Shown: piece after piece, positions 1 through 64,000 of the stretch
Numbering within the stretch: position 1 is the stretch's first letter
How the letters are laid out: each line of letters begins with the position of its first letter
IMG/VR virus record: IMGVR_UViG_3300019776_000550
Coordinates: 27,499 to 91,498 of that record
Source of the DNA: a virus
DNA length: 64,000 nt
Reading direction: 5' to 3' (one strand)
Position numbers and translations under genes: made by a program
Notes under the pieces: generated by a model
Seen by the model: the letters and a program-made list of their open reading frames with translations, nothing else
The model's database searches: none
What the model was told of the DNA's origin: nothing

Positions 1-344
1 ATACTTTTTTCAGTTGCAAAATAAACATACTTTTCATCTACAACGTGGTTATCATTTACCCAATATTCTTTTAATAAATATCTATCCCATTCACTACTTA
101 ATACTTTATTTTTAATTTCTTCCTTTTCCAACTCTTCAATTGGAATATTAGTAAGAATAGATATAATTTGTTTAAGTTTAGTTCCAAACTGTTTTATTGT
201 CCAATCACTTGAATAATCAGAGGTGTAATGCCAATGTGGAACATTACTGTTTGAAATCTTTTTCTTATTTATAATAAGACTTTGAATTATTTCACCAACA
301 GTATCTTTACCTGATTGTTTTTTACCACTTATTGCAATTATCAT
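1..344 (-). CDS. deoxynucleoside monophosphate kinase (runs off window start)
   Basis: Not in ORF track. Own translation from ATG at 344: MIIAISGKKQSGKDTVGEII...WTIKQFGTKLKQIISIL, the P-loop N-terminus of phage dNMP kinases. Confidence 0.8.
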   Translation of the reverse strand, partial: MIIAISGKKQSGKDTVGEIIQSLIINKKKISNSNVPHWHYTSDYSSDWTIKQFGTKLKQIISILTNIPIEELEKEEIKNKVLSSEWDRYLLKEYWVNDNHVVDEKYVYFATEKS

Positions 345-598
345 AGTTTTATTTTGTTTAACATTTCTTTAAATGCTTTGAAAGCTTCTTCTTTTGTTTC
401 ATAAACATCAGTAAAATCATTCCATTCACATTCATCTTCGTTATTAGGGTAATAATCCTTTACTAAATATAAAGTTTTGCCTTTGCTAATTACAATTTCA
501 ACAATAGAAACCCTGTTTATAGAAACAGGGTAACTATTATGTTTGTTAATTGCATAGACTACATCACCAATAAGACCTTTTACATTAATTGTTTTCAT
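341..598 (-). CDS. hypothetical protein
   Basis: ORF track 341..694; likely start MKTINV at 598, overlapping the upstream gene end. Confidence 0.6.
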   Translation of the reverse strand: MKTINVKGLIGDVVYAINKHNSYPVSINRVSIVEIVISKGKTLYLVKDYYPNNEDECEWNDFTDVYETKEEAFKAFKEMLNKIKL

Positions 599-857
599 AA
601 ATTTGATTAGTCCAAATGCATTCTTGAAATTCATTACCTTCGTAAACTTCAACTGTAGGTTGATTGTTGTTTTCATTAGGATATAAATACTCATCAGCCT
701 CTGATAAGTATTCTAATTCTTCAAATTCTGATTCATAACATAAATCAAAAGGAAATGTATTTTCTTTTAACTTTTGTATTAAATCTTGCATGTTGGCATC
801 ATCATTAAAATGCAGTCTTTGCCAAGTTGTTATTTTAACATCTATATACTTATTCAT
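585..857 (-). CDS. hypothetical acidic protein
   Basis: ORF tightly packed in the minus-strand operon. Confidence 0.65.
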   Translation of the reverse strand: MNKYIDVKITTWQRLHFNDDANMQDLIQKLKENTFPFDLCYESEFEELEYLSEADEYLYPNENNNQPTVEVYEGNEFQECIWTNQIYENN

Positions 858-1143
858 AACCTTTTACATATTGTTTTAAAAATTCATGTACTTCTTCAAC
901 TGTATAATAAGAAGGTGTCCAACTATGTTTATGATAATCATCATAAACAAAGTCTTCTATATATACACTAAATTTTGTTGTTGTAAGTGATTCAATTTCA
1001 TTTTCATCAAGTGTTTCATTATAAAAATGTCCACTGTATCCAATTTGTTTTTCAGCAACAATATGTTTATCAGGAAATAAAAGTCTTAATTTATTTACAA
1101 TTGATGACATACTTAAAATCGATGATATACTTGCTTGTTCCAT
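850..1143 (-). CDS. hypothetical protein
   Basis: ORF with A-rich leader. Confidence 0.65.
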   Translation of the reverse strand: MEQASISSILSMSSIVNKLRLLFPDKHIVAEKQIGYSGHFYNETLDENEIESLTTTKFSVYIEDFVYDDYHKHSWTPSYYTVEEVHEFLKQYVKGYE

Positions 1144-1180
1144 TTTGATAGTTGTTTTAAAGTTTATAATATGAAATAAA

Positions 1181-1213
1181 AAATACCTATAAACTAAAAG
1201 TAAATAGGTATTT
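1181..1213 (-). terminator. intergenic hairpin, possible terminator
   Basis: AAATACCTAT/ATAGGTATTT inverted repeat. Confidence 0.45.
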
Positions 1214-1238
1214 AATCAATAAAGTGACTTAATAAATT

Positions 1239-1793
1239 TTATTTTTCAAGTTCTCTTCTTTCAGAATCTAAATCTCTATTAAGAGCTGCTTTTTCTGTAA
1301 ATTTATCAGGGTATCTAACTCTTAATTTGTCAATGTTATTCTGTAGAGCCTTATCAGTGTTAATTTCAAGCACATTTTCACCAATATAAACCCAATGATT
1401 AAAAAGTGCATTTAGATTATTAGAAGTAATGGTTTTGTTATAATTAGTTTTTATTCTAATTTGTTGCATTTGTTTAAATGAAATTACAACATCCATCAAA
1501 ATCTCTTCTATTGGGCAATTAACATAATGTTCTGCTAAATGATAATCTTCAAAGTTTAACAATACACCTGTTCTACAAGCTTCATTAGCTAAATACCAAG
1601 CTACATCAGCCCATTCTTCTGAAAGATTTACTTTATCAATTGGTTTATCATAAGCTAAATTCTTTTTATAAATGTCAATAATTTCACCTATTTCAGTAAT
1701 AACACCCATCATCATGTGACGAGCATTACTATTTTCTTCATAAAGACTTTTAAAAGTCCTATTAGCTAAGTTTTGATATTCGATGTAATTCAT
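1239..1793 (-). CDS. mazG: MazG-like nucleotide pyrophosphohydrolase
   Basis: GVITEIGEIIDIYKK...EEWADVAWYLA and NIDKLRVRYPDKF motifs. Confidence 0.85.
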   Translation of the reverse strand: MNYIEYQNLANRTFKSLYEENSNARHMMMGVITEIGEIIDIYKKNLAYDKPIDKVNLSEEWADVAWYLANEACRTGVLLNFEDYHLAEHYVNCPIEEILMDVVISFKQMQQIRIKTNYNKTITSNNLNALFNHWVYIGENVLEINTDKALQNNIDKLRVRYPDKFTEKAALNRDLDSERRELEK

Positions 1794-2179
1794 ATTAACT
1801 TTAGTTTGTTTTTCATTATATATTCAAAAATAGCAGGTTCTCTTTTGATTAATTGAACTTGCAAATAACTTTCTAAATAATCAGTAAGAAAAAGAACTTT
1901 ATCTTCTTCATCATGATTCTTTAGAAAATCAATAATGTCAACATCAATATCATATACTGGTTCTAATTCTTCAATTATACAGTTTGTTATTAATAAATCC
2001 ATTATCTCGTTGTAATACTTTTCAGTAGTACTATGTTCATTTGTATAAACATTTTTAGCTAATTGACCAATGTTAACAGTAATCTTAACATGAATTTTTT
2101 TCTTCTTGTTGTGAAACTGTTTTTCTGACAACTCTTTGAATGATGATTTAAGATTTTTGTATCTTTCTTCTATATTCAT
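1790..2179 (-). CDS. hypothetical protein
   Basis: ORF with ATGA overlap. Confidence 0.65.
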   Translation of the reverse strand: MNIEERYKNLKSSFKELSEKQFHNKKKKIHVKITVNIGQLAKNVYTNEHSTTEKYYNEIMDLLITNCIIEELEPVYDIDVDIIDFLKNHDEEDKVLFLTDYLESYLQVQLIKREPAIFEYIMKNKLKLI

Positions 2180-2183
2180 TATG

Positions 2184-2951
2184 TTATTCTTTTAACAAGT
2201 CAAAGTTAATTTCATTTAGCACTTCTTCTTCTGACCAAATTTTCACAACATTATCTTTTGCAATGTTGTTGTTATTTAATCTATGATTTTTAAATGCTGT
2301 ATCATGGTTTGAATAACCTCCTGACATATGATGAACTCCATTATTCCATTCATATATATAAGTAGCAGGTAGTTCTTTATCTACAATAATACCAGTAGAG
2401 CTTAAGCTTTTAATTAATCCTTCTTCGGGATATTGACTAGGTTCTTCAAATCCATTTAATAATAAAAACTTACTATCAATAAACCAACTACCTTCAAAAG
2501 TGTTAGATTCTAAAGTAGTTTTTTTACTTACACCATCACGATATATGGATTGAAAAGGTTTATATATCTCACCTCTAAAAGAATTACATGCGTTTAGATG
2601 ATTGTGCAAATACATATCATCATCTTGCCATAAACTTACTACATCTGATTGTTTTATATAATTTTGAAAATAATACAAACCATCATTATATATTTCTCCT
2701 AGATTATCATAATGATTTTCTGTATAAAGTGATATATGATTATTCCATAAAATAATATTATCTTCATACATAATTGAATCACCATCATTACGAATCTTTT
2801 TTAGCTCTAATTCAATATAATTAGGGCTGTTATTATATATACAAAGAGTTTTGTTAAGATAGTCTTGCATTAACCAACATCTAATACTTCTACCAAGAAG
2901 ATGAGGTCTATTATAAGTGTATAATAAAGCTACATGTTTACGATTCTCCAT
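2184..2951 (-). CDS. glycosyltransferase family 2-like (GT-A fold)
   Basis: TYNRPHLLGRSIRCWLMQDY N-terminus, LGEIYNDG, and WQDDDMY DxD-type motif. Confidence 0.75.
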   Translation of the reverse strand: MENRKHVALLYTYNRPHLLGRSIRCWLMQDYLNKTLCIYNNSPNYIELELKKIRNDGDSIMYEDNIILWNNHISLYTENHYDNLGEIYNDGLYYFQNYIKQSDVVSLWQDDDMYLHNHLNACNSFRGEIYKPFQSIYRDGVSKKTTLESNTFEGSWFIDSKFLLLNGFEEPSQYPEEGLIKSLSSTGIIVDKELPATYIYEWNNGVHHMSGGYSNHDTAFKNHRLNNNNIAKDNVVKIWSEEEVLNEINFDLLKE

Positions 2952-2981
2952 ATTTCCTAACGGGTTGTAGTAAGTTGTAAA

Positions 2982-3134
2982 TTATTCATTAGTTACAATA
3001 GTTATTAAATGCTTTTTATCACCTTCAATTCTATCAAGAGTTGATTTAAGAATTTTTAATTGTTTAAAACCTTTACCTTTTAAAGGTATTTTACAATTAA
3101 CATGAGTTCCTGTAACTTTGATGTACTTATTCAT
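2982..3134 (-). CDS. small basic hypothetical protein (50 aa)
   Basis: Own translation MNKYIKVTGTHVNCKIPLKGKG...VTNE*; TAATG coupling to the upstream gene. Confidence 0.5.
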   Translation of the reverse strand: MNKYIKVTGTHVNCKIPLKGKGFKQLKILKSTLDRIEGDKKHLITIVTNE

Positions 3135-3958
3135 TAGTTTAATAATGAAATATCTTTAACAAACACTTTTTGAAGAAGCATTACTTTAGTACTTTCAGTA
3201 AGAATGTTACTCTTTTTAATAGATTCAGTAACGCTGTTATACATATTCCAAACAGTTGTTTCATCATTTACAATACTATAACGTGATGAAGAATCCATTA
3301 AAGAACTAATAGCATCAGAAACTGGATTAATACCAAGTTCTTTATTCTTTTTAGCAAAGAACAAAAGTTCACCAGCAAGTTCATAAATTTGATTTTTATT
3401 AAGTTTCTGTTCATACATGTATTCAGCTACACGCTTATACTTTTGAACATCACCTAATGAATTATCAATATATCTTACTGTATCATCATAAACTCTATGA
3501 TAATTACCTGTAATTGATAATGAAGTAATATTATCAGCTCCAAAAATACATCCGTTGCTACAGTATGTAATTCGTTTACCTTTGTAAAGACGCATTTCAG
3601 GTTTTAATGAATTGAGATTATAAACTAATCCAATTTCACCTGTCATATCACGAAACAAAGAATCAATATCAGGAACTACACTAAAAGATTCAGGAAGTTT
3701 AGCTTTAGCAAGTATTGTACCATAGGCTACATTTTGAATACCTTCTGCATCTACATTAAGTTCTCCTGTTGACAATGTTTTTTCAGCATTAATAACTTTA
3801 TCATCTGCTTGAAAAGTCCATTCAACTGGAATATCTTGGAATTTATTAAGAAACGGTTCTAAATAATCCATAGGATGTTTAAAACGCAAGGTTTCTGATT
3901 TAGGGTGTACAAAGATTTTAGATTCCTCTAATTGCGAAAGTGTTAGTAAGTCTGCCAT
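3134..3958 (-). CDS. DUF932-like protein
   Basis: CSNGCIFG and TVWNMYNSVTE motifs as in DUF932-type proteins of crAss-like phages. Confidence 0.55.
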   Translation of the reverse strand: MADLLTLSQLEESKIFVHPKSETLRFKHPMDYLEPFLNKFQDIPVEWTFQADDKVINAEKTLSTGELNVDAEGIQNVAYGTILAKAKLPESFSVVPDIDSLFRDMTGEIGLVYNLNSLKPEMRLYKGKRITYCSNGCIFGADNITSLSITGNYHRVYDDTVRYIDNSLGDVQKYKRVAEYMYEQKLNKNQIYELAGELLFFAKKNKELGINPVSDAISSLMDSSSRYSIVNDETTVWNMYNSVTESIKKSNILTESTKVMLLQKVFVKDISLLN

Positions 3959-3981
3959 TTTTTATTGATATTTAAGATTTG

Positions 3982-4015
3982 AAAAAAAAATAGAGTGCCT
4001 TTTAAAGACACTCTA
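3982..4015 (-). terminator. rho-independent terminator
   Basis: TAGAGTG/CACTCTA stem followed by U9 on minus strand. Confidence 0.7.
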
Positions 4016-4049
4016 AATTATAAATAAAAAATTTAATTTGCAAGTAAAA

Positions 4050-4331
4050 TTATTTAATTCTTTTGATTACAAGTTGTCTCTTTGTGGTATCAACTTCCTT
4101 GTATATAATCGTACTTACTTTAAAATCAGAAGTAAGTTTAGATTGAACATATAATTTTGACCTCATGTGATTAGTAGGATTTTTAACTAATATCTTTTGA
4201 CCTACATTAAGTTTTTCAGATGCTTTGATTGCTAAATCAAGTCTACTTGTGTCAAAAGATACAAAGTCACCTACAAAAATTCCTTGTTCAGCTAGTTCAG
4301 CTAATTCTTCTTGTGTTAATTGATTATCCAT
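4050..4331 (-). CDS. hypothetical protein
   Basis: ORF. Confidence 0.6.
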   Translation of the reverse strand: MDNQLTQEELAELAEQGIFVGDFVSFDTSRLDLAIKASEKLNVGQKILVKNPTNHMRSKLYVQSKLTSDFKVSTIIYKEVDTTKRQLVIKRIK

Positions 4332-5296
4332 TTGATTGGTTGATTAAAAATATTTAAGATTTCATTTGTTTTTCTAAATACTCCTTCATGTTCCCAAGCA
4401 CGTTGTTCATAATTAGCTCTTGCAGGATGTTCGCAAGAAAGCGTAAAATGAAAAGTACTAATATACTTTTTAAAATATTGCGCTTTTGCCCCCATTAGGA
4501 TAAATACAACAGGTTGGGTTTGTCCATTTATAACCTCTATCACCTTTTGAATAAAAGGTTTCCATAATTCAGCATGTGAATTAGGTTCTCCTTTTCTAAC
4601 AGTCAAAGCAGAATTAAGAAGTAAAACACCTTGATTTGTTAAATGTGACAAAGAATTATCAAGATTAGCTGTTTCATCATAATCAAAATCAGCTTTTATT
4701 GCTTTTTCAATTAGTTGCAAAGAAACTGGTTTTTGTGATTTATGTGTAGCAAATGCAATACCTGTAGCATTATCATTGGGATAAGGGTCTTGAGCTAATA
4801 TAACTGCTTTTATTTTAGTAATATCTAACTCAAAAGATTTAAATACATTTTCTCTTGCAGGATGTACAGTATATGCATTTCTTTCAAGATTATTACATTT
4901 GTAATTAAGTTCTTTGAACCATTCTGTATTCAAAACTTCTCTCAATTCATTAAACCAAGACCAATGAAAACGTTTTAAAATTGCAGTTTCCCAAGTATTA
5001 ACATCTGGATTTGAGTTAATATTACTGTTATCAGGTTTAAAGATTAATCGATGATTTGAATAAACACCTTCTTGGTAATTAAATTTAGTATAAGGTACAA
5101 CCTCACTATCTAATTGTAAATCAAGAAATGTTTTTCTCATATTCAATCCTGTATTAGGATTATGAATAATAATATCTTTATCTTCTTTTTTTAATCTACC
5201 AACAACAGTACTTTTAATATAAAACTCACCTTTTTCAGAAATGTAATCAGGAACAAAAACACAATTATCAGACATCTTTAGTTTTAACTGTATCAT
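4316..5296 (-). CDS. ung: uracil-DNA glycosylase (family 1) with N-terminal extension
   Basis: VILAQDPYP, ATGIAF, QGVLLLNSALTV, SH, W.PF and EHPA motifs. Confidence 0.92.
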   Translation of the reverse strand: MIQLKLKMSDNCVFVPDYISEKGEFYIKSTVVGRLKKEDKDIIIHNPNTGLNMRKTFLDLQLDSEVVPYTKFNYQEGVYSNHRLIFKPDNSNINSNPDVNTWETAILKRFHWSWFNELREVLNTEWFKELNYKCNNLERNAYTVHPARENVFKSFELDITKIKAVILAQDPYPNDNATGIAFATHKSQKPVSLQLIEKAIKADFDYDETANLDNSLSHLTNQGVLLLNSALTVRKGEPNSHAELWKPFIQKVIEVINGQTQPVVFILMGAKAQYFKKYISTFHFTLSCEHPARANYEQRAWEHEGVFRKTNEILNIFNQPIKWIIN

Positions 5297-5789
5297 TTAG
5301 CTTGTTTGTTTCAAAAAAGTTAAAAAGATTTTCACTTTGTGATTTAGTAAGAGTTCCTGAATTGCAAAGGTTAAAAGCATTTGTTAAAATACTTTTATAT
5401 TTAGACAAAGCTTGTTTAGATGGTTGGTCAGCAAAACTTTTACCTTCTGCAAATTCTTCAAATTTCATTCTAGTCTTAGCAATATCAGTTAATTCTTCTT
5501 TTACTTCACCAAAAAAGTCTGTTACAGTGTCAACTTGCTTCCCAAGAGAATCAAGTTTTTGTGATAAAATGAAGTTATTTTTATCAGATTCAGCTAATTT
5601 AAGATTTAATTCAGCTTTAACAGCATCAGCTAATGATAATTCATTAGTTAAATACTCAACATCCCTTGCTAGATTTTCAACATCATTAGATTTTATTTTT
5701 GTTAATATAAACATTAGTATTAACAATATAGTGTAAGCTATAATAATAATCAATATGGTATGTGGTTGAATAACTGCTAAATTTAACAT
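5268..5789 (-). CDS. membrane-anchored coiled-coil protein
   Basis: N-terminal hydrophobic helix followed by a heptad-rich region. Confidence 0.6.
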   Translation of the reverse strand: MLNLAVIQPHTILIIIIAYTILLILMFILTKIKSNDVENLARDVEYLTNELSLADAVKAELNLKLAESDKNNFILSQKLDSLGKQVDTVTDFFGEVKEELTDIAKTRMKFEEFAEGKSFADQPSKQALSKYKSILTNAFNLCNSGTLTKSQSENLFNFFETNKLNDTVKTKDV

Positions 5790-5882
5790 TTGTTTATTTG
5801 TTTTAATTGTTTAAAAGATAAATTAACAAAATAGCAACTCAACAAAGTCAAGTTGCTATCTGACAATTGAACTCTCTGAAAC

Positions 5883-6437
5883 CTACCTAATAGTAAGATG
5901 TTGACTTTCAACAAGTTCAGCACCTACTATATCAACTCCCTGTTGAATTTCTTTCTTAATTTCAGTTTTGTTTACTTCTTTTTTGAAAGCTGTAGCATCA
6001 ATATTAAGTAATGAAGAAACAGCATTTGCATCATTTAAATCAAGTTTTGTAGATAATGTAAATCTACAAAATTTCGGATTAATCAAAGCTTCATCAACTT
6101 TAACACTTACAGACTTACCAATAGATAAACTAAAATCATCTACTTTAGCTTTACCTCCTCTTAATTGTAAGGAGTGCATTAAATAAGTTTTCAATCTACT
6201 AATTGTATTATCAGTAGCTTGATTCTTTTGTTTAAGTCTGTCAATTTCTGATTTACGAAGTTCAATAACTTGTTCTAAATTCTTAATAACCCATACATAA
6301 TCATTTGCTTTATCATTAAACTCGGATTGATTAATAGTAAGAATTTCATCAAGTTCGTCTGTTAACTCACCTTCATTTTCAATTAATTGTTGAAATGCAG
6401 TTTGTAAGTCTTTGTCAATCTCCCAAAGTGTCTTCAT
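5883..6437 (-). CDS. Siphovirus Gp157 family protein
   Basis: MKTLWEI...IKNLE...EIDRL...RLK.YL...K.EIKKEIQQGVDIVGAELVESQHLTIR pattern. Confidence 0.85.
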   Translation of the reverse strand: MKTLWEIDKDLQTAFQQLIENEGELTDELDEILTINQSEFNDKANDYVWVIKNLEQVIELRKSEIDRLKQKNQATDNTISRLKTYLMHSLQLRGGKAKVDDFSLSIGKSVSVKVDEALINPKFCRFTLSTKLDLNDANAVSSLLNIDATAFKKEVNKTEIKKEIQQGVDIVGAELVESQHLTIR

Positions 6438-7092
6438 AAGATTTGTATTTATAAATGTTAATAATAAGTTTTCGGTAATTTGAAACTGAATTTGGGTTGT
6501 TAGAAATTACAATTTCATGTTCAATTCTTTTAATGCAATGAACATTATCATTGAGTATAAATCCAACAGGATTTTTTTCTACTACCCCACGTTCAGTAAA
6601 TTCATGTTCTTGTATTACATCTAAAAATGTTTTTTCGTAATACTGTTTGTAATTATCTAAATCATCAATATTAGATTTTGTAGGAGCTACATCATCTAAA
6701 GTTGTGAAATAAATAAATTCTATTCTAATAGGTTCATTTATAATAGCAGAAGGTTTAAGACTTTTCTTAAAATAATCTTTAAGGTATCTTTTGATTGCTA
6801 TATAATTACCTAAATCCATTTGACTTTTTTTACTATTACCTTTAGTATGAAGCCCTTGTCCTGCAATTTTTAAAAAGCGTTGTGTACCAGCTTCTTTTGC
6901 ATTGCTTAAAATAGGTTCATAAGTAGACAAATCTACTAAAACACCTTTTTTATTAAAATCACAAGTATAACCAATTTCATTAGTTAACTTCTTAGGTATT
7001 TTTTTAGAAGATTTAGTGTAATACTTTGCTCTTATTATTCCTTTAGGAACATATCTTGGATAATCATGAAATACAAATTGTCGTAGTAGCAT
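6415..7092 (-). CDS. RusA-like Holliday junction resolvase
   Basis: DLDNY...KTFLDVI...GFILNDN acidic motif spacing of RusA. Confidence 0.6.
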   Translation of the reverse strand: MLLRQFVFHDYPRYVPKGIIRAKYYTKSSKKIPKKLTNEIGYTCDFNKKGVLVDLSTYEPILSNAKEAGTQRFLKIAGQGLHTKGNSKKSQMDLGNYIAIKRYLKDYFKKSLKPSAIINEPIRIEFIYFTTLDDVAPTKSNIDDLDNYKQYYEKTFLDVIQEHEFTERGVVEKNPVGFILNDNVHCIKRIEHEIVISNNPNSVSNYRKLIINIYKYKSYEDTLGD

Positions 7093-7093
7093 A

Positions 7094-7285
7094 TTAATCT
7101 AAATAAATTTCTTTAACATCTCCATTGTAAACAATTGATGTAACAGTTCCAAAAATATCAATTGAATCTTTAGATTCAAACCAGTAAGACACATTAAGTT
7201 CTTCGCCTACTCTTATAAGTTTAAGAATATCATAAAACTTAGTTGTGTGAGTGCGATACTCTTTATAAATTAGTTCAAATTTCAT
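7094..7285 (-). CDS. hypothetical protein
   Basis: ORF in operon. Confidence 0.55.
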   Translation of the reverse strand: MKFELIYKEYRTHTTKFYDILKLIRVGEELNVSYWFESKDSIDIFGTVTSIVYNGDVKEIYLD

Positions 7286-7479
7286 AATCTTGTTATAAAA
7301 TATCGCATTACGGTATGCAATTTACCTTTTTTAGTATCAATATCATAATTAGTTTCTTTGCCATGATAAGTATTAATAGTTCTTTTACCAACTATAACAC
7401 CTTCAACAGATTCAAGTTGACCTTTGTTTCCTTCAAAAACAGCGTCAACCATAACTTTTTGTCCTAGTTGTAGTTCCAT
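7282..7479 (-). CDS. hypothetical protein (SH3/KOW-like)
   Basis: ORF with LGQKVMV...GVIVG beta pattern. Confidence 0.55.
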   Translation of the reverse strand: MELQLGQKVMVDAVFEGNKGQLESVEGVIVGKRTINTYHGKETNYDIDTKKGKLHTVMRYFITRL

Positions 7480-7481
7480 TC

Positions 7482-7931
7482 TTAAATTGAGTTTTTAGTT
7501 AAAAAATCTATTACAAAATTTCGTTGATTATCAGGAAATGCATTATGTTTTTCATAATACAAAGACTGTCCAACAATGTCAGCATAAAGCAATAACTTTT
7601 CAAAATAATAATTATGATGTAATTGTGATTGCATTATATTATATACTTCTAATTCACCTTTTAATGTAAATGGTAAATCATGTTGTATATGAATAGCATC
7701 ATGCCAAGCTCTAAAAGCCAAGTTTGTATCTTTATTTCCAAAGATTGTATTTTCACAATTCAAATCAGTTATTCCATAAACACCATTAGTTTTATAAAAT
7801 AACTTAATATCATCAAATGTTAATAAATCATTGTTTATAACATAAGGATATTTATATTTATTATCACTAATAAATTGATTTAATTTTTGTGAAAAAGACC
7901 AATCTGATTTATACTTTTTAAACTCTATCAT
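7482..7931 (-). CDS. conserved phage protein with NxxFRAWHDxxH motif
   Basis: NLAFRAWHDAIH...FTLKGE motif; possible metal site. Confidence 0.6.
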   Translation of the reverse strand: MIEFKKYKSDWSFSQKLNQFISDNKYKYPYVINNDLLTFDDIKLFYKTNGVYGITDLNCENTIFGNKDTNLAFRAWHDAIHIQHDLPFTLKGELEVYNIMQSQLHHNYYFEKLLLYADIVGQSLYYEKHNAFPDNQRNFVIDFLTKNSI

Positions 7932-8917
7932 AATAAGTGATGTTTATAATATTCAATTAAATCAGTAGTAGCATCTTTACCAAATTTACTTAAAAATTCA
8001 GTAAAATCTTTGCTTTCATCTTCGTTAAAGAGTAACGGAATTGTATTAAATTCTTGTTTATATTTAATTGATTGTCGTTTACCAGTCCAATCATTATCAA
8101 AAAGTGTAAATATCTGAACATCACCCATTAGCAACAATAAGGGAGGTATAACATCAGATGCTCTAATCTTTTCATTAATAATAAAACAAGAATTAATACC
8201 AAATAACCTTAAATAAAAGGCATCTTTTTTACTCTTTGTAATAACAACATACTCAAATTCAGTATTTAAAAATTCAAAATCACCATATTTAATACCAGTA
8301 GGATTAATAAACCTTCTTTGATGTTTGTCTTTCAAAGGTGAATAAATTTGATATTTAAAAAGGTCACTTTCATCAGGAAAATAATAAGCAAATGTACATT
8401 TAAGATTATCATAAAATCTTTGTTCATTGTTAACATACTCCCAATAACATTCAATACTAAAAATACTATTGTCTTGAAGTACTTTATACGAAACATCTAA
8501 TCCTCCAATATTCCAAAAATCTAAATCTCGTTTAGAAAAATGTTTTCTTTTAATTCTTAAACCATATTTAGCTTTTACAGAAAGTAATTCTTTTCTAGCT
8601 TCAACAACTTTAGTATTTTTAATTAAACCAAAATCATTAGCTATAATCTCAAGAGCTTTGATAAAAGAAACTCCATATTTTTGTTTGACAACATCAAAAC
8701 AGTCAAATTGTCGCCAAGCAAAATCATTGAATATCAATCTGTTATCTGTATCTCTGACATAAAAAGAACATTTAGGAAAACTATCTTCTCTAAGTATGTT
8801 TGTATAAAACTTATTGAGAGATACACTAGATATTTCAAGATACCTTTCAAAAATATCAATTTCAGATACTTTAGAAAGTATATACTCTTTAGTGATTTCA
8901 AATTGAATTAATTTCAT
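7928..8917 (-). CDS. DNA primase (DnaG/TOPRIM, crAss type)
   Basis: ILSKVSEIDIF, LRED..P.C, FNDF, VITKSKKD, LFDNDWTG, KDFTE; start set to MKLIQ. Confidence 0.88.
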   Translation of the reverse strand: MKLIQFEITKEYILSKVSEIDIFERYLEISSVSLNKFYTNILREDSFPKCSFYVRDTDNRLIFNDFAWRQFDCFDVVKQKYGVSFIKALEIIANDFGLIKNTKVVEARKELLSVKAKYGLRIKRKHFSKRDLDFWNIGGLDVSYKVLQDNSIFSIECYWEYVNNEQRFYDNLKCTFAYYFPDESDLFKYQIYSPLKDKHQRRFINPTGIKYGDFEFLNTEFEYVVITKSKKDAFYLRLFGINSCFIINEKIRASDVIPPLLLLMGDVQIFTLFDNDWTGKRQSIKYKQEFNTIPLLFNEDESKDFTEFLSKFGKDATTDLIEYYKHHLL

Positions 8918-9195
8918 TTTGATACATAATCTAAATACCACACATTACCTATAATCTCTAATTTATATTTACCTTCTATCACATTACATGTTGTAGGTAT
9001 CCTATAATTATATCTATTAGGTTCTGTTGGATAATTTATAAAATACTTACCTTTATCATTAACAGTTAAATACAACTGTTTTTCATTAACTATGTAATAA
9101 ACAAAGGGTAAATCAGGATTAAAAGATGCGTATAATCTGTAAACATGACCTCCACCATCTTTAATTATTCTTAGAAAAACTTCATTATCTTCCAT
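8914..9195 (-). CDS. hypothetical protein
   Basis: ORF. Confidence 0.6.
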   Translation of the reverse strand: MEDNEVFLRIIKDGGGHVYRLYASFNPDLPFVYYIVNEKQLYLTVNDKGKYFINYPTEPNRYNYRIPTTCNVIEGKYKLEIIGNVWYLDYVSK

Positions 9196-9201
9196 AGTAA
9201 T

Positions 9202-9235
9202 AAAAAAAAAGGTGTAGAATTAACTACACCTTTTT
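9202..9235. terminator. bidirectional-type terminator
   Basis: A9-GGTGTAG-loop-CTACACC-T5. Confidence 0.75.
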
Positions 9236-9247
9236 GGAGTAAGTAAA

Positions 9248-9874
9248 TTAAATTAAATTGGTATTTGTTCTAGCAGCAGGTCTTTCACCATCAGGACTTT
9301 TGTCAGGACGTGTAAGTCTATTATAAGAAGGGTCAAGAGGAGAAAGTTCTCTTGTTTTATATTTGCTGCTAATTACATTTCCATAAGCTGGAAAATCAAT
9401 ATATCCTGTTTTAACAGAATAACCAATCATAATTTGAAATTCCATTTCTAGCAAATCAGATGCATAAAGTTGTTCACAAACTTCAAGAAAATCTTTAGCT
9501 CCATTAACATCAATATCATCTAACTTCTTATAGTTAGCATCTGTCATAAAACAACCAAAAATATGCTTTAGACGACTAAAGTTACCATTAATCATGTTAG
9601 CATATTTTGCATCTTCACTTCTATCCTTGCGATTAGCTTGAAGAAGTTTAGCTCCCTTTTCATATCGACTCATGTCAAATTTAAAAGGGTCTAACATACC
9701 CGTATTAAACTCATTGCCATCAGCATCTCTAAATGAAAAATTAATTTTAGCATATGCGTTACCATTACTACTTACAGCTTCTGTATATTCAGGTAGTCCT
9801 GCTAGAAATACTGTAACACCTTTTTCATTTGGTTGAATAAGACCACCTTGACCTTGAATATCTCCTAATTTCAT
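9248..9874 (-). CDS. putative single-stranded DNA-binding protein
   Basis: Lies between AAA ATPase and primase; SSNGNAYAKINFSF OB-like strand. Confidence 0.45.
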   Translation of the reverse strand: MKLGDIQGQGGLIQPNEKGVTVFLAGLPEYTEAVSSNGNAYAKINFSFRDADGNEFNTGMLDPFKFDMSRYEKGAKLLQANRKDRSEDAKYANMINGNFSRLKHIFGCFMTDANYKKLDDIDVNGAKDFLEVCEQLYASDLLEMEFQIMIGYSVKTGYIDFPAYGNVISSKYKTRELSPLDPSYNRLTRPDKSPDGERPAARTNTNLI

Positions 9875-9930
9875 TTTTTTTGTTTGTTTATTTTTATTGA
9901 AAATTTAAAAAAATCGGACTAAAAGATAAT

Positions 9931-9963
9931 AAAAAAGCCCTAAATATTGCTATGAAGGGCTTT
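9931..9963 (-). terminator. rho-independent terminator
   Basis: AAAGCCCT/AGGGCTTT stem with U-run on minus strand. Confidence 0.6.
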
Positions 9964-10031
9964 CTTTATTTTAAGAAATGATTGTAGAGCCTACCTACTT
10001 TTGCGAGGCATTAAAATACTTTTACAAAAGA

Positions 10032-10556
10032 TTATGATTCCCAACTGTCTTCATCATCTTCTTCTGACTCATCATCAAAATCTTCTGCAACTTGAGCTTC
10101 TACAGTAGTAGATTTTTCAGGTTTACGAATTAGTTCAGCAGGAGTAACTTCCCACACACTAATAACACCATCTACTTCTTCATCTGTATTACGAGTAAGG
10201 TTAAAACCATGCTTATCATCTTGGATGTTCAACAAAGACTCAAGTTCTTTGTAAACAAACTCTTGTGATTTCTTAGCACCTTTTTTACCCTTCATAATTG
10301 CACCATCTGTATCAGAAGGTACAACAATAAGAAATACGTTACCCGATTCATTCACACCTGCTGTAAGAGCATAATTATTCAAACCCATATCAGAAAACTT
10401 CTGATTTGAAACTTTAAAAACAATTTTGCTATTACCCTTCTCATCAACACGCTTACTTGCAGTAAGGTCATTAGTACGAATAAGGTTCTTCATTGCAGCT
10501 TTACCAGCTTCTGTGAAAGTTCTTTCAATTTTCCGAGTTACGATTGTAATACCCAT
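10032..10556 (-). CDS. hypothetical protein with acidic C-terminal tail
   Basis: Ends EDFDDESEEDDEDSWES. Confidence 0.7.
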   Translation of the reverse strand: MGITIVTRKIERTFTEAGKAAMKNLIRTNDLTASKRVDEKGNSKIVFKVSNQKFSDMGLNNYALTAGVNESGNVFLIVVPSDTDGAIMKGKKGAKKSQEFVYKELESLLNIQDDKHGFNLTRNTDEEVDGVISVWEVTPAELIRKPEKSTTVEAQVAEDFDDESEEDDEDSWES

Positions 10557-10632
10557 TGTTTTAATTGTTTAATTGGTTTGTAATTGATTATAATGTAAAG
10601 GTACTCTATTTTTGGATATTCTCCAAATGTTT

Positions 10633-11352
10633 TTAAGATTTCTTGTAATAATTTTTAATGGTTTCAATAACTAAACCCATATCATTGGGTATTTCATAAT
10701 CTGCAAAGCAACCTAAAGGACTTTTTGCAGTATTGTAACCATCATTTTGTGTATCAAACCAGTAATTTACTTTCTTTGCTACTTTATCTAATCTACTATT
10801 AGAGTAAAGTACAAATGTAAACATACCTTCTATATTAAGATACTGGTCTGTTAACTTTCCCGCAGTTTTTACACGCTTAAATCCGTCATTATCTTTGTCA
10901 AAGTGATACATAAAGATAATGTTTAAGTCTTCACGTTTGCAACCTTGTGCAGCTCTAATAGGCAGATAAGCAGCTTGTCCAATTTCACTAAACTTATCGT
11001 AACCTTTTTCGAGTATTTTATCCATAAACATCAGCAACTGAATATAAACAGCATCATCAACTACAATGTTTTTGATACCTTTAAATTTATCATCATTATC
11101 AATAGCTTCGATAAGTGATTTAATTGCAAATGGGTCATGTGTTTTAAAATGTCTTCCTCCCTGACTTAGTAATTTACCTAATGGGTAAGAAGCTTCTGCA
11201 TTAGGAGTAGGTAATGGTTTTCCACTAACATTGATAAGAACTGTTTCATTTGGATTTAGTCCTTTAATTTCAATGTTTTTGTCTTTGTAGGGAAATATAG
11301 ATGTACTTTTACCAGTACCAGTATTTCCTACTACCGCAATAAGAGTTGCCAT
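10633..11352 (-). CDS. AAA-domain ATPase (AAA_24/Sak4-like)
   Basis: Walker A GNTGTGKS, IVVDDA, GYDKF, KTAGK, EG.FT.VL, TAKSP. Confidence 0.85.
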   Translation of the reverse strand: MATLIAVVGNTGTGKSTSIFPYKDKNIEIKGLNPNETVLINVSGKPLPTPNAEASYPLGKLLSQGGRHFKTHDPFAIKSLIEAIDNDDKFKGIKNIVVDDAVYIQLLMFMDKILEKGYDKFSEIGQAAYLPIRAAQGCKREDLNIIFMYHFDKDNDGFKRVKTAGKLTDQYLNIEGMFTFVLYSNSRLDKVAKKVNYWFDTQNDGYNTAKSPLGCFADYEIPNDMGLVIETIKNYYKKS

Positions 11353-11354
11353 AA

Positions 11355-12536
11355 TTAATCTTTAAAAGTTCCAAGTTTTATTCTGTTAACAACTTCAACA
11401 GGTTTTTCATCTTTGATAATACCTTTTTTAGTAAGGTATTTAACGTAATCTCTGTCAGTCTTAAATTCTTCAACTTTAGGTAATTCTTCAAATGTACCTG
11501 TAGCTCCATTAAATAACATACCAATTCTAAGATTAGGTGCTGAATATCTACTTTTAAGAAGCTTTACACTTCTATAAGTATCTTTTAAGATTTCAATATT
11601 GTAACCTCCTTTTGGATGTTCTTTAATTTCATATCTATCAGGTGCAAATATACCAATTACTTCTGTTGCATCCCTTGCTGTAAGTTTATTGTCACCAAGA
11701 CCATCTAAAGAAGGTTCTAGCTTGGCTTCAATACTCTTACCGCTAAAATCATGTTCAACTCTTTCTTTATCAGCTGCTTGTTGTTGTACAACAATAAGAT
11801 GAGCTTGATAATAATTTTTAAGAGTTAAACCATAGTCAGATGAAAACTTAGACATAGCTTGATGAAGTGTCATAGTTTGATTAGTAGACTTATTAGTTTC
11901 AGGTTGAGTTAAACTAATATGGTCAACTATAACTTCTATAAAAACATTATCATCATCGTATCTCCAGTACTTCATTTCAGTACCTTCTTCATCTAATTTA
12001 ACATCTTCACGCCCTTTTACAGTGTTAATAATAACATCTCTACATTTTTTATACATACCATAAGGATTTTTGATATTAGTATAAATCCTAACATGTTTAT
12101 TGAAGAAATCTACATAATCTTGATAAGATTTAAGATATTCAATAATCTTAGAATTTACTTTAACATCTTCACCTTCTCCGTGAATAGAGAGCAACTCTCT
12201 ATAAGATATATCAATGTTATAATCACGTTTAAGAAATGCACATAGAATATCAGCTAAATATTCTTCTGCTGATAATTCTAATGAAAATATGATTATAACA
12301 ACATTTATATCAGGATTATTTTTTACAAAATCTAATACATTAGAAACATAAAAAAATCTTGTAAACTTACTTTTACCTACACCACTAGATGCCGTAACAA
12401 TAGTATAACTACTTTTAACAACTCCAGGAACATATTTGCTGAATCGTTTAAATCCAACAGGTATAAAGTTAAATCCTCCATCTAAATGTCTTTGATAATT
12501 ATTTTCAATATTATTAATGAGTCTCTCAAATATCAT
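11355..12536 (-). CDS. DnaB-like replicative helicase
   Basis: ASSGVGKS, FSLEL, VIVDHI, VVQQQ, LKSR. Confidence 0.9.
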   Translation of the reverse strand: MIFERLINNIENNYQRHLDGGFNFIPVGFKRFSKYVPGVVKSSYTIVTASSGVGKSKFTRFFYVSNVLDFVKNNPDINVVIIIFSLELSAEEYLADILCAFLKRDYNIDISYRELLSIHGEGEDVKVNSKIIEYLKSYQDYVDFFNKHVRIYTNIKNPYGMYKKCRDVIINTVKGREDVKLDEEGTEMKYWRYDDDNVFIEVIVDHISLTQPETNKSTNQTMTLHQAMSKFSSDYGLTLKNYYQAHLIVVQQQAADKERVEHDFSGKSIEAKLEPSLDGLGDNKLTARDATEVIGIFAPDRYEIKEHPKGGYNIEILKDTYRSVKLLKSRYSAPNLRIGMLFNGATGTFEELPKVEEFKTDRDYVKYLTKKGIIKDEKPVEVVNRIKLGTFKD

Positions 12537-13176
12537 CGTTAAATATTTTTAACTCTGTTTTATGTTGGTCTTCATACATAGCAGCTATACCATCAAAAGC
12601 TTTAAAATAACCTTCAATGTTATAAGGTGCTGAATTTGAATTACAATCATCTAAATAAAGTTTTGTTATTTCCATGAATCTTGTAAAAAGAATATTATTA
12701 TTACCCTTTAGGATATTAACTCTAAACATCTCTACAAGTTCATCTTTACTGTGTTTACCCCAAACAGAATATTTCTTGGGTTTAGTAAGACCATTAATAT
12801 CTTTAATATGTACTTGTTTAGGATAAATAGCAATAAACTGTTCAAAAGCATCTTCAACATCTGTGATGTAAAAATATTGAAGAAATTTATCTGTTACTTT
12901 TAAGTTAGTCAGTTTAATGTTTTCATCATTTCCCCATATTTCAAGATATTCCTTTTGTTCAAGATTTTTACATATTTGAATCCAGTTTATATCATGTCTG
13001 TCTTGATATTTTTGAGACAATTGACCAAATTCAATTATGTTTATGTCTCGTGGTACTTTAAATAAATTATCGTCGTAATTATTTTGATTAATCATTACAC
13101 GATAAAGTAACCAGTATTCTTCTGCTGTAATACAAAGTTCATCTAAGAACTTTGCTAGTTTGAAAGGTTCTACCAT
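12526..13176 (-). CDS. putative replication initiator / helicase-loader (winged helix)
   Basis: Directly upstream of DnaB; FEQFIAIYP motif typical of phage replisome organisers. Confidence 0.5.
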   Translation of the reverse strand: MVEPFKLAKFLDELCITAEEYWLLYRVMINQNNYDDNLFKVPRDINIIEFGQLSQKYQDRHDINWIQICKNLEQKEYLEIWGNDENIKLTNLKVTDKFLQYFYITDVEDAFEQFIAIYPKQVHIKDINGLTKPKKYSVWGKHSKDELVEMFRVNILKGNNNILFTRFMEITKLYLDDCNSNSAPYNIEGYFKAFDGIAAMYEDQHKTELKIFNDDI

Positions 13177-13574
13177 TTAAGCATTTTTAAAAGTTTCATT
13201 TCTTCTTTATGAACATCAATAGCATCTGTAATTGTATAATTCTTTAAAGGATGTGTGCAACAAAATGTATAAGTTGTAGATTCAAGTTTATACTGAAATT
13301 TAATCAACCAGTTATCTACTCTTAATGCTGATAAATCCTTAATTAGTTTAACTCTTCTTTTCTTGCTAAGTCTGATTCTAGTATAAAGTCTTTTAAAACT
13401 ATCAGGTGACATAGCAATAGTTATATTTTTACAATTACAATCATTTACTAACCATATCATGTTGCCAATCTCAACGTTCTTTTTTATAAACTGAATAGCA
13501 ACTGTATATCGGTTTCTGTCTTCTATAAACTGTTCAAAATCTGTCTTGTTATTTAACTCGTTTACATCATTCAT
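13170..13574 (-). CDS. hypothetical protein
   Basis: ORF. Confidence 0.6.
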   Translation of the reverse strand: MNDVNELNNKTDFEQFIEDRNRYTVAIQFIKKNVEIGNMIWLVNDCNCKNITIAMSPDSFKRLYTRIRLSKKRRVKLIKDLSALRVDNWLIKFQYKLESTTYTFCCTHPLKNYTITDAIDVHKEEMKLLKMLKW

Positions 13575-14857
13575 ATCAGTTCTTTTAGTTCTTCTAAAGT
13601 GATTGTTTTAGTAAACTGTCCTTTTAAACTTGAAGCTAACCAAACCTTTTCTTGACTTAGTATGGTATCTGCACCAAGTTTAAAATCATCAATGAAGAAA
13701 TTAATCATAATAGGTGCTTTATCAGGATTGTCTTCATCAAATCTGATAATTCTACCTAATTGCTGAACAGCATCTAAATCATTAGATGTATAAGAAACTC
13801 TTAATCCAATTCTACAAGATTTAATATCAAAACCTTCTTTGAGAGAATCAATAGAAATTAAATGAGGTTTTTGATTAGAATAGAATTGATTTAGTACTTC
13901 TTCTTTACTCTTCTTTTTAAGTTTAGAATGATAAGAAATACTATTAGGGTTAGCATCTTCAAGCTGTTTAGCAAAATCGATAGTGCTACAAAATATAAGA
14001 GCTTTTTCTTTTACAACTGAAAGTAAATCAAGTGTAGCTAAATATTTAGATTGTGTATTTTGTAAAATCTGTTTTCTAACAGAAATAGCTTTTTGCCATT
14101 TCATAAGCATACCAAATACAGCACCTTCTTTTTGATTAAGCTGATTAGCAATACGTTCTCTTTCTTTTTTTGCATTAGGTGCAATTAAATTATAAGGAGA
14201 GTAATGTCCTACACCTGCAAAATAAGCACTATACTTTTTGTGTTCATTATGAGCATGAAGATAATCAGATTTTTCTCTAAGAGTTAGTTCAAGTGGCACA
14301 TTATAAATTTGTGTTGCTGGAACTAATCCTTTTTTAAATCCCCAATACAAACTAATTTGATATTTTTCAACTGATTTACCTTTTTTAACCATTTCTTGTC
14401 TAAGAAATGATTCATATTCAGGTTTCAAAGTAGCTGTAAGAAATAATGATTTTTTAAATACAGCATTTTGAATAGCTGTACTAAAATATTCACTACTTTT
14501 GTTCAATGCTCTATGTACTTCATCAATAATAAGTAAATCACATTGATTATTCTTATTATTCATCGTGTAAGAGTTTATTATAAAGATTTCTATTCTTACT
14601 AATGGGTAATCTTTATATAAATTCTTAGTAGCTTCTGTCCAAGATTCTTTTAGATGTTCTTTAGGTACAATAATATGTACATTAAGATAAGGATTGGCAG
14701 CAGCTTCTTTTGCTATCTTTTTTGTACCAATGTAAGTTTTTCCAAAACCTGTATATGCTTCACAAAGAAGATTATCAGATTCATTGTTAACAATATCATC
14801 TTGTACAAAATTCTTTAAATGGATTCCTTCAAGAGTTGATTCAGGAGGTCTAATCAT
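13571..14857 (-). CDS. superfamily 2 (DExH) helicase
   Basis: TGFGKT, IIDEVH, LTAT, EGFD, QQLGRIIR. Confidence 0.9.
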   Translation of the reverse strand: MIRPPESTLEGIHLKNFVQDDIVNNESDNLLCEAYTGFGKTYIGTKKIAKEAAANPYLNVHIIVPKEHLKESWTEATKNLYKDYPLVRIEIFIINSYTMNNKNNQCDLLIIDEVHRALNKSSEYFSTAIQNAVFKKSLFLTATLKPEYESFLRQEMVKKGKSVEKYQISLYWGFKKGLVPATQIYNVPLELTLREKSDYLHAHNEHKKYSAYFAGVGHYSPYNLIAPNAKKERERIANQLNQKEGAVFGMLMKWQKAISVRKQILQNTQSKYLATLDLLSVVKEKALIFCSTIDFAKQLEDANPNSISYHSKLKKKSKEEVLNQFYSNQKPHLISIDSLKEGFDIKSCRIGLRVSYTSNDLDAVQQLGRIIRFDEDNPDKAPIMINFFIDDFKLGADTILSQEKVWLASSLKGQFTKTITLEELKELI

Positions 14858-15065
14858 AAATTATATCATCAGTTATAATACGTTTCTTATGCTTACTTAC
14901 AACTTTTAATACAAGATAATCATGTGAATTATCTCTTGTAAATTCCTTTGCTTTTTCAGTAGCAATATTTCTATCAGTAGTTACTGTTTCTGAAATCAGT
15001 TGAGCAACTCCTTCTTTTTCTTTTGCTACATAATAAATTGATTTTTCAGGTTCGTTATTTGACAT
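14850..15065 (-). CDS. hypothetical protein
   Basis: ORF. Confidence 0.55.
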   Translation of the reverse strand: MSNNEPEKSIYYVAKEKEGVAQLISETVTTDRNIATEKAKEFTRDNSHDYLVLKVVSKHKKRIITDDIIYD

Positions 15066-15070
15066 ACATG

Positions 15071-17002
15071 TTAAAATAGTTTTAATTGATTTTTGTTAAC
15101 TTTTTTATTCTTACTTTTATAATCTTGTTCAATATCATCAATAAGCTTTTGAGCTTCTTGAATATAATATCTAAAATCTATATCAGTAGGAAAATCATCA
15201 GGTAATCTGTTAATTAATTCTACATTAAATCCTGAAACTATTTGAGATATTCTACCATCTTCAAATACTTTTTTAAGTTTCTTATAAGATTTAGCTACAT
15301 AAAATCTAACAGTTCTTGATACTTCTTCTTCTTGAATAGAAACACCGTTATAAACTTGAATAACAAGTTTATCTTTTTTGTTACAACGTTCTTTTAAACA
15401 AAACTTTTTAATATCATAACAAGTTGTTATAGTTTCTCTAATAGAAATATTGTTTACAAAATAGTTAATAGCTGCAATTACACTAATTTGATTGCTATAA
15501 TCTTTATGATAAGGGTCAGGTACTGAATCTGATTTTAAATCAGGTACATAAGCTCCTTTGTACTTATATTTATTTTCTTTAGTTATAGCAAAATAATTAT
15601 TTACATCTCTAATAAACATGGCTTTATAAAAAACTTCTTCTAATTCCATGTTAAAAAAAGATTCCCATTGATTACATATCTTTCTAAAATTGTCAATTTG
15701 ATTATTATTAACATAAACGGTAATACCATCTGTATTAGCTTGTATAATTTGACAATCTTCTATTTCTGATATATCTTCTAATAACTTTAATAATCTAAGT
15801 TGACCATTAATAGTTACTTTAAATGTACACGCAATATCATACAAAAAACTATACTTATCCTTAAATTTGCCATAAACACTATTAAGTGCTTTTTTATAAG
15901 TATCAGATTGAATTTTAGCATTTTTATCACTTTTAATAAGTGATTTATTTTGCTTTCTCCAAGTAACTTGTGATTTAGCAACTTTAAGAAAAGATTCTTT
16001 ATTAAGATGTTCAGGCACTGCTTCTAAATCTATATAAAGTGAAGGATATAGTGATGCTACATCTACATCAATTATACTATGAGTAGAAGACTCTTTGAAA
16101 ACACCTTTTAAAGAACCATGAATACCACCTTTTTTAACATCTAATTTAAGTTCTTTAATATATACATCAAATGCAACTTTATTTTCAATGCTATCTTTAT
16201 TATCATTGCTATTATAAATAACAACTTTTTTAAGTTCGTGTTGAAGTTCTTTTAAATGATTTTGTTTAAAGTTGATATGTTGTATTATATCTTTTAAATT
16301 AACAAAATCTCTATTAGTTCTTCTTTGTAGAACTTCTTGTGGGTTCTCATTTGTTTCTTTACAATAATAATATAAAAAAAGATGTTCTCCTAACTTAGAA
16401 TCTGACCAATTAATACAATCTAAATTTGTATTTTGTTTGATATTTTGTCTAAGTCTTATGTTATCAACCATTTTTAAGAAAAACTGATAAGTAGCTTGAA
16501 CATCATTAAGATTGTATTCAAGTATTTTATTTTGTTCTTCTATCTTTGTAATTGTAGAAGTATAATGATAAGGCATATCTTCTACATTAGGCAATTCTAA
16601 AGCAACTTCTAATTGTTTTAAAGAAGTTCTTCTTGCTGGATTATCAAAATGAGCTATACTAAATACATCAATCTGACTAAATATAGGATTTCTAATCCTA
16701 TTGAATTTAGGAGTTTCGGTATTTACAAGTCTTTGACTTTCTTTATATAACAAATCATTCATTTCTTCTAATGGGAGATTACCAACTATATTGAAAAGAT
16801 AATCTAAAAGTGGATAATCATAGTTTAAGTTATTAAAACCTATACCTATTATACCACTATTTACAAAATCTTTATATTCTTGATAATCATTATTAAATAT
16901 AGATAAGGTGAAGCTTTTAACTTCACCTGTATCTATATCTAACCACGTTGAACAATGAAAATTTTTAAATTGCTCAATATCATATACCCAAATATTTCTC
17001 AT
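15071..17002 (-). CDS. polB: DNA polymerase family B with 3'-5' exonuclease
   Basis: YDIE, GFNNLNYD, YNLNDV exonuclease motifs; DVASLYPS, KKALNSVYGK, NTDG polymerase motifs. Confidence 0.93.
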   Translation of the reverse strand: MRNIWVYDIEQFKNFHCSTWLDIDTGEVKSFTLSIFNNDYQEYKDFVNSGIIGIGFNNLNYDYPLLDYLFNIVGNLPLEEMNDLLYKESQRLVNTETPKFNRIRNPIFSQIDVFSIAHFDNPARRTSLKQLEVALELPNVEDMPYHYTSTITKIEEQNKILEYNLNDVQATYQFFLKMVDNIRLRQNIKQNTNLDCINWSDSKLGEHLFLYYYCKETNENPQEVLQRRTNRDFVNLKDIIQHINFKQNHLKELQHELKKVVIYNSNDNKDSIENKVAFDVYIKELKLDVKKGGIHGSLKGVFKESSTHSIIDVDVASLYPSLYIDLEAVPEHLNKESFLKVAKSQVTWRKQNKSLIKSDKNAKIQSDTYKKALNSVYGKFKDKYSFLYDIACTFKVTINGQLRLLKLLEDISEIEDCQIIQANTDGITVYVNNNQIDNFRKICNQWESFFNMELEEVFYKAMFIRDVNNYFAITKENKYKYKGAYVPDLKSDSVPDPYHKDYSNQISVIAAINYFVNNISIRETITTCYDIKKFCLKERCNKKDKLVIQVYNGVSIQEEEVSRTVRFYVAKSYKKLKKVFEDGRISQIVSGFNVELINRLPDDFPTDIDFRYYIQEAQKLIDDIEQDYKSKNKKVNKNQLKLF

Positions 17003-17004
17003 AA

Positions 17005-17301
17005 TTACTGATTTAGTGATTGATAAACTTCAAACACTCCAAGTTTTTCTAATAAAACTCGTAAAGGTTCTCCACCAAAAGAAAATCGTGTATGATTCCA
17101 TGATATTTCTAATGATTCATGTTCGTCGAGATGTACAACAAAATAATTAGATTTATTAAGAATTATACTATTTACAGTATATTCTTTATTTTCTATTATA
17201 GGTAATTCTCCTGATGCTATAATCATAGAAATTATATCATCAGGAATACCTTTATCATTTGTACAAACTACTTTTAATTCACTACTAGGCTTAATTATCA
17301 T
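17005..17301 (-). CDS. hypothetical protein
   Basis: ORF. Confidence 0.6.
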   Translation of the reverse strand: MIIKPSSELKVVCTNDKGIPDDIISMIIASGELPIIENKEYTVNSIILNKSNYFVVHLDEHESLEISWNHTRFSFGGEPLRVLLEKLGVFEVYQSLNQ

Positions 17302-17470
17302 CTAAATCCTTTTTGACACCTATGATAATTAAAACTAATACTGTTCCATAGATTAAACCATGTATTACAGCTAATGTTGGATTATGCTGAATAGCATAAA
17401 TTGTATCTGTAATCCATAAAAACAGCACTAGTGTTAATGCTGCCAAGAATAAGCTCATAATAGTTTTCAT
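17291..17470 (-). CDS. small two-TM membrane protein (59 aa)
   Basis: Own translation MKTIMSLFLAALTLVLFLWIT...GLIYGTVLVLIIIGVKKDLDDN*. Confidence 0.55.
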   Translation of the reverse strand: MKTIMSLFLAALTLVLFLWITDTIYAIQHNPTLAVIHGLIYGTVLVLIIIGVKKDLDDN

Positions 17471-17521
17471 TATTAAAATTATTATTGGTTACTGATTAAT
17501 TAACTGCTGTAATTTAACAAT

Positions 17522-17547
17522 AAAAAGGGAGTTTTTCAACTCCCTTT
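17522..17547 (-). terminator. rho-independent terminator
   Basis: AAAGGGAGTT/AACTCCCTTT directly after the 17555 gene. Confidence 0.75.
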
Positions 17548-17554
17548 GATTTAA

Positions 17555-18388
17555 TTATGCGTTGATTTCTGTTAACATACCAAGATTACGAACTGCATAT
17601 TGGTTTTGTAACCACTCTTGAAATTCAGCATTAAACAATGCACCTTGTTTTACTGCAACAGGAACACTATCAGCAGGGATAACATCATCATGCTTAAATT
17701 CAGCATTATTTTTCAATTCATTTGCTCTAAAACCTGCTAAAGACGCTTGTATGTCAGTAGTAGGTCTTACTACTAATGTAGTAAATTGAAAAATGAGTTT
17801 ATTATTTAATAACAAAACATCACCTCCTTTACCACTACGCTTGGGTTCAAGTGTAATCAAACCTGTTGTGGTAAGCTGTGGCATTTGAAGAGTTGTTGTG
17901 TTATTACGAACAATATACGTAACAAAATTCTTCTTTACTAAACTTTCACTAAAGTTAAATCCATCTTTAATACCATTAGCTTCACAAAAAGCCAATGTTG
18001 TAGTTTGCCAAAAATACTTTTGGCGACTTGAATTTGACACTCTACCCATTAGGAAATAACCTAACAGACTAGAACTGTCTTCAATTTCATCACTTGATTC
18101 AACATTTTGAGTAAACTCAAGTTGAAACGTAAGTGCATTAATACATGTAATACGTTTTTCTTCTTTTGAAGAATTTACAAATGCAGCATTAGGTTCTGCA
18201 TTAAATATTTGTTTATATACAAAACCAAGTTCTTCATGGCTTTTATCAATAAACAAAGCATTTTTACTGGCTTTGATTTCTTCATAAGAAGTCATTCCAG
18301 TAGCTGCAATAGTAGGTTTTGTTATTTTAACTTTGTTAACAATAACTGGATTTGTGATTTCGAACGGATTTGAAATTTCAGTTGACAT
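17555..18388 (-). CDS. hypothetical protein
   Basis: 277-aa ORF with its own terminator. Confidence 0.8.
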   Translation of the reverse strand: MSTEISNPFEITNPVIVNKVKITKPTIAATGMTSYEEIKASKNALFIDKSHEELGFVYKQIFNAEPNAAFVNSSKEEKRITCINALTFQLEFTQNVESSDEIEDSSSLLGYFLMGRVSNSSRQKYFWQTTTLAFCEANGIKDGFNFSESLVKKNFVTYIVRNNTTTLQMPQLTTTGLITLEPKRSGKGGDVLLLNNKLIFQFTTLVVRPTTDIQASLAGFRANELKNNAEFKHDDVIPADSVPVAVKQGALFNAEFQEWLQNQYAVRNLGMLTEINA

Positions 18389-18441
18389 AGTTTGATTTAT
18401 TTAAGTTGGTTTGAAAAAAAAAAAAAAAAAAATATAAGATG

Positions 18442-18696
18442 TTAATATACTACATTGTTCAATCTCAATGATTTAAGATTTTGTTTCTTAATCCATTGTG
18501 AATTATTGAGAACAGATAAAATCTGTTTACGTGCGTCATAATATGACTTAGCATGTACAGATATGACAAATTCATATCTAGTATTTCCAAACTGTTTATC
18601 TTTACTTTCTGTTTCTCTACCTGTATAACTACAAGTATTTACTTTAGAAATTGAAATTTGTTTACCAAATAAATCTACAATACCCGTGTATATCAT
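18442..18696 (-). CDS. hypothetical protein
   Basis: ORF. Confidence 0.6.
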   Translation of the reverse strand: MIYTGIVDLFGKQISISKVNTCSYTGRETESKDKQFGNTRYEFVISVHAKSYYDARKQILSVLNNSQWIKKQNLKSLRLNNVVY

Positions 18697-18929
18697 AATT
18701 TAAAATAATTGTTTTCAATTTCTTTTTCATATTCAACATGTTCAATAGCTTGTTCTATGTTATGAGGACATGTACTTTGTACTCTTTGATTGTTTCTCAC
18801 AATCATTTTAAGAGTATTACGTAGATGATTGATGTCCATAGCATCAATATCTACATATTTTCCATCTTTAGTTCTCCAATATACTTTTTCCATTGTCATA
18901 AATTTTTTAAAAAGGAAGTGATTTTTCAC
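18693..18929 (-). CDS. hypothetical protein (W.TKDG...I..M...HL.N family)
   Basis: Recurrent small phage motif WRTKDGKYVDIDAMDINHLRN; true start probably downstream of 18929. Confidence 0.6.
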   Translation of the reverse strand: MKNHFLFKKFMTMEKVYWRTKDGKYVDIDAMDINHLRNTLKMIVRNNQRVQSTCPHNIEQAIEHVEYEKEIENNYFKL

Positions 18930-18944
18930 TTCCTTTTGTTTGAT

Positions 18945-19289
18945 TTACATCAACCACTTATTTGCATTTTGTTGATGGTATTCAACCATCAAGTTAGCTT
19001 TTTGTGGATTCAAATAAATCCACATTTGCTTCGCCGTTTTGTACTCATCGTACACTTTCTTTGCATTTATGCAAGTAAATTCGTACATGTCAATAACATG
19101 TACAACTTGCTCTACGTTTTCTCCTCCTGCTGCTTTAGGAAGAGTGAAGTAGAATACCATTTCTCCTATACAAGCGGCAATTTGAAAATTGCCCTTGCAG
19201 AAAATCTTTCCTGTTGGAAATACAGCGGTGAAATTTAATTCACCATTTCCAAACGTCTTTGTGATTTTAATTCCGTTAATGTTATTCAT
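18945..19289 (-). CDS. hypothetical protein
   Basis: ORF. Confidence 0.6.
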   Translation of the reverse strand: MNNINGIKITKTFGNGELNFTAVFPTGKIFCKGNFQIAACIGEMVFYFTLPKAAGGENVEQVVHVIDMYEFTCINAKKVYDEYKTAKQMWIYLNPQKANLMVEYHQQNANKWLM

Positions 19290-19479
19290 GTTCTTCTATG
19301 TTTAGTGATGTTAAAAATGAAACCATACCCACGATACATAAGTTGTATGTGGCAAAAAATAATTTAACATAAGAGACATGAATGTCTATTACATTAAAAA
19401 ATAAATATTCTGCTAATATCAATAACACATATATAAAAAGTGTCATTAATATTATAAAAATTAATCTTGTTATTTTCAT
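19282..19479 (-). CDS. small membrane protein
   Basis: Two hydrophobic segments; poly-A leader. Confidence 0.6.
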   Translation of the reverse strand: MKITRLIFIILMTLFIYVLLILAEYLFFNVIDIHVSYVKLFFATYNLCIVGMVSFLTSLNIEEHE

Positions 19480-19502
19480 TTTTTTTTTGTGATTAAAATA
19501 AA

Positions 19503-19535
19503 ATATTCCTATTCAGTAAAACTAAATAGGAATAT
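19503..19535 (-). terminator. hairpin / terminator
   Basis: ATATTCCTATT/AATAGGAATAT. Confidence 0.55.
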
Positions 19536-19552
19536 AATCATTTGTCCATCAT

Positions 19553-19768
19553 TTATCTGAAATATACGAAAATGTCGTCGTATATTTCAGATACAACCAC
19601 TACTGCTCCAATAAGAGCAAACATTAGACCGCCACCTATTAAATAGGCGACTGACATTATTACTTCATGGTAATTAATGTCAAATATAAGACTGATAAAG
19701 GCTGCAGGAATTACGAATAGAATAGACCATACAGCTACAAATCCAATAAGACAAATTAATGCTTTCAT
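19553..19768 (-). CDS. small two-TM membrane protein
   Basis: Two hydrophobic helices; A14 leader. Confidence 0.65.
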   Translation of the reverse strand: MKALICLIGFVAVWSILFVIPAAFISLIFDINYHEVIMSVAYLIGGGLMFALIGAVVVVSEIYDDIFVYFR

Positions 19769-19800
19769 TTTATTTTTTTTTTTTTTAAGGTTTATGTTCT

Positions 19801-19871
19801 TTTTTCTTCACTCTGCTTTTTACAAGGACTTGTGACCTTCTATATTAAATATAGGTAGCATTAAAGAAAAA
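19801..19871 (-). ncRNA. twister self-cleaving ribozyme (type P1)
   Basis: Minus RNA UUUUUCUU-UAA-UGCU-ACC-UAUAUUUAAUAUAG-AAGG-UCAC-AAG-U-CCUU-GUAAAA-AGCA-GA-GUG-AAGAAAAA. P1 (8 bp), P2, P3, P4 and both pseudoknots (CAC/GUG; AC/GU) align with the twister consensus. Predicted cut U19863/A19862. Confidence 0.92.
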
Positions 19872-19897
19872 GCATCTATTCTCCCAACAGATGCTTT
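19869..19897 (-). terminator. terminator-like hairpin overlapping twister P1
   Basis: AAAGCAUCUGUU-GGGAG-AAUAGAUGCUUU followed by UUCUUU. Confidence 0.55.
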
Positions 19898-19908
19898 GAA
19901 TAGTTGTG

Positions 19909-20049
19909 CTACACTTTTACACAACTAAGAATCAAGGAACTTTCATCCTTAATAATAGAAATAGCTTCCATAACAGAAGAAGCTTCAATTTCCATATTAA
20001 GAACAATAATTCCTGTTCTCAGACGGTAACTTACTAAATACTTGTTCAT
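19909..20049 (-). CDS. small hypothetical protein (46 aa)
   Basis: Own translation MNKYLVSYRLRTGIIVLNMEIEASSVMEAISII... Confidence 0.55.
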   Translation of the reverse strand: MNKYLVSYRLRTGIIVLNMEIEASSVMEAISIIKDESSLILSCVKV

Positions 20050-20082
20050 AGTATTAGGTTTAAATGTAAGAAAATAGAATTA

Positions 20083-20253
20083 CTATTGAATTTTAATAAT
20101 TCCGTCATAATCTACGGAATATATCAAAAATCTTTTATCTCTTATCTCTCTCCAGATAGAAGCATTTTTCAGAGTTTTTAATCTTTCTAACGCATCTTCT
20201 AATGATTCAAACCATATATATTCATAGTCTGAATTAAATATAAAGTATTCCAT
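20083..20253 (-). CDS. small hypothetical protein (56 aa)
   Basis: Own translation MEYFIFNSDYEYIWFESLEDALERLK... Confidence 0.55.
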   Translation of the reverse strand: MEYFIFNSDYEYIWFESLEDALERLKTLKNASIWREIRDKRFLIYSVDYDGIIKIQ

Positions 20254-20326
20254 AATAAACAATTAAAAATGAATAAAACAGAATTGTGACAGTTTCTAAG
20301 ATAACTGACAAAACTTATTGTTTGCA

Positions 20327-20548
20327 TTACAATATTGTAACACCTGTTAAAACTCTTGAAGTTGTATTATTTACAACTTCATAAAATTCCCAAACCATGT
20401 CTCCATTGTTATAATTAAACATAGAGACATAAATAGAATTAGAATCATAACATTCTAATTCTATAAATTCTTTCCATGCTTTTTCCAAACCATTTTCATG
20501 GTTTGTATGAGTTGGGAAAAATTCAATAAATTTCAATTCTTTCAACAT
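20327..20548 (-). CDS. hypothetical protein
   Basis: ORF. Confidence 0.6.
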   Translation of the reverse strand: MLKELKFIEFFPTHTNHENGLEKAWKEFIELECYDSNSIYVSMFNYNNGDMVWEFYEVVNNTTSRVLTGVTIL

Positions 20549-20742
20549 AAATCTTCTATTTTTAAATCTAAAACTGGAAGTTCTTTTACTATTTTGTAAT
20601 AATAACTTTCTGAGTCATCAGTAGGTTGATTATTAACAAAATTCTGAACTTTTTCTAAGTCTTTTTCTTGTATCTTACCTAGTAAGATATTTTCATCACA
20701 GTGTCCTTTACCGTGATAATAATATTTGAATAAATACATCAT
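20542..20742 (-). CDS. hypothetical protein
   Basis: ORF with poly-A leader. Confidence 0.6.
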   Translation of the reverse strand: MMYLFKYYYHGKGHCDENILLGKIQEKDLEKVQNFVNNQPTDDSESYYYKIVKELPVLDLKIEDLC

Positions 20743-20781
20743 TTTTTTTTTTTTGATTTAATTACACAGCTTAAAATAAAA

Positions 20782-21650
20782 TAATTACAATTGTATGATT
20801 TAATGCAAGTAGTTTGATTAACTTCTCGGAACTAACTTTCATAAGAATTTCTTCTTATAACCAGTACATCCTTTGCACATACAATTGTAATTAATTGTTT
20901 TTAAATGTTCGGTTGTGTCTGTTTTGTATATCACAACTTTATCTTACACATCTATTGAGAAACCTCCAATGTCTCAAATGTTTTTCAATGTGTAAACCAG
21001 ATGCTTTACTTCAAACATTTCAAAGCTTCAATGGAGTTTGTAAGCTTTGAATAACAATGACCTTTTAACTTACATGATTTTCTCATGTAAAACTTTTATA
21101 AAAGTAGTTTCAAGATTTATTTAGACACGTTTATCTCATCATCAGATTGTTTTCGTGTATATTTTAATTCAAAACTTAATAATAAAACAACAACTCTAGG
21201 TGTACATATCATAGGTAGTGAGCCTATGTACATATTTTTCACAGTTGAGCGTTGTTGCTTTATTATCTACTTCTAATAACATCAGTTGTCTTTTGTTATT
21301 AGATTCACCTTCTGTTCACTCTAAGCAAGTACGTGTTATTGTATTAACACAATGCGATATGAGCATAAACAGTTTTCATCTCCTTATTTAAGGGAAACTA
21401 GGTTAGTCAAAAAAAAAAGAAGTAGTTTATTCTTTCAGATGTCTTTTAAAAAGACGGAAAGATGGACACAGCTGACATTGTAAGCAGTCCTACTTCTTTT
21501 ACGTAATCCTACCATCATGTCACTAGGTAGGTTTCCCACTCAACCTTCTATCATTATGATAGCTAACCCTTGTGAAGTTAGAATGAGGTTTTAAGAATCG
21601 TTAGTTTTATTCTGTTGCCAAGAAAAACTAACAAAAAACTCCGAATCTTA
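20782..21650 (-). ncRNA. ORF-free tract of tandem structured RNA elements
   Basis: At least nine consecutive stem-loop or junction modules; G-U pairs favour the minus strand. Confidence 0.65.
21049..21158 (-). ncRNA. type I hammerhead ribozyme (variant core)
   Basis: Minus: stem I AACAAU/AUUGUU; CUGAUGA (21145-21139) plus extra U; stem II GAGAU/AUCUU; GAAAC; long stem III; GUC (21061-21059); ACACG/CGUGU pseudoknot. Confidence 0.7.
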
Positions 21651-21651
21651 T

Positions 21652-22002
21652 TCAGTCGCAGAGTTCAGACCTAACACAACCTGAATGTGCAAATGGAAAT
21701 CCATCATACATTCCACCTCCGCAATGACTACAAGTAGTCTCTGCAAAAGTGTCATGGATTTTTTCCATTGCTTCATTGGTTGCTGGTTCAGACATCAACT
21801 CTAGCAATACTTTCCTTAAATCATAAGGATTATGGACTTTGTAAGTATTATGCTCACAATCCATAGCGTATGCAGAGTCAATATTCTCATGCGTTATGTT
21901 TATACACTTATTATTGTAATAAGCTGATAAGCAATAAACATGAGGTAGTCTGTGACCATTAAAGTCTAAACCAAACTGCTCTACAAGGACTAATTCTGTC
22001 AT
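21652..22002 (-). CDS. hypothetical protein with C-terminal Zn-finger-like CxxC...HxxC
   Basis: Track ORF 21652..22041; start MTELV after A-rich leader; CSHC...HSGC. Confidence 0.65.
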   Translation of the reverse strand: MTELVLVEQFGLDFNGHRLPHVYCLSAYYNNKCINITHENIDSAYAMDCEHNTYKVHNPYDLRKVLLELMSEPATNEAMEKIHDTFAETTCSHCGGGMYDGFPFAHSGCVRSELCD

Positions 22003-22144
22003 TGTTTTACAATTTAATTTAAAAAGTTTTTCTACTAACATAACTTCTAGTAGATAAAGTGATACTAATTACCTGTTGATTCTCAAGATGTATCAAGTCT
22101 TGATTCCTTATACTCAGTTAGCAGGTTCTGAGTTTAGGATTGAG

Positions 22145-22510
22145 TTACAGAGTAACCACTTTCTCTCTCAAATTACGAGAGACATGGTTTCTCAATGTCT
22201 GCAAATCTGCCTGTTCTTTACAGACAAACTCTCCATTTGCTTCTCTAACAAGAGTAGCAATAATAGGAAAGTTCCCTGTAAGTCCATGCAGTGCTACTAA
22301 TACCATAGTAGCTAATGCAGACATTCCTGGAACTGCTACCGTAACAACAGTATTACTTTCAACCCCTAAAGATTGAAGATACTTTGTTACAGCTTCCAAA
22401 TTTTCCCCAAATGGTTTTTCAGGGTTAATTTGAACAGTTCCATGAAACTCAAATCCTAATTCATCAAGACTCTTGTTAAAGTGTCCTGACAAGTTAAGTT
22501 TCTTGTTCAT
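22145..22510 (-). CDS. Csx15-like protein (CARF-related, type III CRISPR-associated family)
   Basis: LNLSGH...INPEKPF.E...PGMSALA..VL..LHG.TG.FP.I..L.R...DLQ.LR...R..R matches the Csx15 pattern over the full length. Confidence 0.75.
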   Translation of the reverse strand: MNKKLNLSGHFNKSLDELGFEFHGTVQINPEKPFGENLEAVTKYLQSLGVESNTVVTVAVPGMSALATMVLVALHGLTGNFPIIATLVREANGEFVCKEQADLQTLRNHVSRNLREKVVTL

Positions 22511-22683
22511 TTTTAAGGAACGTAGGAAACTAATGTGTTCTATTCTAAGTAAGAACACTTAACTTGCAACCACTAAAGTAGGTTACTTTCACTTTGTAGC
22601 ATATTTAAAAATCTGGAGGTAATGCTACTTAACCTCACTGTTAGCTTTTTATATAAAAAAGCTAAAAAAACAAAAACAAAAAG

Positions 22684-22710
22684 AAAAAAAAGCTAGGATT
22701 AACCTAGCTT
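22684..22710 (-). terminator. rho-independent terminator of first early gene
   Basis: AAGCTAGG/CCTAGCTT overlapping the stop codon, followed by a U-run. Confidence 0.7.
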
Positions 22711-22929
22711 GAATTTCTGGATGATAGCGTCTAACACGCTATCAGCAACACCGTAACCATTTGCGTATTCAATAACACTGACTTCTGCATCAGTGAATTT
22801 CTCCGCGATACATATTAACGTTTGCGAAGCTTTTGACAGCTTCTCGTAAATTTCGTCGGTGACTTCCACACCTTTTCTGCCCGATACCTTTCTATCGGTA
22901 TCTTTAACATCTAACTTTATCTGAGCCAT
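22699..22929 (-). CDS. hypothetical protein, first gene of leftward unit
   Basis: ORF with A-rich leader and its own terminator. Confidence 0.7.
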   Translation of the reverse strand: MAQIKLDVKDTDRKVSGRKGVEVTDEIYEKLSKASQTLICIAEKFTDAEVSVIEYANGYGVADSVLDAIIQKFKLG

Positions 22930-23317
22930 TTTCTTTTTTGTTTAAAGTTTATTGGGGGTACAACCCCTCGCAATTTCAGTAGGGGGTGGCTAAGGTAAGT
23001 AGTTCCTCAATCAGCAAATTTCCACAACTTCTATTAAAATTATGATGTCTTCATTCAGCAAATCTTTTTGTAGCACTATAATCAGCTAGGGGGGTCTTTT
23101 AGTATATTAATCCAAAGTACCTTCTTTTGTAGTAGGGATATTAGGTATATCATGTTCAGCAAGTGTATTTTTAATGTCAATTCTATTGTTCTAATGGGGG
23201 TTATTCAGTAGGTTTTTGCTGTTTTTGGCTGTTTTCATTTTAAAATAGTTTTTTTAAGTATATGGAAAACGGTCATTTTAAGCTACTTTTAGAGTTAACT
23301 GCCTGATTATCAATCAG

Positions 23318-23362
23318 TTTACTATGTCAAAATTATAATTTTACTATGTCAATATTTTGACA
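23318..23362 (+). repeat. 13-bp direct repeat plus palindrome
   Basis: TTTACTATGTCAA at 23318 and 23340; TGTCAA-TATT-TTGACA at 23347-23362. Confidence 0.75.
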
Positions 23363-23372
23363 GTTTTTTCGC

Positions 23373-23380
23373 TATATTTG
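23373..23380 (+). promoter_or_regulatory. Bacteroidota -7 promoter box
   Basis: TATATTTG matches TAnnTTTG, 19 nt before the ATG at 23400; no well-spaced -33 box. Confidence 0.45.
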
Positions 23381-23399
23381 TACAAATCATTTGATAAAA

Positions 23400-23933
23400 A
23401 TGAAGATAAAAGAAGTAATAAAAATCAATAAAGTAGCTGTAAAAGTAAGAGATGTAGATATAGGTGTTAATCCTTTCATGAAAGATGTAAATATTAAAGT
23501 ATCTGTAGTAAATTTAGAAGGTGATTATGTTAAAGAGGATGATTTATACTTACCAAATAACACTTATATTGAATCAGAACCTTATACAAAGATTTTTATA
23601 AATGCTGAAAACAGAAAAATTGTTAATAAATTAACACAACGAGGTAAAGATTTGCTATTATGGTTGCTTTATGAGATGGAAGCTGGTCAAGATTTTATTA
23701 AAATTAATAAAGTTAGATATATGAAAGAATTAAGTATCAAATCTGTTAATACTTATAAAACAGCTTTATCAGAATTAATAAGATATGGTATGTTAAAGGA
23801 GTCAAAAGCAAAAGATATATACTGGATTAATTCACAATTCTTTTTTAATGGTAATAGAATCAAGAAATATAAAAAACAACTGATAAATAAAGATGGCAAT
23901 AGAATTAATAATAAAGAGAAAGGCGTTTCCTGA
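23400..23933 (+). CDS. RepL-like winged-helix replication/regulatory protein
   Basis: LLLWLLY...SVNTYKTALSELIRYGML...IYWINSQFFFNGNRI, the C-terminal motif of RepL-like proteins. Confidence 0.75.
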   Translation: MKIKEVIKINKVAVKVRDVDIGVNPFMKDVNIKVSVVNLEGDYVKEDDLYLPNNTYIESEPYTKIFINAENRKIVNKLTQRGKDLLLWLLYEMEAGQDFIKINKVRYMKELSIKSVNTYKTALSELIRYGMLKESKAKDIYWINSQFFFNGNRIKKYKKQLINKDGNRINNKEKGVS

Positions 23934-24186
23934 AAGAGAAAAACTAGAGTTAAGGTTAAAAGAAATGGGATTTAAGAATAAAATTGATTCTAAACCTTAT
24001 ACTGCTTGGAAAATATGGAATAGTTTTTTGGTTATTCGTACTTACGGTAACTATTATACAGTACATACTAACGGAGATATAGACCATTATGAAGTTAAAA
24101 AATGTGCTTATCAAGGTATTAGTTACGAAATGAACAATTTTGATTTTTTAGGTCAACTTTTAACAAAAAAAGATATAGAACAATGA
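23893..24186 (+). CDS. hypothetical protein
   Basis: ORF. Confidence 0.55.
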   Translation: MAIELIIKRKAFPEREKLELRLKEMGFKNKIDSKPYTAWKIWNSFLVIRTYGNYYTVHTNGDIDHYEVKKCAYQGISYEMNNFDFLGQLLTKKDIEQ

Positions 24187-24377
24187 ACTTAGAAGAAGTA
24201 ACAAAGATAAGAGTAAGAATCAAAGCTCTTCAATTGCAAGTTGATACTGCCAATAGTATCATAGAAAAAGCTGAACTAATGGATGAAATTGAAGATTTAA
24301 AAATTCAAGTTGGTGATTTTGAAAGAAAAGTAAGAGATATTAGTGATGATTTAGATTGTGAAAACTGTAGCGGATAA
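24183..24377 (+). CDS. hypothetical protein with C-terminal CxxCSG
   Basis: Coiled coil ending DCENCSG. Confidence 0.6.
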   Translation: MNLEEVTKIRVRIKALQLQVDTANSIIEKAELMDEIEDLKIQVGDFERKVRDISDDLDCENCSG

Positions 24378-24378
24378 T

Positions 24379-25146
24379 ATGAAATACTTTATAGACACTG
24401 AATTTCTTGAAGGAACGCAAGATAAAACTATATTTGGAATTAAATATGGTAAAACGAAGCCTACAATTGATTTAATATCAATAGGTATAGTAGCAGAAGA
24501 TGGTAGAGAATATTATGCTATTAGCAAAGATTTTAATTTAAAAGAAGCTTGGAATAGGTATGATTTAAAAATCAATAAACATTTTCCACAAGGTTCTGAA
24601 TATAATAAAGAATATTGGATTAGAGACAATGTGTTATTTTCAATTTGGAAAGAACTTGTAGCTAAAGATGTACAATGGTACAAAGATATGTGGAGAAAAG
24701 TTCCAACTTATACAAATGCTTATAATCCTAAAGACCATTACTTTAATTACAGTAACCTTAAAAGACTTATTAATGATTACGGCAAAACAAATAAACAAAT
24801 AGCAGAAGAAGTTAAAGAATTTGTTTATAAAAATAATAAACCTGAGTTTTATGGTTATTATTCAGATTATGATTGGGTAGCTTTTTGCTGGTTATTTGGG
24901 AAAATGATAGATTTACCTAAAGAGTTTCCTCAATATTGTATTGATTTAAAACAAGAATTAGATAATAAAGTTAAAACTTATTTTGCACAAAGAGATGATG
25001 ATTATATATTAAATGTTTATGGTTATGAAGGCGTATTAAATAAAGTTAAACAGTTGCCTGATTACCCAAAGCAAATTAATGAACATCATGCTTTAGCGGA
25101 TGCTAAATGGAATAAAGAGTTATATGATTTTTTTGACTTTTATTGA
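24379..25146 (+). CDS. DEDDh 3'-5' exoribonuclease (Rv2179c-like)
   Basis: FIDTEF, DLISIGIVAEDGREYYA, YYSDYDWV, HHALADAKW. Confidence 0.85.
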   Translation: MKYFIDTEFLEGTQDKTIFGIKYGKTKPTIDLISIGIVAEDGREYYAISKDFNLKEAWNRYDLKINKHFPQGSEYNKEYWIRDNVLFSIWKELVAKDVQWYKDMWRKVPTYTNAYNPKDHYFNYSNLKRLINDYGKTNKQIAEEVKEFVYKNNKPEFYGYYSDYDWVAFCWLFGKMIDLPKEFPQYCIDLKQELDNKVKTYFAQRDDDYILNVYGYEGVLNKVKQLPDYPKQINEHHALADAKWNKELYDFFDFY

Positions 25147-25172
25147 ATAATTAAAACTTAACTTATAATATT

Positions 25173-25367
25173 ATGTGGCAAACATGTCCTATATGTAAAG
25201 GGATTGGTAAAGTCAATCATTCTTATATAAATAATTCAAATACTTCTCTTTGTGAAACTTGTGATGGCAAAGGGATAATTAGTGAATTAACTGGATTATC
25301 ACCTGTTAAAGCCAATAATCAAAATATTAAATATAAAAACTTAAAACAATTTACAAGATGGAAATAA
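25173..25367 (+). CDS. DnaJ-type zinc finger protein
   Basis: CPICKGIG and CETCDGKG (CxxCxGxG x2). Confidence 0.7.
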   Translation: MWQTCPICKGIGKVNHSYINNSNTSLCETCDGKGIISELTGLSPVKANNQNIKYKNLKQFTRWK

Positions 25368-25630
25368 AGCAAACTTTTGGGCAAAAAGCAGTAGGTTTAA
25401 CTTTTAATCCTAGTGACAACGATAAAGTAGGTAAAGCTAAACAACTAGCTGCTGACTTAATTGATTTAGTAGAGTTAGATTATTATGAAAAAACTACTCT
25501 TCCAACAGATGAAAAAATTAATCAACTTGGCAAATCAAGTTGGTTAACTAATGTTTTTCGTACAGCAGCGTTTAATACAATTATAGCTGCACAAATGGCA
25601 GTAGTTAAATTTTTAACTTGGAAAGATTAA
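25358..25630 (+). CDS. Acb2/Tad1-like helical hairpin protein
   Basis: FGQKAVGLTFNPS...K...ADLID...AA...I..AQMAVVKFLTWKD. Confidence 0.65.
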   Translation: MEIKQTFGQKAVGLTFNPSDNDKVGKAKQLAADLIDLVELDYYEKTTLPTDEKINQLGKSSWLTNVFRTAAFNTIIAAQMAVVKFLTWKD

Positions 25631-25653
25631 TTAGGGTTTGAAAAATAAAACTG

Positions 25654-25687
25654 ATAGGTTATGATATTTTATTATAACCTATTTTTT
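25654..25687 (+). terminator. rho-independent terminator
   Basis: ATAGGTTAT/ATAACCTAT followed by a T-run. Confidence 0.7.
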
Positions 25688-25701
25688 ATATTTACAATAT
25701 T

Positions 25702-26649
25702 ATGAGATTAGGAAACATAGGAAATACAAGTTCTGCAACTGATGTTTTTGTAAAAACTGTAGTTGATAGAAATAATTTGCATATTGAAAAAGCAAAAGAA
25801 AGTTCTAATGGTCAAATATCATTTAGAGATGATATACATGAATATAGAAGTGTACATTCAAAAAATGTATATACTTCTGTAACTACTTTTATTGGACAGT
25901 TTCAGAAACCTTTTAAGGCTGAATACTGGAGTTATTATAAAGCTTTAGAAAGTGTTGTAATTGCAACTTATGGTCAACAAACATGGTATGCTATTAAAAG
26001 AAAGTTAAAAGAATTTAGAGCTTTAGATAGAGAAGATGATGGTGTAGTTTACATGAAAGATGTAATTAAACAATTTAACATACCACAAGTTCATACTAAA
26101 GTTGAACATCTTAGACAACAATGGGATAAAAAGAGAGATGATGCTTGTGCTAAAGGAACTGCGTTTCATAACAAAAAAGAAGAAGAATCTTATTCTAATG
26201 GGTATGATTCGATTAATAATATGATAGTTCCTACATCATTGAAATACTCTTTTGACTTATCTAAATTAGAAGATGGATTTCATGCTGAATTACTTGTTTA
26301 TAATGATTACTTTCAGATAGCTGGCAAGATTGATAAATGTATCATTAAAACAGAAGGTAATAAGAGATATGTTTATATTGATGATTATAAGACTAATGAA
26401 AAGATAACTAAGAGAAATGAATTTCAAAGTCTTAAACCTCCTATAAGTCACTTGGATGATTGTAAATGGAATATTTATAGATTGCAGCTATCAATGTATG
26501 GAGTTTTGTTAGAATTAGCAGGATATGAAGTTAAACATTTACAACTTACTCATTGTACTGACTTTGGTGAATTTCCTGAACCATTCACTATTTTAAGAGA
26601 TGAAATACATACTATTTTAGAATATAGAGCAAGTCAATTATACAATTAA
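25702..26649 (+). CDS. PD-(D/E)XK exonuclease
   Basis: SVTT, KGTAFH, AGKID, DDYKTN, YRLQLSMY. Confidence 0.88.
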   Translation: MRLGNIGNTSSATDVFVKTVVDRNNLHIEKAKESSNGQISFRDDIHEYRSVHSKNVYTSVTTFIGQFQKPFKAEYWSYYKALESVVIATYGQQTWYAIKRKLKEFRALDREDDGVVYMKDVIKQFNIPQVHTKVEHLRQQWDKKRDDACAKGTAFHNKKEEESYSNGYDSINNMIVPTSLKYSFDLSKLEDGFHAELLVYNDYFQIAGKIDKCIIKTEGNKRYVYIDDYKTNEKITKRNEFQSLKPPISHLDDCKWNIYRLQLSMYGVLLELAGYEVKHLQLTHCTDFGEFPEPFTILRDEIHTILEYRASQLYN

Positions 26650-26664
26650 ATTAAGCATTCAATT

Positions 26665-26931
26665 ATGTTAAAAGATTATATTGTATCAGCAAATTCTGCT
26701 AATGTTACAGTAACTAACACTTGTTATACAACTAAATTAGAAACAACAAAACCTGATTTTTATGAATACTGGTGGTTAAACTTAACTGATAACAATGAAG
26801 TTGTAGTAACTCATTCAGGTAAAGCTTATGGTTTTAAAGATGATTTAGAAAAACAATTACTTATTGAATTTGCAAGAAAATTTCCTGATGTAGAAGTATC
26901 AGATTATATTTTTAAAATGAGAATGTTATGA
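26665..26931 (+). CDS. hypothetical protein
   Basis: ORF. Confidence 0.55.
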   Translation: MLKDYIVSANSANVTVTNTCYTTKLETTKPDFYEYWWLNLTDNNEVVVTHSGKAYGFKDDLEKQLLIEFARKFPDVEVSDYIFKMRML

Positions 26932-27329
26932 TAAATGTAAAAGATTTAAAGAAAGGTGTTTCAATCGAAGATGTTTGTAATACACTTTTAGAAGCAAGAG
27001 TTCAAATACAACTCTATCATTGGGCTGCAAAACCTGCTATTAACTTTGCATTACATGAAGCCTTAGGAGCTTTGTATAATGATATTGATGGTAAACTAGA
27101 TGGCTTTGTGGAAACCTCACAAGGAACTTATGGCAAAGTGTTTATGTTAAAAACAAAACCATTAGCAACAAGTAATGGAGTAGTTGCAACTCAAGCATTG
27201 TCTTATGTAAAAGGTTTAAATGAGTTTCTTATATCTGCCAGAAGTAGCATTACACATAGTCATCTACAAAACGAGATAGATGATTTTATTAATATTGTAA
27301 ATTTAGCATTGTATAAGCTTACACCTTAG
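26928..27329 (+). CDS. Dps/ferritin-like protein
   Basis: YHW...LHEALGALY...DGFVE ferroxidase-type motif. Confidence 0.75.
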   Translation: MINVKDLKKGVSIEDVCNTLLEARVQIQLYHWAAKPAINFALHEALGALYNDIDGKLDGFVETSQGTYGKVFMLKTKPLATSNGVVATQALSYVKGLNEFLISARSSITHSHLQNEIDDFINIVNLALYKLTP

Positions 27330-27454
27330 TTTATAAAGGTGTAGTTGATTTATTTACTTATTTTTGGGTTAATTTCAGTTGATTATTTGAAAGCTAGATT
27401 AACCTAATTCCATTCTATTATCCTAATGGGCATACCAATTTAACACTTATAAAA

Positions 27455-27790
27455 ATGGCATCTTTAACATTAACAGAAGTAGCAATTGAATCATTAATTC
27501 CTAACCCCAATCAGCTTGTTCTTGAATTACCAAAGGATTATGATAAGGGAAAGTTTAACATTCAACGTCAAGATAAACATTTAAGAACTGACCTATTATA
27601 TAAAGTAGAAAAAATAGGTCAAAATGCAAAAGACTTTCTTGGTATTGATAAAAATTATTTCATACTTTTACAACCTAACCTTACTGTAATAACAATTTTG
27701 ATAGAAGGGCTTACTTATATCTTAATTGACATGACAGATGTGTTAGTAGCATTTAAAGAAAAAAAGCAATTAGTACATGTTGAACAATAA
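27455..27790 (+). CDS. GroES-like protein
   Basis: IPNPNQLVL...VEKIG...EGLTYILIDMTDVLV pattern. Confidence 0.45.
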   Translation: MASLTLTEVAIESLIPNPNQLVLELPKDYDKGKFNIQRQDKHLRTDLLYKVEKIGQNAKDFLGIDKNYFILLQPNLTVITILIEGLTYILIDMTDVLVAFKEKKQLVHVEQ

Positions 27791-27995
27791 TGCAGTTACA
27801 GCTAGATTTATTAAAGAGATAAGTGAAGAACTTAATATTGATGAAGCTAAAGTTGCTGAAATATTAAATAATTTCTTTGATACTATTATTAACTTTGCAA
27901 GCCAAAAGAAAGCTATTTTCTTTTGGCTTACTGGTTTTGGTAAGATTTATTATAGAAAATATAAAAAACCTGATGTAAGGAGGAAATCAAAATGA
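27777..27995 (+). CDS. HU/IHF-like DNA-binding protein
   Basis: IKEISEEL...VAEILNNFFDTI...LTGFGK. Confidence 0.7.
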   Translation: MLNNNAVTARFIKEISEELNIDEAKVAEILNNFFDTIINFASQKKAIFFWLTGFGKIYYRKYKKPDVRRKSK

Positions 27996-28141
27996 GATAT
28001 TTAATACCATTTTATTTTTTATATGAATTTATAAAAAATGATTTTGAACTACCTGTTTATACTAATGTCAATATTATATATACAACTATTATGTTATTAT
28101 ATATAATAGCGGTTTTACTATTAAATTGTAAATTATGCTAG
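27992..28141 (+). CDS. small membrane protein (49 aa)
   Basis: Own translation MRYLIPFYFLYEF...IMLLYIIAVLLLNCKLC*; overlaps both neighbours. Confidence 0.45.
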   Translation: MRYLIPFYFLYEFIKNDFELPVYTNVNIIYTTIMLLYIIAVLLLNCKLC

Positions 28142-28788
28142 ACGAATGGTTTGAATTAAAATACGATTTACCTGTTCTTAAAACAGAATGTAGAAATGTT
28201 GAATATCTTAAAAAGATATACACACGAGATAATGGTGATGTAACTAGTGAACCAGGTGGTAAAAGTGTTAGAGTAAAAAAGACAGCAGCTAAAGAAATAG
28301 CTTATATTTACTTTACTTTAAGCACTAATCATTTTCAAGGATATAAAGGTAAACAACGAGATTCAATAATTAAAGAACGTGTAGGACTACCTTTAAACTG
28401 GACACCTGATGAAGAAATTAAAAATGCAATTAGATTCTTAAAAGAAGATACTACTATTATTGAAGAAAAATTACTTAATACAATTGAAAGTAATTTACAA
28501 ACTAATAGAGAGTTGTTTGAAGAAGTTGAAACTAATAACAAAAAAGTATTAGAATTTCTTCAAAAAGAAGTAAATGAATTAACAACAGAACAGCTTAGTG
28601 AAAGAAAGATTTTAATTGATAATCTTAAAAATGATTTTAGAATCATGTTAGGTTTTATCAATGATTTAGGTAGTGCTTTTGAAAAAGTTAAAAAGCTTAG
28701 AATTGACTTAAATCAAGCTAAGCGAAAGCAAGGTAAAGAATTAAGTACTATAGAAACTGACAGAAGTTTTTATCAAAGAAATAGATAA
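28135..28788 (+). CDS. conserved crAss-like protein upstream of terminase (possible small subunit)
   Basis: KEIAYIYF...GLP.NW.PD motif and position. Confidence 0.55.
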   Translation: MLDEWFELKYDLPVLKTECRNVEYLKKIYTRDNGDVTSEPGGKSVRVKKTAAKEIAYIYFTLSTNHFQGYKGKQRDSIIKERVGLPLNWTPDEEIKNAIRFLKEDTTIIEEKLLNTIESNLQTNRELFEEVETNNKKVLEFLQKEVNELTTEQLSERKILIDNLKNDFRIMLGFINDLGSAFEKVKKLRIDLNQAKRKQGKELSTIETDRSFYQRNR

Positions 28789-30954
28789 ATGTTTACAGGA
28801 ATTAATTATTTTAGAGAACTTGCTTTATATTATGATAAGCATGGATATTACCCTTATGCAAATGAATATCAAGAAATTTATAATGAATTAAACCCTGCCA
28901 ATAGCAAATTAAAAGTACCTGTTCCCTTTGATGCTTTACCTTATTACATGCAAGATTTTGCAAAGGAAACTATTACAAAATTTGTAAATGGAGATAGTCA
29001 TGGTGATACTATTATTACAGGAGAACATTTCTTTTATCTCAATGCTGTTAATATTGAAAGAACTGTAGTTAATCAACCTGGAATACATAAGAATAACACA
29101 ACTAATGCTAGAAAAGTAGGTAGTAGAAAATTTGCATTTCCTGATTTTTGGGATGAAGATTGGAGATACTTTTGGGCTTGTGATATAGCAAGACACGGAT
29201 TAAAAGAAGGATATGAATTAGAAGAATATAATAGAATATGCAAACCATGTAGTTTACAACTCATTACAACTCCTGAAAACTTTAGTGGAGGATTAGATAT
29301 TTTTTATCTTAAACCTAGAGGTGTAGGAGCAAGTTGGAAAGGTGGCTCTTATGCTAATTATAATCAATTTTTAATTCCTGACAGTAATACTTTTATTATG
29401 GCTGAAACTCAAGAATACCTTTTGAAAGATGGTATTTTTGATAAGTTTAATAAGATAAGAAGTTTTATTCAAAGTAAATGTTGGTGGTTAAGCAAACATT
29501 TTTATAAAGAAAGTTTAAGTAACTTTGAATATAGCACAGGATTAAAACAAATCATTAATGGAGCAAATGTAACACAAGGCTTTAACACTACCGTTGCAGG
29601 TGTTACAATAGATGGTAGTGCAGACAAAGCTCGTGGTAAAAGAGGTAATATTATATTTGAAGAAGCAGGTTCATTTCCTTCATTAGCAAGAGTATGGGAA
29701 GTAAGTGAAGCTTCTGTAAATGAATATGGTGTTATATATGGACAAAGAAGAGCTTTTGGTACAGGAGGTGATGAAGGAGGTCATTTTGCTTTTATGGAAG
29801 AAGTTACTAATAATCCACAAGATTATAGAGTAATTCAATGTGAAAATATATATGATGAATTTCAAAAACCTATTACATTCTTTACTCCTTGTTATACTAA
29901 CATTACAGATAAAGATGAAAATGGAAATAGTGACAAGGAGTTAGCTAAAAAGAAATTTGACAAAATAGAAGAAGAGTTAAATAAAAGTGATAATATTACA
30001 AGGTTAGACCAGCATAAAGCTGAATTTCCTAGAAAACCATCAGATGCTTTTAGAACATTAGCTGATAATTTATTACCATCAGCTAAGGCTAAACAAAGGT
30101 TGGAATATCTTGAAAAAACAAATATAGATAGAGCAGTTTGTACTTATGGTACTTTAGAAACTAATACAAAAGAAATTATATTTCTACCTGACAATGTTTT
30201 ACCTTTTGAGCAATATCCTGTAAAATCTGATGGTAAGAGTAAAAAAGGTTGTATTGCTATATTTCAACAACCTTTTAAAGTTCGCAATACAGTACCTGAC
30301 GATTTGTATATTCTTTATGTAGATGCTTATACGCAAGATGAATCTCAATCAGGTTCAGTAGGAGCTGCTTATGTATATGAACAACCTAATAGATATACTA
30401 GATTTAAAGGAGGTATAAGTCCTGCTTGGTATGTAAGTAGACCTGAGGGATTTAATGGTTCTACAGAATTTGCTAAAAATGTATTTTTACTTGCTGAATT
30501 TTACAATGCTAAGATTAGTTTAGAAAATGACCAAGTAGGAGATTTAGTAAGTTATGCAAAAAAGAATAGAGATACTAAAGGTAGAAAGCTTACTTTGTAT
30601 TTAAGTGAACAGTTTGATTTAGGTTTTGATGAAAAATTAGCTACTAAAGCATCTATGAAAAGAAGTTTTGGTATGCACATGACAGAACCTAGAAAACGAC
30701 AAGGTTTGAAGTATTTAGATGAATGGTTAACTACTCCAAGAGGTATAAATGAAGATGGTCAGATTATTTATAATATCGATATGATTTATGATAGAGGACT
30801 ACTTAAAGAAATTAAATATTATAAGTATGGAGTAAACGCTGATAGAATTTCTAGTTGGTTAATTGGTATGTATCATATCAAAGAAGAAGAATATCAAGAA
30901 ACTAAAAGAAGAAGACGAGAACACAATAGTTTAGAAAACCTAAGATTATACTAA
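28789..30954 (+). CDS. terL: terminase large subunit
   Basis: ITGEHFFYLN, KPRGVGAS, FEEAG, FGTGG; nuclease VDAY...NADRIS. Confidence 0.93.
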   Translation: MFTGINYFRELALYYDKHGYYPYANEYQEIYNELNPANSKLKVPVPFDALPYYMQDFAKETITKFVNGDSHGDTIITGEHFFYLNAVNIERTVVNQPGIHKNNTTNARKVGSRKFAFPDFWDEDWRYFWACDIARHGLKEGYELEEYNRICKPCSLQLITTPENFSGGLDIFYLKPRGVGASWKGGSYANYNQFLIPDSNTFIMAETQEYLLKDGIFDKFNKIRSFIQSKCWWLSKHFYKESLSNFEYSTGLKQIINGANVTQGFNTTVAGVTIDGSADKARGKRGNIIFEEAGSFPSLARVWEVSEASVNEYGVIYGQRRAFGTGGDEGGHFAFMEEVTNNPQDYRVIQCENIYDEFQKPITFFTPCYTNITDKDENGNSDKELAKKKFDKIEEELNKSDNITRLDQHKAEFPRKPSDAFRTLADNLLPSAKAKQRLEYLEKTNIDRAVCTYGTLETNTKEIIFLPDNVLPFEQYPVKSDGKSKKGCIAIFQQPFKVRNTVPDDLYILYVDAYTQDESQSGSVGAAYVYEQPNRYTRFKGGISPAWYVSRPEGFNGSTEFAKNVFLLAEFYNAKISLENDQVGDLVSYAKKNRDTKGRKLTLYLSEQFDLGFDEKLATKASMKRSFGMHMTEPRKRQGLKYLDEWLTTPRGINEDGQIIYNIDMIYDRGLLKEIKYYKYGVNADRISSWLIGMYHIKEEEYQETKRRRREHNSLENLRLY

Positions 30955-33374
30955 TGAACGGCACATTACCTTTACAGAAAATACCTAAGAATAAAAAGGA
31001 TAGAGAGTGGAAAGTTAATAACTTAAAATATTACAATACATTTGCGTATAGTAATAATTCACTTTCTTACAACAAAGCTATTGAAAGATTATTTAAAATA
31101 GCTGCTGGTATTATGGATGTAACTGATTATAGTCACATTCAAAATCCTTATCATTTAATAGGTGAACAGTATAAAAAGTACCCTGAAAAACTTCGTAGAT
31201 ATGATATTGTAAGTCCTTTGTTTTTAAGAGCATTAAGAGAATTTAAGAAAAGACCATTTGAACCTGTTGTTTATACTCAAAATAGTAATTTTGATAGTAT
31301 GAAACAACAAGCTGAAAAAGCATTAATAGAAGAAAGTTTACAAAGGAAGTTTGTTAATATGTTAATTCAAACAGGTCAGCTACAAGAACAAGAACCTGTT
31401 GAAGAAATTAGTCCTGATGTTATTAAGCAAAAAGTCAGTACTTTAAAAGATATTGAAACTATATCTGGACAAAAAGTATTAGATTATATACTATCAAAAG
31501 AAGATATTTACTCTCAATATGTGAGAGAATTTTATCATTTTATATGCAGTAACAGATGTAGTAGTTATGCAGATGTAAGGTATGATAATATCATAAGATA
31601 TTCAGTACATCCTATGATTATTGATTCATATGGCAGTAAAAATAATAGGTTGTTAGAAGATGCTAACGTAGTTAGAGCTAGATATAATTTTACTTACGAA
31701 GAAGTTATTGATATATTTCAAGGAGAAGATTTGAGTGAATATCCTGATTTCTTTGAATATCTTGAAAGATATAATACTAATAGAACTACAAGTAATTCTG
31801 ATTTTTATGATGATAGAGTTACTAATTATCTATCGCAGTATATGTATAACAGGTATGGAATTACAAGAAATGATACTGCTATTAGTAATACAAAGTATAT
31901 AAATGTAAATCATATTCAATGGACTAGTTTTAGACTTGTACACTTTATTCCTAATGGGGATTCTTTTATTGAAGTAGATGAAGATTATCAAGGTAATGAT
32001 ATTATATACAGTGAGTGGAAAGAAGAAGTTAGAGAAGGTTATGTAGTAGCTAACAAGTATTTTATTGGAGGTGATTGTTTAGAATTTCCTCGATATGATT
32101 TTAATAATCCATTTAAAGCAAAAAACAGTTATTGTGGAATTACTTTTATGGATGATTTAGTTCAACAAATTAGTATTCCTGAAAAAATAGTACAGTATCA
32201 AGAAGCTTATGATGTTGTTAAATTTAAAATTCAATATACAATAAATAAAAACAAAGATAAAATAGCCACAATACCTTTAAGTTTGATTAGAGGTTCTATG
32301 CCTATTGATTCTTCTAAAGATAAATTTGAACATACATTTGGTGAAGATGAAGATAAAGACTTGCAGTTTTTACAAAAAGAAATGGAGAGAGGTAGGAATC
32401 ATCCATTGGCAGAAGCTATGTATTTTGCTGATACTACTCAAATGCTTTTTGTAGATGATACTAGTGAAACTGCTGCTACTGCTGTACAAATGTTAAAACA
32501 AATAGATTTAAGCTTAGGTAATTATATTGGGTTTTTAATGGATTACGCTCGTAGCATTAAAGCAGAAGCAGAAGACTTATTTGGATTTAATAGATTTGTT
32601 AATGGTGATATAGGTCAAAGAGATTCTGTTAGAAATGTTCAACAGGGTTTAGAACAATCTACAGCTATTATTGATTTATATTATGATGAATTTGAAAGGT
32701 ATCAAGCTTGTGATTTGCAGAGATTATTAGATTTAAGTAGATATGCTTTTAGAACAGGTAAGAATCTTACTTATGTGAGAGATAATACTGACATTGAAAG
32801 ACTACAGATTCCTGATAATTATCAACACTTGTCTTATGGTATATTTGTTCGCAATAGTGCTAAGACAAAAGAAGTATTAGATAGACTTAAAAATCTTGCA
32901 AATGAGTTTATTCAAAATGGAATGAAACCTTCTGTTTATGGAAAATTAATTTCACAATCTTCTAATTATGCTAGTATTATAAAAGAGATTGAAGACAAAG
33001 AAATTGAAATGCAAAAGCAACAAGAAATGCAAGCTCAAGCTGATAGAGATAATCAAATTAAGCTTCAAGAAATGCAAATGCAAGATAAACAAGCTGATAG
33101 AGATATTGAAAAATATAAAATAGATACAAATGCAGAAGTTGCGATTAATAAAACAATTGCTACTTTGCAATCTATGAGTATTGGCAATGATGATGATAAT
33201 GCTGTTTTAGAGTTAGAAAAGATAAGAATGGCTCAAATAACAGAACTTCAAAATAACATGATTAAGAAAGAAGATATTAAGACTAAAAAAGAAATAGCAA
33301 AAGCTAATAATGATACTAAAAGATTTGTAGCTGAACAATCATTAAAAGTAGCTAAAGAAAATAAAGGTAAGTAA
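30954..33374 (+). CDS. portal protein
   Basis: LPLQKIP..KKD.EW N-terminus, 806 aa, follows TerL, Q-rich C-terminal coiled coil. Confidence 0.9.
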   Translation: MNGTLPLQKIPKNKKDREWKVNNLKYYNTFAYSNNSLSYNKAIERLFKIAAGIMDVTDYSHIQNPYHLIGEQYKKYPEKLRRYDIVSPLFLRALREFKKRPFEPVVYTQNSNFDSMKQQAEKALIEESLQRKFVNMLIQTGQLQEQEPVEEISPDVIKQKVSTLKDIETISGQKVLDYILSKEDIYSQYVREFYHFICSNRCSSYADVRYDNIIRYSVHPMIIDSYGSKNNRLLEDANVVRARYNFTYEEVIDIFQGEDLSEYPDFFEYLERYNTNRTTSNSDFYDDRVTNYLSQYMYNRYGITRNDTAISNTKYINVNHIQWTSFRLVHFIPNGDSFIEVDEDYQGNDIIYSEWKEEVREGYVVANKYFIGGDCLEFPRYDFNNPFKAKNSYCGITFMDDLVQQISIPEKIVQYQEAYDVVKFKIQYTINKNKDKIATIPLSLIRGSMPIDSSKDKFEHTFGEDEDKDLQFLQKEMERGRNHPLAEAMYFADTTQMLFVDDTSETAATAVQMLKQIDLSLGNYIGFLMDYARSIKAEAEDLFGFNRFVNGDIGQRDSVRNVQQGLEQSTAIIDLYYDEFERYQACDLQRLLDLSRYAFRTGKNLTYVRDNTDIERLQIPDNYQHLSYGIFVRNSAKTKEVLDRLKNLANEFIQNGMKPSVYGKLISQSSNYASIIKEIEDKEIEMQKQQEMQAQADRDNQIKLQEMQMQDKQADRDIEKYKIDTNAEVAINKTIATLQSMSIGNDDDNAVLELEKIRMAQITELQNNMIKKEDIKTKKEIAKANNDTKRFVAEQSLKVAKENKGK

Positions 33375-33454
33375 ATAAAATTAGCTTAAAAAATAATTTT
33401 AATTTATTGTTGTATAAATTTGGAAATGTAGTTACAAACTTAAATATTTGAAAT

Positions 33455-34435
33455 ATGAATGAGTTACTAGAAGGATTAGAAAAAATCACAAAAGTAGAAC
33501 CACTGTTAACATCAGTTAATGCAGAAACAAATGATAATGCTGCTTCTTTTGAAAATAATCAAATAGCAGAACCTCAACCTACAGCAACAGAAACTTCTGT
33601 TGGAGATAACGGTTTTGAATCAGAAGAAGACCTTATTAATTATGTAGCTGCTAATTTAGAAATAGACGATTTTAAACCTAGCAAATCAGGTATTGATGCT
33701 ATAGTTGAATTAGCTCAATATAAGCTTAACAGTATTCAAGAACAATACAGGTCTTTTGAAAATCAAGAATTACTTGAATACAAAGAACATCTTGAAAACG
33801 GAGGTAATTACGAAACATTTAAACAAATTCAAAGTCTTGACAATGAATATGCTAAAATTGTAGTAATGGAAGATGATATTGAAGGACAAGAAGCTTTGGC
33901 AAAACATATTTACGATTTACAAGGTTTAGATGAAGTTGATATTGAATCATTGATTGAAAAAAGAAAAGATAATGGTACTCTTTTTGATTTTGCATATCAA
34001 GGTTTAAATAGATTAGCTGAAATTAGAGAAGCTGAAGTACAAGAAGCTAGAAATCGTATTTCTGCTGAAATAGAAGCTAACAATAGAGCTGCTATGCAAT
34101 TTCAGCAAGAAATTGAAAATGCTTTAAAAACAAACAATTTTAATGGAGTTCGTTTAGATAATAATGTGTTGAGAGAAGTTGAAAAGCAACTCACGATTGA
34201 TGCTAATGGGCAAATACCTTTGCAAGAAACTGTAAATAATTTTAACGGAACTCAACATACTTTAATGAATTACTTTGCTTATTGTTTAGCAAATAATCTA
34301 CCAATTGAATATAAACCTGTTAATGCAAGACCTGTAGGTAATAACAAACCTATACACTCTATTTTAAATAAACAATCATCTATTCAAGAAAAACAAGGTA
34401 AATTAGAAGATTTATTGCCACTTATAAAACCATAA
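33455..34435 (+). CDS. putative scaffolding protein
   Basis: Acidic helical protein between portal and capsid; HLENGG motif. Confidence 0.65.
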   Translation: MNELLEGLEKITKVEPLLTSVNAETNDNAASFENNQIAEPQPTATETSVGDNGFESEEDLINYVAANLEIDDFKPSKSGIDAIVELAQYKLNSIQEQYRSFENQELLEYKEHLENGGNYETFKQIQSLDNEYAKIVVMEDDIEGQEALAKHIYDLQGLDEVDIESLIEKRKDNGTLFDFAYQGLNRLAEIREAEVQEARNRISAEIEANNRAAMQFQQEIENALKTNNFNGVRLDNNVLREVEKQLTIDANGQIPLQETVNNFNGTQHTLMNYFAYCLANNLPIEYKPVNARPVGNNKPIHSILNKQSSIQEKQGKLEDLLPLIKP

Positions 34436-34444
34436 TATAATAAC

Positions 34445-35965
34445 ATGTATCCTTTTAAATCCGACATAGTTCTAGGTGAAGGAATCTACAACGATAATGA
34501 ATATGCAGGTATTCAAAGACTTGATGCTATTCGTCAATCTAGTGGTATTGACCCTGCCATTAAAGAACTTTTAAACAGTCAAGCAGTTTATGCTTTTGGT
34601 AATGATGCTCAATTTGGTAGCAAAAACTTTCCTATTCTTATGCAAACGCAAGGTATGGGAAGAAAACGTGCTGTAACATCTTATGATGGGCAAGTTTATA
34701 ATATGATTTTTGGTAAACCAAAGAAAGTATCTGTAATTGCTCGTACTATTCAATATGGTACTGATACAGTAGGTTTAAATTACAATCCTTTTTATATTAT
34801 TTTTAAAGACCGTCATTTCATGAAAAATCAAATTATCATGGCTGGTGGTATTATGGGTAATGTTCAAGTACAACTCAAAGATGGTGGAGTTAAAGAAGGT
34901 GCTGGTTGGAAATACCAATGTGTTGTTTTTGGTAAAGTAACTGATTTTGTTCGTTCAAGTTATCTTCGTGCTAATCAAGTATGGGCAGAAGGAGTTGTTA
35001 AAGTTTCTCAAGAACACTCACGAGGAACTGAACATCGTAGTTATGGCCCTTCACGTGTACAAAATCAACTATCTTTGATTCGTCAATCTATTAAAGTAGC
35101 TGGTAACATTGCTAACAAAGTACTTAACTTTACTATCAATGTTGATGGTAAGTCTATTAAGAGTTTTGTTGAGTGGGAAAAGTATTTGACAGAACTTGCG
35201 TTTAACGAAAAGAAAGAAACTGATATTCTACTTTCTAAATCAAATCGTGGAGAAGATGGTTTTGTACAAAACTTTGATGCTGACAGTAACAAACCTGTAG
35301 TTTCAGGTCACGGTATTATCAATCAAATTCCTGATACACACGTTCTTTCATATACACGTATGACAGAAAAGAAACTTGATACTTTCCTTACAGATACACT
35401 TGATATTAGTATGAATCTTGATACAGATTTGACTAAGACTAAGGTTGTTGATATTATGGGAGGTTATGGTTTGTTCCAAGAATTTGATTATGCTATGAAG
35501 CGTAATATGAATACTCTTGTACCAATGCTTAATTCTGATTTGTTTATTCAAAAGAATGGAGAAGGTGGTCTTACTTATGGTGGTTACTTTACTCAATACA
35601 AACACCGTTCAGGAGCTGTTTATCGCTTTACACATCACCCATTCTTTGAAAATAGTGCTGTAGCTCAATCTGCTCCTCGTCACCCTGTTACAAATCGTCC
35701 TATTACTTCTTACGAAGGTATTATTTTGAACTTTGCTGAAATTTCAATGGGTGAAGGTAAAACAGCACCAAATATTGAGTTTCTTTATGAAGAAGGTCGT
35801 GAATACATTGAAGGTACTGTAAGAGGTATGGCTAAGATTGAAGGTCGTCAAGGTGGTGATATTAGCACTGATATTGATGCTTCATCATTGGAGATGATGT
35901 GTTCACAAGGAGTACACGTAAACCAACCACTAGGTCTTGGTTATGTTAGATGTAAACTATCTTAA
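34445..35965 (+). CDS. major capsid protein
   Basis: 506 aa at the crAss capsid position; strongly biased codons (CGT, GGT); G.G...QI and YGGYFT.Y motifs. Confidence 0.88.
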   Translation: MYPFKSDIVLGEGIYNDNEYAGIQRLDAIRQSSGIDPAIKELLNSQAVYAFGNDAQFGSKNFPILMQTQGMGRKRAVTSYDGQVYNMIFGKPKKVSVIARTIQYGTDTVGLNYNPFYIIFKDRHFMKNQIIMAGGIMGNVQVQLKDGGVKEGAGWKYQCVVFGKVTDFVRSSYLRANQVWAEGVVKVSQEHSRGTEHRSYGPSRVQNQLSLIRQSIKVAGNIANKVLNFTINVDGKSIKSFVEWEKYLTELAFNEKKETDILLSKSNRGEDGFVQNFDADSNKPVVSGHGIINQIPDTHVLSYTRMTEKKLDTFLTDTLDISMNLDTDLTKTKVVDIMGGYGLFQEFDYAMKRNMNTLVPMLNSDLFIQKNGEGGLTYGGYFTQYKHRSGAVYRFTHHPFFENSAVAQSAPRHPVTNRPITSYEGIILNFAEISMGEGKTAPNIEFLYEEGREYIEGTVRGMAKIEGRQGGDISTDIDASSLEMMCSQGVHVNQPLGLGYVRCKLS

Positions 35966-35974
35966 TTAAATTAT

Positions 35975-36907
35975 ATGACTGCACAAACCGTAGAAAGAAA
36001 AGCTATTGCATTCGCTTGTTTTAACAATGCTTATTTACCAAAAAAGTTTGTTGAAGAGTTTGACAATAAGCAAGTACCCTATACTATAGGATACGGAGAA
36101 TTTGGAATTAACAGACCTATACCTCTTGAAACAGAAACTAAAGTTCCTGCGTTTGCTAAATTAGTAGGAGTAGACTTTAACAATCCTAATTGGACAGAGC
36201 GAGTTGAAGACTTTTTAGCTGAATGGGAAATTAAAATCCCATTAGGAGAAATGAAAGGTTCTAAAGTAGATGGAGGAATGATTTTAGATGGTGGATATAG
36301 ACAAGATGAAAATGGTATTATTCATCCAAACGACATCAATGCTTATATTGCACTTAATCTTATGAGTCAGGATGGTGAAGTTGGTAAAGATGTTGATAGT
36401 TACAAATACAAATCTCAATACAAGTTTTTCTGTTTAGATGTTACAAAACAAAAAGCAGAAGAAATTGCATCTATTGAGAATGAGAAAAAGAATTATCAAC
36501 GTACTGCTAAATTATTATCTGCTAAAGATAATGATGACCAACTTAAATTCATTCTTCAAGTTTATAATAAAGAAGTAAGTCCTATTGAAATTAGCGGCTA
36601 TACTCGCATTCAACTTGAAGATGGTATTATTGAGTTGTCTAAAAAGAATCCTAAAGCTATTGCAGAAGCAACAAGTGAAGGTTTTGAACTAGCTCAAAAG
36701 GCGTTCTTAACAGAACTTGTTCATAGTGGAGCAGTTCAGCAACAAGGAAACGCTTACTTCTTTAAATCACAGCTTTTAGCAAATGATGATGAACAAATGA
36801 TAATTTGGTTAAAGAATCCTGCTAATAGTGGAGATATTGCTAAGATGCAAGCTATTATTCTTAATTACAAAGCTACTAATGTTAACCGTACAGGAAATAC
36901 ACTTTAA
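35975..36907 (+). CDS. conserved crAss capsid-module protein
   Basis: Follows MCP; C-terminal WLKNPAN motif. Confidence 0.65.
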   Translation: MTAQTVERKAIAFACFNNAYLPKKFVEEFDNKQVPYTIGYGEFGINRPIPLETETKVPAFAKLVGVDFNNPNWTERVEDFLAEWEIKIPLGEMKGSKVDGGMILDGGYRQDENGIIHPNDINAYIALNLMSQDGEVGKDVDSYKYKSQYKFFCLDVTKQKAEEIASIENEKKNYQRTAKLLSAKDNDDQLKFILQVYNKEVSPIEISGYTRIQLEDGIIELSKKNPKAIAEATSEGFELAQKAFLTELVHSGAVQQQGNAYFFKSQLLANDDEQMIIWLKNPANSGDIAKMQAIILNYKATNVNRTGNTL

Positions 36908-37640
36908 TATACTTAATGAGTTAACTTTAGGTTCTTATAGTATAAGAGACTATGAGCTTGAAGAACTTGATGCTATTATTAACCAAGAAGTTTATACTGT
37001 ACTTAATAGAATTAATAGTAAGAAGGCAAATGATAGAACTGAAGTAGAAGATAGTATAATAAGGTCTTTAACAAGAAATTATTGTACTACTTCTACGGAA
37101 GTAAATGGTGTATATGTCAGTGATTTACCTGATGATTACAGTTCTTTAATTAGAGGTAATTCATTAGTTTATGATAAATCATGTAAGACACCTGTTAGTA
37201 AAATTGAAGAAGGTTCTATTTATAGAGCTAGCGAAGATGTTTTGTATAATTCAACTTGGTATAAACCATGCGAAGTATTTACTGGAGGTAATGTTTCAGA
37301 AGTTTATGGTTCTGTAGATAAGTTAGCTAGTAAATATCAACCTTCAAGTTATGTTGATTATAACATATTTGATACTTATAATCCAAGTATCAGACCTATT
37401 TTTACAATAGAAGGTGATGAAGTAAAAATTAAATCTAAACTACCTGTTTCTAAATTTTGTTTAACTTATACAGGGCAATTTAGAAATGAAGATGAAATAA
37501 ATTATTGCCAAGGAACTACACTTAATTTTCCTGATAACATACAACGATTTTTTATTCAACAAGTAGTTTTAAAATTATCTATTATAGCTGACGATTCTCA
37601 ACAAAAAGTAATTAATCTCAAATCTGAAAATATAAAATAA
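36879..37640 (+). CDS. putative head-tail ring protein
   Basis: MLTVQEIH...EELDAIIN; crAss synteny. Confidence 0.55.
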   Translation: MLTVQEIHFNILNELTLGSYSIRDYELEELDAIINQEVYTVLNRINSKKANDRTEVEDSIIRSLTRNYCTTSTEVNGVYVSDLPDDYSSLIRGNSLVYDKSCKTPVSKIEEGSIYRASEDVLYNSTWYKPCEVFTGGNVSEVYGSVDKLASKYQPSSYVDYNIFDTYNPSIRPIFTIEGDEVKIKSKLPVSKFCLTYTGQFRNEDEINYCQGTTLNFPDNIQRFFIQQVVLKLSIIADDSQQKVINLKSENIK

Positions 37641-37641
37641 A

Positions 37642-38574
37642 ATGAACGCACAATTGTTTCTAGTAAATAGCGTTAGTACAAATAAAGCTATTGAAACTTT
37701 ATCTCCAAATGAATTAGGAATTTATGGTTTGGATAGTGTTAATATGCAAACTATCAATGCTTCTTCTACTAGTAAAGTAGATGCTCTTTATCTAGGTCTT
37801 GGTAAAGTTAGTGGAGGAGCTTGGTTAAGTCGCCATGTTCAAAGTCCTCGTAATCGTAATTTTGAACTTCGTAAATTTCCTTATCGTGATGCTGTTAAAC
37901 AAGTTAAAGTAGCTTCTATTAACTGTTTGGGTACTTCACCTTATGATGAATTTATCCTAAAGATTAGTACAAGGGCTGCTTATGAAGGTTTTCATGGACT
38001 AGCTTATTACACAAAATCATTTAGTGTAACAGGTAAATTTGCAAATGCAACAGCTCTTTATACAGCTCTTGCAAATGAACTTACAACTACTATTGCTGAT
38101 GGATTTATTGATAGTGTTGTTCCAACATCAACTGGTATTCAAATTGTAGCTAAAGTAGGTCAAGTACTTGATGTATCTTTGGTTATGATTCGCGATGAAG
38201 CAGATACTTGTAATCCATGTATTACATGTGAAGCAGTTGTTACTACTCTTAATGCAGGAGATACTGGTTCAGGTACTTATCAACATGTACTATCTATGCA
38301 AAAAGCTTGGGGTGTTTGGACAGGTAGAGGTTATATGACTGATAGAATGTTTAAACTTCCTAATGATGATTTTCCTATTAATCCTGCTACTAAATGGGAC
38401 TTGTACTACATGAAGTGGACTAATGAAAATCAACCTAATGAAGATAACGGTTCTGTTTTTAATGTTTATCAAGAGTATATGATTGCTGTACCACAAGGTA
38501 CTGATATGAGTTATTATGTACAAACTGTAGAAGGTATTACTGGTAAAACACATCTTATTACTACATCTGCCTAA
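37642..38574 (+). CDS. putative auxiliary capsid / structural protein
   Basis: Synteny; GSGTY..V motif and C-terminal IAVP. Confidence 0.55.
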   Translation: MNAQLFLVNSVSTNKAIETLSPNELGIYGLDSVNMQTINASSTSKVDALYLGLGKVSGGAWLSRHVQSPRNRNFELRKFPYRDAVKQVKVASINCLGTSPYDEFILKISTRAAYEGFHGLAYYTKSFSVTGKFANATALYTALANELTTTIADGFIDSVVPTSTGIQIVAKVGQVLDVSLVMIRDEADTCNPCITCEAVVTTLNAGDTGSGTYQHVLSMQKAWGVWTGRGYMTDRMFKLPNDDFPINPATKWDLYYMKWTNENQPNEDNGSVFNVYQEYMIAVPQGTDMSYYVQTVEGITGKTHLITTSA

Positions 38575-39227
38575 TGATTAATTTCAAATGTGAAGATAAT
38601 TGTGAAACACAACAACTTGATATTTGGGATAACAGTACAGAATTTGATTATCAAAAAGCTATTATTAAAATAGATGATATTCAATTTAAAAAAGAAATCA
38701 ATCAATCTACTAATCCTAGATTGATTGATTTTTTAAATCCAAATCTTAATACCAAGTTATCAGTTGATGTTAAAGATGATGGTCTTGTCAAAGTAGATTA
38801 TTATTTATTTAAATCAGTAGAAGCTGTTATATATGAAGTAGGTTCAAACATTGTTGCAGCACCTAACATATATAACAGCTTTATTGGTTTTGATTATATC
38901 TACATTGATGATGTGTATGAAATAGATAAATCTAAGAGTAGTACACACACGTTATTTTTAAAACAACCTGTTAAAGCAACTTCTTCATTATATTACAAAG
39001 GTAAAAAAGCTACTGATTATGTAGCTTATTTATGTAATACAAAAAAAGAAGTTACAAAAAGAGTTTTAAAATTAAGTGTTTGTAAGAATTGTGGTTGTGA
39101 GTATTCTGATTTGAGCAAATCTCTTATTCAGATTTCTCTAATGGGCAAAAGCAATAACATAACGTTAGATAATAAAAAAGCCATAGTTAAAGAATTACTT
39201 AATAGATATGGTACTGGAAAATGTTAA
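38574..39227 (+). CDS. structural-module protein
   Basis: ORF with CKNCGC. Confidence 0.65.
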   Translation: MINFKCEDNCETQQLDIWDNSTEFDYQKAIIKIDDIQFKKEINQSTNPRLIDFLNPNLNTKLSVDVKDDGLVKVDYYLFKSVEAVIYEVGSNIVAAPNIYNSFIGFDYIYIDDVYEIDKSKSSTHTLFLKQPVKATSSLYYKGKKATDYVAYLCNTKKEVTKRVLKLSVCKNCGCEYSDLSKSLIQISLMGKSNNITLDNKKAIVKELLNRYGTGKC

Positions 39228-39561
39228 CTTGCAACTACAACAATACTTATTAAGTTTATATGAGAAAGATATAAGCTTAAAAAAATATTTAATAAAAGAT
39301 AAAGAAATACAATGCAAAATATTTATCTTAGAATCACTATATCAAATTCATGACTGGCTTGTTTATAGTGATTTTGCTGCTTATACAGAATTAGTAAAGT
39401 CTATATGTGAAGATACAATAGAAGACAATAATCCTTTAGAAGTAGAAGTTCCTGTATCACCTTATCATTTTTTTGAAGAAGTTTGGGCTGGAGCTAATTA
39501 TTGTTGTGAACAATATGAAGAAGAATGGGAGGGTACTCAACCTATTTGTGAATTAACTTAA
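39208..39561 (+). CDS. hypothetical protein
   Basis: ORF. Confidence 0.55.
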   Translation: MVLENVNLQLQQYLLSLYEKDISLKKYLIKDKEIQCKIFILESLYQIHDWLVYSDFAAYTELVKSICEDTIEDNNPLEVEVPVSPYHFFEEVWAGANYCCEQYEEEWEGTQPICELT

Positions 39562-39576
39562 ATAAACTAACTAACT

Positions 39577-39735
39577 ATGACAAACTTAGAAGCATTGCAA
39601 ATCTTAGACAACATTGCTGCTCAAACAGCTTTAGTTCGCAAGGATGCTGTTTTAGTACAAACAGCTATTGATACACTAGCAAAACTGATTGCAAGTGTTG
39701 AAATTCCTGATAACCAATCAAATCAATCTGAATAA
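39577..39735 (+). CDS. small hypothetical protein (52 aa)
   Basis: Own translation MTNLEALQILDNIAAQTALVRKDAVLVQTAIDTL...; TAATG coupling. Confidence 0.6.
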   Translation: MTNLEALQILDNIAAQTALVRKDAVLVQTAIDTLAKLIASVEIPDNQSNQSE

Positions 39736-41216
39736 TGAATACTGGTAGAGTTATATATACACATCTAAGAAAGGTATATAAAGGGATTACCGATGAGTAT
39801 GGTAACTCTATTCCTGTATTAGATTGTTTTGGCAATGAAATTAAAAAGTGTAATGTAGAAGGTGATGTTGATTACATCCCTCCTACATTAAACCCTTTGT
39901 TGTGTCCTACAGATTTTCCTGTTACTACTACAGTTAATTTTACTACAACTACAAGTAATTTTACAACAACAGTAACAACCACAAGTAATGCAACAACTAC
40001 TGCAAATTGTAATTTCAATATCAATAGTGCTGATTTTGATTGTAGCAATCCATCTTATATAACAATAGAAGTAAATACAACAATAACTAGCGGAACAGTA
40101 AATGCATTGATTGTAAACACTGAAACTAGTATTACTAGAAATAACTTAACTGTTGTTAATGGGTCAGTTTATTTTAACTTACCTTATAGCATGGTAGGTG
40201 ATAATATTATAGAAATTAATTATATGGGTTGCACACGGTTAATTCAGTTAAGTATTTTGTGTAATAATATACTAAATTGCAATTTATTAAATATAATTTG
40301 CAATCAAAGTACTACATCTAGCACAAGTACGACTACAACTACAACATCATCAACGTCAACAACTTCAACAACGTCAACAACAGTTGATGTTACTTGTAAT
40401 TTGACATCAGTAACAGCATCTCAAATATTACCTAATCAAATAAAGATTGATTATGTTGGAACTAATGTTTCTAGTTGGAGTTGGCAAGTTTTACAATCAG
40501 GTACTATATTAGAAGCTGGAAATGTAACAAGCTGGACAGGAAATACATTTTATTTAAATTTACTGACTCCACTATGTAATGGTACATATACAGTTAAAAT
40601 TACACCTTCAAATTGTGCAACTTTATTTAAAGAAACATCAGTAACAATAACTGATAGTATATGTTGTACAGTAGCTATAACATCAGTAACTAATTTATCA
40701 CCTACTAAAACTAGAGTAGTTTATACAGTTACTGGAGTTGCTAATATTGATTGGGAAATTATAGAAGGAACAACATCTGTTCAAGCAGGTGCAGTAAATG
40801 TAGTTAGTGGTATTAATACAACTGAATTTGACCACGTACCTTTAGTTAATGGTAATTATGCATTTAAGTTAAGTAAAGGAGTAGCTTGTTTTGATACAGA
40901 AGCATTTGCTGTAAATACAACTACAGTTACACCTTGTTTATTTACATTAAATACACCAATTGTAACTTTAGCTAGTAGTGGTTTATCTTATGATTTTAAT
41001 ATTCCAATAAGTAATTCTCAACCTAATTATACTATTACAATATTTACAGAAAATATGTTATTAGTATCAGTGCAAGGTTCTCCTAATGGAGTATTTAGTT
41101 TGCTTAAAAACATGGGAGGTATTGATATAAGTAACAAAGTTCTTACTATTCAATTCTTATCTGAACCTGTAGGATGTACAAAATCTGTAGATGTAAATAT
41201 GGCAACAGTCTCTTAA
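39735..41216 (+). CDS. Cys-containing beta-domain protein with poly-Thr/Ser linkers
   Basis: Ig-like segments separated by T/S tracts. Confidence 0.75.
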   Translation: MNTGRVIYTHLRKVYKGITDEYGNSIPVLDCFGNEIKKCNVEGDVDYIPPTLNPLLCPTDFPVTTTVNFTTTTSNFTTTVTTTSNATTTANCNFNINSADFDCSNPSYITIEVNTTITSGTVNALIVNTETSITRNNLTVVNGSVYFNLPYSMVGDNIIEINYMGCTRLIQLSILCNNILNCNLLNIICNQSTTSSTSTTTTTTSSTSTTSTTSTTVDVTCNLTSVTASQILPNQIKIDYVGTNVSSWSWQVLQSGTILEAGNVTSWTGNTFYLNLLTPLCNGTYTVKITPSNCATLFKETSVTITDSICCTVAITSVTNLSPTKTRVVYTVTGVANIDWEIIEGTTSVQAGAVNVVSGINTTEFDHVPLVNGNYAFKLSKGVACFDTEAFAVNTTTVTPCLFTLNTPIVTLASSGLSYDFNIPISNSQPNYTITIFTENMLLVSVQGSPNGVFSLLKNMGGIDISNKVLTIQFLSEPVGCTKSVDVNMATVS

Positions 41217-41229
41217 ACAAAAAAAAGAA

Positions 41230-41946
41230 ATGAATTTACAACCTGTAGAAGTAGATAGTGCTGGTATTTATTGTATTAAGTTTTTAACTAGTGGAGATGT
41301 TGAATTAACTGGTTATAATCAAAATCAATGTCGAAATAGCACTACTATACCTGATGTAAACGGCAAGTTTATTGTAAGTTTTGATTTACCTAATGGAAAT
41401 TATATAATACCAAAAATAAGAGTGTATAAAGATTCTCTTGTTGGTTATTACAAAGATTTTTTAAATATAGCTGTAAATTGCGAACCTGTAACTACAAGTA
41501 CTTCTACAACAACAAGTACTTCTACAAGCACTTCTACTACAGTAACTACAACTGATGTTCCTACTACAAGTCCTCCTGTAGAAGGAGCATTAAAAGTTTT
41601 ATTATATGAAGCTGACACTAATGATGATAATTTCTTTCAATTATCAGTAACTCCAAATAACAATGGTACTTTTATAATTACTGATACAGGAAACAATCAA
41701 GGTTTAAAAGTTTATTATAAAATAAATGGAGCTTCTAATTTTACAGATGCAAGAACCTTATCATCTACACCAATACCTGGAAATGAAGAATTTCATATAA
41801 TTAAATATGGTTATGATGCATCTATTACAAATGTAAATGACCCTAATGACATTGGATGGAGAATGTATTATGATAGTACTAGTCCACTATCTTGTAAAAT
41901 TGCTAGTTATACAGCTTATATTGAAACAACTACACCTATTGCATAA
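41230..41946 (+). CDS. two-domain protein with Thr/Ser/Pro linker
   Basis: PVTTSTSTTTSTSTSTSTTVTTTDVPTTSPP. Confidence 0.75.
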   Translation: MNLQPVEVDSAGIYCIKFLTSGDVELTGYNQNQCRNSTTIPDVNGKFIVSFDLPNGNYIIPKIRVYKDSLVGYYKDFLNIAVNCEPVTTSTSTTTSTSTSTSTTVTTTDVPTTSPPVEGALKVLLYEADTNDDNFFQLSVTPNNNGTFIITDTGNNQGLKVYYKINGASNFTDARTLSSTPIPGNEEFHIIKYGYDASITNVNDPNDIGWRMYYDSTSPLSCKIASYTAYIETTTPIA

Positions 41947-44900
41947 TGCCTACACTTACTCAAATATTACAAGCTCCTCAATCTTTATGGACTAATGTAG
42001 TTCCTACAGATTTAAGTATATTTAATGATTTACCTGCTTTTTCTGTTGCTCCTAAAACTTATGGTAGTGGTAGCAACTTAGAAGATGAATCTGTTTTTAA
42101 CAAAAATAAAGTTAATGGTAATTTTGGTAATGGTTTTTTTCATACTTATTATGCTGGTGCAGTTGTAAGTTGGATGTCAGCTCTCGGTAAGAATAATCCT
42201 AATGGGGTACAAACATTTACAACTAACGAATTGAATAATTTAGTAGATACTTATATTGTAGGACAAGCTCCTGTTAATGCTAAATTTATCATTGTGGATT
42301 TTGAACCAGCCGACCCAACTAATCAAAGTTGGATGTGGGATTATGCACATTCTAATTTTAAAGCAACAATGGTAGCTATTGCACAACGAGTTGAAAGTGT
42401 GCATGGAAAGTATTTTTATGATTGGATTACAAATGAATTTAAATTTACATTTAATGGTGAAAATTATGATTTAAATGGAGCTAACAATGATGGATTTGCT
42501 AATAATAATAGTTCTACTAATAGTTCAGCAAAAATTTTAGCTGTACATAGAAATACAACAGGCGTAAGTAACATTATAAGTTCAACTATTAATCAAGTAG
42601 GTTTAGGTTATACTGCTATTACATATAATGCAGGTGCTAATTCTACAGGAATTTTAGATAATACTAAATGGAGAGGTGTTGAAAATACAGTACTTAAAAG
42701 TATTGACGGACTTTCTCTTAAAGCTAAACTTACACCTAATACTAAAACAGTAGCTTACTATTGGCCTTTAGAAGATAAACCTGTAAGTAATCCAGGACGA
42801 AGAAGTAATATTTATACTAAATTTAAACCCAATAGTAAAACATCAGCTTATCCTCAAAATTTAAGTGGTAAAGTTACTGTAAATGATAATAGGCTTACTT
42901 ATCCTTCTAATATTATAGAAGATAGTATTTTGGTACAAATGACATATCCAAACGTTATTCATGCTGAATACTGGTTACATGGAAGTAGTTATAATCCATA
43001 TGCTCAAATACGATATAGTAGCATAAATGGAAGTAGTACTTCTTGTATAGGAGGCTCTTTTAAGACAGGTAATTATCAAGGAAATGAATCTAGTTTACCA
43101 TGTCCTAGTGATTTAGGTGATTATATAGGTACTGAAAACAGAACTTTAACAGCGTTTATTAAAGGTGTTTATAGATATGCAGCTAGCGGAATCAAAGATG
43201 TTTTAAATGGTACACAAGTACAAGAAGTTTATCAATTTCAATATAAAAGAACTATAAACGGAGTTCTGCAAACTAATTTTAATACTTCTGTATTTGAAAA
43301 TCATACTGGACAAGCAGCTTTAGCTTGGGAACATTCACAACCTCTTTTGTTAGTTTGGAGAAAACCTAGTACAAATGAAAGAGTTATTATATTTTGGGAT
43401 GTTTTTGCAGATGCTTATGCACCTACTACATTTAAATTTAATATAGGAGCAACTGAATATACAGGTACAACAAAAGGTAATAGAGCTTATGTAGCTTATT
43501 TAGCAGATGGTGAAACAACTACTTTACCCGCAACTACAACAACAACTATTACAACAACTGTTGCTTCTGGACAATTAAACCCTGCAATAAGACCTTTTTC
43601 TGAAAGAAAAGTAGTTTGGAATGGTGCTGATATTAACAGTACAACTTTGTGGTATGATGCTATTAATCATGGAGTACAATGCTTTTCTTATTTAGATTTT
43701 TATTGGGGAATGATTGAAAGAACACAAGGTGTTTATAATTTTGATGAATTAGATTGGTTATTAAATAAGTTTAATAATGATGGAGTTAAATTAATTTTAA
43801 ATTTTAGAGCTGTAATGGCTACTCCTAATGCTATTAATCTTTGGACAATTCATAATAAAGTAGGAAACTCTTTTGTAACACAATCTTTATCACCAAGTAC
43901 TACATCGTATTTTCCTGAATCTTCTTATGATTTAGATAGATATGGCAATAAAGCTAATTATAATGCAAACTTAGGAGCTGCTGCATGTTTTGCTTATCAC
44001 GATACTTTTATAAGAAATAGATTTTTTGAGTATGTAGCACGAGTTTGTGATTATATTCATAACCATCCGCTTAAAGGAGTGGTAGAAGGTATAATGTTAA
44101 TTGACGGAGGTCTAACAGAAACTGGATTTAATGTTCAGTATGATGGTATAATGACTGATATAGGTTATAATGATAGTAATATTGCAGTATATAGAACTTT
44201 TTTACAAAGTAAATATGGTAGTATATCAAGTTTAAATTCAGCTTGGGGAAGTAATTTTGGTAGTTTTAATGAAATTAACAGAAGTAATATGCCAAAGACT
44301 GCTGATAATACTTATGATATGACATATAATGAAGGAGAAGGTCAAAGAGATTGGTACAGATTTAAACTTAAAACTCATAGAGAGTTTTATCAACAATTTG
44401 TAAATACAGTTAAAAATCCTTCATTGCAAGTAAATAGTTTAGCTACAGCAACAGGACTTAATACATTTGCTTATTTAACAGAAAACTTTAGTAGTGGTCA
44501 AGGTAGAACTTGGGGGGTTGCTGCATTTAGATATATGTATGAAATGTTTGATTGTTATTTCTCTTCTACAACATCAGGAACAAGTCCTAATCATACAAAT
44601 AGCTTCTTAGGTGATGTACAATTAAGAAACATGTTGCTTCTTGGTACATTTGGTAATAAACCAAGAGGACAAGAACAAGATAACGACCCTGTAGATTCAG
44701 CAACAGGTCAATCAAGAACAGCTAAACTTACTTTTGATACTGGTGCTAAATATACTATAGTAGCATTACAAAATGATTCTAATGCATGGTTAAGAAATGT
44801 ATTAAGTGATGATGGTGTTACAAGAACTTATAAAGAAGATGTTTTAAGAACTAAAACATTATATTGTACAAATCAAACACCTACTCCTATAACACCCGCT

Positions 44901-45056
44901 GTTACATTAAATTATTATGATGCTGATATTTTAACAGCTCCTCACAATCCTACTAATGTTGTAGAAGCTTGGAAAACAGCTACTAACATTAATAGCAATT
45001 CTAATGGAACAATGAGTCAAGTAGTAGCTATAAACTGTATTTCAAATCTTGTATAA
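41946..45056 (+). CDS. putative virion glycoside hydrolase (C-terminal GH42-like domain)
   Basis: WGMIE...G.YNFDELD and FLQSKYGSISSLNSAWG..F.SFNEI...DWYRF. Confidence 0.7.
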   Translation: MPTLTQILQAPQSLWTNVVPTDLSIFNDLPAFSVAPKTYGSGSNLEDESVFNKNKVNGNFGNGFFHTYYAGAVVSWMSALGKNNPNGVQTFTTNELNNLVDTYIVGQAPVNAKFIIVDFEPADPTNQSWMWDYAHSNFKATMVAIAQRVESVHGKYFYDWITNEFKFTFNGENYDLNGANNDGFANNNSSTNSSAKILAVHRNTTGVSNIISSTINQVGLGYTAITYNAGANSTGILDNTKWRGVENTVLKSIDGLSLKAKLTPNTKTVAYYWPLEDKPVSNPGRRSNIYTKFKPNSKTSAYPQNLSGKVTVNDNRLTYPSNIIEDSILVQMTYPNVIHAEYWLHGSSYNPYAQIRYSSINGSSTSCIGGSFKTGNYQGNESSLPCPSDLGDYIGTENRTLTAFIKGVYRYAASGIKDVLNGTQVQEVYQFQYKRTINGVLQTNFNTSVFENHTGQAALAWEHSQPLLLVWRKPSTNERVIIFWDVFADAYAPTTFKFNIGATEYTGTTKGNRAYVAYLADGETTTLPATTTTTITTTVASGQLNPAIRPFSERKVVWNGADINSTTLWYDAINHGVQCFSYLDFYWGMIERTQGVYNFDELDWLLNKFNNDGVKLILNFRAVMATPNAINLWTIHNKVGNSFVTQSLSPSTTSYFPESSYDLDRYGNKANYNANLGAAACFAYHDTFIRNRFFEYVARVCDYIHNHPLKGVVEGIMLIDGGLTETGFNVQYDGIMTDIGYNDSNIAVYRTFLQSKYGSISSLNSAWGSNFGSFNEINRSNMPKTADNTYDMTYNEGEGQRDWYRFKLKTHREFYQQFVNTVKNPSLQVNSLATATGLNTFAYLTENFSSGQGRTWGVAAFRYMYEMFDCYFSSTTSGTSPNHTNSFLGDVQLRNMLLLGTFGNKPRGQEQDNDPVDSATGQSRTAKLTFDTGAKYTIVALQNDSNAWLRNVLSDDGVTRTYKEDVLRTKTLYCTNQTPTPITPAVTLNYYDADILTAPHNPTNVVEAWKTATNINSNSNGTMSQVVAINCISNLV

Positions 45057-45077
45057 TGATATTAAAATAAATATAAA

Positions 45078-45563
45078 ATGAGTGTAACAACAACTACTGT
45101 ACCTCAACCAATTGCAACTAACCAAACAGCTACGTTTCCTATTGCAACTAGACAATCGTTGAATTTATCAACAGGTGATACTCCTTGTTCAGGAAGTTTT
45201 ACAAGTTATGCTGTTAAATCAAATTCTATTGTAGGATTAAGTAACATAACTCTAGTAGATAATATAGCATCTTTTGATGTAATAGGAGCTTTAGGTTATT
45301 TTATTAAGCAAATGTATTGCAATGGGATACTAGTTGCAGAAGCTGTTATTACTATTACAGGTACAGCTAATACAACTTTACCTTGTGGTTGTAATCCTTG
45401 TAACAATCAAGATGCTACTCCTATTTGGCAGTTTTTTAAACAAGTAGGTAGTAGTTATATTTATAAAGATATTAATAGTTGTTCACCTACATATGGTAGT
45501 GAACAATCTATGGGTAACTGTAATTCTTCTATACCTTTAAATAACTGTGGTTGCAGATGTTAA
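45078..45563 (+). CDS. Cys-rich structural-module protein
   Basis: CGCNPC, CGCRC, N-terminal TTTT. Confidence 0.7.
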   Translation: MSVTTTTVPQPIATNQTATFPIATRQSLNLSTGDTPCSGSFTSYAVKSNSIVGLSNITLVDNIASFDVIGALGYFIKQMYCNGILVAEAVITITGTANTTLPCGCNPCNNQDATPIWQFFKQVGSSYIYKDINSCSPTYGSEQSMGNCNSSIPLNNCGCRC

Positions 45564-48500
45564 ACAATTCTAACCAAATACATCAACTACAGACAGATGT
45601 CTGTTGTTTAAAAGATTTAATTAAATCTTTAGAAGCTAAAGTTAATAGTTCATGTTCTACTCCTTCATCATTAAAGATTAAGAATGATGGGATTGATATT
45701 ACACCTATTAATTTTAAAAGTCTTGATTTTATAGGAGATTTACAGGCTGCAAGTTACGGAAATGATGTAAAGATATTCGCTAATCTTACTAATGGGCAAG
45801 GTTCAGTGATTTCTGTAGCTGGAAAAACAGGAGCTGTAATACTCGATAAAACAGATGTTGGTTTAAATAATGTTGATAATACAACAGATTTATTAAAACC
45901 TATATCTACAGCTACACAAACTGCTTTAAATTTAAAACAGAACACTTTAGTAAGTGGAACTAATATAAAGACAATTAATGGACAAAGTCTGTTAGGTTCA
46001 GGTGATGTAACTATTTCAGCAGGAGGTGGAGGTACAGTAAGTTCTGTAGCACTAGACGTTCCTGTTGGATTTGCTGTATCGGGTAGTCCTATTACAACAA
46101 GTGGTATTATCGGATTGTCATTTGCAACAGGTTATTCGTTGCCTACTAATGCAAATCAATCTAATTGGACTAATGCTTATAACAATAGAATATCAGCGTT
46201 AACTACCAGTGGTAATTCAGGAGTTGCTACATTATCAAATAATACTTTAAATATTCCAAATTACACCTTAGCTGGTTTAGGAGGTCAACCTCTTAATTCT
46301 AATTTAACAACTATAGCTTCATTAACAGGTGCTAGTGGATTTTTAAAGACAAACGGTAGTGGAACATGGACAGTTGATACTAATAGCTATATTACAGGAA
46401 ATCAAAATATTACTTTAAGTGGACAAGCTATAGGTAGTGGCACAACTAATATAAGTATTACCTTAGACAATAATGCTGTAATAAATAAAGTATTAACAGG
46501 GTTTACTTCTGCTACAGGTACAATTTCAGCTACTGATAGTATACTTCAAGCAATACAAAAATTAGATGGTAACTTAGCTTCTGCAACAGCAGGGGGAATA
46601 AGTAGTGTTACAGGAACTCCAAATAGAATTACATCTACTGGAGGAAGCAATCCTATATTAGATATAAGCAGCAATTATGTAGGTCAAAGTAGCATTAATA
46701 CTTTAGGTACAGTCACTACAGGTGTTTGGAATGGCACATCTATTTCTGATACTTATATTAGCAGCGCATCAGTTTGGAATAGTAAACAATCAGGAATACA
46801 GTTTCAAGATGAAGGAGCTAATTTAGATTCTAGTGGTACAGTAAATACTGTTAATTTTACAGGAAACCATGTAACAGCTTCAAGAACTGGCAATGTATTA
46901 ACATTAGATTTTTCAGGAGGAGGTGGCAGTGGCACAACTAATTTATCATATACAGCTTCTTCAACGAATGGTATTGTAGTATCAGATACAGGAACAGATG
47001 CTACAATCCCATTAGGAAGTAGTACAAATGCAGGGTTAATCTCTCCATCACAAGTTGATAAATTAGGATTTATTTCAGTAACACAACCTGTTAACCTAGA
47101 CCAATTAGAAACAGATGTAGCTGCAAATAATGCTAAAGTAAGCAATGCTACTCACACAGGAGATGTAACAGGTAGTACAGTATTAACGTTAGCTACTGTT
47201 AACTCAAATATAGGAAACTTTAATACTGTTACAGTTAATGCTAAAGGTTTAGTAACTGCTGCAACTAATATTTCTTACTTAACAAGTAACCAAAACATAA
47301 CATTATTAGGAGAAGCTAGTGGAAGTGGCGCAACATCAATTGCTGTCACATTAAGTAACAGTGCTGTAATCAATAAAGTTCTTACAGGGTTTACATCAGC
47401 TACTGGTACTATACTTGCAACAGATACTATTCTACAAGCTATACAAAAACTTAACGGTAATTTAGCAGCAGCTACTGCTGGCGGAATATCTTCTGTTTCA
47501 GGTACTACAAATCGAATAACTTCTACAGGTGGTAGCAACCCTATACTTGACATTTCAGCTTCTTATGTAGGACAAACAAGCATTACAACACTTGGTACTG
47601 TTACAACAGGTACATGGAATGGAACTGCAATATCAGATTCTTATATTTCAAGTGCATCTACTTGGAACGCTAAGCAAACAGCTTATGCTAATTTAACAGC
47701 TATTGGTTCATTAGCAAATTCAGCAGGAGTACTTACAAATAATGGAACTGGTACATTTAGTTATACAACAGTAACAAGTAATGCTACACATACAGGAGAT
47801 GCTACAGGAGCAACTGCATTGACTGTAGTAGGTATCAATGGTACAAATTTAGCATCGTTAGGTACAGGTATTCTTAAAAATACAACTGGTACAGGAGTTC
47901 CAAGTATTGCTACAGCATCAGACTTTCCAACTTTAAATCAAAATACTACAGGAAGTGCCGCAACATTAGCTGTAGGAAGAACTATTTCTATAACAGGAGA
48001 TTTGACTTATACTTCTCCTGTTTTTAATGGAAGTACAAATATTACAGCAGTTGGTACATTAGCTACTGTAAATGCTAATATAGGTAGTTACGGTAGTAGT
48101 ACACAAGTAGCTACATTTACAGTAAATGCTAAAGGTTTAGTTACAGCAGCAGGAAGCGTTAATATATCATTAGCTGGATTAGGAGGACAAGCTCAATTAA
48201 GTGGAACAGGTTTCGTTAAAGTATCAGGAACTACTGTAACTTATGATAACAGTGTATATTTAACAGCTAATCAGAATATAACCCTATCTGGAGAAGCAAC
48301 AGGAAGCGGAACAACTTCTATAGGAGTAACATTAAGCAATAGTGCTGTAATTAACAAGGTACTTACTGGTTTTACTAGTTCTACTGGTACGATATTAGCT
48401 ACAGATACTATCTTACAAGCAATTCAGAAGTTAAATGGAAACTTAGCAGCAGCTACAGCAGGAGGTATTAGCAGCGTTAGTGGTACAACTAATAGAATTA

Positions 48501-49393
48501 CCTCAACTGGAGGCAGTAATCCAATAATTGATATTTCTGCATCTTACGTAGGACAGTCTTCTATTACTACATTAGGAACTATTACTACTGGTATATGGCA
48601 AGGAACAGCTATAGCAGATACATATATTTCTTCTGCAACAACATGGAATAACAAACAAGCTGGTATTCAGTTTAAAGATGAAGGTGTTAATTTAGGTACT
48701 TCAAATACAGTAACGGAAGTTAACTTTACTGGAGCTGGTATAACAGCATCAAGAGTAGGGAACGTAGTTACTGTAGATGTAGGAGCTACATCTGGAGTAA
48801 CAAACTTATCATACACTACATCAGCTACTAATGGAATTGTAGTTTCTGACACTGGTACTGACGCTACAATATTAGCAGCTTCAGGAACAATTGCAGGTTT
48901 AATGTTACCTGCCGACTTTACTAAATTATCTAATATTACAATTACACAACCTGTAAACTTAGATGATTTAGAATTAGATGTTGCTGATTTAACTACATTA
49001 TCAGGAGTTGCATCTAATGCTACAACACTCGGTACTTTTACAGGAACTACAATTCCTGACAATAGCACAATAAAAGCAGCTTTACAAAGTTTAGAAACTT
49101 CTTTAGAAAGTTCTTCGGGAACAGGTTCTACTCAAACTAAGATAAGAGTTGTTAATGCAAGTACAACATTAGTTGCTGCAACTGATGGAACTGTAGTATT
49201 TGATACAGCAGGAACTGTTGCTACATTACCTACTCCTGTAAATGAAAAACAACTAGTTGTAAAAAATGTAAGTACTGGTAATATAACTGTAACTGGACAT
49301 ATCGACGGAAGTTCAGCTCAAACATTTACTGTAGCTACATTAGAATCATTTAGATTTCATAGTAACGGAACAACTTGGTATTTAATTTCTTAA
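45551..49393 (+). CDS. long tail fibre protein with internal repeats
   Basis: SVAGKTGAV.L.K.DVGL.NVDNT, NIKTINGQSLLGSGD and TVNAKGLVT fibre motifs; G/S/T-rich. Confidence 0.85.
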   Translation: MQMLNNSNQIHQLQTDVCCLKDLIKSLEAKVNSSCSTPSSLKIKNDGIDITPINFKSLDFIGDLQAASYGNDVKIFANLTNGQGSVISVAGKTGAVILDKTDVGLNNVDNTTDLLKPISTATQTALNLKQNTLVSGTNIKTINGQSLLGSGDVTISAGGGGTVSSVALDVPVGFAVSGSPITTSGIIGLSFATGYSLPTNANQSNWTNAYNNRISALTTSGNSGVATLSNNTLNIPNYTLAGLGGQPLNSNLTTIASLTGASGFLKTNGSGTWTVDTNSYITGNQNITLSGQAIGSGTTNISITLDNNAVINKVLTGFTSATGTISATDSILQAIQKLDGNLASATAGGISSVTGTPNRITSTGGSNPILDISSNYVGQSSINTLGTVTTGVWNGTSISDTYISSASVWNSKQSGIQFQDEGANLDSSGTVNTVNFTGNHVTASRTGNVLTLDFSGGGGSGTTNLSYTASSTNGIVVSDTGTDATIPLGSSTNAGLISPSQVDKLGFISVTQPVNLDQLETDVAANNAKVSNATHTGDVTGSTVLTLATVNSNIGNFNTVTVNAKGLVTAATNISYLTSNQNITLLGEASGSGATSIAVTLSNSAVINKVLTGFTSATGTILATDTILQAIQKLNGNLAAATAGGISSVSGTTNRITSTGGSNPILDISASYVGQTSITTLGTVTTGTWNGTAISDSYISSASTWNAKQTAYANLTAIGSLANSAGVLTNNGTGTFSYTTVTSNATHTGDATGATALTVVGINGTNLASLGTGILKNTTGTGVPSIATASDFPTLNQNTTGSAATLAVGRTISITGDLTYTSPVFNGSTNITAVGTLATVNANIGSYGSSTQVATFTVNAKGLVTAAGSVNISLAGLGGQAQLSGTGFVKVSGTTVTYDNSVYLTANQNITLSGEATGSGTTSIGVTLSNSAVINKVLTGFTSSTGTILATDTILQAIQKLNGNLAAATAGGISSVSGTTNRITSTGGSNPIIDISASYVGQSSITTLGTITTGIWQGTAIADTYISSATTWNNKQAGIQFKDEGVNLGTSNTVTEVNFTGAGITASRVGNVVTVDVGATSGVTNLSYTTSATNGIVVSDTGTDATILAASGTIAGLMLPADFTKLSNITITQPVNLDDLELDVADLTTLSGVASNATTLGTFTGTTIPDNSTIKAALQSLETSLESSSGTGSTQTKIRVVNASTTLVAATDGTVVFDTAGTVATLPTPVNEKQLVVKNVSTGNITVTGHIDGSSAQTFTVATLESFRFHSNGTTWYLIS
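46390..48660 (+). repeat. three ~130-aa protein repeats in tail fibre
   Basis: NQNITL.G.A.GSG...AVINKVLTGFTS...YISSA..WN.KQ at about 46390, 47280 and 48260. Confidence 0.85.
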
Positions 49394-49404
49394 TATATAA
49401 AAAA

Positions 49405-49848
49405 ATGGACAAAAGACTTTATCAATCAGGAAATATAGCTATTCCTTTATTAATTAATCCTGAACATGCAGTAAATCCACAACCTAATTTTCTTATCATT
49501 GAAGATATTAGAGGTAAAACTAAAGTGGAACTTCCTGTATTAGGAGATACTGTTTGTAAAATTGCTCAATATAAAATTGTATATAGAGAGATTCTTGAAG
49601 CTTCTGTAGAGTTACATCGAATGGAAGAGATGCGAGAAATTGTTTATGAAAGTGCCTACCAACCAGTACCTACAGGAATAGTGGAAGCGTTAACTGATTA
49701 TTCATTTTTGATAAATAAAGTTGACGAAGTAAATTACATGCTTAATTTATTTCAATTCAGAGGTGTATTGTACAATTATCAACTAATTATTGATACAGAA
49801 AAGCTACAAGATATTATTGATACAGAAAATCCACCAATAACAGCTTAA
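49405..49848 (+). CDS. hypothetical protein (possible fibre chaperone)
   Basis: ORF between fibre and spike; start MDKRLY. Confidence 0.6.
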   Translation: MDKRLYQSGNIAIPLLINPEHAVNPQPNFLIIEDIRGKTKVELPVLGDTVCKIAQYKIVYREILEASVELHRMEEMREIVYESAYQPVPTGIVEALTDYSFLINKVDEVNYMLNLFQFRGVLYNYQLIIDTEKLQDIIDTENPPITA

Positions 49849-49852
49849 TTAA

Positions 49853-52471
49853 ATGAAATTAGGAGAAAACAAAACTGTTAGTGAAGTAAGAGCTTTTACA
49901 GCACAAGATGTAAAGCTTAATAGAATTGTATATATAACAGATGTTGATAAAGAAGGAGAGTTTGTATTAGATAGTACAGACACTACTTCTACTGATAATC
50001 TAGGTACAATTCTTGTAACAAATAGTGGAGCAAGATATAAAAGAAGATATACAGGTGCTGTAAATGTCAGATGGTTTAATGCTAAAGGGGATGGAACTAC
50101 TAATGATACTACAGCTATACAATACTGTATAAGTAATATAGATTCTGTTTATATTCCTAAAGGTACTTATAAAGTAGATACTTTAACTCTTAGGTCAGGT
50201 GTTAAACTAGTTGGTGATGGTGCTTCTACAATATTAAAAGCTAATTCAGATTTTACAAAAGTTATTAATATTTATACAGCAGGTTCTGTTACCAGTAATG
50301 TTACAGTTTCTGATTTATCAATAGATGGAGGTGGGCAAACAACTGACAAATATACAGGAATAAAACGTGCTTATGGAGTATATATTTCTAATGCACAAAA
50401 TATTACAGTTGAACGTTTGTATATTTATAAATGTGGTGTAATGAATCCTTCATCTGTTATAGATGATGTGAATTTTGGAGGTTATGGTATTTTTGGAGAA
50501 TCTCGAAATGGAGAAATTAGAAACATAATAGTTTCTGGTTGTACTGTAACTGATATTGCTGGTGGTGGAATGCAAATGGGTGATGGTATTATGTTTAATG
50601 GATTTAATGATAATACATCTATTGTTCCTAATCACATAACCATAGAAAACTGTCATGTTGAAAGAGTAGGAAGACACTGTTATAGTGTTGGAGGAGAACC
50701 TCCTCAAAGTTTAGCTCAAAATGTATATTTAACAAATCTTTACGGAAAAGATGCTTCTCTTTGTGGTATTGATTTTGAAGAAGGAGTACAATGTACATTA
50801 GATGGCTTTAAATTTGAAAATTGTGGCAATTATACATATTATTATGATATGTCAGCAATTGCTCAATATGGTTCTCAATATCATTTAAGTAGTGGTATTG
50901 CTATTGGTAATCTATGTGAAGGTACTACCATGAGAAATGGTCATATAAGAAACTCTAACTACGGAATAACATTTGGTGGTTCTAGTAATATACTATATGA
51001 AAACATTAGAATTGAAGGTAGTACTCAAGCTGATATGGCTTTGCGTTTAGCGCGTATAGGAGACAATACTGTATTAAGAAACATTAGATGTTTAACAGCA
51101 AATAAGACTGTATCTTTTTATAGTTCTACAGTAAATTCAAACATATTGATTGATAGTTGTTACTTTGCTAATGGGGCTAACATCGCTGGATTACAAGGAG
51201 CTAGATTTAGCAACTGCTCTTTCGCAAATCCGCTAACTTTATCAGGTCAATATGATACTAAAAATGTTATTATTCAAGGTTGTAATTTTTCAGGAGCAAG
51301 AGGTATAAATTTTATAAATACAGCTTATGCAGAAGATATAACAATTACTAATTGTAATTTTATTGGTAATACAGAATATGGTATTTATCTTACATGGAAT
51401 AGTGTACTCAGAACAAAAATTATAAATAATGAATTTAGAAATATTACTGGAACATCAGCAGGTGCTGCTATAACTCATGCTAATTCTGATAGTCAAGATG
51501 CAATAAGTTCAATTGTTAATAATAAATTTGTAAATTGCAAAGCAGGAATATTTTTAAATCAAGGTTGTAAAAATAATACTATTTCTTCAAACTCATTTAA
51601 TCAGATTTCAGGATGGTGTATAGATACAGGTACATTAGCTGCTGTTAATGGATTGTTTAATGTCAGAATAACAGGAAACCATGCGGATAATACTTGTGTA
51701 AACGGTCTTAGAATTTTAGTAGGTGGTTTTGGAGCTTTATCTTATGATTATTGTATTATTACTGATAATTCATTTAATGTAAGTGGAACTGCTTACAATG
51801 TTAACTCAGGTAATATTAATGGTTATTTTATTACAGAACGTAATGTACAATTTAATCAACAGGGAGGTGCTGATTATACAATAGGTTATTATGACCCATA
51901 TAGACTTGTAGAACTTAATGGGTCGTCTGCATATACCTTAAACATACCTCCCGAGAGTTCTGTAAACTTTCCAATAGGAACTATTATAAATGGAGTTCAG
52001 CTTGGTACAGGACAAGTTACTGTAGTAGCAGGTTCAGGAGTTACAGTATTAAGTAGAGGAGGAATATTAAAAACAAATGGTCAGTATTCTAACTTTTCAC
52101 TTATTAAAAGAGCTTCTAATACTTGGTATTTGTATGGAGACTTAGAAAGGTCTGCTCCTCAAGTACAGAGTGCAGTTTCAACTGCTACATTTACTTTTAA
52201 TTGGAGTAGTAATGATATAAGTGTTATAACAGCACAATCTGTAGCACTTACTGTTGCAGAACCTACAGGAACTCCTTCTCAAGGAAGACCTTTTATATTA
52301 AGAGTAAAAGATAATGGAACTGCTAGAGCAATTACATGGAATGGTATTTTTAGAGGAGTTGGGGTTACATTACCTACAACAACAGTAGCTAATAAAACTA
52401 CTTATGTTTCAGGGTATTATAATAGTACAGACACAAGAGTTGACATTGTTGGAGTATTGACTGAAAGTTAA
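49853..52471 (+). CDS. tailspike, pectate-lyase-like right-handed beta-helix
   Basis: VNVRWFNAKGDGTTNDTTAIQ...VYIPKGTY, followed by Asn/Cys-ladder coils. Confidence 0.88.
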   Translation: MKLGENKTVSEVRAFTAQDVKLNRIVYITDVDKEGEFVLDSTDTTSTDNLGTILVTNSGARYKRRYTGAVNVRWFNAKGDGTTNDTTAIQYCISNIDSVYIPKGTYKVDTLTLRSGVKLVGDGASTILKANSDFTKVINIYTAGSVTSNVTVSDLSIDGGGQTTDKYTGIKRAYGVYISNAQNITVERLYIYKCGVMNPSSVIDDVNFGGYGIFGESRNGEIRNIIVSGCTVTDIAGGGMQMGDGIMFNGFNDNTSIVPNHITIENCHVERVGRHCYSVGGEPPQSLAQNVYLTNLYGKDASLCGIDFEEGVQCTLDGFKFENCGNYTYYYDMSAIAQYGSQYHLSSGIAIGNLCEGTTMRNGHIRNSNYGITFGGSSNILYENIRIEGSTQADMALRLARIGDNTVLRNIRCLTANKTVSFYSSTVNSNILIDSCYFANGANIAGLQGARFSNCSFANPLTLSGQYDTKNVIIQGCNFSGARGINFINTAYAEDITITNCNFIGNTEYGIYLTWNSVLRTKIINNEFRNITGTSAGAAITHANSDSQDAISSIVNNKFVNCKAGIFLNQGCKNNTISSNSFNQISGWCIDTGTLAAVNGLFNVRITGNHADNTCVNGLRILVGGFGALSYDYCIITDNSFNVSGTAYNVNSGNINGYFITERNVQFNQQGGADYTIGYYDPYRLVELNGSSAYTLNIPPESSVNFPIGTIINGVQLGTGQVTVVAGSGVTVLSRGGILKTNGQYSNFSLIKRASNTWYLYGDLERSAPQVQSAVSTATFTFNWSSNDISVITAQSVALTVAEPTGTPSQGRPFILRVKDNGTARAITWNGIFRGVGVTLPTTTVANKTTYVSGYYNSTDTRVDIVGVLTES

Positions 52472-52476
52472 ATATT

Positions 52477-53265
52477 ATGTATATTCGTTTTCCAAGTTTA
52501 GTAATGGCAGGTAGTCCTGCCATTACATATGATACTGACGCACAAGCTTTTATAACAGCAGCAAACATCACAAATACTACTCAAAGAAATGCTATTAATC
52601 AATTAGTAAATAGTCTAAAAAGTAATGGTGTTTGGGCTAAATGTTTAGCTATTTATCCTTTTGTAGGTGGAACAGAAGCATCTCATAAATTTAATTTAAA
52701 AAATCCATTAGATACTAATGCAGCTTTCAGGTTAGTTTTTCAAACAGGTTGGACACATTCTTCTGGAGGAGCTGTTCCTAATGGTTCTACTTATGCTAAT
52801 ACATTTTTAGTACCAAGTGCTTCATTAGGCTTAAATAATAAACATCTTTCTTATTTTAGTACATCTAGCGGAAGCACTGCTTCTCTAATGGGAGTTGATG
52901 ATGGAAGTAATACAGATGGATTAATTCCTAACTTTTCTAATACTGGAGATAATTACAGTACTTTATCTTCTTCTGTAAGTTTAAAAAGTGGAGGTGTTTC
53001 TTTAGGATTTCATTTGATTACTAGAACAGTTTCTACCAGCCATTCTTATTTTAGAAATGGAGCTAATAAATTAACTACAACTGATAATAGTGTAGGTAAT
53101 TCAAATTCATCTATTTATTTAGGTGCTAGAAATTTAAATGGAGGAGGTTCTCAAGGTACAACAAGAGGATGTAGTTTTGCTTCTATAGGTTCAGGATTAA
53201 CAGATACAGAAGTATCTAATTTTTATACTGCTGTTCAAGCATTTCAAACTTCTTTAGGAAGATAA
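52477..53265 (+). CDS. fibre-associated beta-sandwich protein
   Basis: YDTDAQAFITAA.IT...AIYPFVGG...HKFNLK, a recurrent phage fibre domain. Confidence 0.65.
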   Translation: MYIRFPSLVMAGSPAITYDTDAQAFITAANITNTTQRNAINQLVNSLKSNGVWAKCLAIYPFVGGTEASHKFNLKNPLDTNAAFRLVFQTGWTHSSGGAVPNGSTYANTFLVPSASLGLNNKHLSYFSTSSGSTASLMGVDDGSNTDGLIPNFSNTGDNYSTLSSSVSLKSGGVSLGFHLITRTVSTSHSYFRNGANKLTTTDNSVGNSNSSIYLGARNLNGGGSQGTTRGCSFASIGSGLTDTEVSNFYTAVQAFQTSLGR

Positions 53266-53276
53266 AATATAATAAA

Positions 53277-53717
53277 ATGTTATTAATATTGGCAATCTGG
53301 CTTGCAAGTATTTTAATACCTATTGGGTTTATATATAGTGTGATAAGACATTTAAACGGAATATTAAAAGTAGGAAATAATGCAGCTTATTTAATTGATG
53401 TTATAGGAAATGTTATTTGCGCTGAATTATTTAATGATTTGTTAGTTATTAATAAAAAGATGCATCCTTTTGGTGATAGAAATGAAACCATAAGTGAAGC
53501 TTTAGGTATTAATTATTTTTGGAAAAATTTAACTAAATTAGGGTATCACTTATTTGCTTTAATTGAATTACATGATTATAAACATTTTCACAAAGCGTTA
53601 AATGTTCCATATAATAAAGAGACAAGTAAAGAAAAAAGAAAAAGAATTTTTAAATTAATTATAGGTTACTTTATTTTAAGTCTTGTAGTTTTATTATTAA
53701 TGCTTTATGAAAATTAA
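53277..53717 (+). CDS. conserved phage membrane protein
   Basis: D..GN...FG...ETIS..LG motif; N- and C-terminal TM helices. Confidence 0.65.
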   Translation: MLLILAIWLASILIPIGFIYSVIRHLNGILKVGNNAAYLIDVIGNVICAELFNDLLVINKKMHPFGDRNETISEALGINYFWKNLTKLGYHLFALIELHDYKHFHKALNVPYNKETSKEKRKRIFKLIIGYFILSLVVLLLMLYEN

Positions 53718-54042
53718 ATATATCAATACTCCAACATTTCAATTAGATGATTTATCATTCAATCATAATATTGGAATTGTTTCAGATACAGTTTTTAACA
53801 CTATATCAGAAGCTTATAATAATTTACATACTTCTTATACAACAACTGTTGCTGTTGGATTAAGAAATACAGATGAATATTTATCACTAAGCGTAAAAAA
53901 ATTCATACCTTTAGTGGGTAATAGGGTAGCTAAATTTGCAAATGATTTTGAAATTTCTTATTATTACCTTATTTTAGATGGCAACGGAAAATTAATTGAT
54001 AAAAAGTTAATACATAAAACAAATATTGAAAATGAAAACTAG
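53707..54042 (+). CDS. hypothetical protein
   Basis: ORF. Confidence 0.55.
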   Translation: MKIKYINTPTFQLDDLSFNHNIGIVSDTVFNTISEAYNNLHTSYTTTVAVGLRNTDEYLSLSVKKFIPLVGNRVAKFANDFEISYYYLILDGNGKLIDKKLIHKTNIENEN

Positions 54043-54526
54043 TGCATCATTAGTAGAACAAAACGATTATGATAATGTAATAGTAACTATAAGTACTACT
54101 ACGTTTAATGTCACAACAACAACTTGTTCTTGTACTCCTATTTCACATAACGTATCAAAGACATTGTGTAGAAATGATGGATTTGTTTATGTAGAAACAC
54201 CACAATATAGAGTACCTAGTTGTGGAGATTCTACATTTCTTTCTTATCGTATTACACAACTTCCTGTTGGTGGTAGCTTGCAAGTAGATGGTGTTAATGT
54301 AACTTTAAATCAAGATTTGTCTAAACAACAAATGGCAAAACTTGTTTACAAACTTAATTATAGCAATGTAAACTCTGACACAGCTAAGTTTACAGTAAGA
54401 CTTTCTTGTGGAACATCAGCAGCTAATACTATTACATTTACAATTACAGATTGTGAATCAGCAGGTTGTCAAGATTGTGCTACTACTACTGTTCTTCCAT
54501 TGATTACAACAACTACTGGAGCTTAA
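54032..54526 (+). CDS. Ig/cadherin-like domain protein flanked by Thr tracts
   Basis: YRITQLPVGGSLQVDGVNVTLNQ...KLVY; TTTT at both ends. Confidence 0.65.
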   Translation: MKTSASLVEQNDYDNVIVTISTTTFNVTTTTCSCTPISHNVSKTLCRNDGFVYVETPQYRVPSCGDSTFLSYRITQLPVGGSLQVDGVNVTLNQDLSKQQMAKLVYKLNYSNVNSDTAKFTVRLSCGTSAANTITFTITDCESAGCQDCATTTVLPLITTTTGA

Positions 54527-55200
54527 TGTTATTATCTGATTTAGCTAATTTTATTGCTAAGAAGCAGGGTATAAGTGAGGATTTGATAGCTGTAGACTTA
54601 CTAAAGCATCAAATTCTTGCTTATAACGCTGTTGTTATAAAACAACAATATGATAAAAGCGGACTTATTGCAGAATCTTTATCTCAAACTATTAGATGTG
54701 TTAATGTTAATAAAGTTAATTCAGCAGCTTGTGGTTTAGGTGTAGATAATGACTTTGTATTGAGAACAAGTTCTAAAGTACCAAAACCTTTGATTTTAAA
54801 AAGACGAGTTCCTTTTTTATCAGTTTATAATACAGTAACTTCATCCAAAAGAGTTAGTTTAGATTATATATCACCCAATGAACTTGAGTATATTCAAGAT
54901 AGACGTTTTACAAAAAATAATATGTTTTATACTTATGAAAACGATTATGTCTATATTGTTAATGCTCTTGAAAAAGGTATTGATTTAAATACAGTTAGTA
55001 TTAGAGCTATTTGGGACAATCCATTAGAAGTAAAGCTGTTTGCAGAAAACGAAAAAATAACAGGCTGTAATCAATTATGCCAAGATTGTAGCAATGAAGA
55101 ATCTACATGTTTTCAAGATGGAGATTATAACATAGCAAGTTCAATAGAAGGACTTATATTATCTTTCTTTTTAAATGATAACATTAATAAAGCCGAATAA
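54526..55200 (+). CDS. putative tail ring protein
   Basis: crAss synteny; Q.I.CV....V...C and V.IRAIWDNP motifs. Confidence 0.6.
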   Translation: MLLSDLANFIAKKQGISEDLIAVDLLKHQILAYNAVVIKQQYDKSGLIAESLSQTIRCVNVNKVNSAACGLGVDNDFVLRTSSKVPKPLILKRRVPFLSVYNTVTSSKRVSLDYISPNELEYIQDRRFTKNNMFYTYENDYVYIVNALEKGIDLNTVSIRAIWDNPLEVKLFAENEKITGCNQLCQDCSNEESTCFQDGDYNIASSIEGLILSFFLNDNINKAE

Positions 55201-55627
55201 CAAAGTTATGGTACTTTTAGAGTACTATAAAGAATATCACGATAATGTAGATAGTAAAGTCAGCATTATTACTTATAGCAGTGTAGTTAAACTTTTTTTT
55301 AAAAAGTGTAAAGAATATATTTTTACAGGAGAAACTTTACATTTACCTATTGGTAAATTTAAAGTTAATCAAATTGTAAGAGACATTTCAGAAAAGAAAG
55401 TTTGTTTTCCTGGTACTAAAAAAGCAAGAATAGAAGCTGCTAAACAAGGTAAGTCAGAAGAAGAAATTAAATCAATTATTGTTTATAGAACTAATACTTC
55501 TTATGCAGCTTTACAGTGGAAACAAAGTACGTTATTTAATAAGAATAATCTTGACTTTGTATTTTCTACTATAAGAAACTTACATAGAGATTTACCTAAG
55601 TATTTTAATTATTCAGATTATAACTAA
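55175..55627 (+). CDS. IHF-like protein of crAss tail module
   Basis: Y..VVK.F...I..G..L.LP.G.F pattern and synteny. Confidence 0.6.
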   Translation: MITLIKPNNKVMVLLEYYKEYHDNVDSKVSIITYSSVVKLFFKKCKEYIFTGETLHLPIGKFKVNQIVRDISEKKVCFPGTKKARIEAAKQGKSEEEIKSIIVYRTNTSYAALQWKQSTLFNKNNLDFVFSTIRNLHRDLPKYFNYSDYN

Positions 55628-56427
55628 TGAATCACTCTTTAATTTCAAGTCGGTCTATTATACAAAGAATTATCAGTAGATATAACATTACTATATCTAA
55701 AAGTGAAGCTATTGAGTGGGTAGGTGATGGAATTGAAGAAATAGGTTATCATGCTGGGTTTTTTAATAAGGTTAAAAAAGTAAATGTAATTAATTATAAA
55801 ATAGATATTCCTTGTGATTTTGTTAGTTTAAATTATTTTATTTATGAAGGTAAAAAATTAAATTATGGATTGCCTAAATCGCATAATTATCCAAAGTCTG
55901 TTAATGCAGCAGAAGTAGATTTAGTAACTAACATGATAGCTAATTCTACAATAAAGCTTGATTTAAATGCATGTTGTGAAGATAGTGAATTAGAAGAAAA
56001 AGTTTATCATATAGATATACTTGAAAAGAGAGCAAGTTATCTTACTGATACTTTTAAATATACAGACCCTTCTGATGATTATTATTACACTAATTCAGGC
56101 GATGGATATAGCACTAATGCTAAAGATGAAGTTTATATTTTCTACAAAGCTTTTCCTCTTGATGATGAAAATTACCCTTTGATTATCAATGAAATCAAAT
56201 ACAGAAATGCAATAACTCATTACTTATTACTATGTTATTTAAGTAGTGGTCACAAACATCCTGTATTAGATTATGAAACTGTAAAGTTAGAAAGCAGAAG
56301 ACTCATTCAAGTTGCTGCAAATGAACACTTTAAGATGACAGTTAAAGATATGGAGAAATTTGCGGATAATTGGACAAATATGTTATTTAGAATATCTAAT
56401 AATTATAATTATTACAGTAATGGCTGA
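55627..56427 (+). CDS. tail tubular/ring protein (P22 gp4-like)
   Basis: IEWVGDGIEEIG, IPCD, YKAFPLDDENYPLI. Confidence 0.75.
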   Translation: MNHSLISSRSIIQRIISRYNITISKSEAIEWVGDGIEEIGYHAGFFNKVKKVNVINYKIDIPCDFVSLNYFIYEGKKLNYGLPKSHNYPKSVNAAEVDLVTNMIANSTIKLDLNACCEDSELEEKVYHIDILEKRASYLTDTFKYTDPSDDYYYTNSGDGYSTNAKDEVYIFYKAFPLDDENYPLIINEIKYRNAITHYLLLCYLSSGHKHPVLDYETVKLESRRLIQVAANEHFKMTVKDMEKFADNWTNMLFRISNNYNYYSNG

Positions 56428-56581
56428 CCAAATCTTAGAGCAACTTCCTCAAATATTAATGGGAATTTACTTATTTTATAAAAAAATTGACAGTACTCCA
56501 ACTAATCTTGATGATTTAAAATCAGAAATAGAAAATCTTAAAAATGAAGTTAGTTTTTTAAAAGGTAAATTATCAAAATGA
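56420..56581 (+). CDS. small membrane/coiled-coil protein (possible lysis accessory)
   Basis: Start MADQIL; hydrophobic N-terminus then heptads. Confidence 0.45.
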   Translation: MADQILEQLPQILMGIYLFYKKIDSTPTNLDDLKSEIENLKNEVSFLKGKLSK

Positions 56582-56889
56582 CATCACGACAAATAGCACT
56601 TGGACTAGCTTTTGTTATATCTATTATAATTTCTTCTTACGTAAGAAAGAATAGAAATACAGTAGTAGCAAAAAGTATTCAATCTAAAATTGATACACTT
56701 ACTAAAATTAATGATAGTACTTATGTAAGTTTAGAACTTGTATCAATAAAAGATACTGTAGTATTGCGAGAAGGTGTTTATATACAACATCCTAAAGAAC
56801 TAATTATAAGATTGAGTGCTGTTTCAAATAATATTGATGTAGATTCTACTAAAAAAACTTTAGCGTTTCAACTTAAATCAAAGCTATGA
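56578..56889 (+). CDS. membrane-anchored protein (possible i-spanin)
   Basis: N-terminal TM helix; Bacteroidota-type IDTL/KDTV segments. Confidence 0.45.
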   Translation: MTSRQIALGLAFVISIIISSYVRKNRNTVVAKSIQSKIDTLTKINDSTYVSLELVSIKDTVVLREGVYIQHPKELIIRLSAVSNNIDVDSTKKTLAFQLKSKL

Positions 56890-59800
56890 AGTATAAAGGA
56901 ATGTGGTTAGATGGTAATCCTAACCAACAATCACCTAATACAACAAGAAAGAATAAAAATGTTGTTGTTTCTGAAAGATTAGGTAGTTGGACTAATGAAA
57001 AAGGTTTTTTAAAAATAAGAGATTTTTCGTTATTTCCTAATGGGGTCATTCCTTTAAATAGGAATGACTTTGTTGTTTTTAGTACTAATGATACTAATAG
57101 CGAAATAGGACTAATTGATTCTAATAATCAATATCGAGTTATTGTAAATAATAATCAACTTGGTTTTAAAAAGAATAATCCTATTCATGGTGAGTTTTTT
57201 ATTAATAATAAAAATGAAAGAATCATAACATGGACTGATGGAAACAAAACTCCTAAATGTCTTAATATTGATAATGTACCTGCTAATTTTACAACAGGTA
57301 AATTAGAATTATTTAATTATTCATATTCACCAAATGTAGTTAGTTCTTTAGAAGAATCAGGTTCATTATTAACAGGAGCATATTATATAGCATTGCAGTA
57401 TGTAAGAGATGATAATAGTACTAGCAATTGGTTTAAAAATTATAATCCTATATTTCTTACTAATAGTTCATCTAGTACAATTTATGCTAATTATTCAGGT
57501 TCAGAAGCTGAATTGTATAGTGGTAAAAGTATAAGATTAAATTTGACAAATGTAAATACTGATTATAAATATGTTAGAGTAGCTTATATTTATCAAGCAA
57601 ATGGAGTCAAAAAAGCATTTAAAATTAAAGATACTTTAATAAACGGAACATCTTTAAATTTAGTTATTACAGGTGATGAACAAAAAGAAACTTTAGAAAT
57701 AGATGAAATTATTATAGATAAAGCTATTTATAAATCAGTAAAACACCTTACAGATTTTAAAGGTACTTTGTATGGATTAGATGTTACTCAATATAACGAA
57801 CCTAATCAGCAGTCCTTTGTTAATAATCTTACTTTTAATTGGTGTTCTTATTTAATTAATCCTACTATTGATAATATTCCAGGTATAACAACTAATGTTA
57901 AAAACTCTTATAAATATCATAATTACAATAATCAACAAAGAAGTTTTTGTCATGATGAAGTTTATGTTATTTACATAAGATTTAAATATTATTGGGGTAG
58001 TGGTAAATGGTGGGTTTGTTCAGGTAGACCTGCTGTTGGAACAGAAAAAGATAATTCACAAGAAATAAAAGAAGTTGTAAATGGAGTAACTAAGTATTAT
58101 AAAAACTATCAAGTAAATGATACTTGTAGTTTAGTAGGTGATTATCTTGGTGGTAAAGAAGGTACATTTAGTTATTGGGAGAATGAAAACGAACCTTACC
58201 CTTCAACAGGATATTATCCTAATGGAAATGTTAGACATTTCAAGTTTCCTTCATTAAATTGGATGCGAAATAATGTTTATAACAATCAATTTTATGGGAC
58301 TGTATATATGGATATATTAGGTCTTAAATTAAATAATCTTAATTTATCATTATTTAAAGATTCAGAAGGTAATCCTGCTATAGGTTATGAAATAGGCTAT
58401 GCACAAAGAGATAATAACAATAGAGTAATATCACAATCATTAGGTATTAAAAGTTGGTTTAGAACTCTTAATGTTGGTAAATCAGAATTAGTTAGTCTGG
58501 GTGGTAACTGGTCTACATCAACAAATGGTTATTCTGAATCAGGAGCTTCTGCTTTTGAAAATTATTTGAGAACATATCCATTTGAATTGCTTTATACAAA
58601 AAATAATATTAAAGCAAATAGATTTAGATTAGAATATAAAATGAATACAACAGCTTCTGTTAATAAAAGACGTGTCAATACTAGTTATTACACTGGAACA
58701 GACGATAATCTTATAACAAGTTATTCTAAAGCAGTTGGTGTAGATTTTATAGAAAATGCATCTGTTAGTTCTATAGAATCTTATAAATTATATGAAGTAC
58801 TTAATCAAGAATATATTCCTACAAATATTTTTGATAATAACAAAAATAATATATTCGGAGAAGAGCATTATCTTATTAAATATAGTTCTATAAGTCCTAT
58901 ATTTTCTAATTTAGATAATTTTAATACAAAAGTAGACCAATTAGACCTTAATGCAACAACAGGTCAAATAAGAGAAGAAAATGGATTAATTACATTATTA
59001 AATATAAGTACAGATTATTATTACGATTTTAGAAAACAAAATATAATTAATACAGGTTATCAATTCAATATTTATTCTAATGATATTATTTGGGGAGGAG
59101 ATTCTTATATTTGTGATAATAATTTTAACACATATGGTATAAATTTAAATTCTAATTATGAAAATAAATATAGTCTTGATAGTATTGAAAATTCATCTGA
59201 AAAATATGATGATAAATGGAATGGTATAAGAACCTATCATAGATATTTATGTGAAAGTAGATATAATATCAATCTTAGATATATTAATCCTAAAAATAAA
59301 ACTTATACTACTTATTTTCCAAATACTGACCAATTTAATAAATTATCTTTTTTACATATTATGGAAAGAGATAATGACCCTAATATGTTTCAACAAGGTT
59401 ATTCTAAAGATTATCATGCTCAAAATAATATTGAATTTTCAACTATTTTTGATTATCAAGCTGAATATAATACTGTACAACCCTTTAGGATAATTAGGAG
59501 TGCGCCTATAAACAAAGAATTTGATATAAACAACTGGAGAGACTGGAGACAAAATGATTATTTTGAAATAACCAAAAACAAAGGTAAAGCTAAAAACATT
59601 GAAGCTAATAAAGACTTTATATATATACACTTTGAAAGAGAACTTTTAAGAACTGTAGGTAGAGAGAAATTTGATGTAGCTGGTAAAAATGTATTCATTG
59701 GATATGGAGATATATTTGAATCAGAACCAGAAGCTATAATTTATGATTCAAATGGTTATCTTGGTACACAACATAAATGGAGTTGTTTATCTACAATGTA

Positions 59801-60122
59801 TGGTTATGTTTTTTATGATGCTGAAAAAGGTATTTGGTGGTTAATTAGTGATAAACCTACTCCTATTTCTTCAAATGGATTCATGGATTTCTTTAGAAAT
59901 GTTGATACAGTTGAATTAGATAATCCTTTTAATGCTTATGGTATTATAACTTCATTTGATGAAGAGTACAAAAGATTACTTATTACTTTTAAAAACAAAG
60001 TTCTTAAAGCTCAATATAAAAATAAATTTAAAGGTGTTTGGAAAGATGAGCAAAATTTTATAAATTCATTGCGAAGTGGAGATATAGTTTTGAAAGACAA
60101 TAAATACATGAGAATACAATGA
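56886..60122 (+). CDS. tail stabilization/muzzle protein (P22 gp10-like), N-terminal part
   Basis: KGM..D, NEKG, WTDG...P..LNID, GSL..G.Y, RSF...EVY, RH.KFP, GGDSYI, GTQHKWS. Confidence 0.85.
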   Translation: MKYKGMWLDGNPNQQSPNTTRKNKNVVVSERLGSWTNEKGFLKIRDFSLFPNGVIPLNRNDFVVFSTNDTNSEIGLIDSNNQYRVIVNNNQLGFKKNNPIHGEFFINNKNERIITWTDGNKTPKCLNIDNVPANFTTGKLELFNYSYSPNVVSSLEESGSLLTGAYYIALQYVRDDNSTSNWFKNYNPIFLTNSSSSTIYANYSGSEAELYSGKSIRLNLTNVNTDYKYVRVAYIYQANGVKKAFKIKDTLINGTSLNLVITGDEQKETLEIDEIIIDKAIYKSVKHLTDFKGTLYGLDVTQYNEPNQQSFVNNLTFNWCSYLINPTIDNIPGITTNVKNSYKYHNYNNQQRSFCHDEVYVIYIRFKYYWGSGKWWVCSGRPAVGTEKDNSQEIKEVVNGVTKYYKNYQVNDTCSLVGDYLGGKEGTFSYWENENEPYPSTGYYPNGNVRHFKFPSLNWMRNNVYNNQFYGTVYMDILGLKLNNLNLSLFKDSEGNPAIGYEIGYAQRDNNNRVISQSLGIKSWFRTLNVGKSELVSLGGNWSTSTNGYSESGASAFENYLRTYPFELLYTKNNIKANRFRLEYKMNTTASVNKRRVNTSYYTGTDDNLITSYSKAVGVDFIENASVSSIESYKLYEVLNQEYIPTNIFDNNKNNIFGEEHYLIKYSSISPIFSNLDNFNTKVDQLDLNATTGQIREENGLITLLNISTDYYYDFRKQNIINTGYQFNIYSNDIIWGGDSYICDNNFNTYGINLNSNYENKYSLDSIENSSEKYDDKWNGIRTYHRYLCESRYNINLRYINPKNKTYTTYFPNTDQFNKLSFLHIMERDNDPNMFQQGYSKDYHAQNNIEFSTIFDYQAEYNTVQPFRIIRSAPINKEFDINNWRDWRQNDYFEITKNKGKAKNIEANKDFIYIHFERELLRTVGREKFDVAGKNVFIGYGDIFESEPEAIIYDSNGYLGTQHKWSCLSTMYGYVFYDAEKGIWWLISDKPTPISSNGFMDFFRNVDTVELDNPFNAYGIITSFDEEYKRLLITFKNKVLKAQYKNKFKGVWKDEQNFINSLRSGDIVLKDNKYMRIQ

Positions 60123-61426
60123 TTTTTCTTTCTGCACAACCTGATGATACTTATTTTATATGGCAATTACAAGTACTAACTAACAACCTTAAAGAGTTAG
60201 AAGTAGATAGAGAAAGTATTCATATTTTAGTAGGTTATAAAAAAGAAATTAATCCTCTTTGGGTTGAACATATAGATACTGTTTATGGTAATGTTCATTT
60301 TATAAAAGATGAAAGAGTTTCATCTACTTATTTATCTTCTATTAGACCTCATATTATTAAAAAGTTTATGATGGCTAACAGCAAATATTTAGATGAATAT
60401 ATATTTTATCATGATGCAGATATTCTATTCGGAGAAATACCTTTGTTTGAAGGTATGGAAGATGGTAGAGTTCATGTAAGTAGAACTTCATACATTGACT
60501 ATAGTTATATTACAAGTAAAAATTCACCTTCTTTGCTTAAAGACATGCTTAATGTAGTAGGTATTGATGAAACTACAGTAGCTGAAAGACAAAATAATAC
60601 AGGTGGAGCGCAATATTATTTCAAAGGATTAGGTTATAACTTTTGGGACAAGGTAGAAAGAGATTGTGAAATAATGTACAAAATGTATTTTAACAATCTT
60701 GATACTTATAAAAAAGAATTTGCTAGTGCAGGTAGAAGTATTGATGAATATGATTTTCAAATATGGACTACTGATATGTGGGTAGTTCTTTGGAATATTT
60801 GGTTATTAGGTTATAAAACTTATGCTAACAATGAATTAGACTTTGCTTGGCCTACTACTGATAAAAATGAATGGATTAAAAAGTATAAGATATTTCATAA
60901 TTCAGGAGTAAGTTCAAAAGAAAGATTTGATTTTTTATACAAGCAAGATTTTCATAATGTATTTCCTTATGGTCAAATTTCTCATTTACATCCACAAATT
61001 AAATTTGATAACGGGGTAGTAATAGATGTTACTCAACAAGTTTATATAGAAGCAATTAATAAAACAGGTGATATAATAAAAGGTTTAAACAAACTTAATA
61101 AAAATGTTATATCATGTGTATTAATTGTTAAAATTGATAATTTTGATTCTATAAAAGAATCAGTTGATAGTTTTATAAATCAAACTTATGCTAGCAAAGA
61201 ACTTATAATATTTAATATTAATGAAACAAATATTACACTACCTGAATCTTACAAAAAAAGAGGCATTAGGTTTATTAACATTACTCGCAGCTTTGTATCT
61301 AATGCGCCTTATGTTTCTTTAGAAAATGCTAGAAATGATGCTAATTCATTAGCTTTTGGTAGTAAAATTATTAGATGGGATAATATGTCTTATTTATCTG
61401 ATTATTTAGAAAAATTACATGGATAA
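60119..61426 (+). CDS. glycosyltransferase (GT-A, HDAD motif) fused to a truncated GT2-like domain
   Basis: SAQPDD.YF.WQ, Y.SSIRPH, FYHDADI, GGAQY, W..DMW..LWN.W, IFHNSGV; C-terminal ISCV...SF.NQTY..KELII. Confidence 0.75.
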   Translation: MIFLSAQPDDTYFIWQLQVLTNNLKELEVDRESIHILVGYKKEINPLWVEHIDTVYGNVHFIKDERVSSTYLSSIRPHIIKKFMMANSKYLDEYIFYHDADILFGEIPLFEGMEDGRVHVSRTSYIDYSYITSKNSPSLLKDMLNVVGIDETTVAERQNNTGGAQYYFKGLGYNFWDKVERDCEIMYKMYFNNLDTYKKEFASAGRSIDEYDFQIWTTDMWVVLWNIWLLGYKTYANNELDFAWPTTDKNEWIKKYKIFHNSGVSSKERFDFLYKQDFHNVFPYGQISHLHPQIKFDNGVVIDVTQQVYIEAINKTGDIIKGLNKLNKNVISCVLIVKIDNFDSIKESVDSFINQTYASKELIIFNINETNITLPESYKKRGIRFINITRSFVSNAPYVSLENARNDANSLAFGSKIIRWDNMSYLSDYLEKLHG

Positions 61427-62129
61427 TAATACTTATGTTGAAGTTGATTCATCATGGTTGGTAGATGTTAGTTTTACTATGTCTTATCAACCTGATGCTG
61501 ATTTATGGATTAGTTACCATGATTATATTCCTGATTTTGCATTTCATTTAAGGAATAATAAACTTCTCAGCTTCAATGCTAAAGGGTTGTATTTACATAA
61601 TCACGATAACAGATGTATTTTTTATAATAATCAAAGATTTGAAACTTACATTACACCTGTATTCACACCTTATTTAAAAGATAAAGAAGAAGTAGTTTAT
61701 CCATTTGTATTAAATGGTTTGAAATGGCTTACTGATGTTTTTGATTCAGAAAGAAGAAGGATAGATTCTACTTGGACGCATATTAGTTTACATAACTCAC
61801 TTCAATCTACTATTAAAATACCAATTGTAGTTTATAATAGTAGTTGCTCAAAAGTATCTCAATATGGAATTTACAATGTAAAACGAGTAATGAATCATTG
61901 GACTTTTTCAAGATTTAGAGATAATGTTGTGGCAAGAAATTTAAAGTCGCTTGACACACAAATAGACGATGAAGTTGAGGTTAATGTTAGCAAAGTGAAT
62001 TGCAATAATGTGCTAAAAGCTAGATTTAGAGATGATTACGTTTTAGTTAAGTTAAGTTATAATAATGTATCACAACATTTGTTGTGTTTTAATGAATTGC
62101 TTTTTGACTTTACTCCTGTAAAAATATGA
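61419..62129 (+). CDS. tail stabilization/muzzle protein, C-terminal part
   Basis: SFTMSY.....WISYHDYIP and terminal RFRDDYVLVKLSYNN, which normally form the muzzle C-terminus. Confidence 0.75.
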   Translation: MDNNTYVEVDSSWLVDVSFTMSYQPDADLWISYHDYIPDFAFHLRNNKLLSFNAKGLYLHNHDNRCIFYNNQRFETYITPVFTPYLKDKEEVVYPFVLNGLKWLTDVFDSERRRIDSTWTHISLHNSLQSTIKIPIVVYNSSCSKVSQYGIYNVKRVMNHWTFSRFRDNVVARNLKSLDTQIDDEVEVNVSKVNCNNVLKARFRDDYVLVKLSYNNVSQHLLCFNELLFDFTPVKI

Positions 62130-64000
62130 AAATAGATTCTGTAGATAGCGTTACATCTTATGAAACTGAAAGCAAACCATTAGATAATGGTGAAAAGTTT
62201 CAGATGTCTAATAAACCTAAAATTAAAGTAGGTAGTAGTCTTAGCGCACCTATTTATATACCTTATAAACCTGTAAATCCTAATCAACAAGCTAAAAAAG
62301 CTTATAACTATTATATAGGTAGAGGTGTAAAACCTAATGTAGCTGCTGGTATTGTAGGTAATTTGTATAAAGAGTCAGGCTTAAATCCAAATGCTGTAGG
62401 TGATAAAGGTACTGCATATGGAGTAGCTCAATGGAGAGGTAATAGGTTAAGCAATTTAAAAAATTATGCAGCTAAAAAAGGTAGGTCATATTCAGATTTA
62501 AATACTCAACTTGATTATATTTTAGATGAGCAAGGTGAAAATAATGTGTTAAAAGAAATGAACAATCAAACACCTGAACAAGCAGCTATGACTTTTGCAA
62601 ATAAATATGAAAGACCTAATCCTAAATATGCAGATTATAGTACACGTAGTTCAGTAGCTAAACAATTAGGACAAATGAAATATGGTGGTAATATTCCTAG
62701 ATTACAAGTAGGTGGTAAAACTCCAAGATATAAACCTCTTAAATACAAATATGATAATAAAGGTCGTAAAATAGCACTACTTAATGATAAAAATGAAGTT
62801 ATAAGAGAAATTGACCCTGCTACTGGAAGACCTAAGTATGGTAATCCTTTTAAAAAAGTAGGAGAACTATTAGGAGAAGCTAAGGATTATTTAGGTAAAA
62901 CCTATGATAAAGATGGTGTGTTAGGAGTAGTGGATGAAGTTATGTCTGCTCCTGCTAGAGGTGTAACTAAAGCTATTACAGGTAAATATCAAGACCCAAG
63001 TACAGCATTAGATATTAAAAATCCTTATGCTAAAATGGCAGTAGATATGGTATTAGACCCTACTAATTTATTACCCACGGCAGTATTAACCAAAGCTCTA
63101 AAAGTAGTTAAAGGAGCTAAAACAGTTAAAACTATTACGTTGGCGGCTGACCCTGCTTTTCAAGCATTAAGAAAAGCAGCTAAACAACATAATGTAGCTC
63201 GAAGAATATTGCAAGAGGGAGAGCATTTTACTAATATGAGAAAATATGCTGAAAATTTAGGATTTAATGCTGGAAATGCCGCTAAACCATATAAAAATAT
63301 TGAAGTAGCTAGAAAAATGAGTAAAGCTGACCCCCTTAAAGCAGGTTCAGCTTTACTTAATGATTTAATTAACATAGACAAACCTGATTCTAACAAACCT
63401 ACTATTAATAATAATCCTAATATTATATTTAATACTGTTAATTCTAATACTCCAAATAGAAAGAAATTACCTTCTTTATCTAATAATACAACCGCAGTAC
63501 AAAATAAACCTCAATACTCTATTCCAAAAAGTACAGAAGTACAAAATACTAATTCAATAGTAAAACCAGAGGCTTCTATTGATTCTGTTTCTTTACCAAG
63601 TGAAGAAATTTATATACAACCCACTCCTAAAAGAAGACCTCGTAGACATTCAGAATCTATTCGAGATTATGAGGATAGCTTTAAAAATAAACCATCAACA
63701 TCAGGTCAACACCATTACGAATTAATGGATGATTATTATAAAAGACTTCATAAAGAACATGTATACGGAATTAAAGAAGCTCCAAAATTAATTAGAAATC
63801 GATATGAGAGTCCTAAATATCCATATGGAGGAAATCTTAAATCATTAGATACTAATTACTTTGATAAATGGTATAGAAAAGGTAGATTGGGTCAATTAGT
63901 AAATAATCCTCCTAAAATAACTAAAAAAGCATTAGGTGGTTATTTACCCAAACATGGTTTAGGAGCAGGTACTATTTTAAATTTAATTTCAGGTGCATCT
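62126..64000 (+). CDS. virion cargo protein with phage-tail lysozyme domain (runs off window end)
   Basis: Not in track. Own translation from ATG 62126: AAGIVGNLYKESGLNP...AYGVAQWRGNR...QLDYI...FANKYERP; no stop seen in the parts translated (start and end of the ORF). Confidence 0.85.
   Translation, partial: MKIDSVDSVTSYETESKPLDNGEKFQMSNKPKIKVGSSLSAPIYIPYKPVNPNQQAKKAYNYYIGRGVKPNVAAGIVGNLYKESGLNPNAVGDKGTAYGVAQWRGNRLSNLKNYAAKKGRSYSDLNTQLDYILDEQGENNVLKEMNNQTPEQAAMTFANKYERPNPKYADYSTRSSVAKQLGQMKYGGNIPRLQVGGKTPRYKPLKYKYDNKGRKIALLNDKNEVIREIDPATGRPKYGNPFKKVGELLGEAKDYLGKTYDKDGVLGVVDEVMSAPARGVTKAITGKYQDPSTALDIKNPYAKMAVDMVLDPTNLLPTAVLTKALKVVKGAKTVKTITLAADPAFQALRKAAKQHNVARRILQEGEHFTNMRKYAENLGFNAGNAAKPYKNIEVARKMSKADPLKAGSALLNDLINIDKPDSNKPTINNNPNIIFNTVNSNTPNRKKLPSLSNNTTAVQNKPQYSIPKSTEVQNTNSIVKPEASIDSVSLPSEEIYIQPTPKRRPRRHSESIRDYEDSFKNKPSTSGQHHYELMDDYYKRLHKEHVYGIKEAPKLIRNRYESPKYPYGGNLKSLDTNYFDKWYRKGRLGQLVNNPPKITKKALGGYLPKHGLGAGTILNLISGAS

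Follow-up and report, generated by a model that had tools for sequence, protein, structure and literature searches.

RiboJ-type insulators carry a self-cleaving ribozyme in the 5'-UTR that removes variable upstream RNA, so that the unit behaves alike in any context. In phages and prophages, a clustered layout of ribozymes, with transcript processing and circular products, was proposed in 2011 (Perreault et al., PMC3088659). Tandem hammerheads in prophage transcripts of about 2 kb all cleaved in vitro, and some of them flank the anti-restriction gene ardA (PMC3088659). Phage ribozyme clusters are reviewed in PMC6765202, which cites Roth et al. 2014 for the twister class and treats what self-cleaving ribozymes do for bacteria and phages as an unsettled question.

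We analyzed a 64,000-nt stretch of DNA (the window) from a freshwater crAss-like phage of lytic type and find an accessory-gene unit on its minus strand at 19800-22640. As in the clusters of Perreault et al. (PMC3088659), co-oriented intergenic ribozymes lie among small phage genes that include an anti-defence gene, which is ardA in those clusters and Csx15 here and in relatives. As there, several elements that lie between ORFs in one orientation, here predicted to be self-cleaving, flank phage genes or short gene blocks. The present case differs in its mixed ribozyme classes (two twister types and one hammerhead), in its host genome, a crAss-like freshwater phage, and in the placement of the elements at junctions of exchangeable cassettes; two of the three elements are variants undetected by Rfam, and all are known from sequence. 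In the direction of transcription, the features are as follows.

22699-22929, minus strand: ORF of 76 aa that opens the leftward unit (ORF list; no family match)
22690-22710, minus strand: terminator-like hairpin after the 76-aa ORF, 8 bp then a U-run (fold)
22537-22595, minus strand: conserved module of two hairpins that forms the 5' leader of the Csx15 gene (BLAST boundary at 22595)
22145-22510, minus strand: Csx15 homologue, 121 aa (NF040560, PADLOC and PDB profile matches)
22031-22054, minus strand: hairpin with a loop that contains the 129-aa ORF's ATG (stem covariation in L002)
21652-22041, minus strand: 129-aa ORF with a Cys-rich C-terminus (ORF list; no family match)
21600-21632, minus strand: hairpin that ends 2 nt ahead of tw2; its 15-nt loop, UCUUGGNAACAGAAU, is conserved
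21533-21597, minus strand: tw2, variant twister (predicted cut U21593/A21592; covariation)
21405-21530, minus strand: cargo after tw2, a structured domain with a long-range closing stem, then U10, terminator-like (z -1.8)
21179-21266, minus strand: long stable hairpin with a closing stem of about 17 bp (inverted repeat I13; z -5.0)
21053-21158, minus strand: variant type I hammerhead (predicted cut C21059/A21058; covarying family)
20771-20904, minus strand: 134-nt module with 27-nt inverted-repeat arms (z -5.9)
20542-20742, minus strand: 66-aa ORF, a cassette missing from one relative (clean skip 20549->20749)
20327-20548, minus strand: 73-aa ORF (ORF list)
20083-20262, minus strand: 59-aa ORF, a cassette missing from two relatives (skips 20054/20057->20275)
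19909-20049, minus strand: 46-aa ORF (ORF list)
19869-19897, minus strand: 12-bp hairpin adjoining the 5' side of tw1 (-14.2 kcal/mol, top 0.3% of windows)
19805-19867, minus strand: tw1, twister ribozyme type P1 (RF03160; predicted cut U19863/A19862)
19553-19768, minus strand: 71-aa predicted membrane protein, a cassette whose start lies 36 nt after tw1
19503-19535, minus strand: terminator-like hairpin closing the unit, 15 bp then a U-run (fold)

A sequence-only reading of this region had pictured small ORFs alternating with two ribozyme classes in an ORF-poor stretch beside a strand switch. That observation largely holds, with parts of it confirmed, and the interpretation built on it is supported in part. 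The genes lie on the minus strand and adjoin a strand switch at about 22930-23390, and the coding fraction is 0.54 compared with 0.94-0.95 in the flanking operons. A stretch of 909 nt (20743-21651) has no ORFs under codes 11 and 4 or with TAG read as Q. The small ORFs are interspersed with predicted ribozymes of two classes in the same orientation. The same reading had called the genes small anti-host genes, a label for which Csx15 is the one candidate: in profile searches that included NCBIfam and PADLOC, none of the remaining ORFs of the unit has a family match.

The assignment of the Csx15 homologue is sound. The gene had been called Csx15-like, and it is a true homologue, scoring 48.1 bits against NCBIfam NF040560 (cut-off 35) and matching Csx15 in PADLOC (E 7.6e-8). 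The family profile matches PDB 9tet (E 4.3e-6) and 9teu, and the N-terminal SGH motif of the phage proteins aligns to 9tet. Among the phage Csx15 proteins, residues H10, R107, R112 and R115 do not vary, the C-terminal arginines being compared within that family only; in HaCsx15, the catalytic histidine is H8 and the C-terminal arginine is R125 (bioRxiv 10.64898/2026.01.21.700848, 10.64898/2026.10.26.761840). The phage sequence exceeds the threshold of a ring nuclease and cA4-binding family (NF040560; PDB 9tet, 9teu); what sets it apart is its setting, a crAss-like phage of lytic type in which cas genes are absent from the vicinity. We regard it as a candidate viral ring nuclease or cyclic-oligoadenylate sponge directed against type III CRISPR, possibly with an anti-CBASS role. 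Our search recovered only 8 homologue clusters. Viral Csx15 homologues were reported to be rare and to occur mostly in prophage regions (same bioRxiv reports), and the crAss-like copy is a further case of a rarely seen viral Csx15. The leader of the gene is 92% identical in the related phage G003, and its motif AGUGAAAGURACCUACU is present in three phages.

The three RNAs are probable ribozymes. Against RF03160 the tw1 element scores 58.9 bits, where the gathering score is 67.2, at E-values of 7.5e-12 (4.6 kb searched) and 3.5e-14 (whole genome). Its full-length alignment contains zero non-canonical pairs and follows the layout of Rfam twister clan CL00120 throughout (P1-UAA-P2-P3-P4/L4-AAA-P2'-GAGNG-P1', both pseudoknots). 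The T1 and T2 pseudoknots are both able to pair, and they are kept by compensatory changes: tw1 has L4 CAC/GUG and AC/GU where the RF03160 consensus has CCC/GGG and GC/GC. This subtype was found in 19 viral stretches.

Covariation supports a second predicted twister, tw2, which we add to the twister and hammerhead of the sequence-only reading. Rfam twister models do not detect tw2 at E <= 10, also when the scan is confined to 1 kb. Compared with clan CL00120, the helix order is the same (P1-UAA-P2, then L4), with a P5 hairpin where P3 stands; unlike Rfam twisters, tw2 has a 9-nt L4 (UUCACAAGG), a T1 made of U-G plus C-G, and only AA before P2'. In a five-member family, 9 of the 23 pairs change on both sides, a count reached by 0 of 500 shuffles and compared with 0-1 in slid controls, and 95.5% of the alignment cells are paired. 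A diverged sixth copy, the second in G003, has compensatory changes in P2 (ACUC/GAGU) and T2 (CCA/UGG). The family retains the UAA, L4 CA(C/N)AAG and GAGUG motifs and both pseudoknots, and its model (R1) also matches a canonical-type twister. The hairpin that ends just before tw2 (z -2.4) keeps its loop while its stems differ in G000, G001 and G003.

The third element is a hammerhead that no Rfam model detects (E <= 10); RF00163 and RF02276 likewise found nothing in G000-G004. With RF00163 it shares the type I core CUGANGA...GAAA...NUH, three helices and an open stem I, and it differs in an extra U after A9, an invariant G10.1-U11.1 wobble and a branched stem III. Its family comprises at least 25 distinct members from viral contigs. 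Core positions C3-A9, G12-A14 and A15.1-U16.1 are present in all 25, N7 is U or G, and the NUH triplet is GUC or GUU; a shuffle test of the hammerhead grammar gave about 1 in 100. Stem I occurs in four pairing forms and the pseudoknot in three, and stems II, IIIb and IIIc covary. Pairs that change on both sides number 8 of 31 in one alignment and 21 of 30 in a 28-row alignment (0 of 500 shuffles each). The 5-bp pseudoknot joins the 5' flank of stem I to loop II; the pseudoknotted hammerheads of PMC3088659 have a comparable Watson-Crick pseudoknot from the stem I side to loop II, formed there by a loop and not by a flank. Many members have an additional hairpin of 17-80 nt at the position of the extra U. 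In five members the branch of stem III is a closed domain whose length varies from 14 to 99 nt, and all five conserve the stem III hairpin loop (U)GAGAAAAUC. In this phage the base of stem III has only 3 bp; given this short stem, the extra U and the G-U pair, the ribozyme may cleave slowly or be under regulation. In G001 the copy lacks both of its ends as well as the cleavage site. In 17 of the 25 members the hammerhead starts no more than 10 nt from an upstream stop codon, whereas in this window no ORF flanks it directly.

Beyond the ribozymes, the claim of about ten other folded elements was not borne out. In a sliding z-score scan the ORF-free gap is no more structured than neighboring coding DNA, and most of the folds put forward as free structured RNAs are not above background. 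When 200 shuffles were used, the two segments that stood out were 20771-20904 (z -5.9) and 21175-21270 (z -5.0), with 0 of 200 shuffles as stable as the hairpin at 21179-21266, and two small hairpins have comparative support. For instance, the stem at 22031-22054 changes from CUACUA/UAGUAG to CUAUCA/UGAUAG and CUAUUA/UAAUAG in two L002 copies.

We recovered relatives of all three ribozymes from viral contigs, as had been suggested, and both variants covary strongly, pseudoknots included. The material from RNA libraries consists of contigs of relatives only and carries no RNA ends or strand. Members of all three families lie between ORFs and point the same way as the ORFs beside them, and ribozyme arrays also occur in the related phages G001, G003, L045 and L058. 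The relatives are mosaic: the cargo next to a ribozyme changes from phage to phage, entire ORFs come and go, and homology breaks coincide with ribozyme ends. For example, tw2 directly precedes the Csx15 leader in G001 and G003 and has different cargo in this phage, and one relative carries a different 226-nt segment after tw2 (joint 21400->21531). Another cassette, the 71-aa membrane protein, is missing from one relative (joint 19536->19800). The 59-aa ORF is 75% identical in L002 and has a G001 homologue upstream of tw2, and the 129-aa ORF has a DNA identity of 93% in L002. A hairpin also tends to precede the cut: for 12 of the 21 twisters compared, the preceding 40 nt are in the top 5% of stability for the locus, a positional rule that fits RNA-end protection or insulation.

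Based on these data, we propose as the probable reading that the unit is an accessory operon of exchangeable cassettes in which ribozymes at the junctions cut the RNA and so insulate the cassettes. Transcription would run leftward from the strand switch across the small cassettes, perhaps early in infection, and the three coding-strand ribozymes would cut polycistronic or read-through RNA during its synthesis. The upstream fragment would end in a stable structure, either the preceding hairpin (twister) or the ribozyme itself (hammerhead); at tw1, the hairpin 19869-19897 would become the 3' end. The downstream fragment would start with a 5'-OH on a fixed leader. The stability and translation of a cassette would thereby be uncoupled from the upstream sequence, much as with an engineered ribozyme insulator. 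The RiboJ-type part is a synthetic device, and the analogy drawn here rests on position, the hairpin rule and cassette exchange. Self-processing of the transcript seems to us the most economical reading, and it agrees with what has been proposed for ribozyme clusters of phages (PMC3088659, PMC6765202). A single long transcript had been envisaged. Given the terminator-like hairpins with U-runs inside the unit (22710-22690, about 21405-21500 and 19897-19869), several transcripts or read-through are equally possible; since such hairpins precede tw1 and tw2, these ribozymes may be transcribed only by read-through.

The mosaic relatives also invite a different emphasis, in which ribozymes and hairpins mainly serve cassette mobility as junction sequences of selfish or recombining modules, with their cores as exchange homology and cleavage either secondary or serving the module. 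In keeping with this, tw2 copies show 79-92% identity between phages that range from 91 to 138 kb and otherwise share almost nothing, and homology breaks precisely where tw2 begins and ends (21594-97, 21531-34) and where tw1 ends on its 3' side (19800-19810). Similarly, G001 carries the 20771-20904 module at 99% identity, next to tRNA-Met on its downstream side and within a region that is otherwise unrelated, and a 10-nt word unique in the genome flanks the 1.2-kb block. We nevertheless consider it unlikely that mobility is the main role, because stems and pseudoknots covary and catalytic nucleotides are invariant, which argues for selection on the RNA fold and not on DNA homology alone; moreover, we found neither a recombinase nor an integrase next to the modules, whose ORFs have no family match. 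Mobility and expression insulation are in any case compatible with each other. Less probable still is that the elements, or at least the two variants, fold without cleaving and, as derivatives of ribozymes, serve RNA stability, termination or the binding of proteins. Neither variant follows the consensus fully (the long L4 of tw2; the extra U and G-U closing pair of the hammerhead), Rfam models miss both, some hammerhead members have a 70-80-nt hairpin inserted beside the core, and the thermodynamic z-scores, -1.0 and -1.1, are unremarkable. However, every nucleotide needed for hammerhead catalysis is invariant in the 25 members while the stems are free to vary, the twister motifs and both pseudoknots are retained, and some active viroid and satellite-RNA hammerheads also have extra nucleotides between A9 and G10.1.

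The proposal that an excised fragment is circularised fares worst. The predicted cuts are as first given (C21059/A21058 and U19863/A19862) and would release a 1196-nt fragment. Cleavage by both ribozymes would leave 5'-OH and 2',3'-cyclic phosphate ends, and a host RtcB-type ligase could in principle convert this piece, or the 534-nt one that separates the tw2 cut from the hammerhead cut, into a stable circular RNA; the genome used as control, Bacteroides thetaiotaomicron, does contain RtcB. In the 1196-nt piece the terminal 40 nt on either side do pair unusually well (-20.4 versus -8.8 +/- 3.3 kcal/mol; 0 of 400 random pairs as low), but this complementarity amounts to two similar local hairpins, each of which the ends prefer and keep in the cofold. 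The ends of the 534-nt piece are not complementary (21% of random pairs reach as low a value), the phage itself has no gene for an RtcB or Rnl ligase, and the flanking arrangement is not kept in relatives. Circular products were sought in comparable phage clusters and none were detected (PMC3088659). We find no support for circularisation and judge it very improbable.

Returning to ribozymes predicted to cut at cassette junctions, the locus adds to the known diversity of these RNAs a twister with a 9-nt L4 and P5 and a type I hammerhead with an extra U or hairpin beside the core and a branched stem III. That two variant families are missed by Rfam models means that model-based surveys undercount phage ribozymes. 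At the level of sequence, the locus gives direct evidence for ribozymes at the junctions of cassettes that phages swap. More tentatively, and with some doubt on our part, the twister and hammerhead modules (with the hairpin before the twister) may be natural plug-and-play insulators of mobile accessory and anti-defence cassettes, Csx15 included. If so, the expressed RNA of any cassette would have a standard 5' end, and its 3' end would be protected, at every site of insertion. Phage ribozyme clusters would then have a concrete function, and it would be clear why the class of ribozyme is irrelevant.

The source virus is a complete 91.5-kb IMG/VR genome with direct terminal repeats (bases 27499-91498 in the window), a GC content of about 28% and a transcription strand switch at ~22930-23390. 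The genome encodes a DNA polymerase of family B and a major capsid protein with about 26% identity to the counterparts in crAssphage and in Flavobacterium and Cellulophaga phages. Based on these two proteins, we assign the virus to the crAss-like phages, and its host is probably a member of the Bacteroidota. BLASTN against GenBank phages gave no match, a pattern search of IMG/VR with the flanking genes 23391-23933 and 17555-18388 found no relatives, and a metagenome scan returned only three loci, short and distant. The region at 19800-22640 is present, whole or in parts, in the sequencing runs of 11 studies (aquatic and freshwater). All of its genes lie on the minus strand and its coding fraction is 0.54, versus 0.94-0.95 in the neighboring operons, in agreement with the low coding density that had been noted from sequence. 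The 909-nt stretch 20743-21651 is free of ORFs whether read with code 11, code 4 or TAG=Q; alternative genetic codes were rejected as the cause of this gap because they opened no ORFs. In the divergent intergenic region at 23313-23356 there is a tandem 22-nt repeat containing TTGACA, which on the minus strand holds TAATTTTG, resembling the Bacteroidota -7 promoter box; this repeat is a possible leftward promoter.

Predicted cuts and folded elements in the region (window coordinates)
U19863/A19862, minus strand: predicted cut of tw1, the twister at 19805-19867
U21593/A21592, minus strand: predicted cut of tw2, the variant twister at 21533-21597
C21059/A21058, minus strand: predicted cut of the hammerhead variant at 21053-21158
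20771-20904, minus strand: 134-nt module with 27-nt inverted-repeat arms (z -5.9); also at 7493-7613 in L002, a locus of a viral relative
22031-22054, minus strand: hairpin with the ATG of a 129-aa ORF in its loop; also at ~6456-6480 and ~6935-6960 in L002
21600-21632, minus strand: hairpin with the 15-nt loop UCUUGGNAACAGAAU; also at ~2550-2590 and ~1995-2035 in two other viral loci (L031 and L032)
21405-21530, minus strand: tw2 cargo, a structured domain of ~125 nt ending in a U10 run

At gathering thresholds, Rfam reported nothing in the whole window. Using permissive settings, we find that tw1 matches twister-P1 (RF03160) at 58.9 bits (E 7.5e-12; gathering score 67.2), with a full-length alignment and zero non-canonical pairs. 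Both tertiary pseudoknots are kept by compensation (L4 CAC/GUG and AC/GU, in place of CCC/GGG and GC/GC in the consensus), and the subtype occurs in 19 viral stretches. The second twister is a variant type. Within it, 21536-21594 is a discrete module that is relocated in L002, the sole close relative, and a pattern search recovered four more viral members; 10 of the 15 viral matches to the first pattern were chance. Members have UAAAACCUCAU, UUCACAAGG and AAGGUUGAGUG in common, while P1, P4 and P5 vary through compensatory changes. In the alignment 95.5% of cells are paired. Both partners have changed in 9 of 23 pairs, a count reached in 0/500 shuffles, with only 0-1 in slid controls. A diverged second copy in G003, another relative, has a changed P2 (ACUC/GAGU) and a changed T2 pseudoknot (CCA/UGG), and the covariance model built from the family (R1) also matches a canonical-type twister. 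Among 185,579 bacterial and archaeal genomes the tw2 pattern had seven matches, none of which R1 confirmed, so the family gives no clue to the host.

The hammerhead candidate has the core order CUGAUGA, an extra U, stem II (GAGAU/AUCUU), GAAAC, a branched stem III and GUC, followed by AUUGUU, which pairs with AACAAU as stem I. Rfam hammerhead families gave no match at E <= 10, and narrowing the scan to 1 kb did not change this. A permissive hammerhead grammar run on both strands of the window matched the single site 21053-21158; about one dinucleotide shuffle in 100 gives an equally good match, with thresholds that were chosen post hoc, after the site had been seen. It is the comparative evidence that lends decisive support to the predicted ribozyme. 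Two conserved blocks retrieved 30 viral loci, and the covariance model of the family (R2) matched 28 sequences. Because MAFFT misaligned members with a stem-II insert, the alignment was made by anchor-based parsing and covariance-model alignment. All catalytic nucleotides are retained in each of the 25 distinct members, in which N7 is U or G and the cleavage triplet GUC or GUU. In the same set, four different pairings are seen in stem I (AACAAU/AUUGUU, ACUGAC/GUCAGU, AAUGGU/ACCAU and AUUGAC/GUCAA) and three in a pseudoknot between the 5' flank and loop II (ACACG/CGUGU, AGUGG/CCACU and ACUGG/CCAGU), and stems II, IIIb and IIIc also covary. Both-side changes affect 8 of 31 pairs in three sequences and 21 of 30 in 24 distinct sequences; neither count was equaled in 500 shuffles, and slid controls were far lower. 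The predicted ribozymes of the sequence-only reading have comparative support in relatives, and the hammerhead cut is predicted at the coordinates it had given.

The hammerhead variant departs from the usual form in several respects. The extra U follows A9, and in many members this position holds an added self-folding hairpin of 17-80 nt; the 10.1/11.1 pair is an invariant G-U. In the five members parsed, stem III is a junction of a variable closed domain (14-99 nt) and one hairpin with the conserved loop (U)GAGAAAAUC. In a large subgroup of the family (loci L070-L094, on 94-188 kb contigs mostly from one sample), the hairpin inserted after A9 contains GC, and the ribozyme has an ORF of 82-103 aa (365 aa in three members) on one side and one of ~600 aa on the other. 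The copy in the 136-kb phage G001 lacks both ends. A second CUGAUGA-U core in G001 (locus L011, about 1649) did not close as a hammerhead: at ~1634-1700 it has a clean stem II (GCUU/AAGC) and GAAAC directly before a 68-aa membrane-protein ORF, and no matching stem III or cleavage site was found. One further pattern match (L044) was due to chance.

All three ribozyme families are intergenic and co-oriented with the flanking ORFs. For twisters, the 40 nt before the cut rank in the top 5% of stability within their own locus in 12 of 21 instances (chance expectation ~1), and both window twisters obey this rule. In GC-richer phages these hairpins have no U-runs behind them, and we therefore read them as protection of the new 3' end and not as terminators. 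The stop codon upstream lies no more than 10 nt from the start of the hammerhead variant in 17 of 25 members, and the variant would cut at its own 3' edge, which suggests that the ribozyme itself would be the structured 3' end. The relatives are mosaic, with clean presence or absence of the ORF-sized cassettes 20083-20262, 20542-20742 and 19553-19768; at two of the cassette-loss junctions, phages from other samples carry 2-23 other letters. Homology breaks recur at ribozyme ends. One relative has the segment after tw2 swapped for another sequence, and in G001 and G003 the leader of Csx15 directly follows tw2, which has a different cargo in the window. Together, tw2 and its window cargo could give rise to a ~190-nt small RNA with a ribozyme-defined 5' end.

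The 121-aa ORF had been called Csx15-like, and it is by sequence a genuine Csx15: NCBIfam NF040560 scores 48.1 bits (cut-off 35), PADLOC makes the same call, and the family profile hits two solved structures of Csx15, 9tet and 9teu. Its homologues fall into eight clusters. In January 2026 Csx15 was stated to be absent from phages (bioRxiv 10.64898/2026.01.21.700848); in October 2026 viral Csx15 was described as rare, with >20 metagenomic viral sequences (bioRxiv 10.64898/2026.10.26.761840), and its presence in a crAss-like phage agrees with the latter report. The other ORFs have no family match in Pfam, PHROGs, NCBIfam, PADLOC or the ESM Atlas.

Many other folded elements had been proposed for the region. 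In a sliding z-score scan, the ORF-free gap shows no excess of structure over adjoining coding DNA, whose scores are also generally negative, and an abundance of folds is therefore no distinguishing trait. With 200 shuffles only 20771-20904 and 21175-21270 (z -5.0) stand out. The former has a 99% identical copy in G001 with unrelated flanks and a tRNA-Met 35 nt downstream; a third relative has it joined to 20348. This module could be either a mobile element of the MITE type or an uncharacterized RNA. A double pseudoknot suggested at 22020-22150 has a z of only -0.33, its sequence being near-invariant by eye between the window and L002. The same holds by eye for the spacer between Csx15 and the 129-aa ORF (22042-22144), in a two-gene block that is 92.6% identical as a whole; two hairpin loops in this spacer are complementary to downstream segments, and these are the contacts of the suggested double pseudoknot. 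Two small hairpins do have comparative support. The start-codon hairpin has three compensatory stem variants (CUACUA/UAGUAG, CUAUCA/UGAUAG and CUAUUA/UAAUAG), its non-coding 5' arm covarying with its coding 3' arm, and may control translation initiation. In the other, the loop UCUUGGNAACAGAAU is conserved in three phages with differing stems, the window copy ending 2 nt before tw2; this hairpin may be a protein-binding site.

The predicted cuts would release a 534-nt fragment between tw2 and the hammerhead and a 1196-nt fragment between the hammerhead and tw1, and the latter had been put forward as a circular product. Its ends are indeed more complementary than random pairs, because the 10-nt word UAUUCAAAGC is present at both. 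At each site, however, this word is the 5' arm of a local hairpin, so that the complementarity amounts to two similar hairpins, and a cofold leaves each end in its own. The phage genome encodes no RtcB or Rnl ligase, and we regard circularization as very improbable. The word has only two copies in the 91.5-kb genome (21044-21053 and 19893-19902, minus strand), one 5 nt past the hammerhead cut and the other 40 nt short of the twister cut. As a direct repeat around a 1.2-kb block of four ORFs, the two copies may be a recombination scar. Terminator-like hairpins inside the unit (22710-22690, about 21405-21500 and 19897-19869) argue against a single obligatory long transcript. A depth peak at 19768-19805 is simply a poly-T run, and tw1 lies outside RNA-library contig coverage. 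Of the proposed self-processing early operon, the self-processing is plausible; the single early transcript and the circles are unsupported.

The idea of a ribozyme-punctuated phage operon is already known. Perreault et al. 2011 described hammerhead clusters flanking single prophage genes, ardA included, with ~2-kb transcripts cleaved in vitro; they proposed processing of long phage RNA and raised spliced or circular products, none of which was detectable (PMC3088659). A 2019 review still gave the function as undetermined (PMC6765202). The tw2 type and the hammerhead variant are two new families, both invisible to Rfam. We infer ribozyme activity, co-transcription and early timing, and propose as the best explanation that read-through or polycistronic RNA is cut by the ribozymes where cassettes meet. 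A cassette would then begin at a defined 5'-OH, and the 3' end of the one before it would be protected; with a twister, which cuts at its own 5' edge, the upstream fragment would end in the preceding hairpin. This end-structure rule, and the link between ribozymes and cassette exchange, are also new here.

Follow-up and report, generated by a model that had tools for sequence, protein, structure and literature searches.

A putative type-P1 twister ribozyme with a P0 hairpin between small genes of a probably crAss-like freshwater phage

Type-P1 twister ribozymes (RF03160) share a fixed order of elements that runs from P1 and the U-A step through P2, L2, P3, and P4/L4 to P2' and L1 (Roth et al., 2014, as reviewed in PMC5408937). 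The U-A step is the cleavage dinucleotide, and the definitions of the two pseudoknots, T1 and T2, that we use here come from the same review (PMC5408937). Some natural twisters also carry P0, a stem-loop immediately 5' of P1 that occurred in about 10% of 2625 natural twister candidates tested (PMC11662667). In vitro cleavage averaged 0.40 with P0 and 0.85 without auxiliary stems, while natural twisters with both P0 and P3 had a mean of 0.67, and the twister descriptor allows 'NC' for the 2-bp pseudoknot (PMC11662667). [quoted passage not shown] Earlier publications thus cover the P0 stem, variation in the pseudoknot letters, and the occurrence of twisters close to phage genes.

Here we describe a twister from a 64,000-nucleotide stretch of viral DNA, hereafter the window, which comprises bases 27499-91498 of a 91.5-kb viral record that has direct terminal repeats and is rated complete. 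Like the clustered phage ribozymes reviewed previously (PMC6765202), it sits in a block of small phage genes, whereas the carrier in this case appears to be a complete, distantly crAss-like freshwater phage. In keeping with the described type-P1 twister, the element has both pseudoknots, the conserved loop letters, and the optional P0 and P3 stems, and it is intergenic and on the sense strand. It departs from the type in having A-U rather than C-G as the middle pair of T1, A-U rather than G-C as the first pair of T2, one A-U pair in P4, and a short P3 loop. Together these differences lower its score to beneath the Rfam gathering cut-off, but none of them exceeds the known variability of the type. 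We consider it probable, at roughly three chances in four, that this is a genuine type-P1 twister with P0 and P3 that cuts a leftward multi-gene phage transcript between small genes.

Identity and fold of the element

The twister, of type P1 with a P3 stem, occupies 19803..19869 on the minus strand, on the evidence of the RF03160 match, our own viral twister model (R1), a minimum free energy (MFE) fold, and covariation. The RF03160 match runs over 19867..19805 on the minus strand, covers model positions 1-68 of 68, and reaches 58.9 bits; its E-value is 1.1e-12 when 701 bases are searched, 1e-10 in the whole 64-kb window, and 3.5e-14 in the 91.5-kb genome. Among Rfam families, it is the sole match in the window with E <= 0.1, and model R1 gives the window twister 74.5 bits. 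An earlier note on this DNA had placed a twister at this position on the coding strand of the flanking genes, which is the minus strand, and the full-length match with all pairs intact bears this placement out. That note had also proposed comparison with the Rfam twister-P1 covariance model. The comparison yielded a significant full-length match (E = 1e-10), but the score of 58.9 bits lies below the gathering cut-off of 67.2 bits, and an Rfam search of the window at the gathering cut-off returned nothing. Part of this shortfall arises because the covariance model ignores pseudoknots, so that compensated changes within them cost bits.

The stems and pseudoknots of the type are all found on the minus strand. 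P1 pairs UCUU with AAGA and is extendable to 6 bp, P2 pairs UGCU with AGCA (4 bp), P3 is a hairpin of 5 bp, and P4 pairs AAG with CUU (3 bp). Pseudoknot T1 joins L4 to the 3' side of L1 through 3 bp (CAC with GUG), and T2 joins L4 to L2 through 2 bp (AC with GU). P1, P2, and P4 are closed by standard pairs in the canonical order, and all 21 twister pairs, both pseudoknots included, are standard in the window's row of the alignment of viral twisters described below (A1). The conserved letters of L1 and L4 are kept as UAA, GU.C.CAAG..C, UAAA, and GAG.G. Relative to the RF03160 alignment, conserved letters change at six positions, which make up three compensated pairs, and at no others. These pairs are A12-U46, by which T2 reads AC/GU instead of GC/GC; A41-U63, the middle pair of T1, which gives CAC/GUG instead of CCC/GGG; and A36-U49, an A-U for a C-G in P4. 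The first of them is the compensatory change in the second pseudoknot that had been read from the letters earlier, and in model numbering it proves real. When 19930..19760 was folded by MFE, P0 and the ribozyme stems formed unconstrained (z = -3.7 against shuffles).

The predicted scissile U-A step lies at 19862..19863 on the minus strand, at model positions 5 and 6 (UAA). Cleavage is predicted to fall between 19863 and 19862, so that the 5' product would carry a 2',3'-cyclic phosphate on its last base, 19863, and the 3' product a 5'-OH on its first base, 19862. The earlier proposal of a 5'-OH end at 19862 agrees with this prediction. Because the full-length model match, the intact stem and pseudoknot pairs, and membership in a covarying set of viral twisters all bear on it, we regard the twister identity of the element as well supported.

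Viral twisters and the P0 hairpin

To form a comparison set, IMG/VR viral contigs were scanned with the L4 core as the pattern, any base being allowed at its two variable letters, which gave more than 100 loci, and parsing of those loci yielded 81 distinct type-P1 twisters. The middle pair of T1 in viral twisters is A-U in 79 cases, U-A in 7, C-G in 3, G-C in 1, and a mismatch in 2, while for T2 the counts at the variable pair are 55 C-G, 35 U-A, and 1 U-G. The pseudoknot variants of the window are therefore common natural forms. Alignment A1 holds 49 viral twisters, that of the window included, and its pairs were counted on the full fold with both pseudoknots. Standard pairs fill 96.7% of its pair cells, versus 68.5% in column shuffles and 23-45% with partners slid by 1-3 columns. 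Double-sided changes occur in 17 of the 21 pairs across the 49 sequences, and P1, P2, and P4 covary, with 90-99% of cells paired. The fixed letters of the search pattern cannot vary, and invariant pairs are hence uninformative either way. For 65 of the 81 viral twisters, the strand that holds them is also the one that carries more of the surrounding coding sequence.

Four viral type-P1 twisters scored 45-61 bits against RF03160 (gathering 67.2), and 14 further loci, with 15 twisters, gave no RF03160 match at gathering. With the window counted, gathering was thus reached at 0 of the 19 viral type-P1 twister loci checked (20 twisters). A score under the cut-off is therefore a trait of the viral subgroup and not a mark against the window element. 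The RF03160 gathering cut-off is too strict for viral type-P1 twisters, and routine Rfam annotation under-reports them. Direct matches to the window element were also sought: a 30-base segment of the ribozyme, searched as an exact string, was absent from metagenome contigs, and window positions 19000-21000 had no match in phage records by blastn.

Several other elements came to light in these searches. Hammerhead type II or twister-P5 ribozymes score above gathering in viral loci that also hold type-P1 twisters (L003:2756-2820; L103:5431-5495 and 6332-6396; L053:27-87), and their presence beside type-P1 twisters is the known clustering of ribozyme classes. At locus L055:6153-6826, on the minus strand, a twister at 6826..6775 (54.6 bits) precedes a full-length ROOL RNA at 6760..6153 (337 bits) by 14 nt; the pair adjoins a tRNA array, and the twister is placed to trim the ROOL 5' end. 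The same L4 pattern also picked out, at L015:13100-13250 on the minus strand, a circularly permuted twister in which the GAGUG side precedes the UAA side. Within the window itself, a divergent twister-like element lies at 21533-21597 on the minus strand. The viral twister model matches it weakly with filters off (18.9 bits; E = 2.8e-4 over the 2 kb searched), over the outer shell of P1, UAA, P2, GAGUG, and P1'; by eye, its hairpin occupies the P5 rather than the P3 position and its L4 is 9 nt long, and Rfam gave no match there at E <= 10.

Immediately 5' of the window ribozyme, the MFE fold places a hairpin of 11 bp with a 5-nt loop (19870..19896, minus strand), which abuts P1 with no linker and is followed by a U-rich run. 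This upstream hairpin had been considered as a new feature and was rejected as such, as it is the published optional twister stem P0/L0 (PMC11662667). Because of the U-rich run after the hairpin, a terminator scan flags a terminator-like site over P0 (19897..19869, minus strand).

P0 is far commoner in viral twisters than the roughly 10% reported for twisters generally. Of the 80 viral twisters tested, 45 carry a perfectly paired stem of 6 bp or more that stops 0-2 nt short of P1, versus 4-7 of 80 in the same test at six shifted control positions, and the 45 hairpins form 20 clusters of unrelated sequence. A terminator-grade T run is found in only 3 of these 20 clusters, and a role for P0 as a general intrinsic terminator was rejected. 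By the perfect-stem test, the free 3' tail after the predicted cut is 4-7 nt long across viral twisters; in the window it is 6 nt by that test and 7 nt by the MFE fold.

The flanks of the viral twisters also differ from controls in structure. The 40 nt upstream fold with a mean of -10.4 kcal/mol versus -5.0 kcal/mol in the control (p = 1.6e-10), and the 40 nt downstream with a mean of -3.1 kcal/mol versus -5.7 kcal/mol (p = 4e-6); these p-values overstate independence because many of the 80 twisters are related, and the 20 unrelated P0 clusters are the safer measure. The 30 nt downstream consist of 43% A. The layout of hairpin, ribozyme, and open leader recurs across viral twisters.

The carrier phage and the surrounding genes

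The genome that carries the element has a G+C content of about 28% and is divided into a minus-strand block, from 1 to about 23000 in the window, that encodes DNA polymerase and helicases, and a plus-strand block that encodes terminase, portal, and major capsid protein. The major capsid protein matches the capsids of crAss-like phages at 26% identity over 98% of its length (E = 1e-29 to 3e-33), and the named hosts among the capsid matches are all Bacteroidota. DNA of the phage is present in aquatic and freshwater metagenomes from several studies. From the capsid protein and the genome size class of about 90-100 kb, we read the carrier as a complete freshwater phage that is probably distantly crAss-like. 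A full-text literature search found no paper that combines self-cleaving ribozymes with crAss-like phages. Relatives chosen by their DNA polymerase (L134-L139) contained no twister by Rfam or by model R1, and in two phages whose DNA polymerases show 64% and 37% identity, the 6-7 kb upstream of that gene held none. The element is therefore not a conserved part of the phage lineage, and these relatives supply no syntenic copies for covariation of the window element itself.

Upstream of the ribozyme on the minus strand lies an ORF of 46 amino acids (19909..20049) that may or may not be a gene, and a second hairpin in the MFE fold, of 9 bp (19901..19927), overlaps its stop codon. Downstream, an A-rich leader without a Shine-Dalgarno sequence (19769..19802, minus strand) is unstructured in the MFE fold and leads into a gene for a 71-amino-acid protein (19553..19768, minus strand). 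The earlier note had described a small membrane protein here. The product indeed has two strongly hydrophobic segments, as does the 65-amino-acid protein that follows. The spacing of 32 nt given for this gene also holds, its start codon at 19768 being 32 nt after the start coordinate which that note gave the element; counted from our own boundaries, the start codon lies 36 nt past the end of the model match and 34 nt past the extended P1. Just past the 71-amino-acid gene, the terminator scan marks a hairpin of 15 bp with a T run (19503..19535, minus strand).

Searches of Pfam and PHROGs returned no matches for the small ORFs around the ribozyme (46, 71, and 65 amino acids). The 71-amino-acid protein has five full-length relatives at 79-99% identity, and a search for its relatives in viral contigs found none. 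One 206-nt contig from a poly(A)-selected metatranscriptome (run X20) spans 19551-19756 with one mismatch, for which DNA carry-over is possible, and in two RNA-labeled runs, examined as contigs, most pieces at 19768-19808 are low-complexity A/T matches, with no informative piece over the ribozyme. The lack of a Shine-Dalgarno sequence in an A-rich leader presumably fits a Bacteroidota host.

The ribozyme lies about 3.5 kb into the leftward block, measured from the strand switch near 23.3 kb. The Bacteroidota -7 motif TAnnTTTG is not enriched in the window (119 found, 122 expected), and a scan of the window for sigma-70-type promoters stayed at chance level. At the strand switch itself, TAnnTTTG boxes stand back to back (23335..23328, minus strand; 23373..23380, plus strand), and the next one on the minus strand does not come until 19688. 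As a pointer to an early transcript, these boxes are only a hint. Terminator-like hairpins are enriched in 17000-25000 (15 versus 2.0 +/- 1.8 in shuffles), and several of them flank small genes of the minus-strand block.

Variation between strains was seen in contigs from a divergent strain (run X5). Over 19800-19971 one contig carries 15 substitutions; the 12 that are listed all fall in 19880-19940, and the ribozyme core contains none of these. At 19880, within P0, the substitution makes a U-G pair out of a U-A pair, and pairing is kept. In another X5 contig the match to the window breaks off at 19536 and picks up again at 19800, on the ribozyme's 3' edge, so that the 71-amino-acid gene and its leader are skipped. 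In a further skip of 20054-20275, the neighboring ORF of 59 amino acids is replaced by 23 other letters. As a weak hint, this suggests that the ribozyme may be conserved while adjacent genes are swapped, with small-gene cassettes exchanged at fixed RNA elements.

Proposed working of the unit and competing explanations

On the reading that we prefer, transcription would run leftward from the strand-switch region, and the P0 hairpin with its U run may halt some of the polymerases. In transcripts that read through past P0, the ribozyme would fold and cut between 19863 and 19862. The upstream RNA would then end in the P0 hairpin and a 7-nt tail with a 2',3'-cyclic phosphate and would probably resist 3' exonucleases. 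In bacterial RNA decay, a hairpin end with few bases and a cyclic phosphate offers little hold for 3' exonucleases or poly(A) polymerase. The downstream RNA would begin with a 5'-OH buried in the ribozyme fold, continue into the open A-rich leader, and carry the two small membrane-protein genes; the 5' end of the twister 3' fragment has been described as buried in the fold (PMC8782182). That this region is transcribed, that the RNA cuts itself in the cell, and that RNA stability and translation change as a result is our inference. Weighing against this reading are the score below the gathering cut-off, the lower mean in vitro cleavage of twisters with P0 (PMC11662667), the lack of an enriched promoter motif in the window, the missing twister in the two phages compared by DNA polymerase, and the destabilizing effect that a 5'-OH end can have in hosts with RNase J.

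Cutting between genes has precedents in the RNase III sites of phage T7 early mRNA and in the synthetic RiboJ insulator. As at those sites, a polycistronic transcript would be cut between genes, leaving a hairpin at the 3' end of one part and a defined leader for the next. The likeness would be one of function only: unlike those systems, the window twister would need no host enzyme, and its ends would be a 2',3'-cyclic phosphate and a 5'-OH. Going further, we tentatively propose, at somewhat less than even odds, that P0, twister, and A-rich leader form a unit of host-independent mRNA punctuation, with a hairpin-capped cyclic-phosphate 3' end of 4-7 free bases on one side and an insulated, unstructured leader on the other. 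Several ribozymes, this one among them, would divide the leftward transcript of small genes, and the unit would double as a joint for cassette swaps between strains.

The element could instead be a real ribozyme whose selected role lies at the level of DNA, as a joint for the exchange of small-gene cassettes, with RNA cleavage secondary. The X5 contig that skips 19536-19800 loses exactly the 71-amino-acid gene and its leader and ends at the 3' edge of the ribozyme, the second skip at 20054-20275 replaces a neighboring small ORF, and the DNA-polymerase relatives that have no such element imply that the region is mosaic. However, the catalytic letters and the compensated pseudoknots are strictly kept across many unrelated lineages, which argues for selection on the RNA fold and not for mere sequence identity. 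We therefore think it unlikely that the DNA-level role is the primary one, and the two readings are not exclusive, as a cassette joint is compatible with cutting of the RNA.

A second alternative is that the ribozyme lowers expression of the membrane proteins, either because its 5'-OH end is degraded by a host 5' exonuclease or because the genes are uncoupled from upstream translation, which would keep potentially toxic proteins low. The small proteins encoded by both downstream genes are very hydrophobic. Where the host has RNase J, an RNA may be destabilized rather than protected by its 5'-OH end, as with the glmS ribozyme of Bacillus. This ribozyme provides a precedent in which a ribozyme-made 5'-OH triggers decay (reviewed in PMC6765202). 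Such a dampening role seems improbable to us here, since the downstream leader is open and A-rich, as for efficient initiation, and is so across viral twisters, and since the twister fold hides the 5' end of its 3' fragment (PMC8782182).

Finally, that hairpin and U run are a plain intrinsic terminator, with the twister-like sequence rarely transcribed or an inactive relic, is very improbable even though 19897..19869 passes the terminator-like rule in a region where such sites are enriched (17000-25000, 15 versus 2.0 expected), because a relic would not retain all 21 pairs and all conserved letters, a terminator-grade T run occurs in only 3 of the 20 viral P0 clusters, and there is no obvious promoter between the P0 hairpin and the start codon of the 71-amino-acid gene.

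Taken as a single element, the twister adds little, being one more twister near phage genes, and it places a ribozyme in what is probably a distantly crAss-like phage. The arrangement of hairpin, ribozyme, and open leader makes the idea of mRNA processing by such twisters testable through the ends and stabilities of the RNAs that they would produce.

Follow-up and report, generated by a model that had tools for sequence, protein, structure and literature searches.

Hammerhead ribozymes cleave their own backbone through attack by a 2′-OH group, with G12 and G8 acting in catalysis, and the cut falls 3′ of position 17, next to A1.1. About 40% of hammerheads have a pseudoknot between stem I and stem II, which fast cleavage requires (PMC3088659). 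In the hammerhead of CChMVd (+), an extra nucleotide, A10, is naturally present and is moderately slower, while A10U is 3-4 fold faster and C or G is detrimental, according to PMC3705267, which cites De la Pena and Flores (2001). A second relevant system is RAGATH-34 (RF03103), which is typed in Rfam as Gene; sRNA and not as a ribozyme. The Rfam model draws CUGAaGA as a local hairpin loop, with UGgu paired to acCA, and stops at GAAACC, where GUUGAAACCUguauc is left as a single strand. The model contains neither stem III nor the distal strand of stem I, and therefore does not represent a hammerhead. Our literature search found no paper naming RAGATH-34 or RF03103; the main text of a 2017 report of 224 candidate structured RNAs (PMC5737381) does not mention RAGATH, and its authors may nevertheless have noted a likeness to hammerheads. 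A third system is that of the YrlA Y RNAs, which carry tRNA-like domains; in 254 bacteria and 22 phages they are encoded on the strand of a Ro60 gene and no more than 4 kb from it (PMC4201824).

The locus described here lies in a stretch of 64,000 nucleotides (the window) that spans positions 27499-91498 of an IMG/VR phage record. The record is complete at 91.5 kb, with direct terminal repeats of 99 nt and a GC content of ∼28%. Genes up to ∼22930 of the window are on the minus strand, including that of a DNA polymerase (15071-17002), and genes from 23391 onward are on the plus strand. Between these, a 909-nt stretch (20743-21651) contains no ORF of at least 60 amino acids, and within it a hammerhead-type RNA element with all core nucleotides can be read on the minus strand at 21158-21053. 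A sequence-only reading of this DNA had proposed a variant type I hammerhead, and both the core and the covarying relatives described below support that proposal. We consider it probable that the minus strand encodes a type I hammerhead at 21167-21053, and that this is the minimal version of a phage RNA family whose longer members Rfam lists as RAGATH-34; cleavage and a biological role are what we infer from this assignment.

The element, with all coordinates on the minus strand, begins with the 5′ strand of the pseudoknot, ACACG (21158-21154), which pairs with CGUGU (21129-21125) inside loop II. The 5′ strand of stem I, AACAAU (21151-21146), forms 6 bp with AUUGUU (21058-21053). The core C3-A9 follows as CUGAUGA (21145-21139), and the core strand is then interrupted by U21138, an extra nucleotide relative to the standard core, so that A9 does not run directly into G10.1. 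Stem II pairs GAGAU (21137-21133) with AUCUU (21116-21112) over 5 bp and, together with its 16-nt loop, occupies 21137-21112. The usual quasi-conserved G10.1-C11.1 pair is absent from its base, where G10.1 itself is kept and pairs with U11.1. Downstream of stem II are G12, A13, A14 and A15.1 (GAAA, 21111-21108), followed by stem III and its junction (21108-21060) and the cleavage triplet GUC (21061-21059), in which C17 is C21059. The A15.1-U16.1 pair is present, and the CUGAUGA, GAAA and GUC segments of the core are all intact, as had been claimed. The hammerhead rule places the predicted cleavage site between C17 and A1.1, at 21059/21058.

Stem III is the one part of the original description that had to be redrawn. 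A stem is present, but what had been taken for one bulged and extended helix consists of three pairs (A21108-U21060, C21107-G21061 and U21106-G21062) that open, past an A-A mismatch, into a three-way junction. The two other arms of this junction are a mini hairpin, P3a (21104-21093), and a conserved hairpin, P3b (21091-21069), with a GAAAA loop. Compared with its relatives, stem III of the window's element is weak, and the element may therefore be a slower member of the family.

Searches with existing models did not recover the element. At gathering score, no Rfam family matched in a scan of the whole window, and the check that had been suggested, against the Rfam hammerhead models, gave no match even at E ≤ 10, whether 901 nt or 151 nt was searched. 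The RAGATH-34 model gave no match to the window at E ≤ 10 either, so its gathering threshold of 60.7 bits was not reached. The hammerhead models also gave no match to two relatives, the minimal L051 (even at E ≤ 10) and the longer L012. A blastn search of the ORF-free gap against 50,697 phage records found no match, and no relatives were found for the 66-aa neighboring gene. Folding of the element alone gave a z-score of only −1.0 against shuffles, a value that is uninformative for a single sequence because the RNA is AU-rich and pseudoknotted, and the MFE fold (−17.2 kcal/mol) differs from the hammerhead fold, although the nested hammerhead fold (−10.7 kcal/mol) and the pseudoknot duplex (−4.3 kcal/mol) together come close to it. 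The lack of a match to the Rfam hammerhead models and the folding of the element alone, along with the weak stem III, the G-U pair in place of G-C and the insertion in the core strand, count against the hammerhead reading. Since the Rfam and folding checks were negative, the case rests on comparative evidence.

Relatives were first collected with an exact 19-mer spanning stem I and the core, and the flanks of these matches share the whole layout. Three further scans used patterns that left out CUGANGA, GUH or stem I, or that included only part of these. In total, 51 distinct relatives with the full architecture were found in phage and metagenome contigs. In this architecture, the 5-bp pseudoknot strand is separated by 2-3 nt from the 6-nt strand of stem I, after which come CUGANGA and a linker. 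Stem II follows, with 5 bp closed by G-U and a loop of 14-16 nt, then GAAAC, a domain of 47-252 nt that holds stem III, and finally GGU-H followed directly by the stem I complement. The linker between A9 and G10.1 is 1 nt long (only U or A) in 14 relatives and 2 nt long in one, while in the remaining relatives it spans 19-96 nt and contains a hairpin. The extra U that the sequence-only reading placed after A9, at 21138, is thus a hallmark of the family, and one with experimental precedent for an extra A or U (PMC3705267).

The nearest twin of the element, L147:684-805 (122 nt), is 86% identical over exactly 21167-21053 and unrelated beyond, with homology stopping at 21053, the last nucleotide of stem I. 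As this homology is confined to 21167-21053, the element is a self-contained module with the boundaries of the hammerhead. A loosened pattern applied to genome contigs returned 120 stretches, almost all of them chance matches, and the full architecture was found in L179 alone; a host can therefore not be inferred. Two of the longer relatives, L012 and L016, are members of RF03103 by score, at 76.7 and 71.9 bits, and the minimal relative L051 scores 25.7 bits (E = 0.041) against the same model, below gathering.

Several other copies and neighbors were observed in these contigs. Canonical small type I hammerheads share large phage contigs with RAGATH-34-type elements in L061, L077, L083, L089 and L120; these (e.g. 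on the L061 reverse strand, 658-719) have no linker, a G10.1-C11.1 pair and a stem III of ∼25 nt. A decayed copy in L021 (+), at ∼9510, keeps the GAAAC domain and P3b and has no CUGANGA, with GAUU replacing GGUC. L007:10917-11250 (+) is a partial copy without the distal strand, and in L009 (+), upstream of 11746, a partial second copy is fused upstream, with GUUAAAAC replacing GUUGAAAC.

Covariation was assessed in two alignments, A2, with 20 representatives of all subtypes, and A3, with 13 minimal members whose linkers are 1-2 nt long; as a null for pairing, the 3′ partners were slid by 1-3 columns. In A2, 96.4% of cells are paired, compared with 28-42% when the partners are slid, and in A3 the corresponding values are 97.4% and 31-39%. 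Pairs changed on both sides in A2 number 6/6 in stem I and 4/5 in the pseudoknot, which bears out the stem I and 5-bp pseudoknot originally drawn, and 2/5 in stem II, which is paired in 100% of cells and whose covarying form in A2 is supplied by the window. Across A3, 20 of 33 pairs are changed on both sides, including three of six in P3a and six of seven in P3b, and the third pair of stem III covaries from C-G to A-U. The relatives hold 13 strand combinations for stem I and ten for the pseudoknot, the latter including ACACG/CGUGU, AGUGG/CCACU, CUUGG/CCAAG, ACUGG/CCAGU, CCAGG/CCUGG and GUAGC/GCUAU, and stem II occurs as GACUU/AAGUU, GAGAU/AUCUU and GAGUU/AACUU. The G-U pair closing stem II, also remarked on in the sequence-only reading, is invariant across the aligned relatives (20/20 in A2 and 13/13 in A3).

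Within the core, GAAA is invariant in the alignments, an invariance partly imposed by the search patterns, and core conservation is partly circular because GAAAC stood in those patterns. When 5′ domains were set only by the pseudoknot, stem II and UUGAAAC, the expected 7-mer was CUGANGA in all recognizable members, with N7 free to be U, A or G. When the distal site was located only by complementarity, leaving positions 16.1 and 17 free, the triplet was GUH in 44 of 46 relatives, and position 17 was C in 34, U in ten and A in two, but never G. The predicted cut 3′ of C21059 fits these comparative data. A kept core with a free N7 and no G17 is, in sequence terms, what one expects if the hammerhead works, rather than if it is a mere scaffold. 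The fold, conservation and modular boundaries of the element are thus established at the level of comparison among relatives.

Other explanations would give these same features a different meaning. A chance match to the hammerhead consensus might be entertained in AT-rich DNA with a GC content of ∼28%, where CUGAUGA alone is not enriched (11 copies compared with 6.9 expected) and the fold z-score is unremarkable, but chance does not produce homologs in which six helices carry compensatory changes. When both strands of the whole 91.5-kb phage were scanned with a relaxed type I hammerhead descriptor, this element was the only site found, and 20 shuffles gave none. The covariation in A2 and A3 and the descriptor scan already refute a chance match, to which we assign a negligible probability. 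It has also to be considered that the functional fold might be the local hairpin of the Rfam consensus, with CUGANGA in its loop, and that the long-range stem I is incidental or transient. The pairing of UGgu with acCA in that consensus speaks for this, as does the finding that, in 29 of the 33 members whose linker holds a hairpin, the linker opens with bases complementary at 5/5 positions to the 5′ strand of stem I; the local hairpin is therefore a genuine alternative, and may act as a device for folding or timing. However, the window's element cannot form the hairpin because its linker is a single U, and it is likewise impossible in the 14 other members with a 1-nt linker, whereas the distal stem I is present and covarying in all types. 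The Rfam model also leaves GUUGAAACC unexplained as a conserved single strand. As the functional fold of the family, the local hairpin is very improbable.

The more serious rival, which we still regard as unlikely, is a conserved RNA that uses a hammerhead-like junction as a scaffold, e.g. for protein binding in a Y-RNA-like particle, with no self-cleavage. Such a role would agree with the sRNA type given to the related RAGATH-34, with the lack of a match to hammerhead models, and with the G-U closing pair and insertion beside A9/G10.1. The conserved P3b loop has no part in hammerhead catalysis, and the longer relatives adjoin a Ro60-like gene and carry a cloverleaf, as described below. What a scaffold leaves unexplained is that all catalytic nucleotides are kept while N7 is free and G17 never occurs, and that the distal strand always starts directly after GUH. 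A self-cleaving type I hammerhead remains the preferred reading.

If the element is such a hammerhead, stems I, II and III would form as the early transcript is made. Stem I would pair the nucleotides that immediately precede CUGAUGA with those that immediately follow GUC. Stems II and III would complete the junction, and the 5-bp pseudoknot of loop II with the 5′ flank would hold stems I and II side by side. By analogy with hammerhead chemistry, the 2′-OH of C21059 would attack the next phosphate, with G12 and G8 in catalysis. The upstream product would end in a 2′,3′-cyclic phosphate and retain the ribozyme at its 3′ end, and the downstream product would start with a 5′-OH at A21058. Cleavage would part an upstream ∼0.5-kb structured, ORF-free RNA from the RNA that leads into small early genes. 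In 11 minimal or AT-rich relatives, an ORF begins 24-34 nt after the predicted cut; as minimal relatives are predicted to cut at this distance before a start codon, the general role is probably the trimming and insulation of a gene's 5′ leader in a polycistronic early transcript. Unlike in many minimal relatives, no convincing ORF follows the window's cut, a point against the hammerhead reading: the first ORF of at least 60 amino acids starts 316 nt past it, and the intervening 316 nt hold hairpins and an inverted-repeat element. For the window's element, self-processing of the early transcript would be the most economical role, and it matches what has been proposed for clustered bacterial and phage ribozymes (PMC6765202).

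The minus strand also carries a type-P1 twister ribozyme (RF03160, 19805-19867), 1.2 kb further downstream than the hammerhead. It scores 58.9 bits (E = 2e-13), and a standard scan misses it because this is just under the gathering score of 67.2. Its presence, like that of the canonical small hammerheads in contigs with relatives, speaks for the hammerhead reading. The pair would support an early phage transcript cut by its own ribozymes. A further candidate, a “variant twister” at 21533-21597 (minus strand), was rejected, with no Rfam match at E ≤ 10 in the 121 nt searched. Just 5′ of the hammerhead, the ORF-free segment 21160-21540 (minus strand) is strongly structured (MFE −95.5 kcal/mol, z = −4.66) and matched no Rfam family. 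RNA-library contigs from three studies contain the equivalent of 21170-21534 from relatives, at 90-99% identity, and do not show transcription of this phage; these contigs (X1-X4) leave out 21040-21169 and are thus silent on expression or cleavage of the hammerhead. Separately, a 27-bp inverted repeat around 80 nt occupies 20771-20904 (fold z = −5.72). Over 121 nt it matches L004:5024-5144 with 99% identity, and the copy in L004 is placed differently with respect to the shared genes. This repeat may be an RNA module that is mobile or under strong constraint.

The upstream flank had also been credited with a sequence that competes for stem I and could make the ribozyme slow or switchable. The competitor, GUUGUUUU (21188-21181), does exist, but in the MFE fold it lies within a 17-bp hairpin. 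The idea of a switch fares poorly among the relatives, where an upstream complement of stem I matching at 8/8 positions occurs in only two of the 51 elements analyzed, those of the window and L147.

The long relatives differ from the window's element in their surroundings. Twenty-four of the 33 elements with a hairpin in the linker precede a complete ORF (564-604 aa) that starts at +85 to +159 nt from the predicted cut, and in six more the ORF is open at the contig end; examples are L012:4263-6062 (−), L016:1009-2769 (−) and L058:6335-8050 (−), with more than 20 others. The encoded protein matches DUF2828 and DUF7788 as well as PHROG 850, annotated as “RNA-binding protein”. Its AlphaFold model is of low confidence (pLDDT 56), and a Foldseek search of the PDB with it gives Ro60, Rsr or TROVE structures as all of its seven best matches, with 507-575 aligned columns and E-values of 7e-5 to 8e-4, at TM-scores of only 0.22-0.36. 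As phmmer found no match to the protein among PDB sequences, the link to Ro60 rests on the low-confidence model and Foldseek. In L012, a tmRNA lies ∼1.3 kb upstream of the Ro60-like gene and a tRNA array lies downstream. A search of the window's phage genome for DUF2828 (PF11443) gave no match, a result that is uninformative because its control matched nowhere either.

In some of these relatives (L016:2917-3180 (−), L057:325-554 (+) and L120:10339-10568 (+)), the insert in stem III is predicted to form a cloverleaf of four arms, one of them a 7-bp acceptor-like stem and another a T-arm-like hairpin whose loop has 7 nt, although neither ARAGORN nor the Rfam tRNA model calls a tRNA there. Taken together, these observations suggest a tentative scheme, which we hold to be possible rather than probable, in which RAGATH-34 is no small RNA in its own right but the 5′ two-thirds of a large self-cleaving hammerhead whose stem III, in large phages, carries the cloverleaf and whose cut falls 85-159 nt before the Ro60-like (DUF2828/DUF7788) gene. 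The RNA would then be a ribozyme-finished, Y-RNA-like partner of the protein, and the 105-nt element of the window would be the stripped-down catalytic chassis. The Y-RNA-like reading is a hypothesis about the long relatives and not about the window. If it holds, these relatives link a ribozyme to Ro60-type RNA biology; our literature search found no paper drawing such a link, and a recent paper on phage Ro60 makes no mention of ribozymes.

Compared with YrlA-type Y RNAs (Chen et al., 2014, PMC4201824), the likeness is confined to the long relatives, where an RNA with a tRNA-like cloverleaf immediately precedes a Ro60-like gene encoded on its strand. They differ in that the long relatives do not match the YrlA model and their module sits inside stem III of a hammerhead, and the window's phage has no such cloverleaf. 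The resemblance to RAGATH-34 is closer. Both share the pseudoknot strand, AAAC, CUGANGA, GACUUAAA and AGUUGAAACC as common blocks, along with the pseudoknot helix and a block ending in UUGAAAC, and in A2 and A3 the window lines up with members that match the model. The window has neither the 11-bp linker hairpin between CUGANGA and GACUU nor the upstream hairpin of RAGATH-34, its stem II is the covaried GAGAU/AUCUU, and the UGgu/acCA pairing of the Rfam model is absent from it. The hammerhead reading would give this orphan family a concrete, testable function, and would explain why short RAGATH-34 constructs, from which the distal strand 73-315 nt away is missing, could not cleave.

Among experimentally characterized ribozymes, the CChMVd (+) hammerhead offers the nearest parallel to the linker, with one extra nucleotide at exactly A9/G10.1, where the 1-nt linkers of the window's family are only U or A. 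It is a viroid hammerhead of type III with a G-C closing pair, and it has no long insertions at this place. With the type I hammerheads of bacteria and phages (Perreault et al., 2011, PMC3088659; e.g. RF00163), the window's family shares the three-helix junction open at stem I, identical core nucleotides, a GUH site, a Watson-Crick pseudoknot between the stem I flank and loop II, and a location between phage genes near other ribozymes. The family differs from them in its A9/G10.1 linker, its invariant G10.1-U11.1 pair, a stem III junction with a conserved hairpin, and the lack of an Rfam match. If the reading is true, the core of a hammerhead can accommodate, between A9 and G10.1, inserts that range from a single base up to an entire hairpin. 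The family would then add an architecture that current covariance models miss, in which the linker measures 1-96 nt, the G10.1-U11.1 pair is obligatory and stem III is branched. Judged by these likenesses and differences, the window's element would add a structural variant to a known ribozyme class, and through its relatives an orphan Rfam family would be re-interpreted.

Follow-up and report, generated by a model that had tools for sequence, protein, structure and literature searches.

Whether an infected cell dies or survives type III CRISPR signalling depends on ring nucleases and sponges, whose viral versions are natural anti-CRISPRs. The locus studied here raises the question of whether a small phage gene, which a reading of the sequence alone had taken for an orphan csx15, encodes a true member of that family, and what such a protein would do for its phage. 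The gene lies in a 64,000-nt stretch of DNA, hereafter the window, which makes up bases 27499-91498 of the 91,498-bp IMG/VR record IMGVR_UViG_3300019776_000550.

Among 28,114 genomes of cultured phages, Hoikkala et al. (2024) detected no Csx15, and they left the function of the protein open; in January 2026 Csx15 was reported to be absent from phage genomes. Chi et al. (January 2026; 10.64898/2026.01.21.700848) described a head-to-tail stacking of Csx15 induced by cyclic tetra-adenylate (cA4). In their work both PfCsx15 and CliCsx15 were specific for cA4; PfCsx15 acted as a sponge without ring-nuclease activity, while CliCsx15 cleaved cA4 slowly and neutralised cA4-dependent immunity in vivo. 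A broad-specificity, filament-dependent cleavage that includes the trinucleotides of CBASS was reported by Klimavicius et al. (bioRxiv, 28 Oct 2026; 10.64898/2026.10.26.761840), with CsCsx15 and HaCsx15 cleaving cA3-cA6, 3'3'3'-cAAG and 2'3'3'-cAAA in vitro. The same authors listed viral Csx15 proteins (vCsx15), namely that of the Lokiarchaeota virus Skoll (URC17498) and more than 20 sequences from IMG/VR and env_nr, and proposed the name AcrIII-3 for them. By then Csx15 was described as rare in viruses and "predominantly restricted to prophage regions"; none of the viral proteins, according to the preprint, had been tested. Both 2026 preprints hold that Csx15 turns over too slowly to suit viruses well. 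The idea of a phage Csx15 as an anti-CRISPR is thus already in print, under a proposed name for which we found no use in other papers, and the present gene opens no new category. New here are an intact csx15 copy, carried by a complete and lytic-looking freshwater phage of the crAss/FpV4-like kind, the strong purifying selection acting on it, and a distinct clade whose members of known context are all found on phage contigs.

The phage gene encodes a Csx15-family protein

The gene is an ATG-to-TAA open reading frame (ORF) on the minus strand (Table 1), and the ORF map and its translation bore out the 121-aa protein first read from it, here designated P0001. A longer reading from a GTG at 22558 was rejected, as the starts of the homologues disagree with it: all eight close homologues open with the same Met-x-x-K-L-N-L-S-G-H, and the upstream start is therefore unsupported. 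Two plus-strand ORFs that overlap csx15 (22076-22300 and 22140-22376) are antisense to a gene under strong purifying selection and were accordingly taken as chance frames.

Table 1. Coordinates in the window of csx15, its functional codons and the surrounding features.
Feature	Position	Strand	Basis
csx15-like CDS, P0001, 121 aa + stop	22145..22510	-	ORF, NCBIfam Csx15, hhalign 99.8%, dN/dS
S8-G9-H10 codons, "head" Ser/His motif	22481..22489	-	aligned to 9TET_A S16-G17-H18
H75 codon in LHGLTGxFP motif, central His	22286..22288	-	aligned to 9TET_A H89, 9TEU_A H97
R107, R112, R115 codons, "tail" arginines	22166..22192	-	alignments with canonical Csx15
Divergent intergenic region, strand switch	22930..23399		ORF maps; GC skew changes sign
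76-aa ORF, first leftward after strand switch	22699..22929	-	no family match
129-aa Cys/His-rich ORF directly downstream of csx15	21652..22041	-	no family match
Terminator-like hairpin, end of 76-aa ORF	22690..22710	-	8 pairs, 4 G-C, then T-run TTTTTTCTTT
Sigma-70-like hexamers TTGCAA, 16-nt spacer, TAGAAT, 32 nt upstream of start	22542..22569	-	consensus scan

The search with Csx15 profiles proposed in the sequence-only reading was carried out. The equivalog model NF040560 (CAS_Csx15) of NCBIfam matched P0001 with 48.1 bits (E 1.2e-12), above its curated cut-off of 35, and the PADLOC Csx15 model also matched (E 7.6e-8). Pfam-A gave no family for P0001 at E up to 10, and PHROGs gave no match. 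All 31 aligned members of the clade to which P0001 belongs matched NF040560, as did all the canonical template sequences (E down to 2.4e-33). The similarity had been described as running from end to end. By sequence comparison this is nearly right: a profile of 31 relatives aligned with the canonical Csx15 profile over query columns 1-115 (hhalign, 99.8%, E 7.8e-28), whereas the single local alignment with NF040560 spans residues 25-109 only.

A profile of P0001 and its eight close homologues was also compared with the sequences of the PDB, and found 9TET_A (E 4.3e-6, query 5-102) and 9TEU_A (E 1e-3, query 17-114). When the numbering was checked against Chi et al., residues H18, H89 and F113 of 9TET_A were found to be H11, H82 and F106 of PfCsx15 plus 7, and H97 and Y120 of 9TEU_A to be H90 and Y113 of CliCsx15 plus 7. 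Because this offset fits, 9TET is PfCsx15 (an orphan protein and in vitro sponge) and 9TEU is CliCsx15 (a slow ring nuclease, linked to type III-A). Judged from these profiles and from the alignments described below, P0001 is a member of the Csx15 family with its functional residues intact.

The carrier phage and its probable host

The IMG/VR record has direct terminal repeats, its first 50 bases recurring at its end, and is rated 100% complete. It codes for a large terminase (TerL), a portal, a major capsid protein, tail proteins, a DNA polymerase and a helicase. The terminase is ~30% identical to those of the Flavobacterium phages FpV4 and FPSV, and also matches those of Bacteroides crAss-like phages and Cellulophaga phages. 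This is a crAss/FpV4-like freshwater phage that looks virulent. Two giant ORFs of 3953 and 2027 aa (genome positions 3784-21745, upstream of the window) are reminiscent of the very large virion proteins that crAss-like phages make.

Start codons between window positions 17000 and 27000 lack Shine-Dalgarno sequences and have A-rich leaders, often with a run of A8-A13 directly before the ATG; a T20 run was seen upstream of the ORF at 17555-18388. Such leaders, like crAss-like kinship, are typical of Bacteroidota. Together with the kinship of the terminase and the low GC content (26-35%), they indicate that the host is probably a freshwater member of this phylum.

Neither of the Cas10 models TIGR02577 and TIGR02578 found a match in the whole 91.5-kb genome or in four related phage records. 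No 18-mer is present three or more times in the genome, which argues that it holds no CRISPR array. The claim that cas genes and an array are lacking, originally made for the window, therefore held over the whole genome for the Cas10 models and the repeat scan. The association with Cas10 and type III systems that is usual for Csx15 was found neither in this genome nor in 20 related loci, as would be expected for an orphan viral copy. P0001 resembles the vCsx15/AcrIII-3 proteins in being a stand-alone viral metagenomic homologue of Csx15, and by this resemblance has the same candidate anti-CRISPR role; unlike those described from prophage regions, its gene belongs to a complete crAss/FpV4-like genome with terminal redundancy, and the phage contigs that carry its relatives measure 58-216 kb.

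Functional residues and a proposed mode of action

The residues on which Csx15 depends are known from mutagenesis. They comprise a head histidine (H8 in HaCsx15 and CsCsx15, H11 in PfCsx15, with S9 beside it, and H13 in CliCsx15; Klimavicius et al.; Chi et al.), a central histidine (PfCsx15 H82, CliCsx15 H90; Chi et al.) and, in HaCsx15, the tail arginines R118 (binding), R125 (catalysis) and, between them, R122 (Klimavicius et al.). Mutating these residues abolishes binding, filament formation or cleavage in HaCsx15, PfCsx15 and CliCsx15 (Klimavicius et al.; Chi et al.). As seen in the alignments, P0001 has a counterpart of each: H10 corresponds to the head histidine, H75 to the central one, in a motif that reads LHGLTGNFP, and R107, R112 and R115 to HaCsx15 R118, R122 and R125. 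In addition, F95 lies at the position of CliCsx15 Y113, a residue that the published model places beside an adenine (Chi et al.).

Conservation was assessed in the alignment of 31 relatives, which has a mean column identity of 41%. Four columns (N6, H10, G79 and R107) are invariant, H10 being present in 31 of the 31 members, and those conserved to at least 90% include G9, H75, F81, P82, F95, R112 and R115. The conservation of H10, H75 and the arginines argues that both surfaces of the composite site are maintained. A subclade found in loci L007, L008, L011 and L050 (phage contigs of 58-130 kb) reads N-F-S-H-P-N in place of N-L-S-G-H-x-N; the glycine is deleted and the histidine is kept.

In common with the cellular proteins (Ha, Cs, Cli and PfCsx15), P0001 has the N-L-S-G-H and LHGxxGxFP motifs and the C-terminal arginine triad. 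Its predicted fold appears to be of their Rossmannoid type, with a β-hairpin before the last helix. It differs from them in several details. At 121 aa it is shorter than the cellular proteins (125-146 aa), since it lacks the insert that follows the first helix and precedes the second strand; "HFN" follows Ser-Gly where the canonical sequence has "HPL"; Asn replaces the second His of LHGxxGHFP; and one extra residue stands between the first two tail arginines. The resulting +5/+3 spacing is shared by its nearest kin, while the canonical proteins and several other members of the clade, P0010 for example, have +4/+3.

With the functional residues intact and a complete phage genome without type III genes, counter-defence against cyclic-oligoadenylate (cOA) signalling is the best reading of this gene, and on balance we think that P0001 would be a stand-alone viral Csx15 that binds cA4-type signals, and cuts or holds them, against type III CRISPR. 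By homology, its dimers would stack head to tail around cyclic tetra-adenylate, and possibly around related cyclic oligonucleotides. The composite site for the ligand would be formed by H10 (with S8) of one dimer and H75, R107, R112 and R115 of the next, and the stacks would retain the signal or cleave it to linear products. Expressed during infection, the protein would thus lower the amount of the second messenger that Cas10 produces and that activates CARF and SAVED effectors, so that the cA4-activated effectors of the Bacteroidota host stay off. In this scheme oligomerisation, ligand binding, catalysis, the timing of expression and the host system targeted are all inferred.

A protein acting in this way would be analogous to AcrIII-1 (DUF1874/Crn2) and AcrIII-2 (PDB 9R8S), in that it would remove cA4 and thereby disable the effectors of type III systems. 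The AcrIII-1 enzyme is fast and dimeric and has an enclosed site; P0001 belongs to another family, as had been proposed, having neither a DUF1874 match nor any other in Pfam. With AcrIII-2, a viral SAVED ring nuclease, P0001 would by homology share the head-to-tail assembly and the composite His/Arg site, but AcrIII-2 has a duplicated (pseudo-dimeric) domain of about 235 aa.

One alternative is that P0001 is a non-catalytic sponge, which would sequester cA4 in stacked dimers without cutting it, as PfCsx15 does. The family profile is nearer to PfCsx15 (9TET, E 4e-6) than to the enzyme CliCsx15 (9TEU, E 1e-3), and sponges are a known strategy of phages against CBASS and Thoeris. Moreover, the Ser/His, central His and Arg residues are all shared by PfCsx15, which is still a sponge only (Chi et al.), and for that reason the sequence cannot decide between cutting and sequestering. 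On the other hand, it has been argued in print that the large cOA output of type III systems makes sponging alone a poor strategy, and the catalytic pair of HaCsx15, H8 and R125, has its counterparts in H10 and R115 of P0001, which are conserved across the clade. Cutting seems somewhat more likely than pure sponging, and we regard the sponge as a possible but doubtful account of the protein. Being short and easy to synthesise, P0001 would lend itself to a first experimental test of a viral Csx15, in which cutting could be set against sequestering.

Predicted fold and the possible signal

An AlphaFold2 (AF2) model of P0001, built from the 31-sequence alignment, was predicted with a pLDDT of 95.7 and a pTM of 0.86. 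It consists of alternating strands and helices, with the β-hairpin (residues 83-89 and 95-102) before the last helix. Foldseek found no significant match to this model in the PDB or BFVD; the viral SAVED protein AcrIII-2 was among its weak matches, at rank 13. With an exhaustive structure aligner the best rank was taken by Csa3 bound to cA4 (Z 6.4), followed by VC1899/Card1 and Can2 (both Z 5.5); the MID domains of the Argonautes AGO5 and QDE-2 (Z 5.4), and TIR-SAVED and Cap5 (both Z 5.3), matched as well. No Csx15 structure was among the matches listed in either PDB-based fold search. These middling scores (Z under 8) agree with, without proving, the CARF/SAVED-like Rossmannoid fold reported for Csx15.

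The predicted fold is as close to SAVED as to CARF domains, and this bears on a second alternative, namely that the main target of P0001 is CBASS or another cyclic-oligonucleotide defence, with 3'3'3'-cAAG or cA3-like cyclic trinucleotides as ligands. CsCsx15 and HaCsx15 cleave CBASS signals in vitro, and a broad-spectrum use by viruses was raised by the authors of that work (Klimavicius et al.). They also found, however, that the association of cellular Csx15 with Cas10 is far stronger than that with CBASS cyclases, PfCsx15 and CliCsx15 are specific for cA4, and the present genome holds no pointers to CBASS. We therefore consider it improbable that CBASS would be the main target of P0001; a protein directed primarily against type III signalling might perhaps also blunt CBASS.

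Selection, relatives and spread of the gene

The csx15 gene is under strong purifying selection, with dN/dS values of 0.03-0.15. Compared with the orthologue in a 136-kb phage contig it has 20 nucleotide differences and two amino acid changes (dN/dS 0.028); against the orthologue in a 129-kb contig, where dS is near saturation, the value is 0.145. Between two phages P0001 is conserved at 98% identity, against only 61-88% for the genes flanking it. A DNA run of another freshwater study contained the gene at about 97% identity, and runs with a third or more of the sampled words of the region came from at least eight studies of freshwater, aquatic and drinking-water samples. The small size of the ORF and its lack of a Pfam or PHROG match might have been those of a chance ORF or of a decaying gene without function, but that explanation is effectively refuted by the selection on the gene and by its conservation: besides the two dN/dS values and the nearly identical copy from the other freshwater study, there are 46 related cluster representatives with conserved motifs, and the model has a pLDDT above 95.

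A word-indexed search found the eight close homologues only; with an exhaustive profile search, 128 cluster representatives were obtained (E up to 1e-3). In a maximum-likelihood tree, 117 single-domain sequences fell into a set of 46 rows and a set of 71 (SH-aLRT 100). The former contains P0001 and eight of the nine other proteins that come from viral or large phage-like contigs, and the latter consists of longer, canonical-like sequences. Since the tree is unrooted and built on few columns, it shows a distinct group and no direction of transfer. Its separate clade and its phage location without cas genes thus further distinguish P0001 from cellular Csx15.

Each member of this short-Csx15 clade whose context is known lies on a phage contig. 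Nine contigs of IMG/VR, 11-216 kb in length, carry relatives, and four of the five records checked are 92-100% complete. The JGI metagenomes held 42 further loci with relatives, mostly on short contigs. Look-ups of 20 cluster representatives led to metagenome proteins and to one protein of a Hydrogenedentota metagenome-assembled genome, which falls outside the clade. A two-motif pattern scan of 185,579 species genomes found no relative from the clade, although this is a narrow test and suggestive at most, and nothing was found among 50,697 GenBank phage records by megablast of the surrounding 10 kb or by tblastn of P0001.

Proteins with more than one Csx15-like stretch were also observed (P0033, P0030, P0041, P0051, P0058 and P0079). 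One, of 1460 aa, has seven such stretches and several, of 315-351 aa, have two; the latter may be duplicated-Csx15 (SAVED-like) forms (10.64898/2026.10.26.761840).

The surroundings of the relatives were varied. Among 98 neighbour proteins from 20 related loci, a ribonucleotide reductase, a tRNA nucleotidyltransferase, replication initiators and a DnaD-like loader could be recognised, together with exonucleases, HNH and GIY-YIG endonucleases and a TnpB; none of the 98 belonged to a cas family, and no defence or anti-defence families were found beside the csx15-like genes of the other loci. Six related contigs had, besides csx15, no detectable genes near it in common with the window, and the csx15 loci examined span 27-51% GC. 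Both observations argue that csx15 moves between unrelated phages, a mobility typical of accessory counter-defence genes. In four loci (L016, L025, L028 and L029) an ORF of ~262 aa follows the csx15-like gene, and in L016, L028 and L029 an ORF of ~288 aa comes next. The two ORFs of L029 have no Pfam match, and are followed by genes for a tRNA nucleotidyltransferase and a ribonucleotide reductase.

The neighbourhoods also bear on the notion that P0001 is a nucleotide-binding protein for the biology of the phage itself, timing its development or excluding rival phages, with no role in anti-defence. Non-CRISPR roles may exist, as about 25% of cellular Csx15 genes occur in genomes without type III CRISPR (Hoikkala et al., 2024), and Csx15 domains also serve as sensors in fused effectors such as Cash. 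Here, however, a fused or conserved adjacent effector is absent, the neighbours of csx15 differ between phages, and a stand-alone ligand-binding module without an output domain fits depletion of a signal better than sensing. A role of this kind is in our view very unlikely, and the depletion of cA4-type signals is the reading that we retain.

A bolder extension of that reading is that the clade of 46 representatives is a phage-only lineage, which has spread between unrelated virulent phages and been tuned into an efficient, perhaps broad-spectrum, destroyer of type III and CBASS signals. We offer this as a speculation that is unlikely to hold in full; if true, it would refute the published opinion that Csx15 turns over too slowly to be of much use to viruses.

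Locus and transcription signals

The strand switch (Table 1) has leftward small ORFs and replication genes on one side and, on the other, rightward genes that lead to the packaging and virion genes. The statement that csx15 comes second in the leftward unit holds as to position: it is the second leftward ORF from the switch, and heads a block of small ORFs without family matches that runs into the replication genes. The hairpin at 22710-22690 and an A/T-rich spacer of 188 nt nevertheless set it off from the first ORF. Taken with the sigma-70-like site, these features suggest that csx15 may be a separate transcription unit. Sigma-70-like sites are no commoner in the region than in shuffled sequences, and their consensus would hardly be one used by a Bacteroidota host or by a phage RNA polymerase. 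The ORF downstream of csx15 has a C-terminal CSHCGGG...HSGC stretch and is 88% identical in the related 136-kb phage.

Counted from the strand switch, csx15 comes third or fourth among the ORFs of two related crAss-like contigs; each of the three related crAss-like phages has it within about 2 kb of the switch, heading a block of small ORFs. An early expression of the gene, as first suggested, is plausible from this position only. Contigs from RNA libraries (three runs) covered only short conserved intergenic pieces and left the csx15 gene without coverage. Three segments near the gene (22060-22135, 21345-21597 and 22941-23227) recur in contigs of two metatranscriptome runs, at a depth of up to 48, with unlike sequence on either side. 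These flanking segments look like conserved intergenic elements of related phages that have other genes in the csx15 slot.

Folding of the two flanks of the gene was no better than that of shuffled sequences (z -0.18 for the 3' flank, 22040-22150, and z -0.59 for the 5' flank, 22505-22705). A search of the whole window with Rfam at gathering thresholds found nothing. A hammerhead ribozyme at 21047-21172 on the minus strand was considered as well; Rfam gave no match to it at gathering thresholds in the window or at E up to 1 in 19500-23500. Below threshold, a full-length match to the twister-P1 family of Rfam (RF03160) was seen at 19805-19867 on the minus strand, with 58.9 bits (E 6.5e-12) against a gathering score of 67.2. 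This twister-P1-like site shares its strand with csx15 and lies within the block of small ORFs, some 2.3 kb downstream of the gene.
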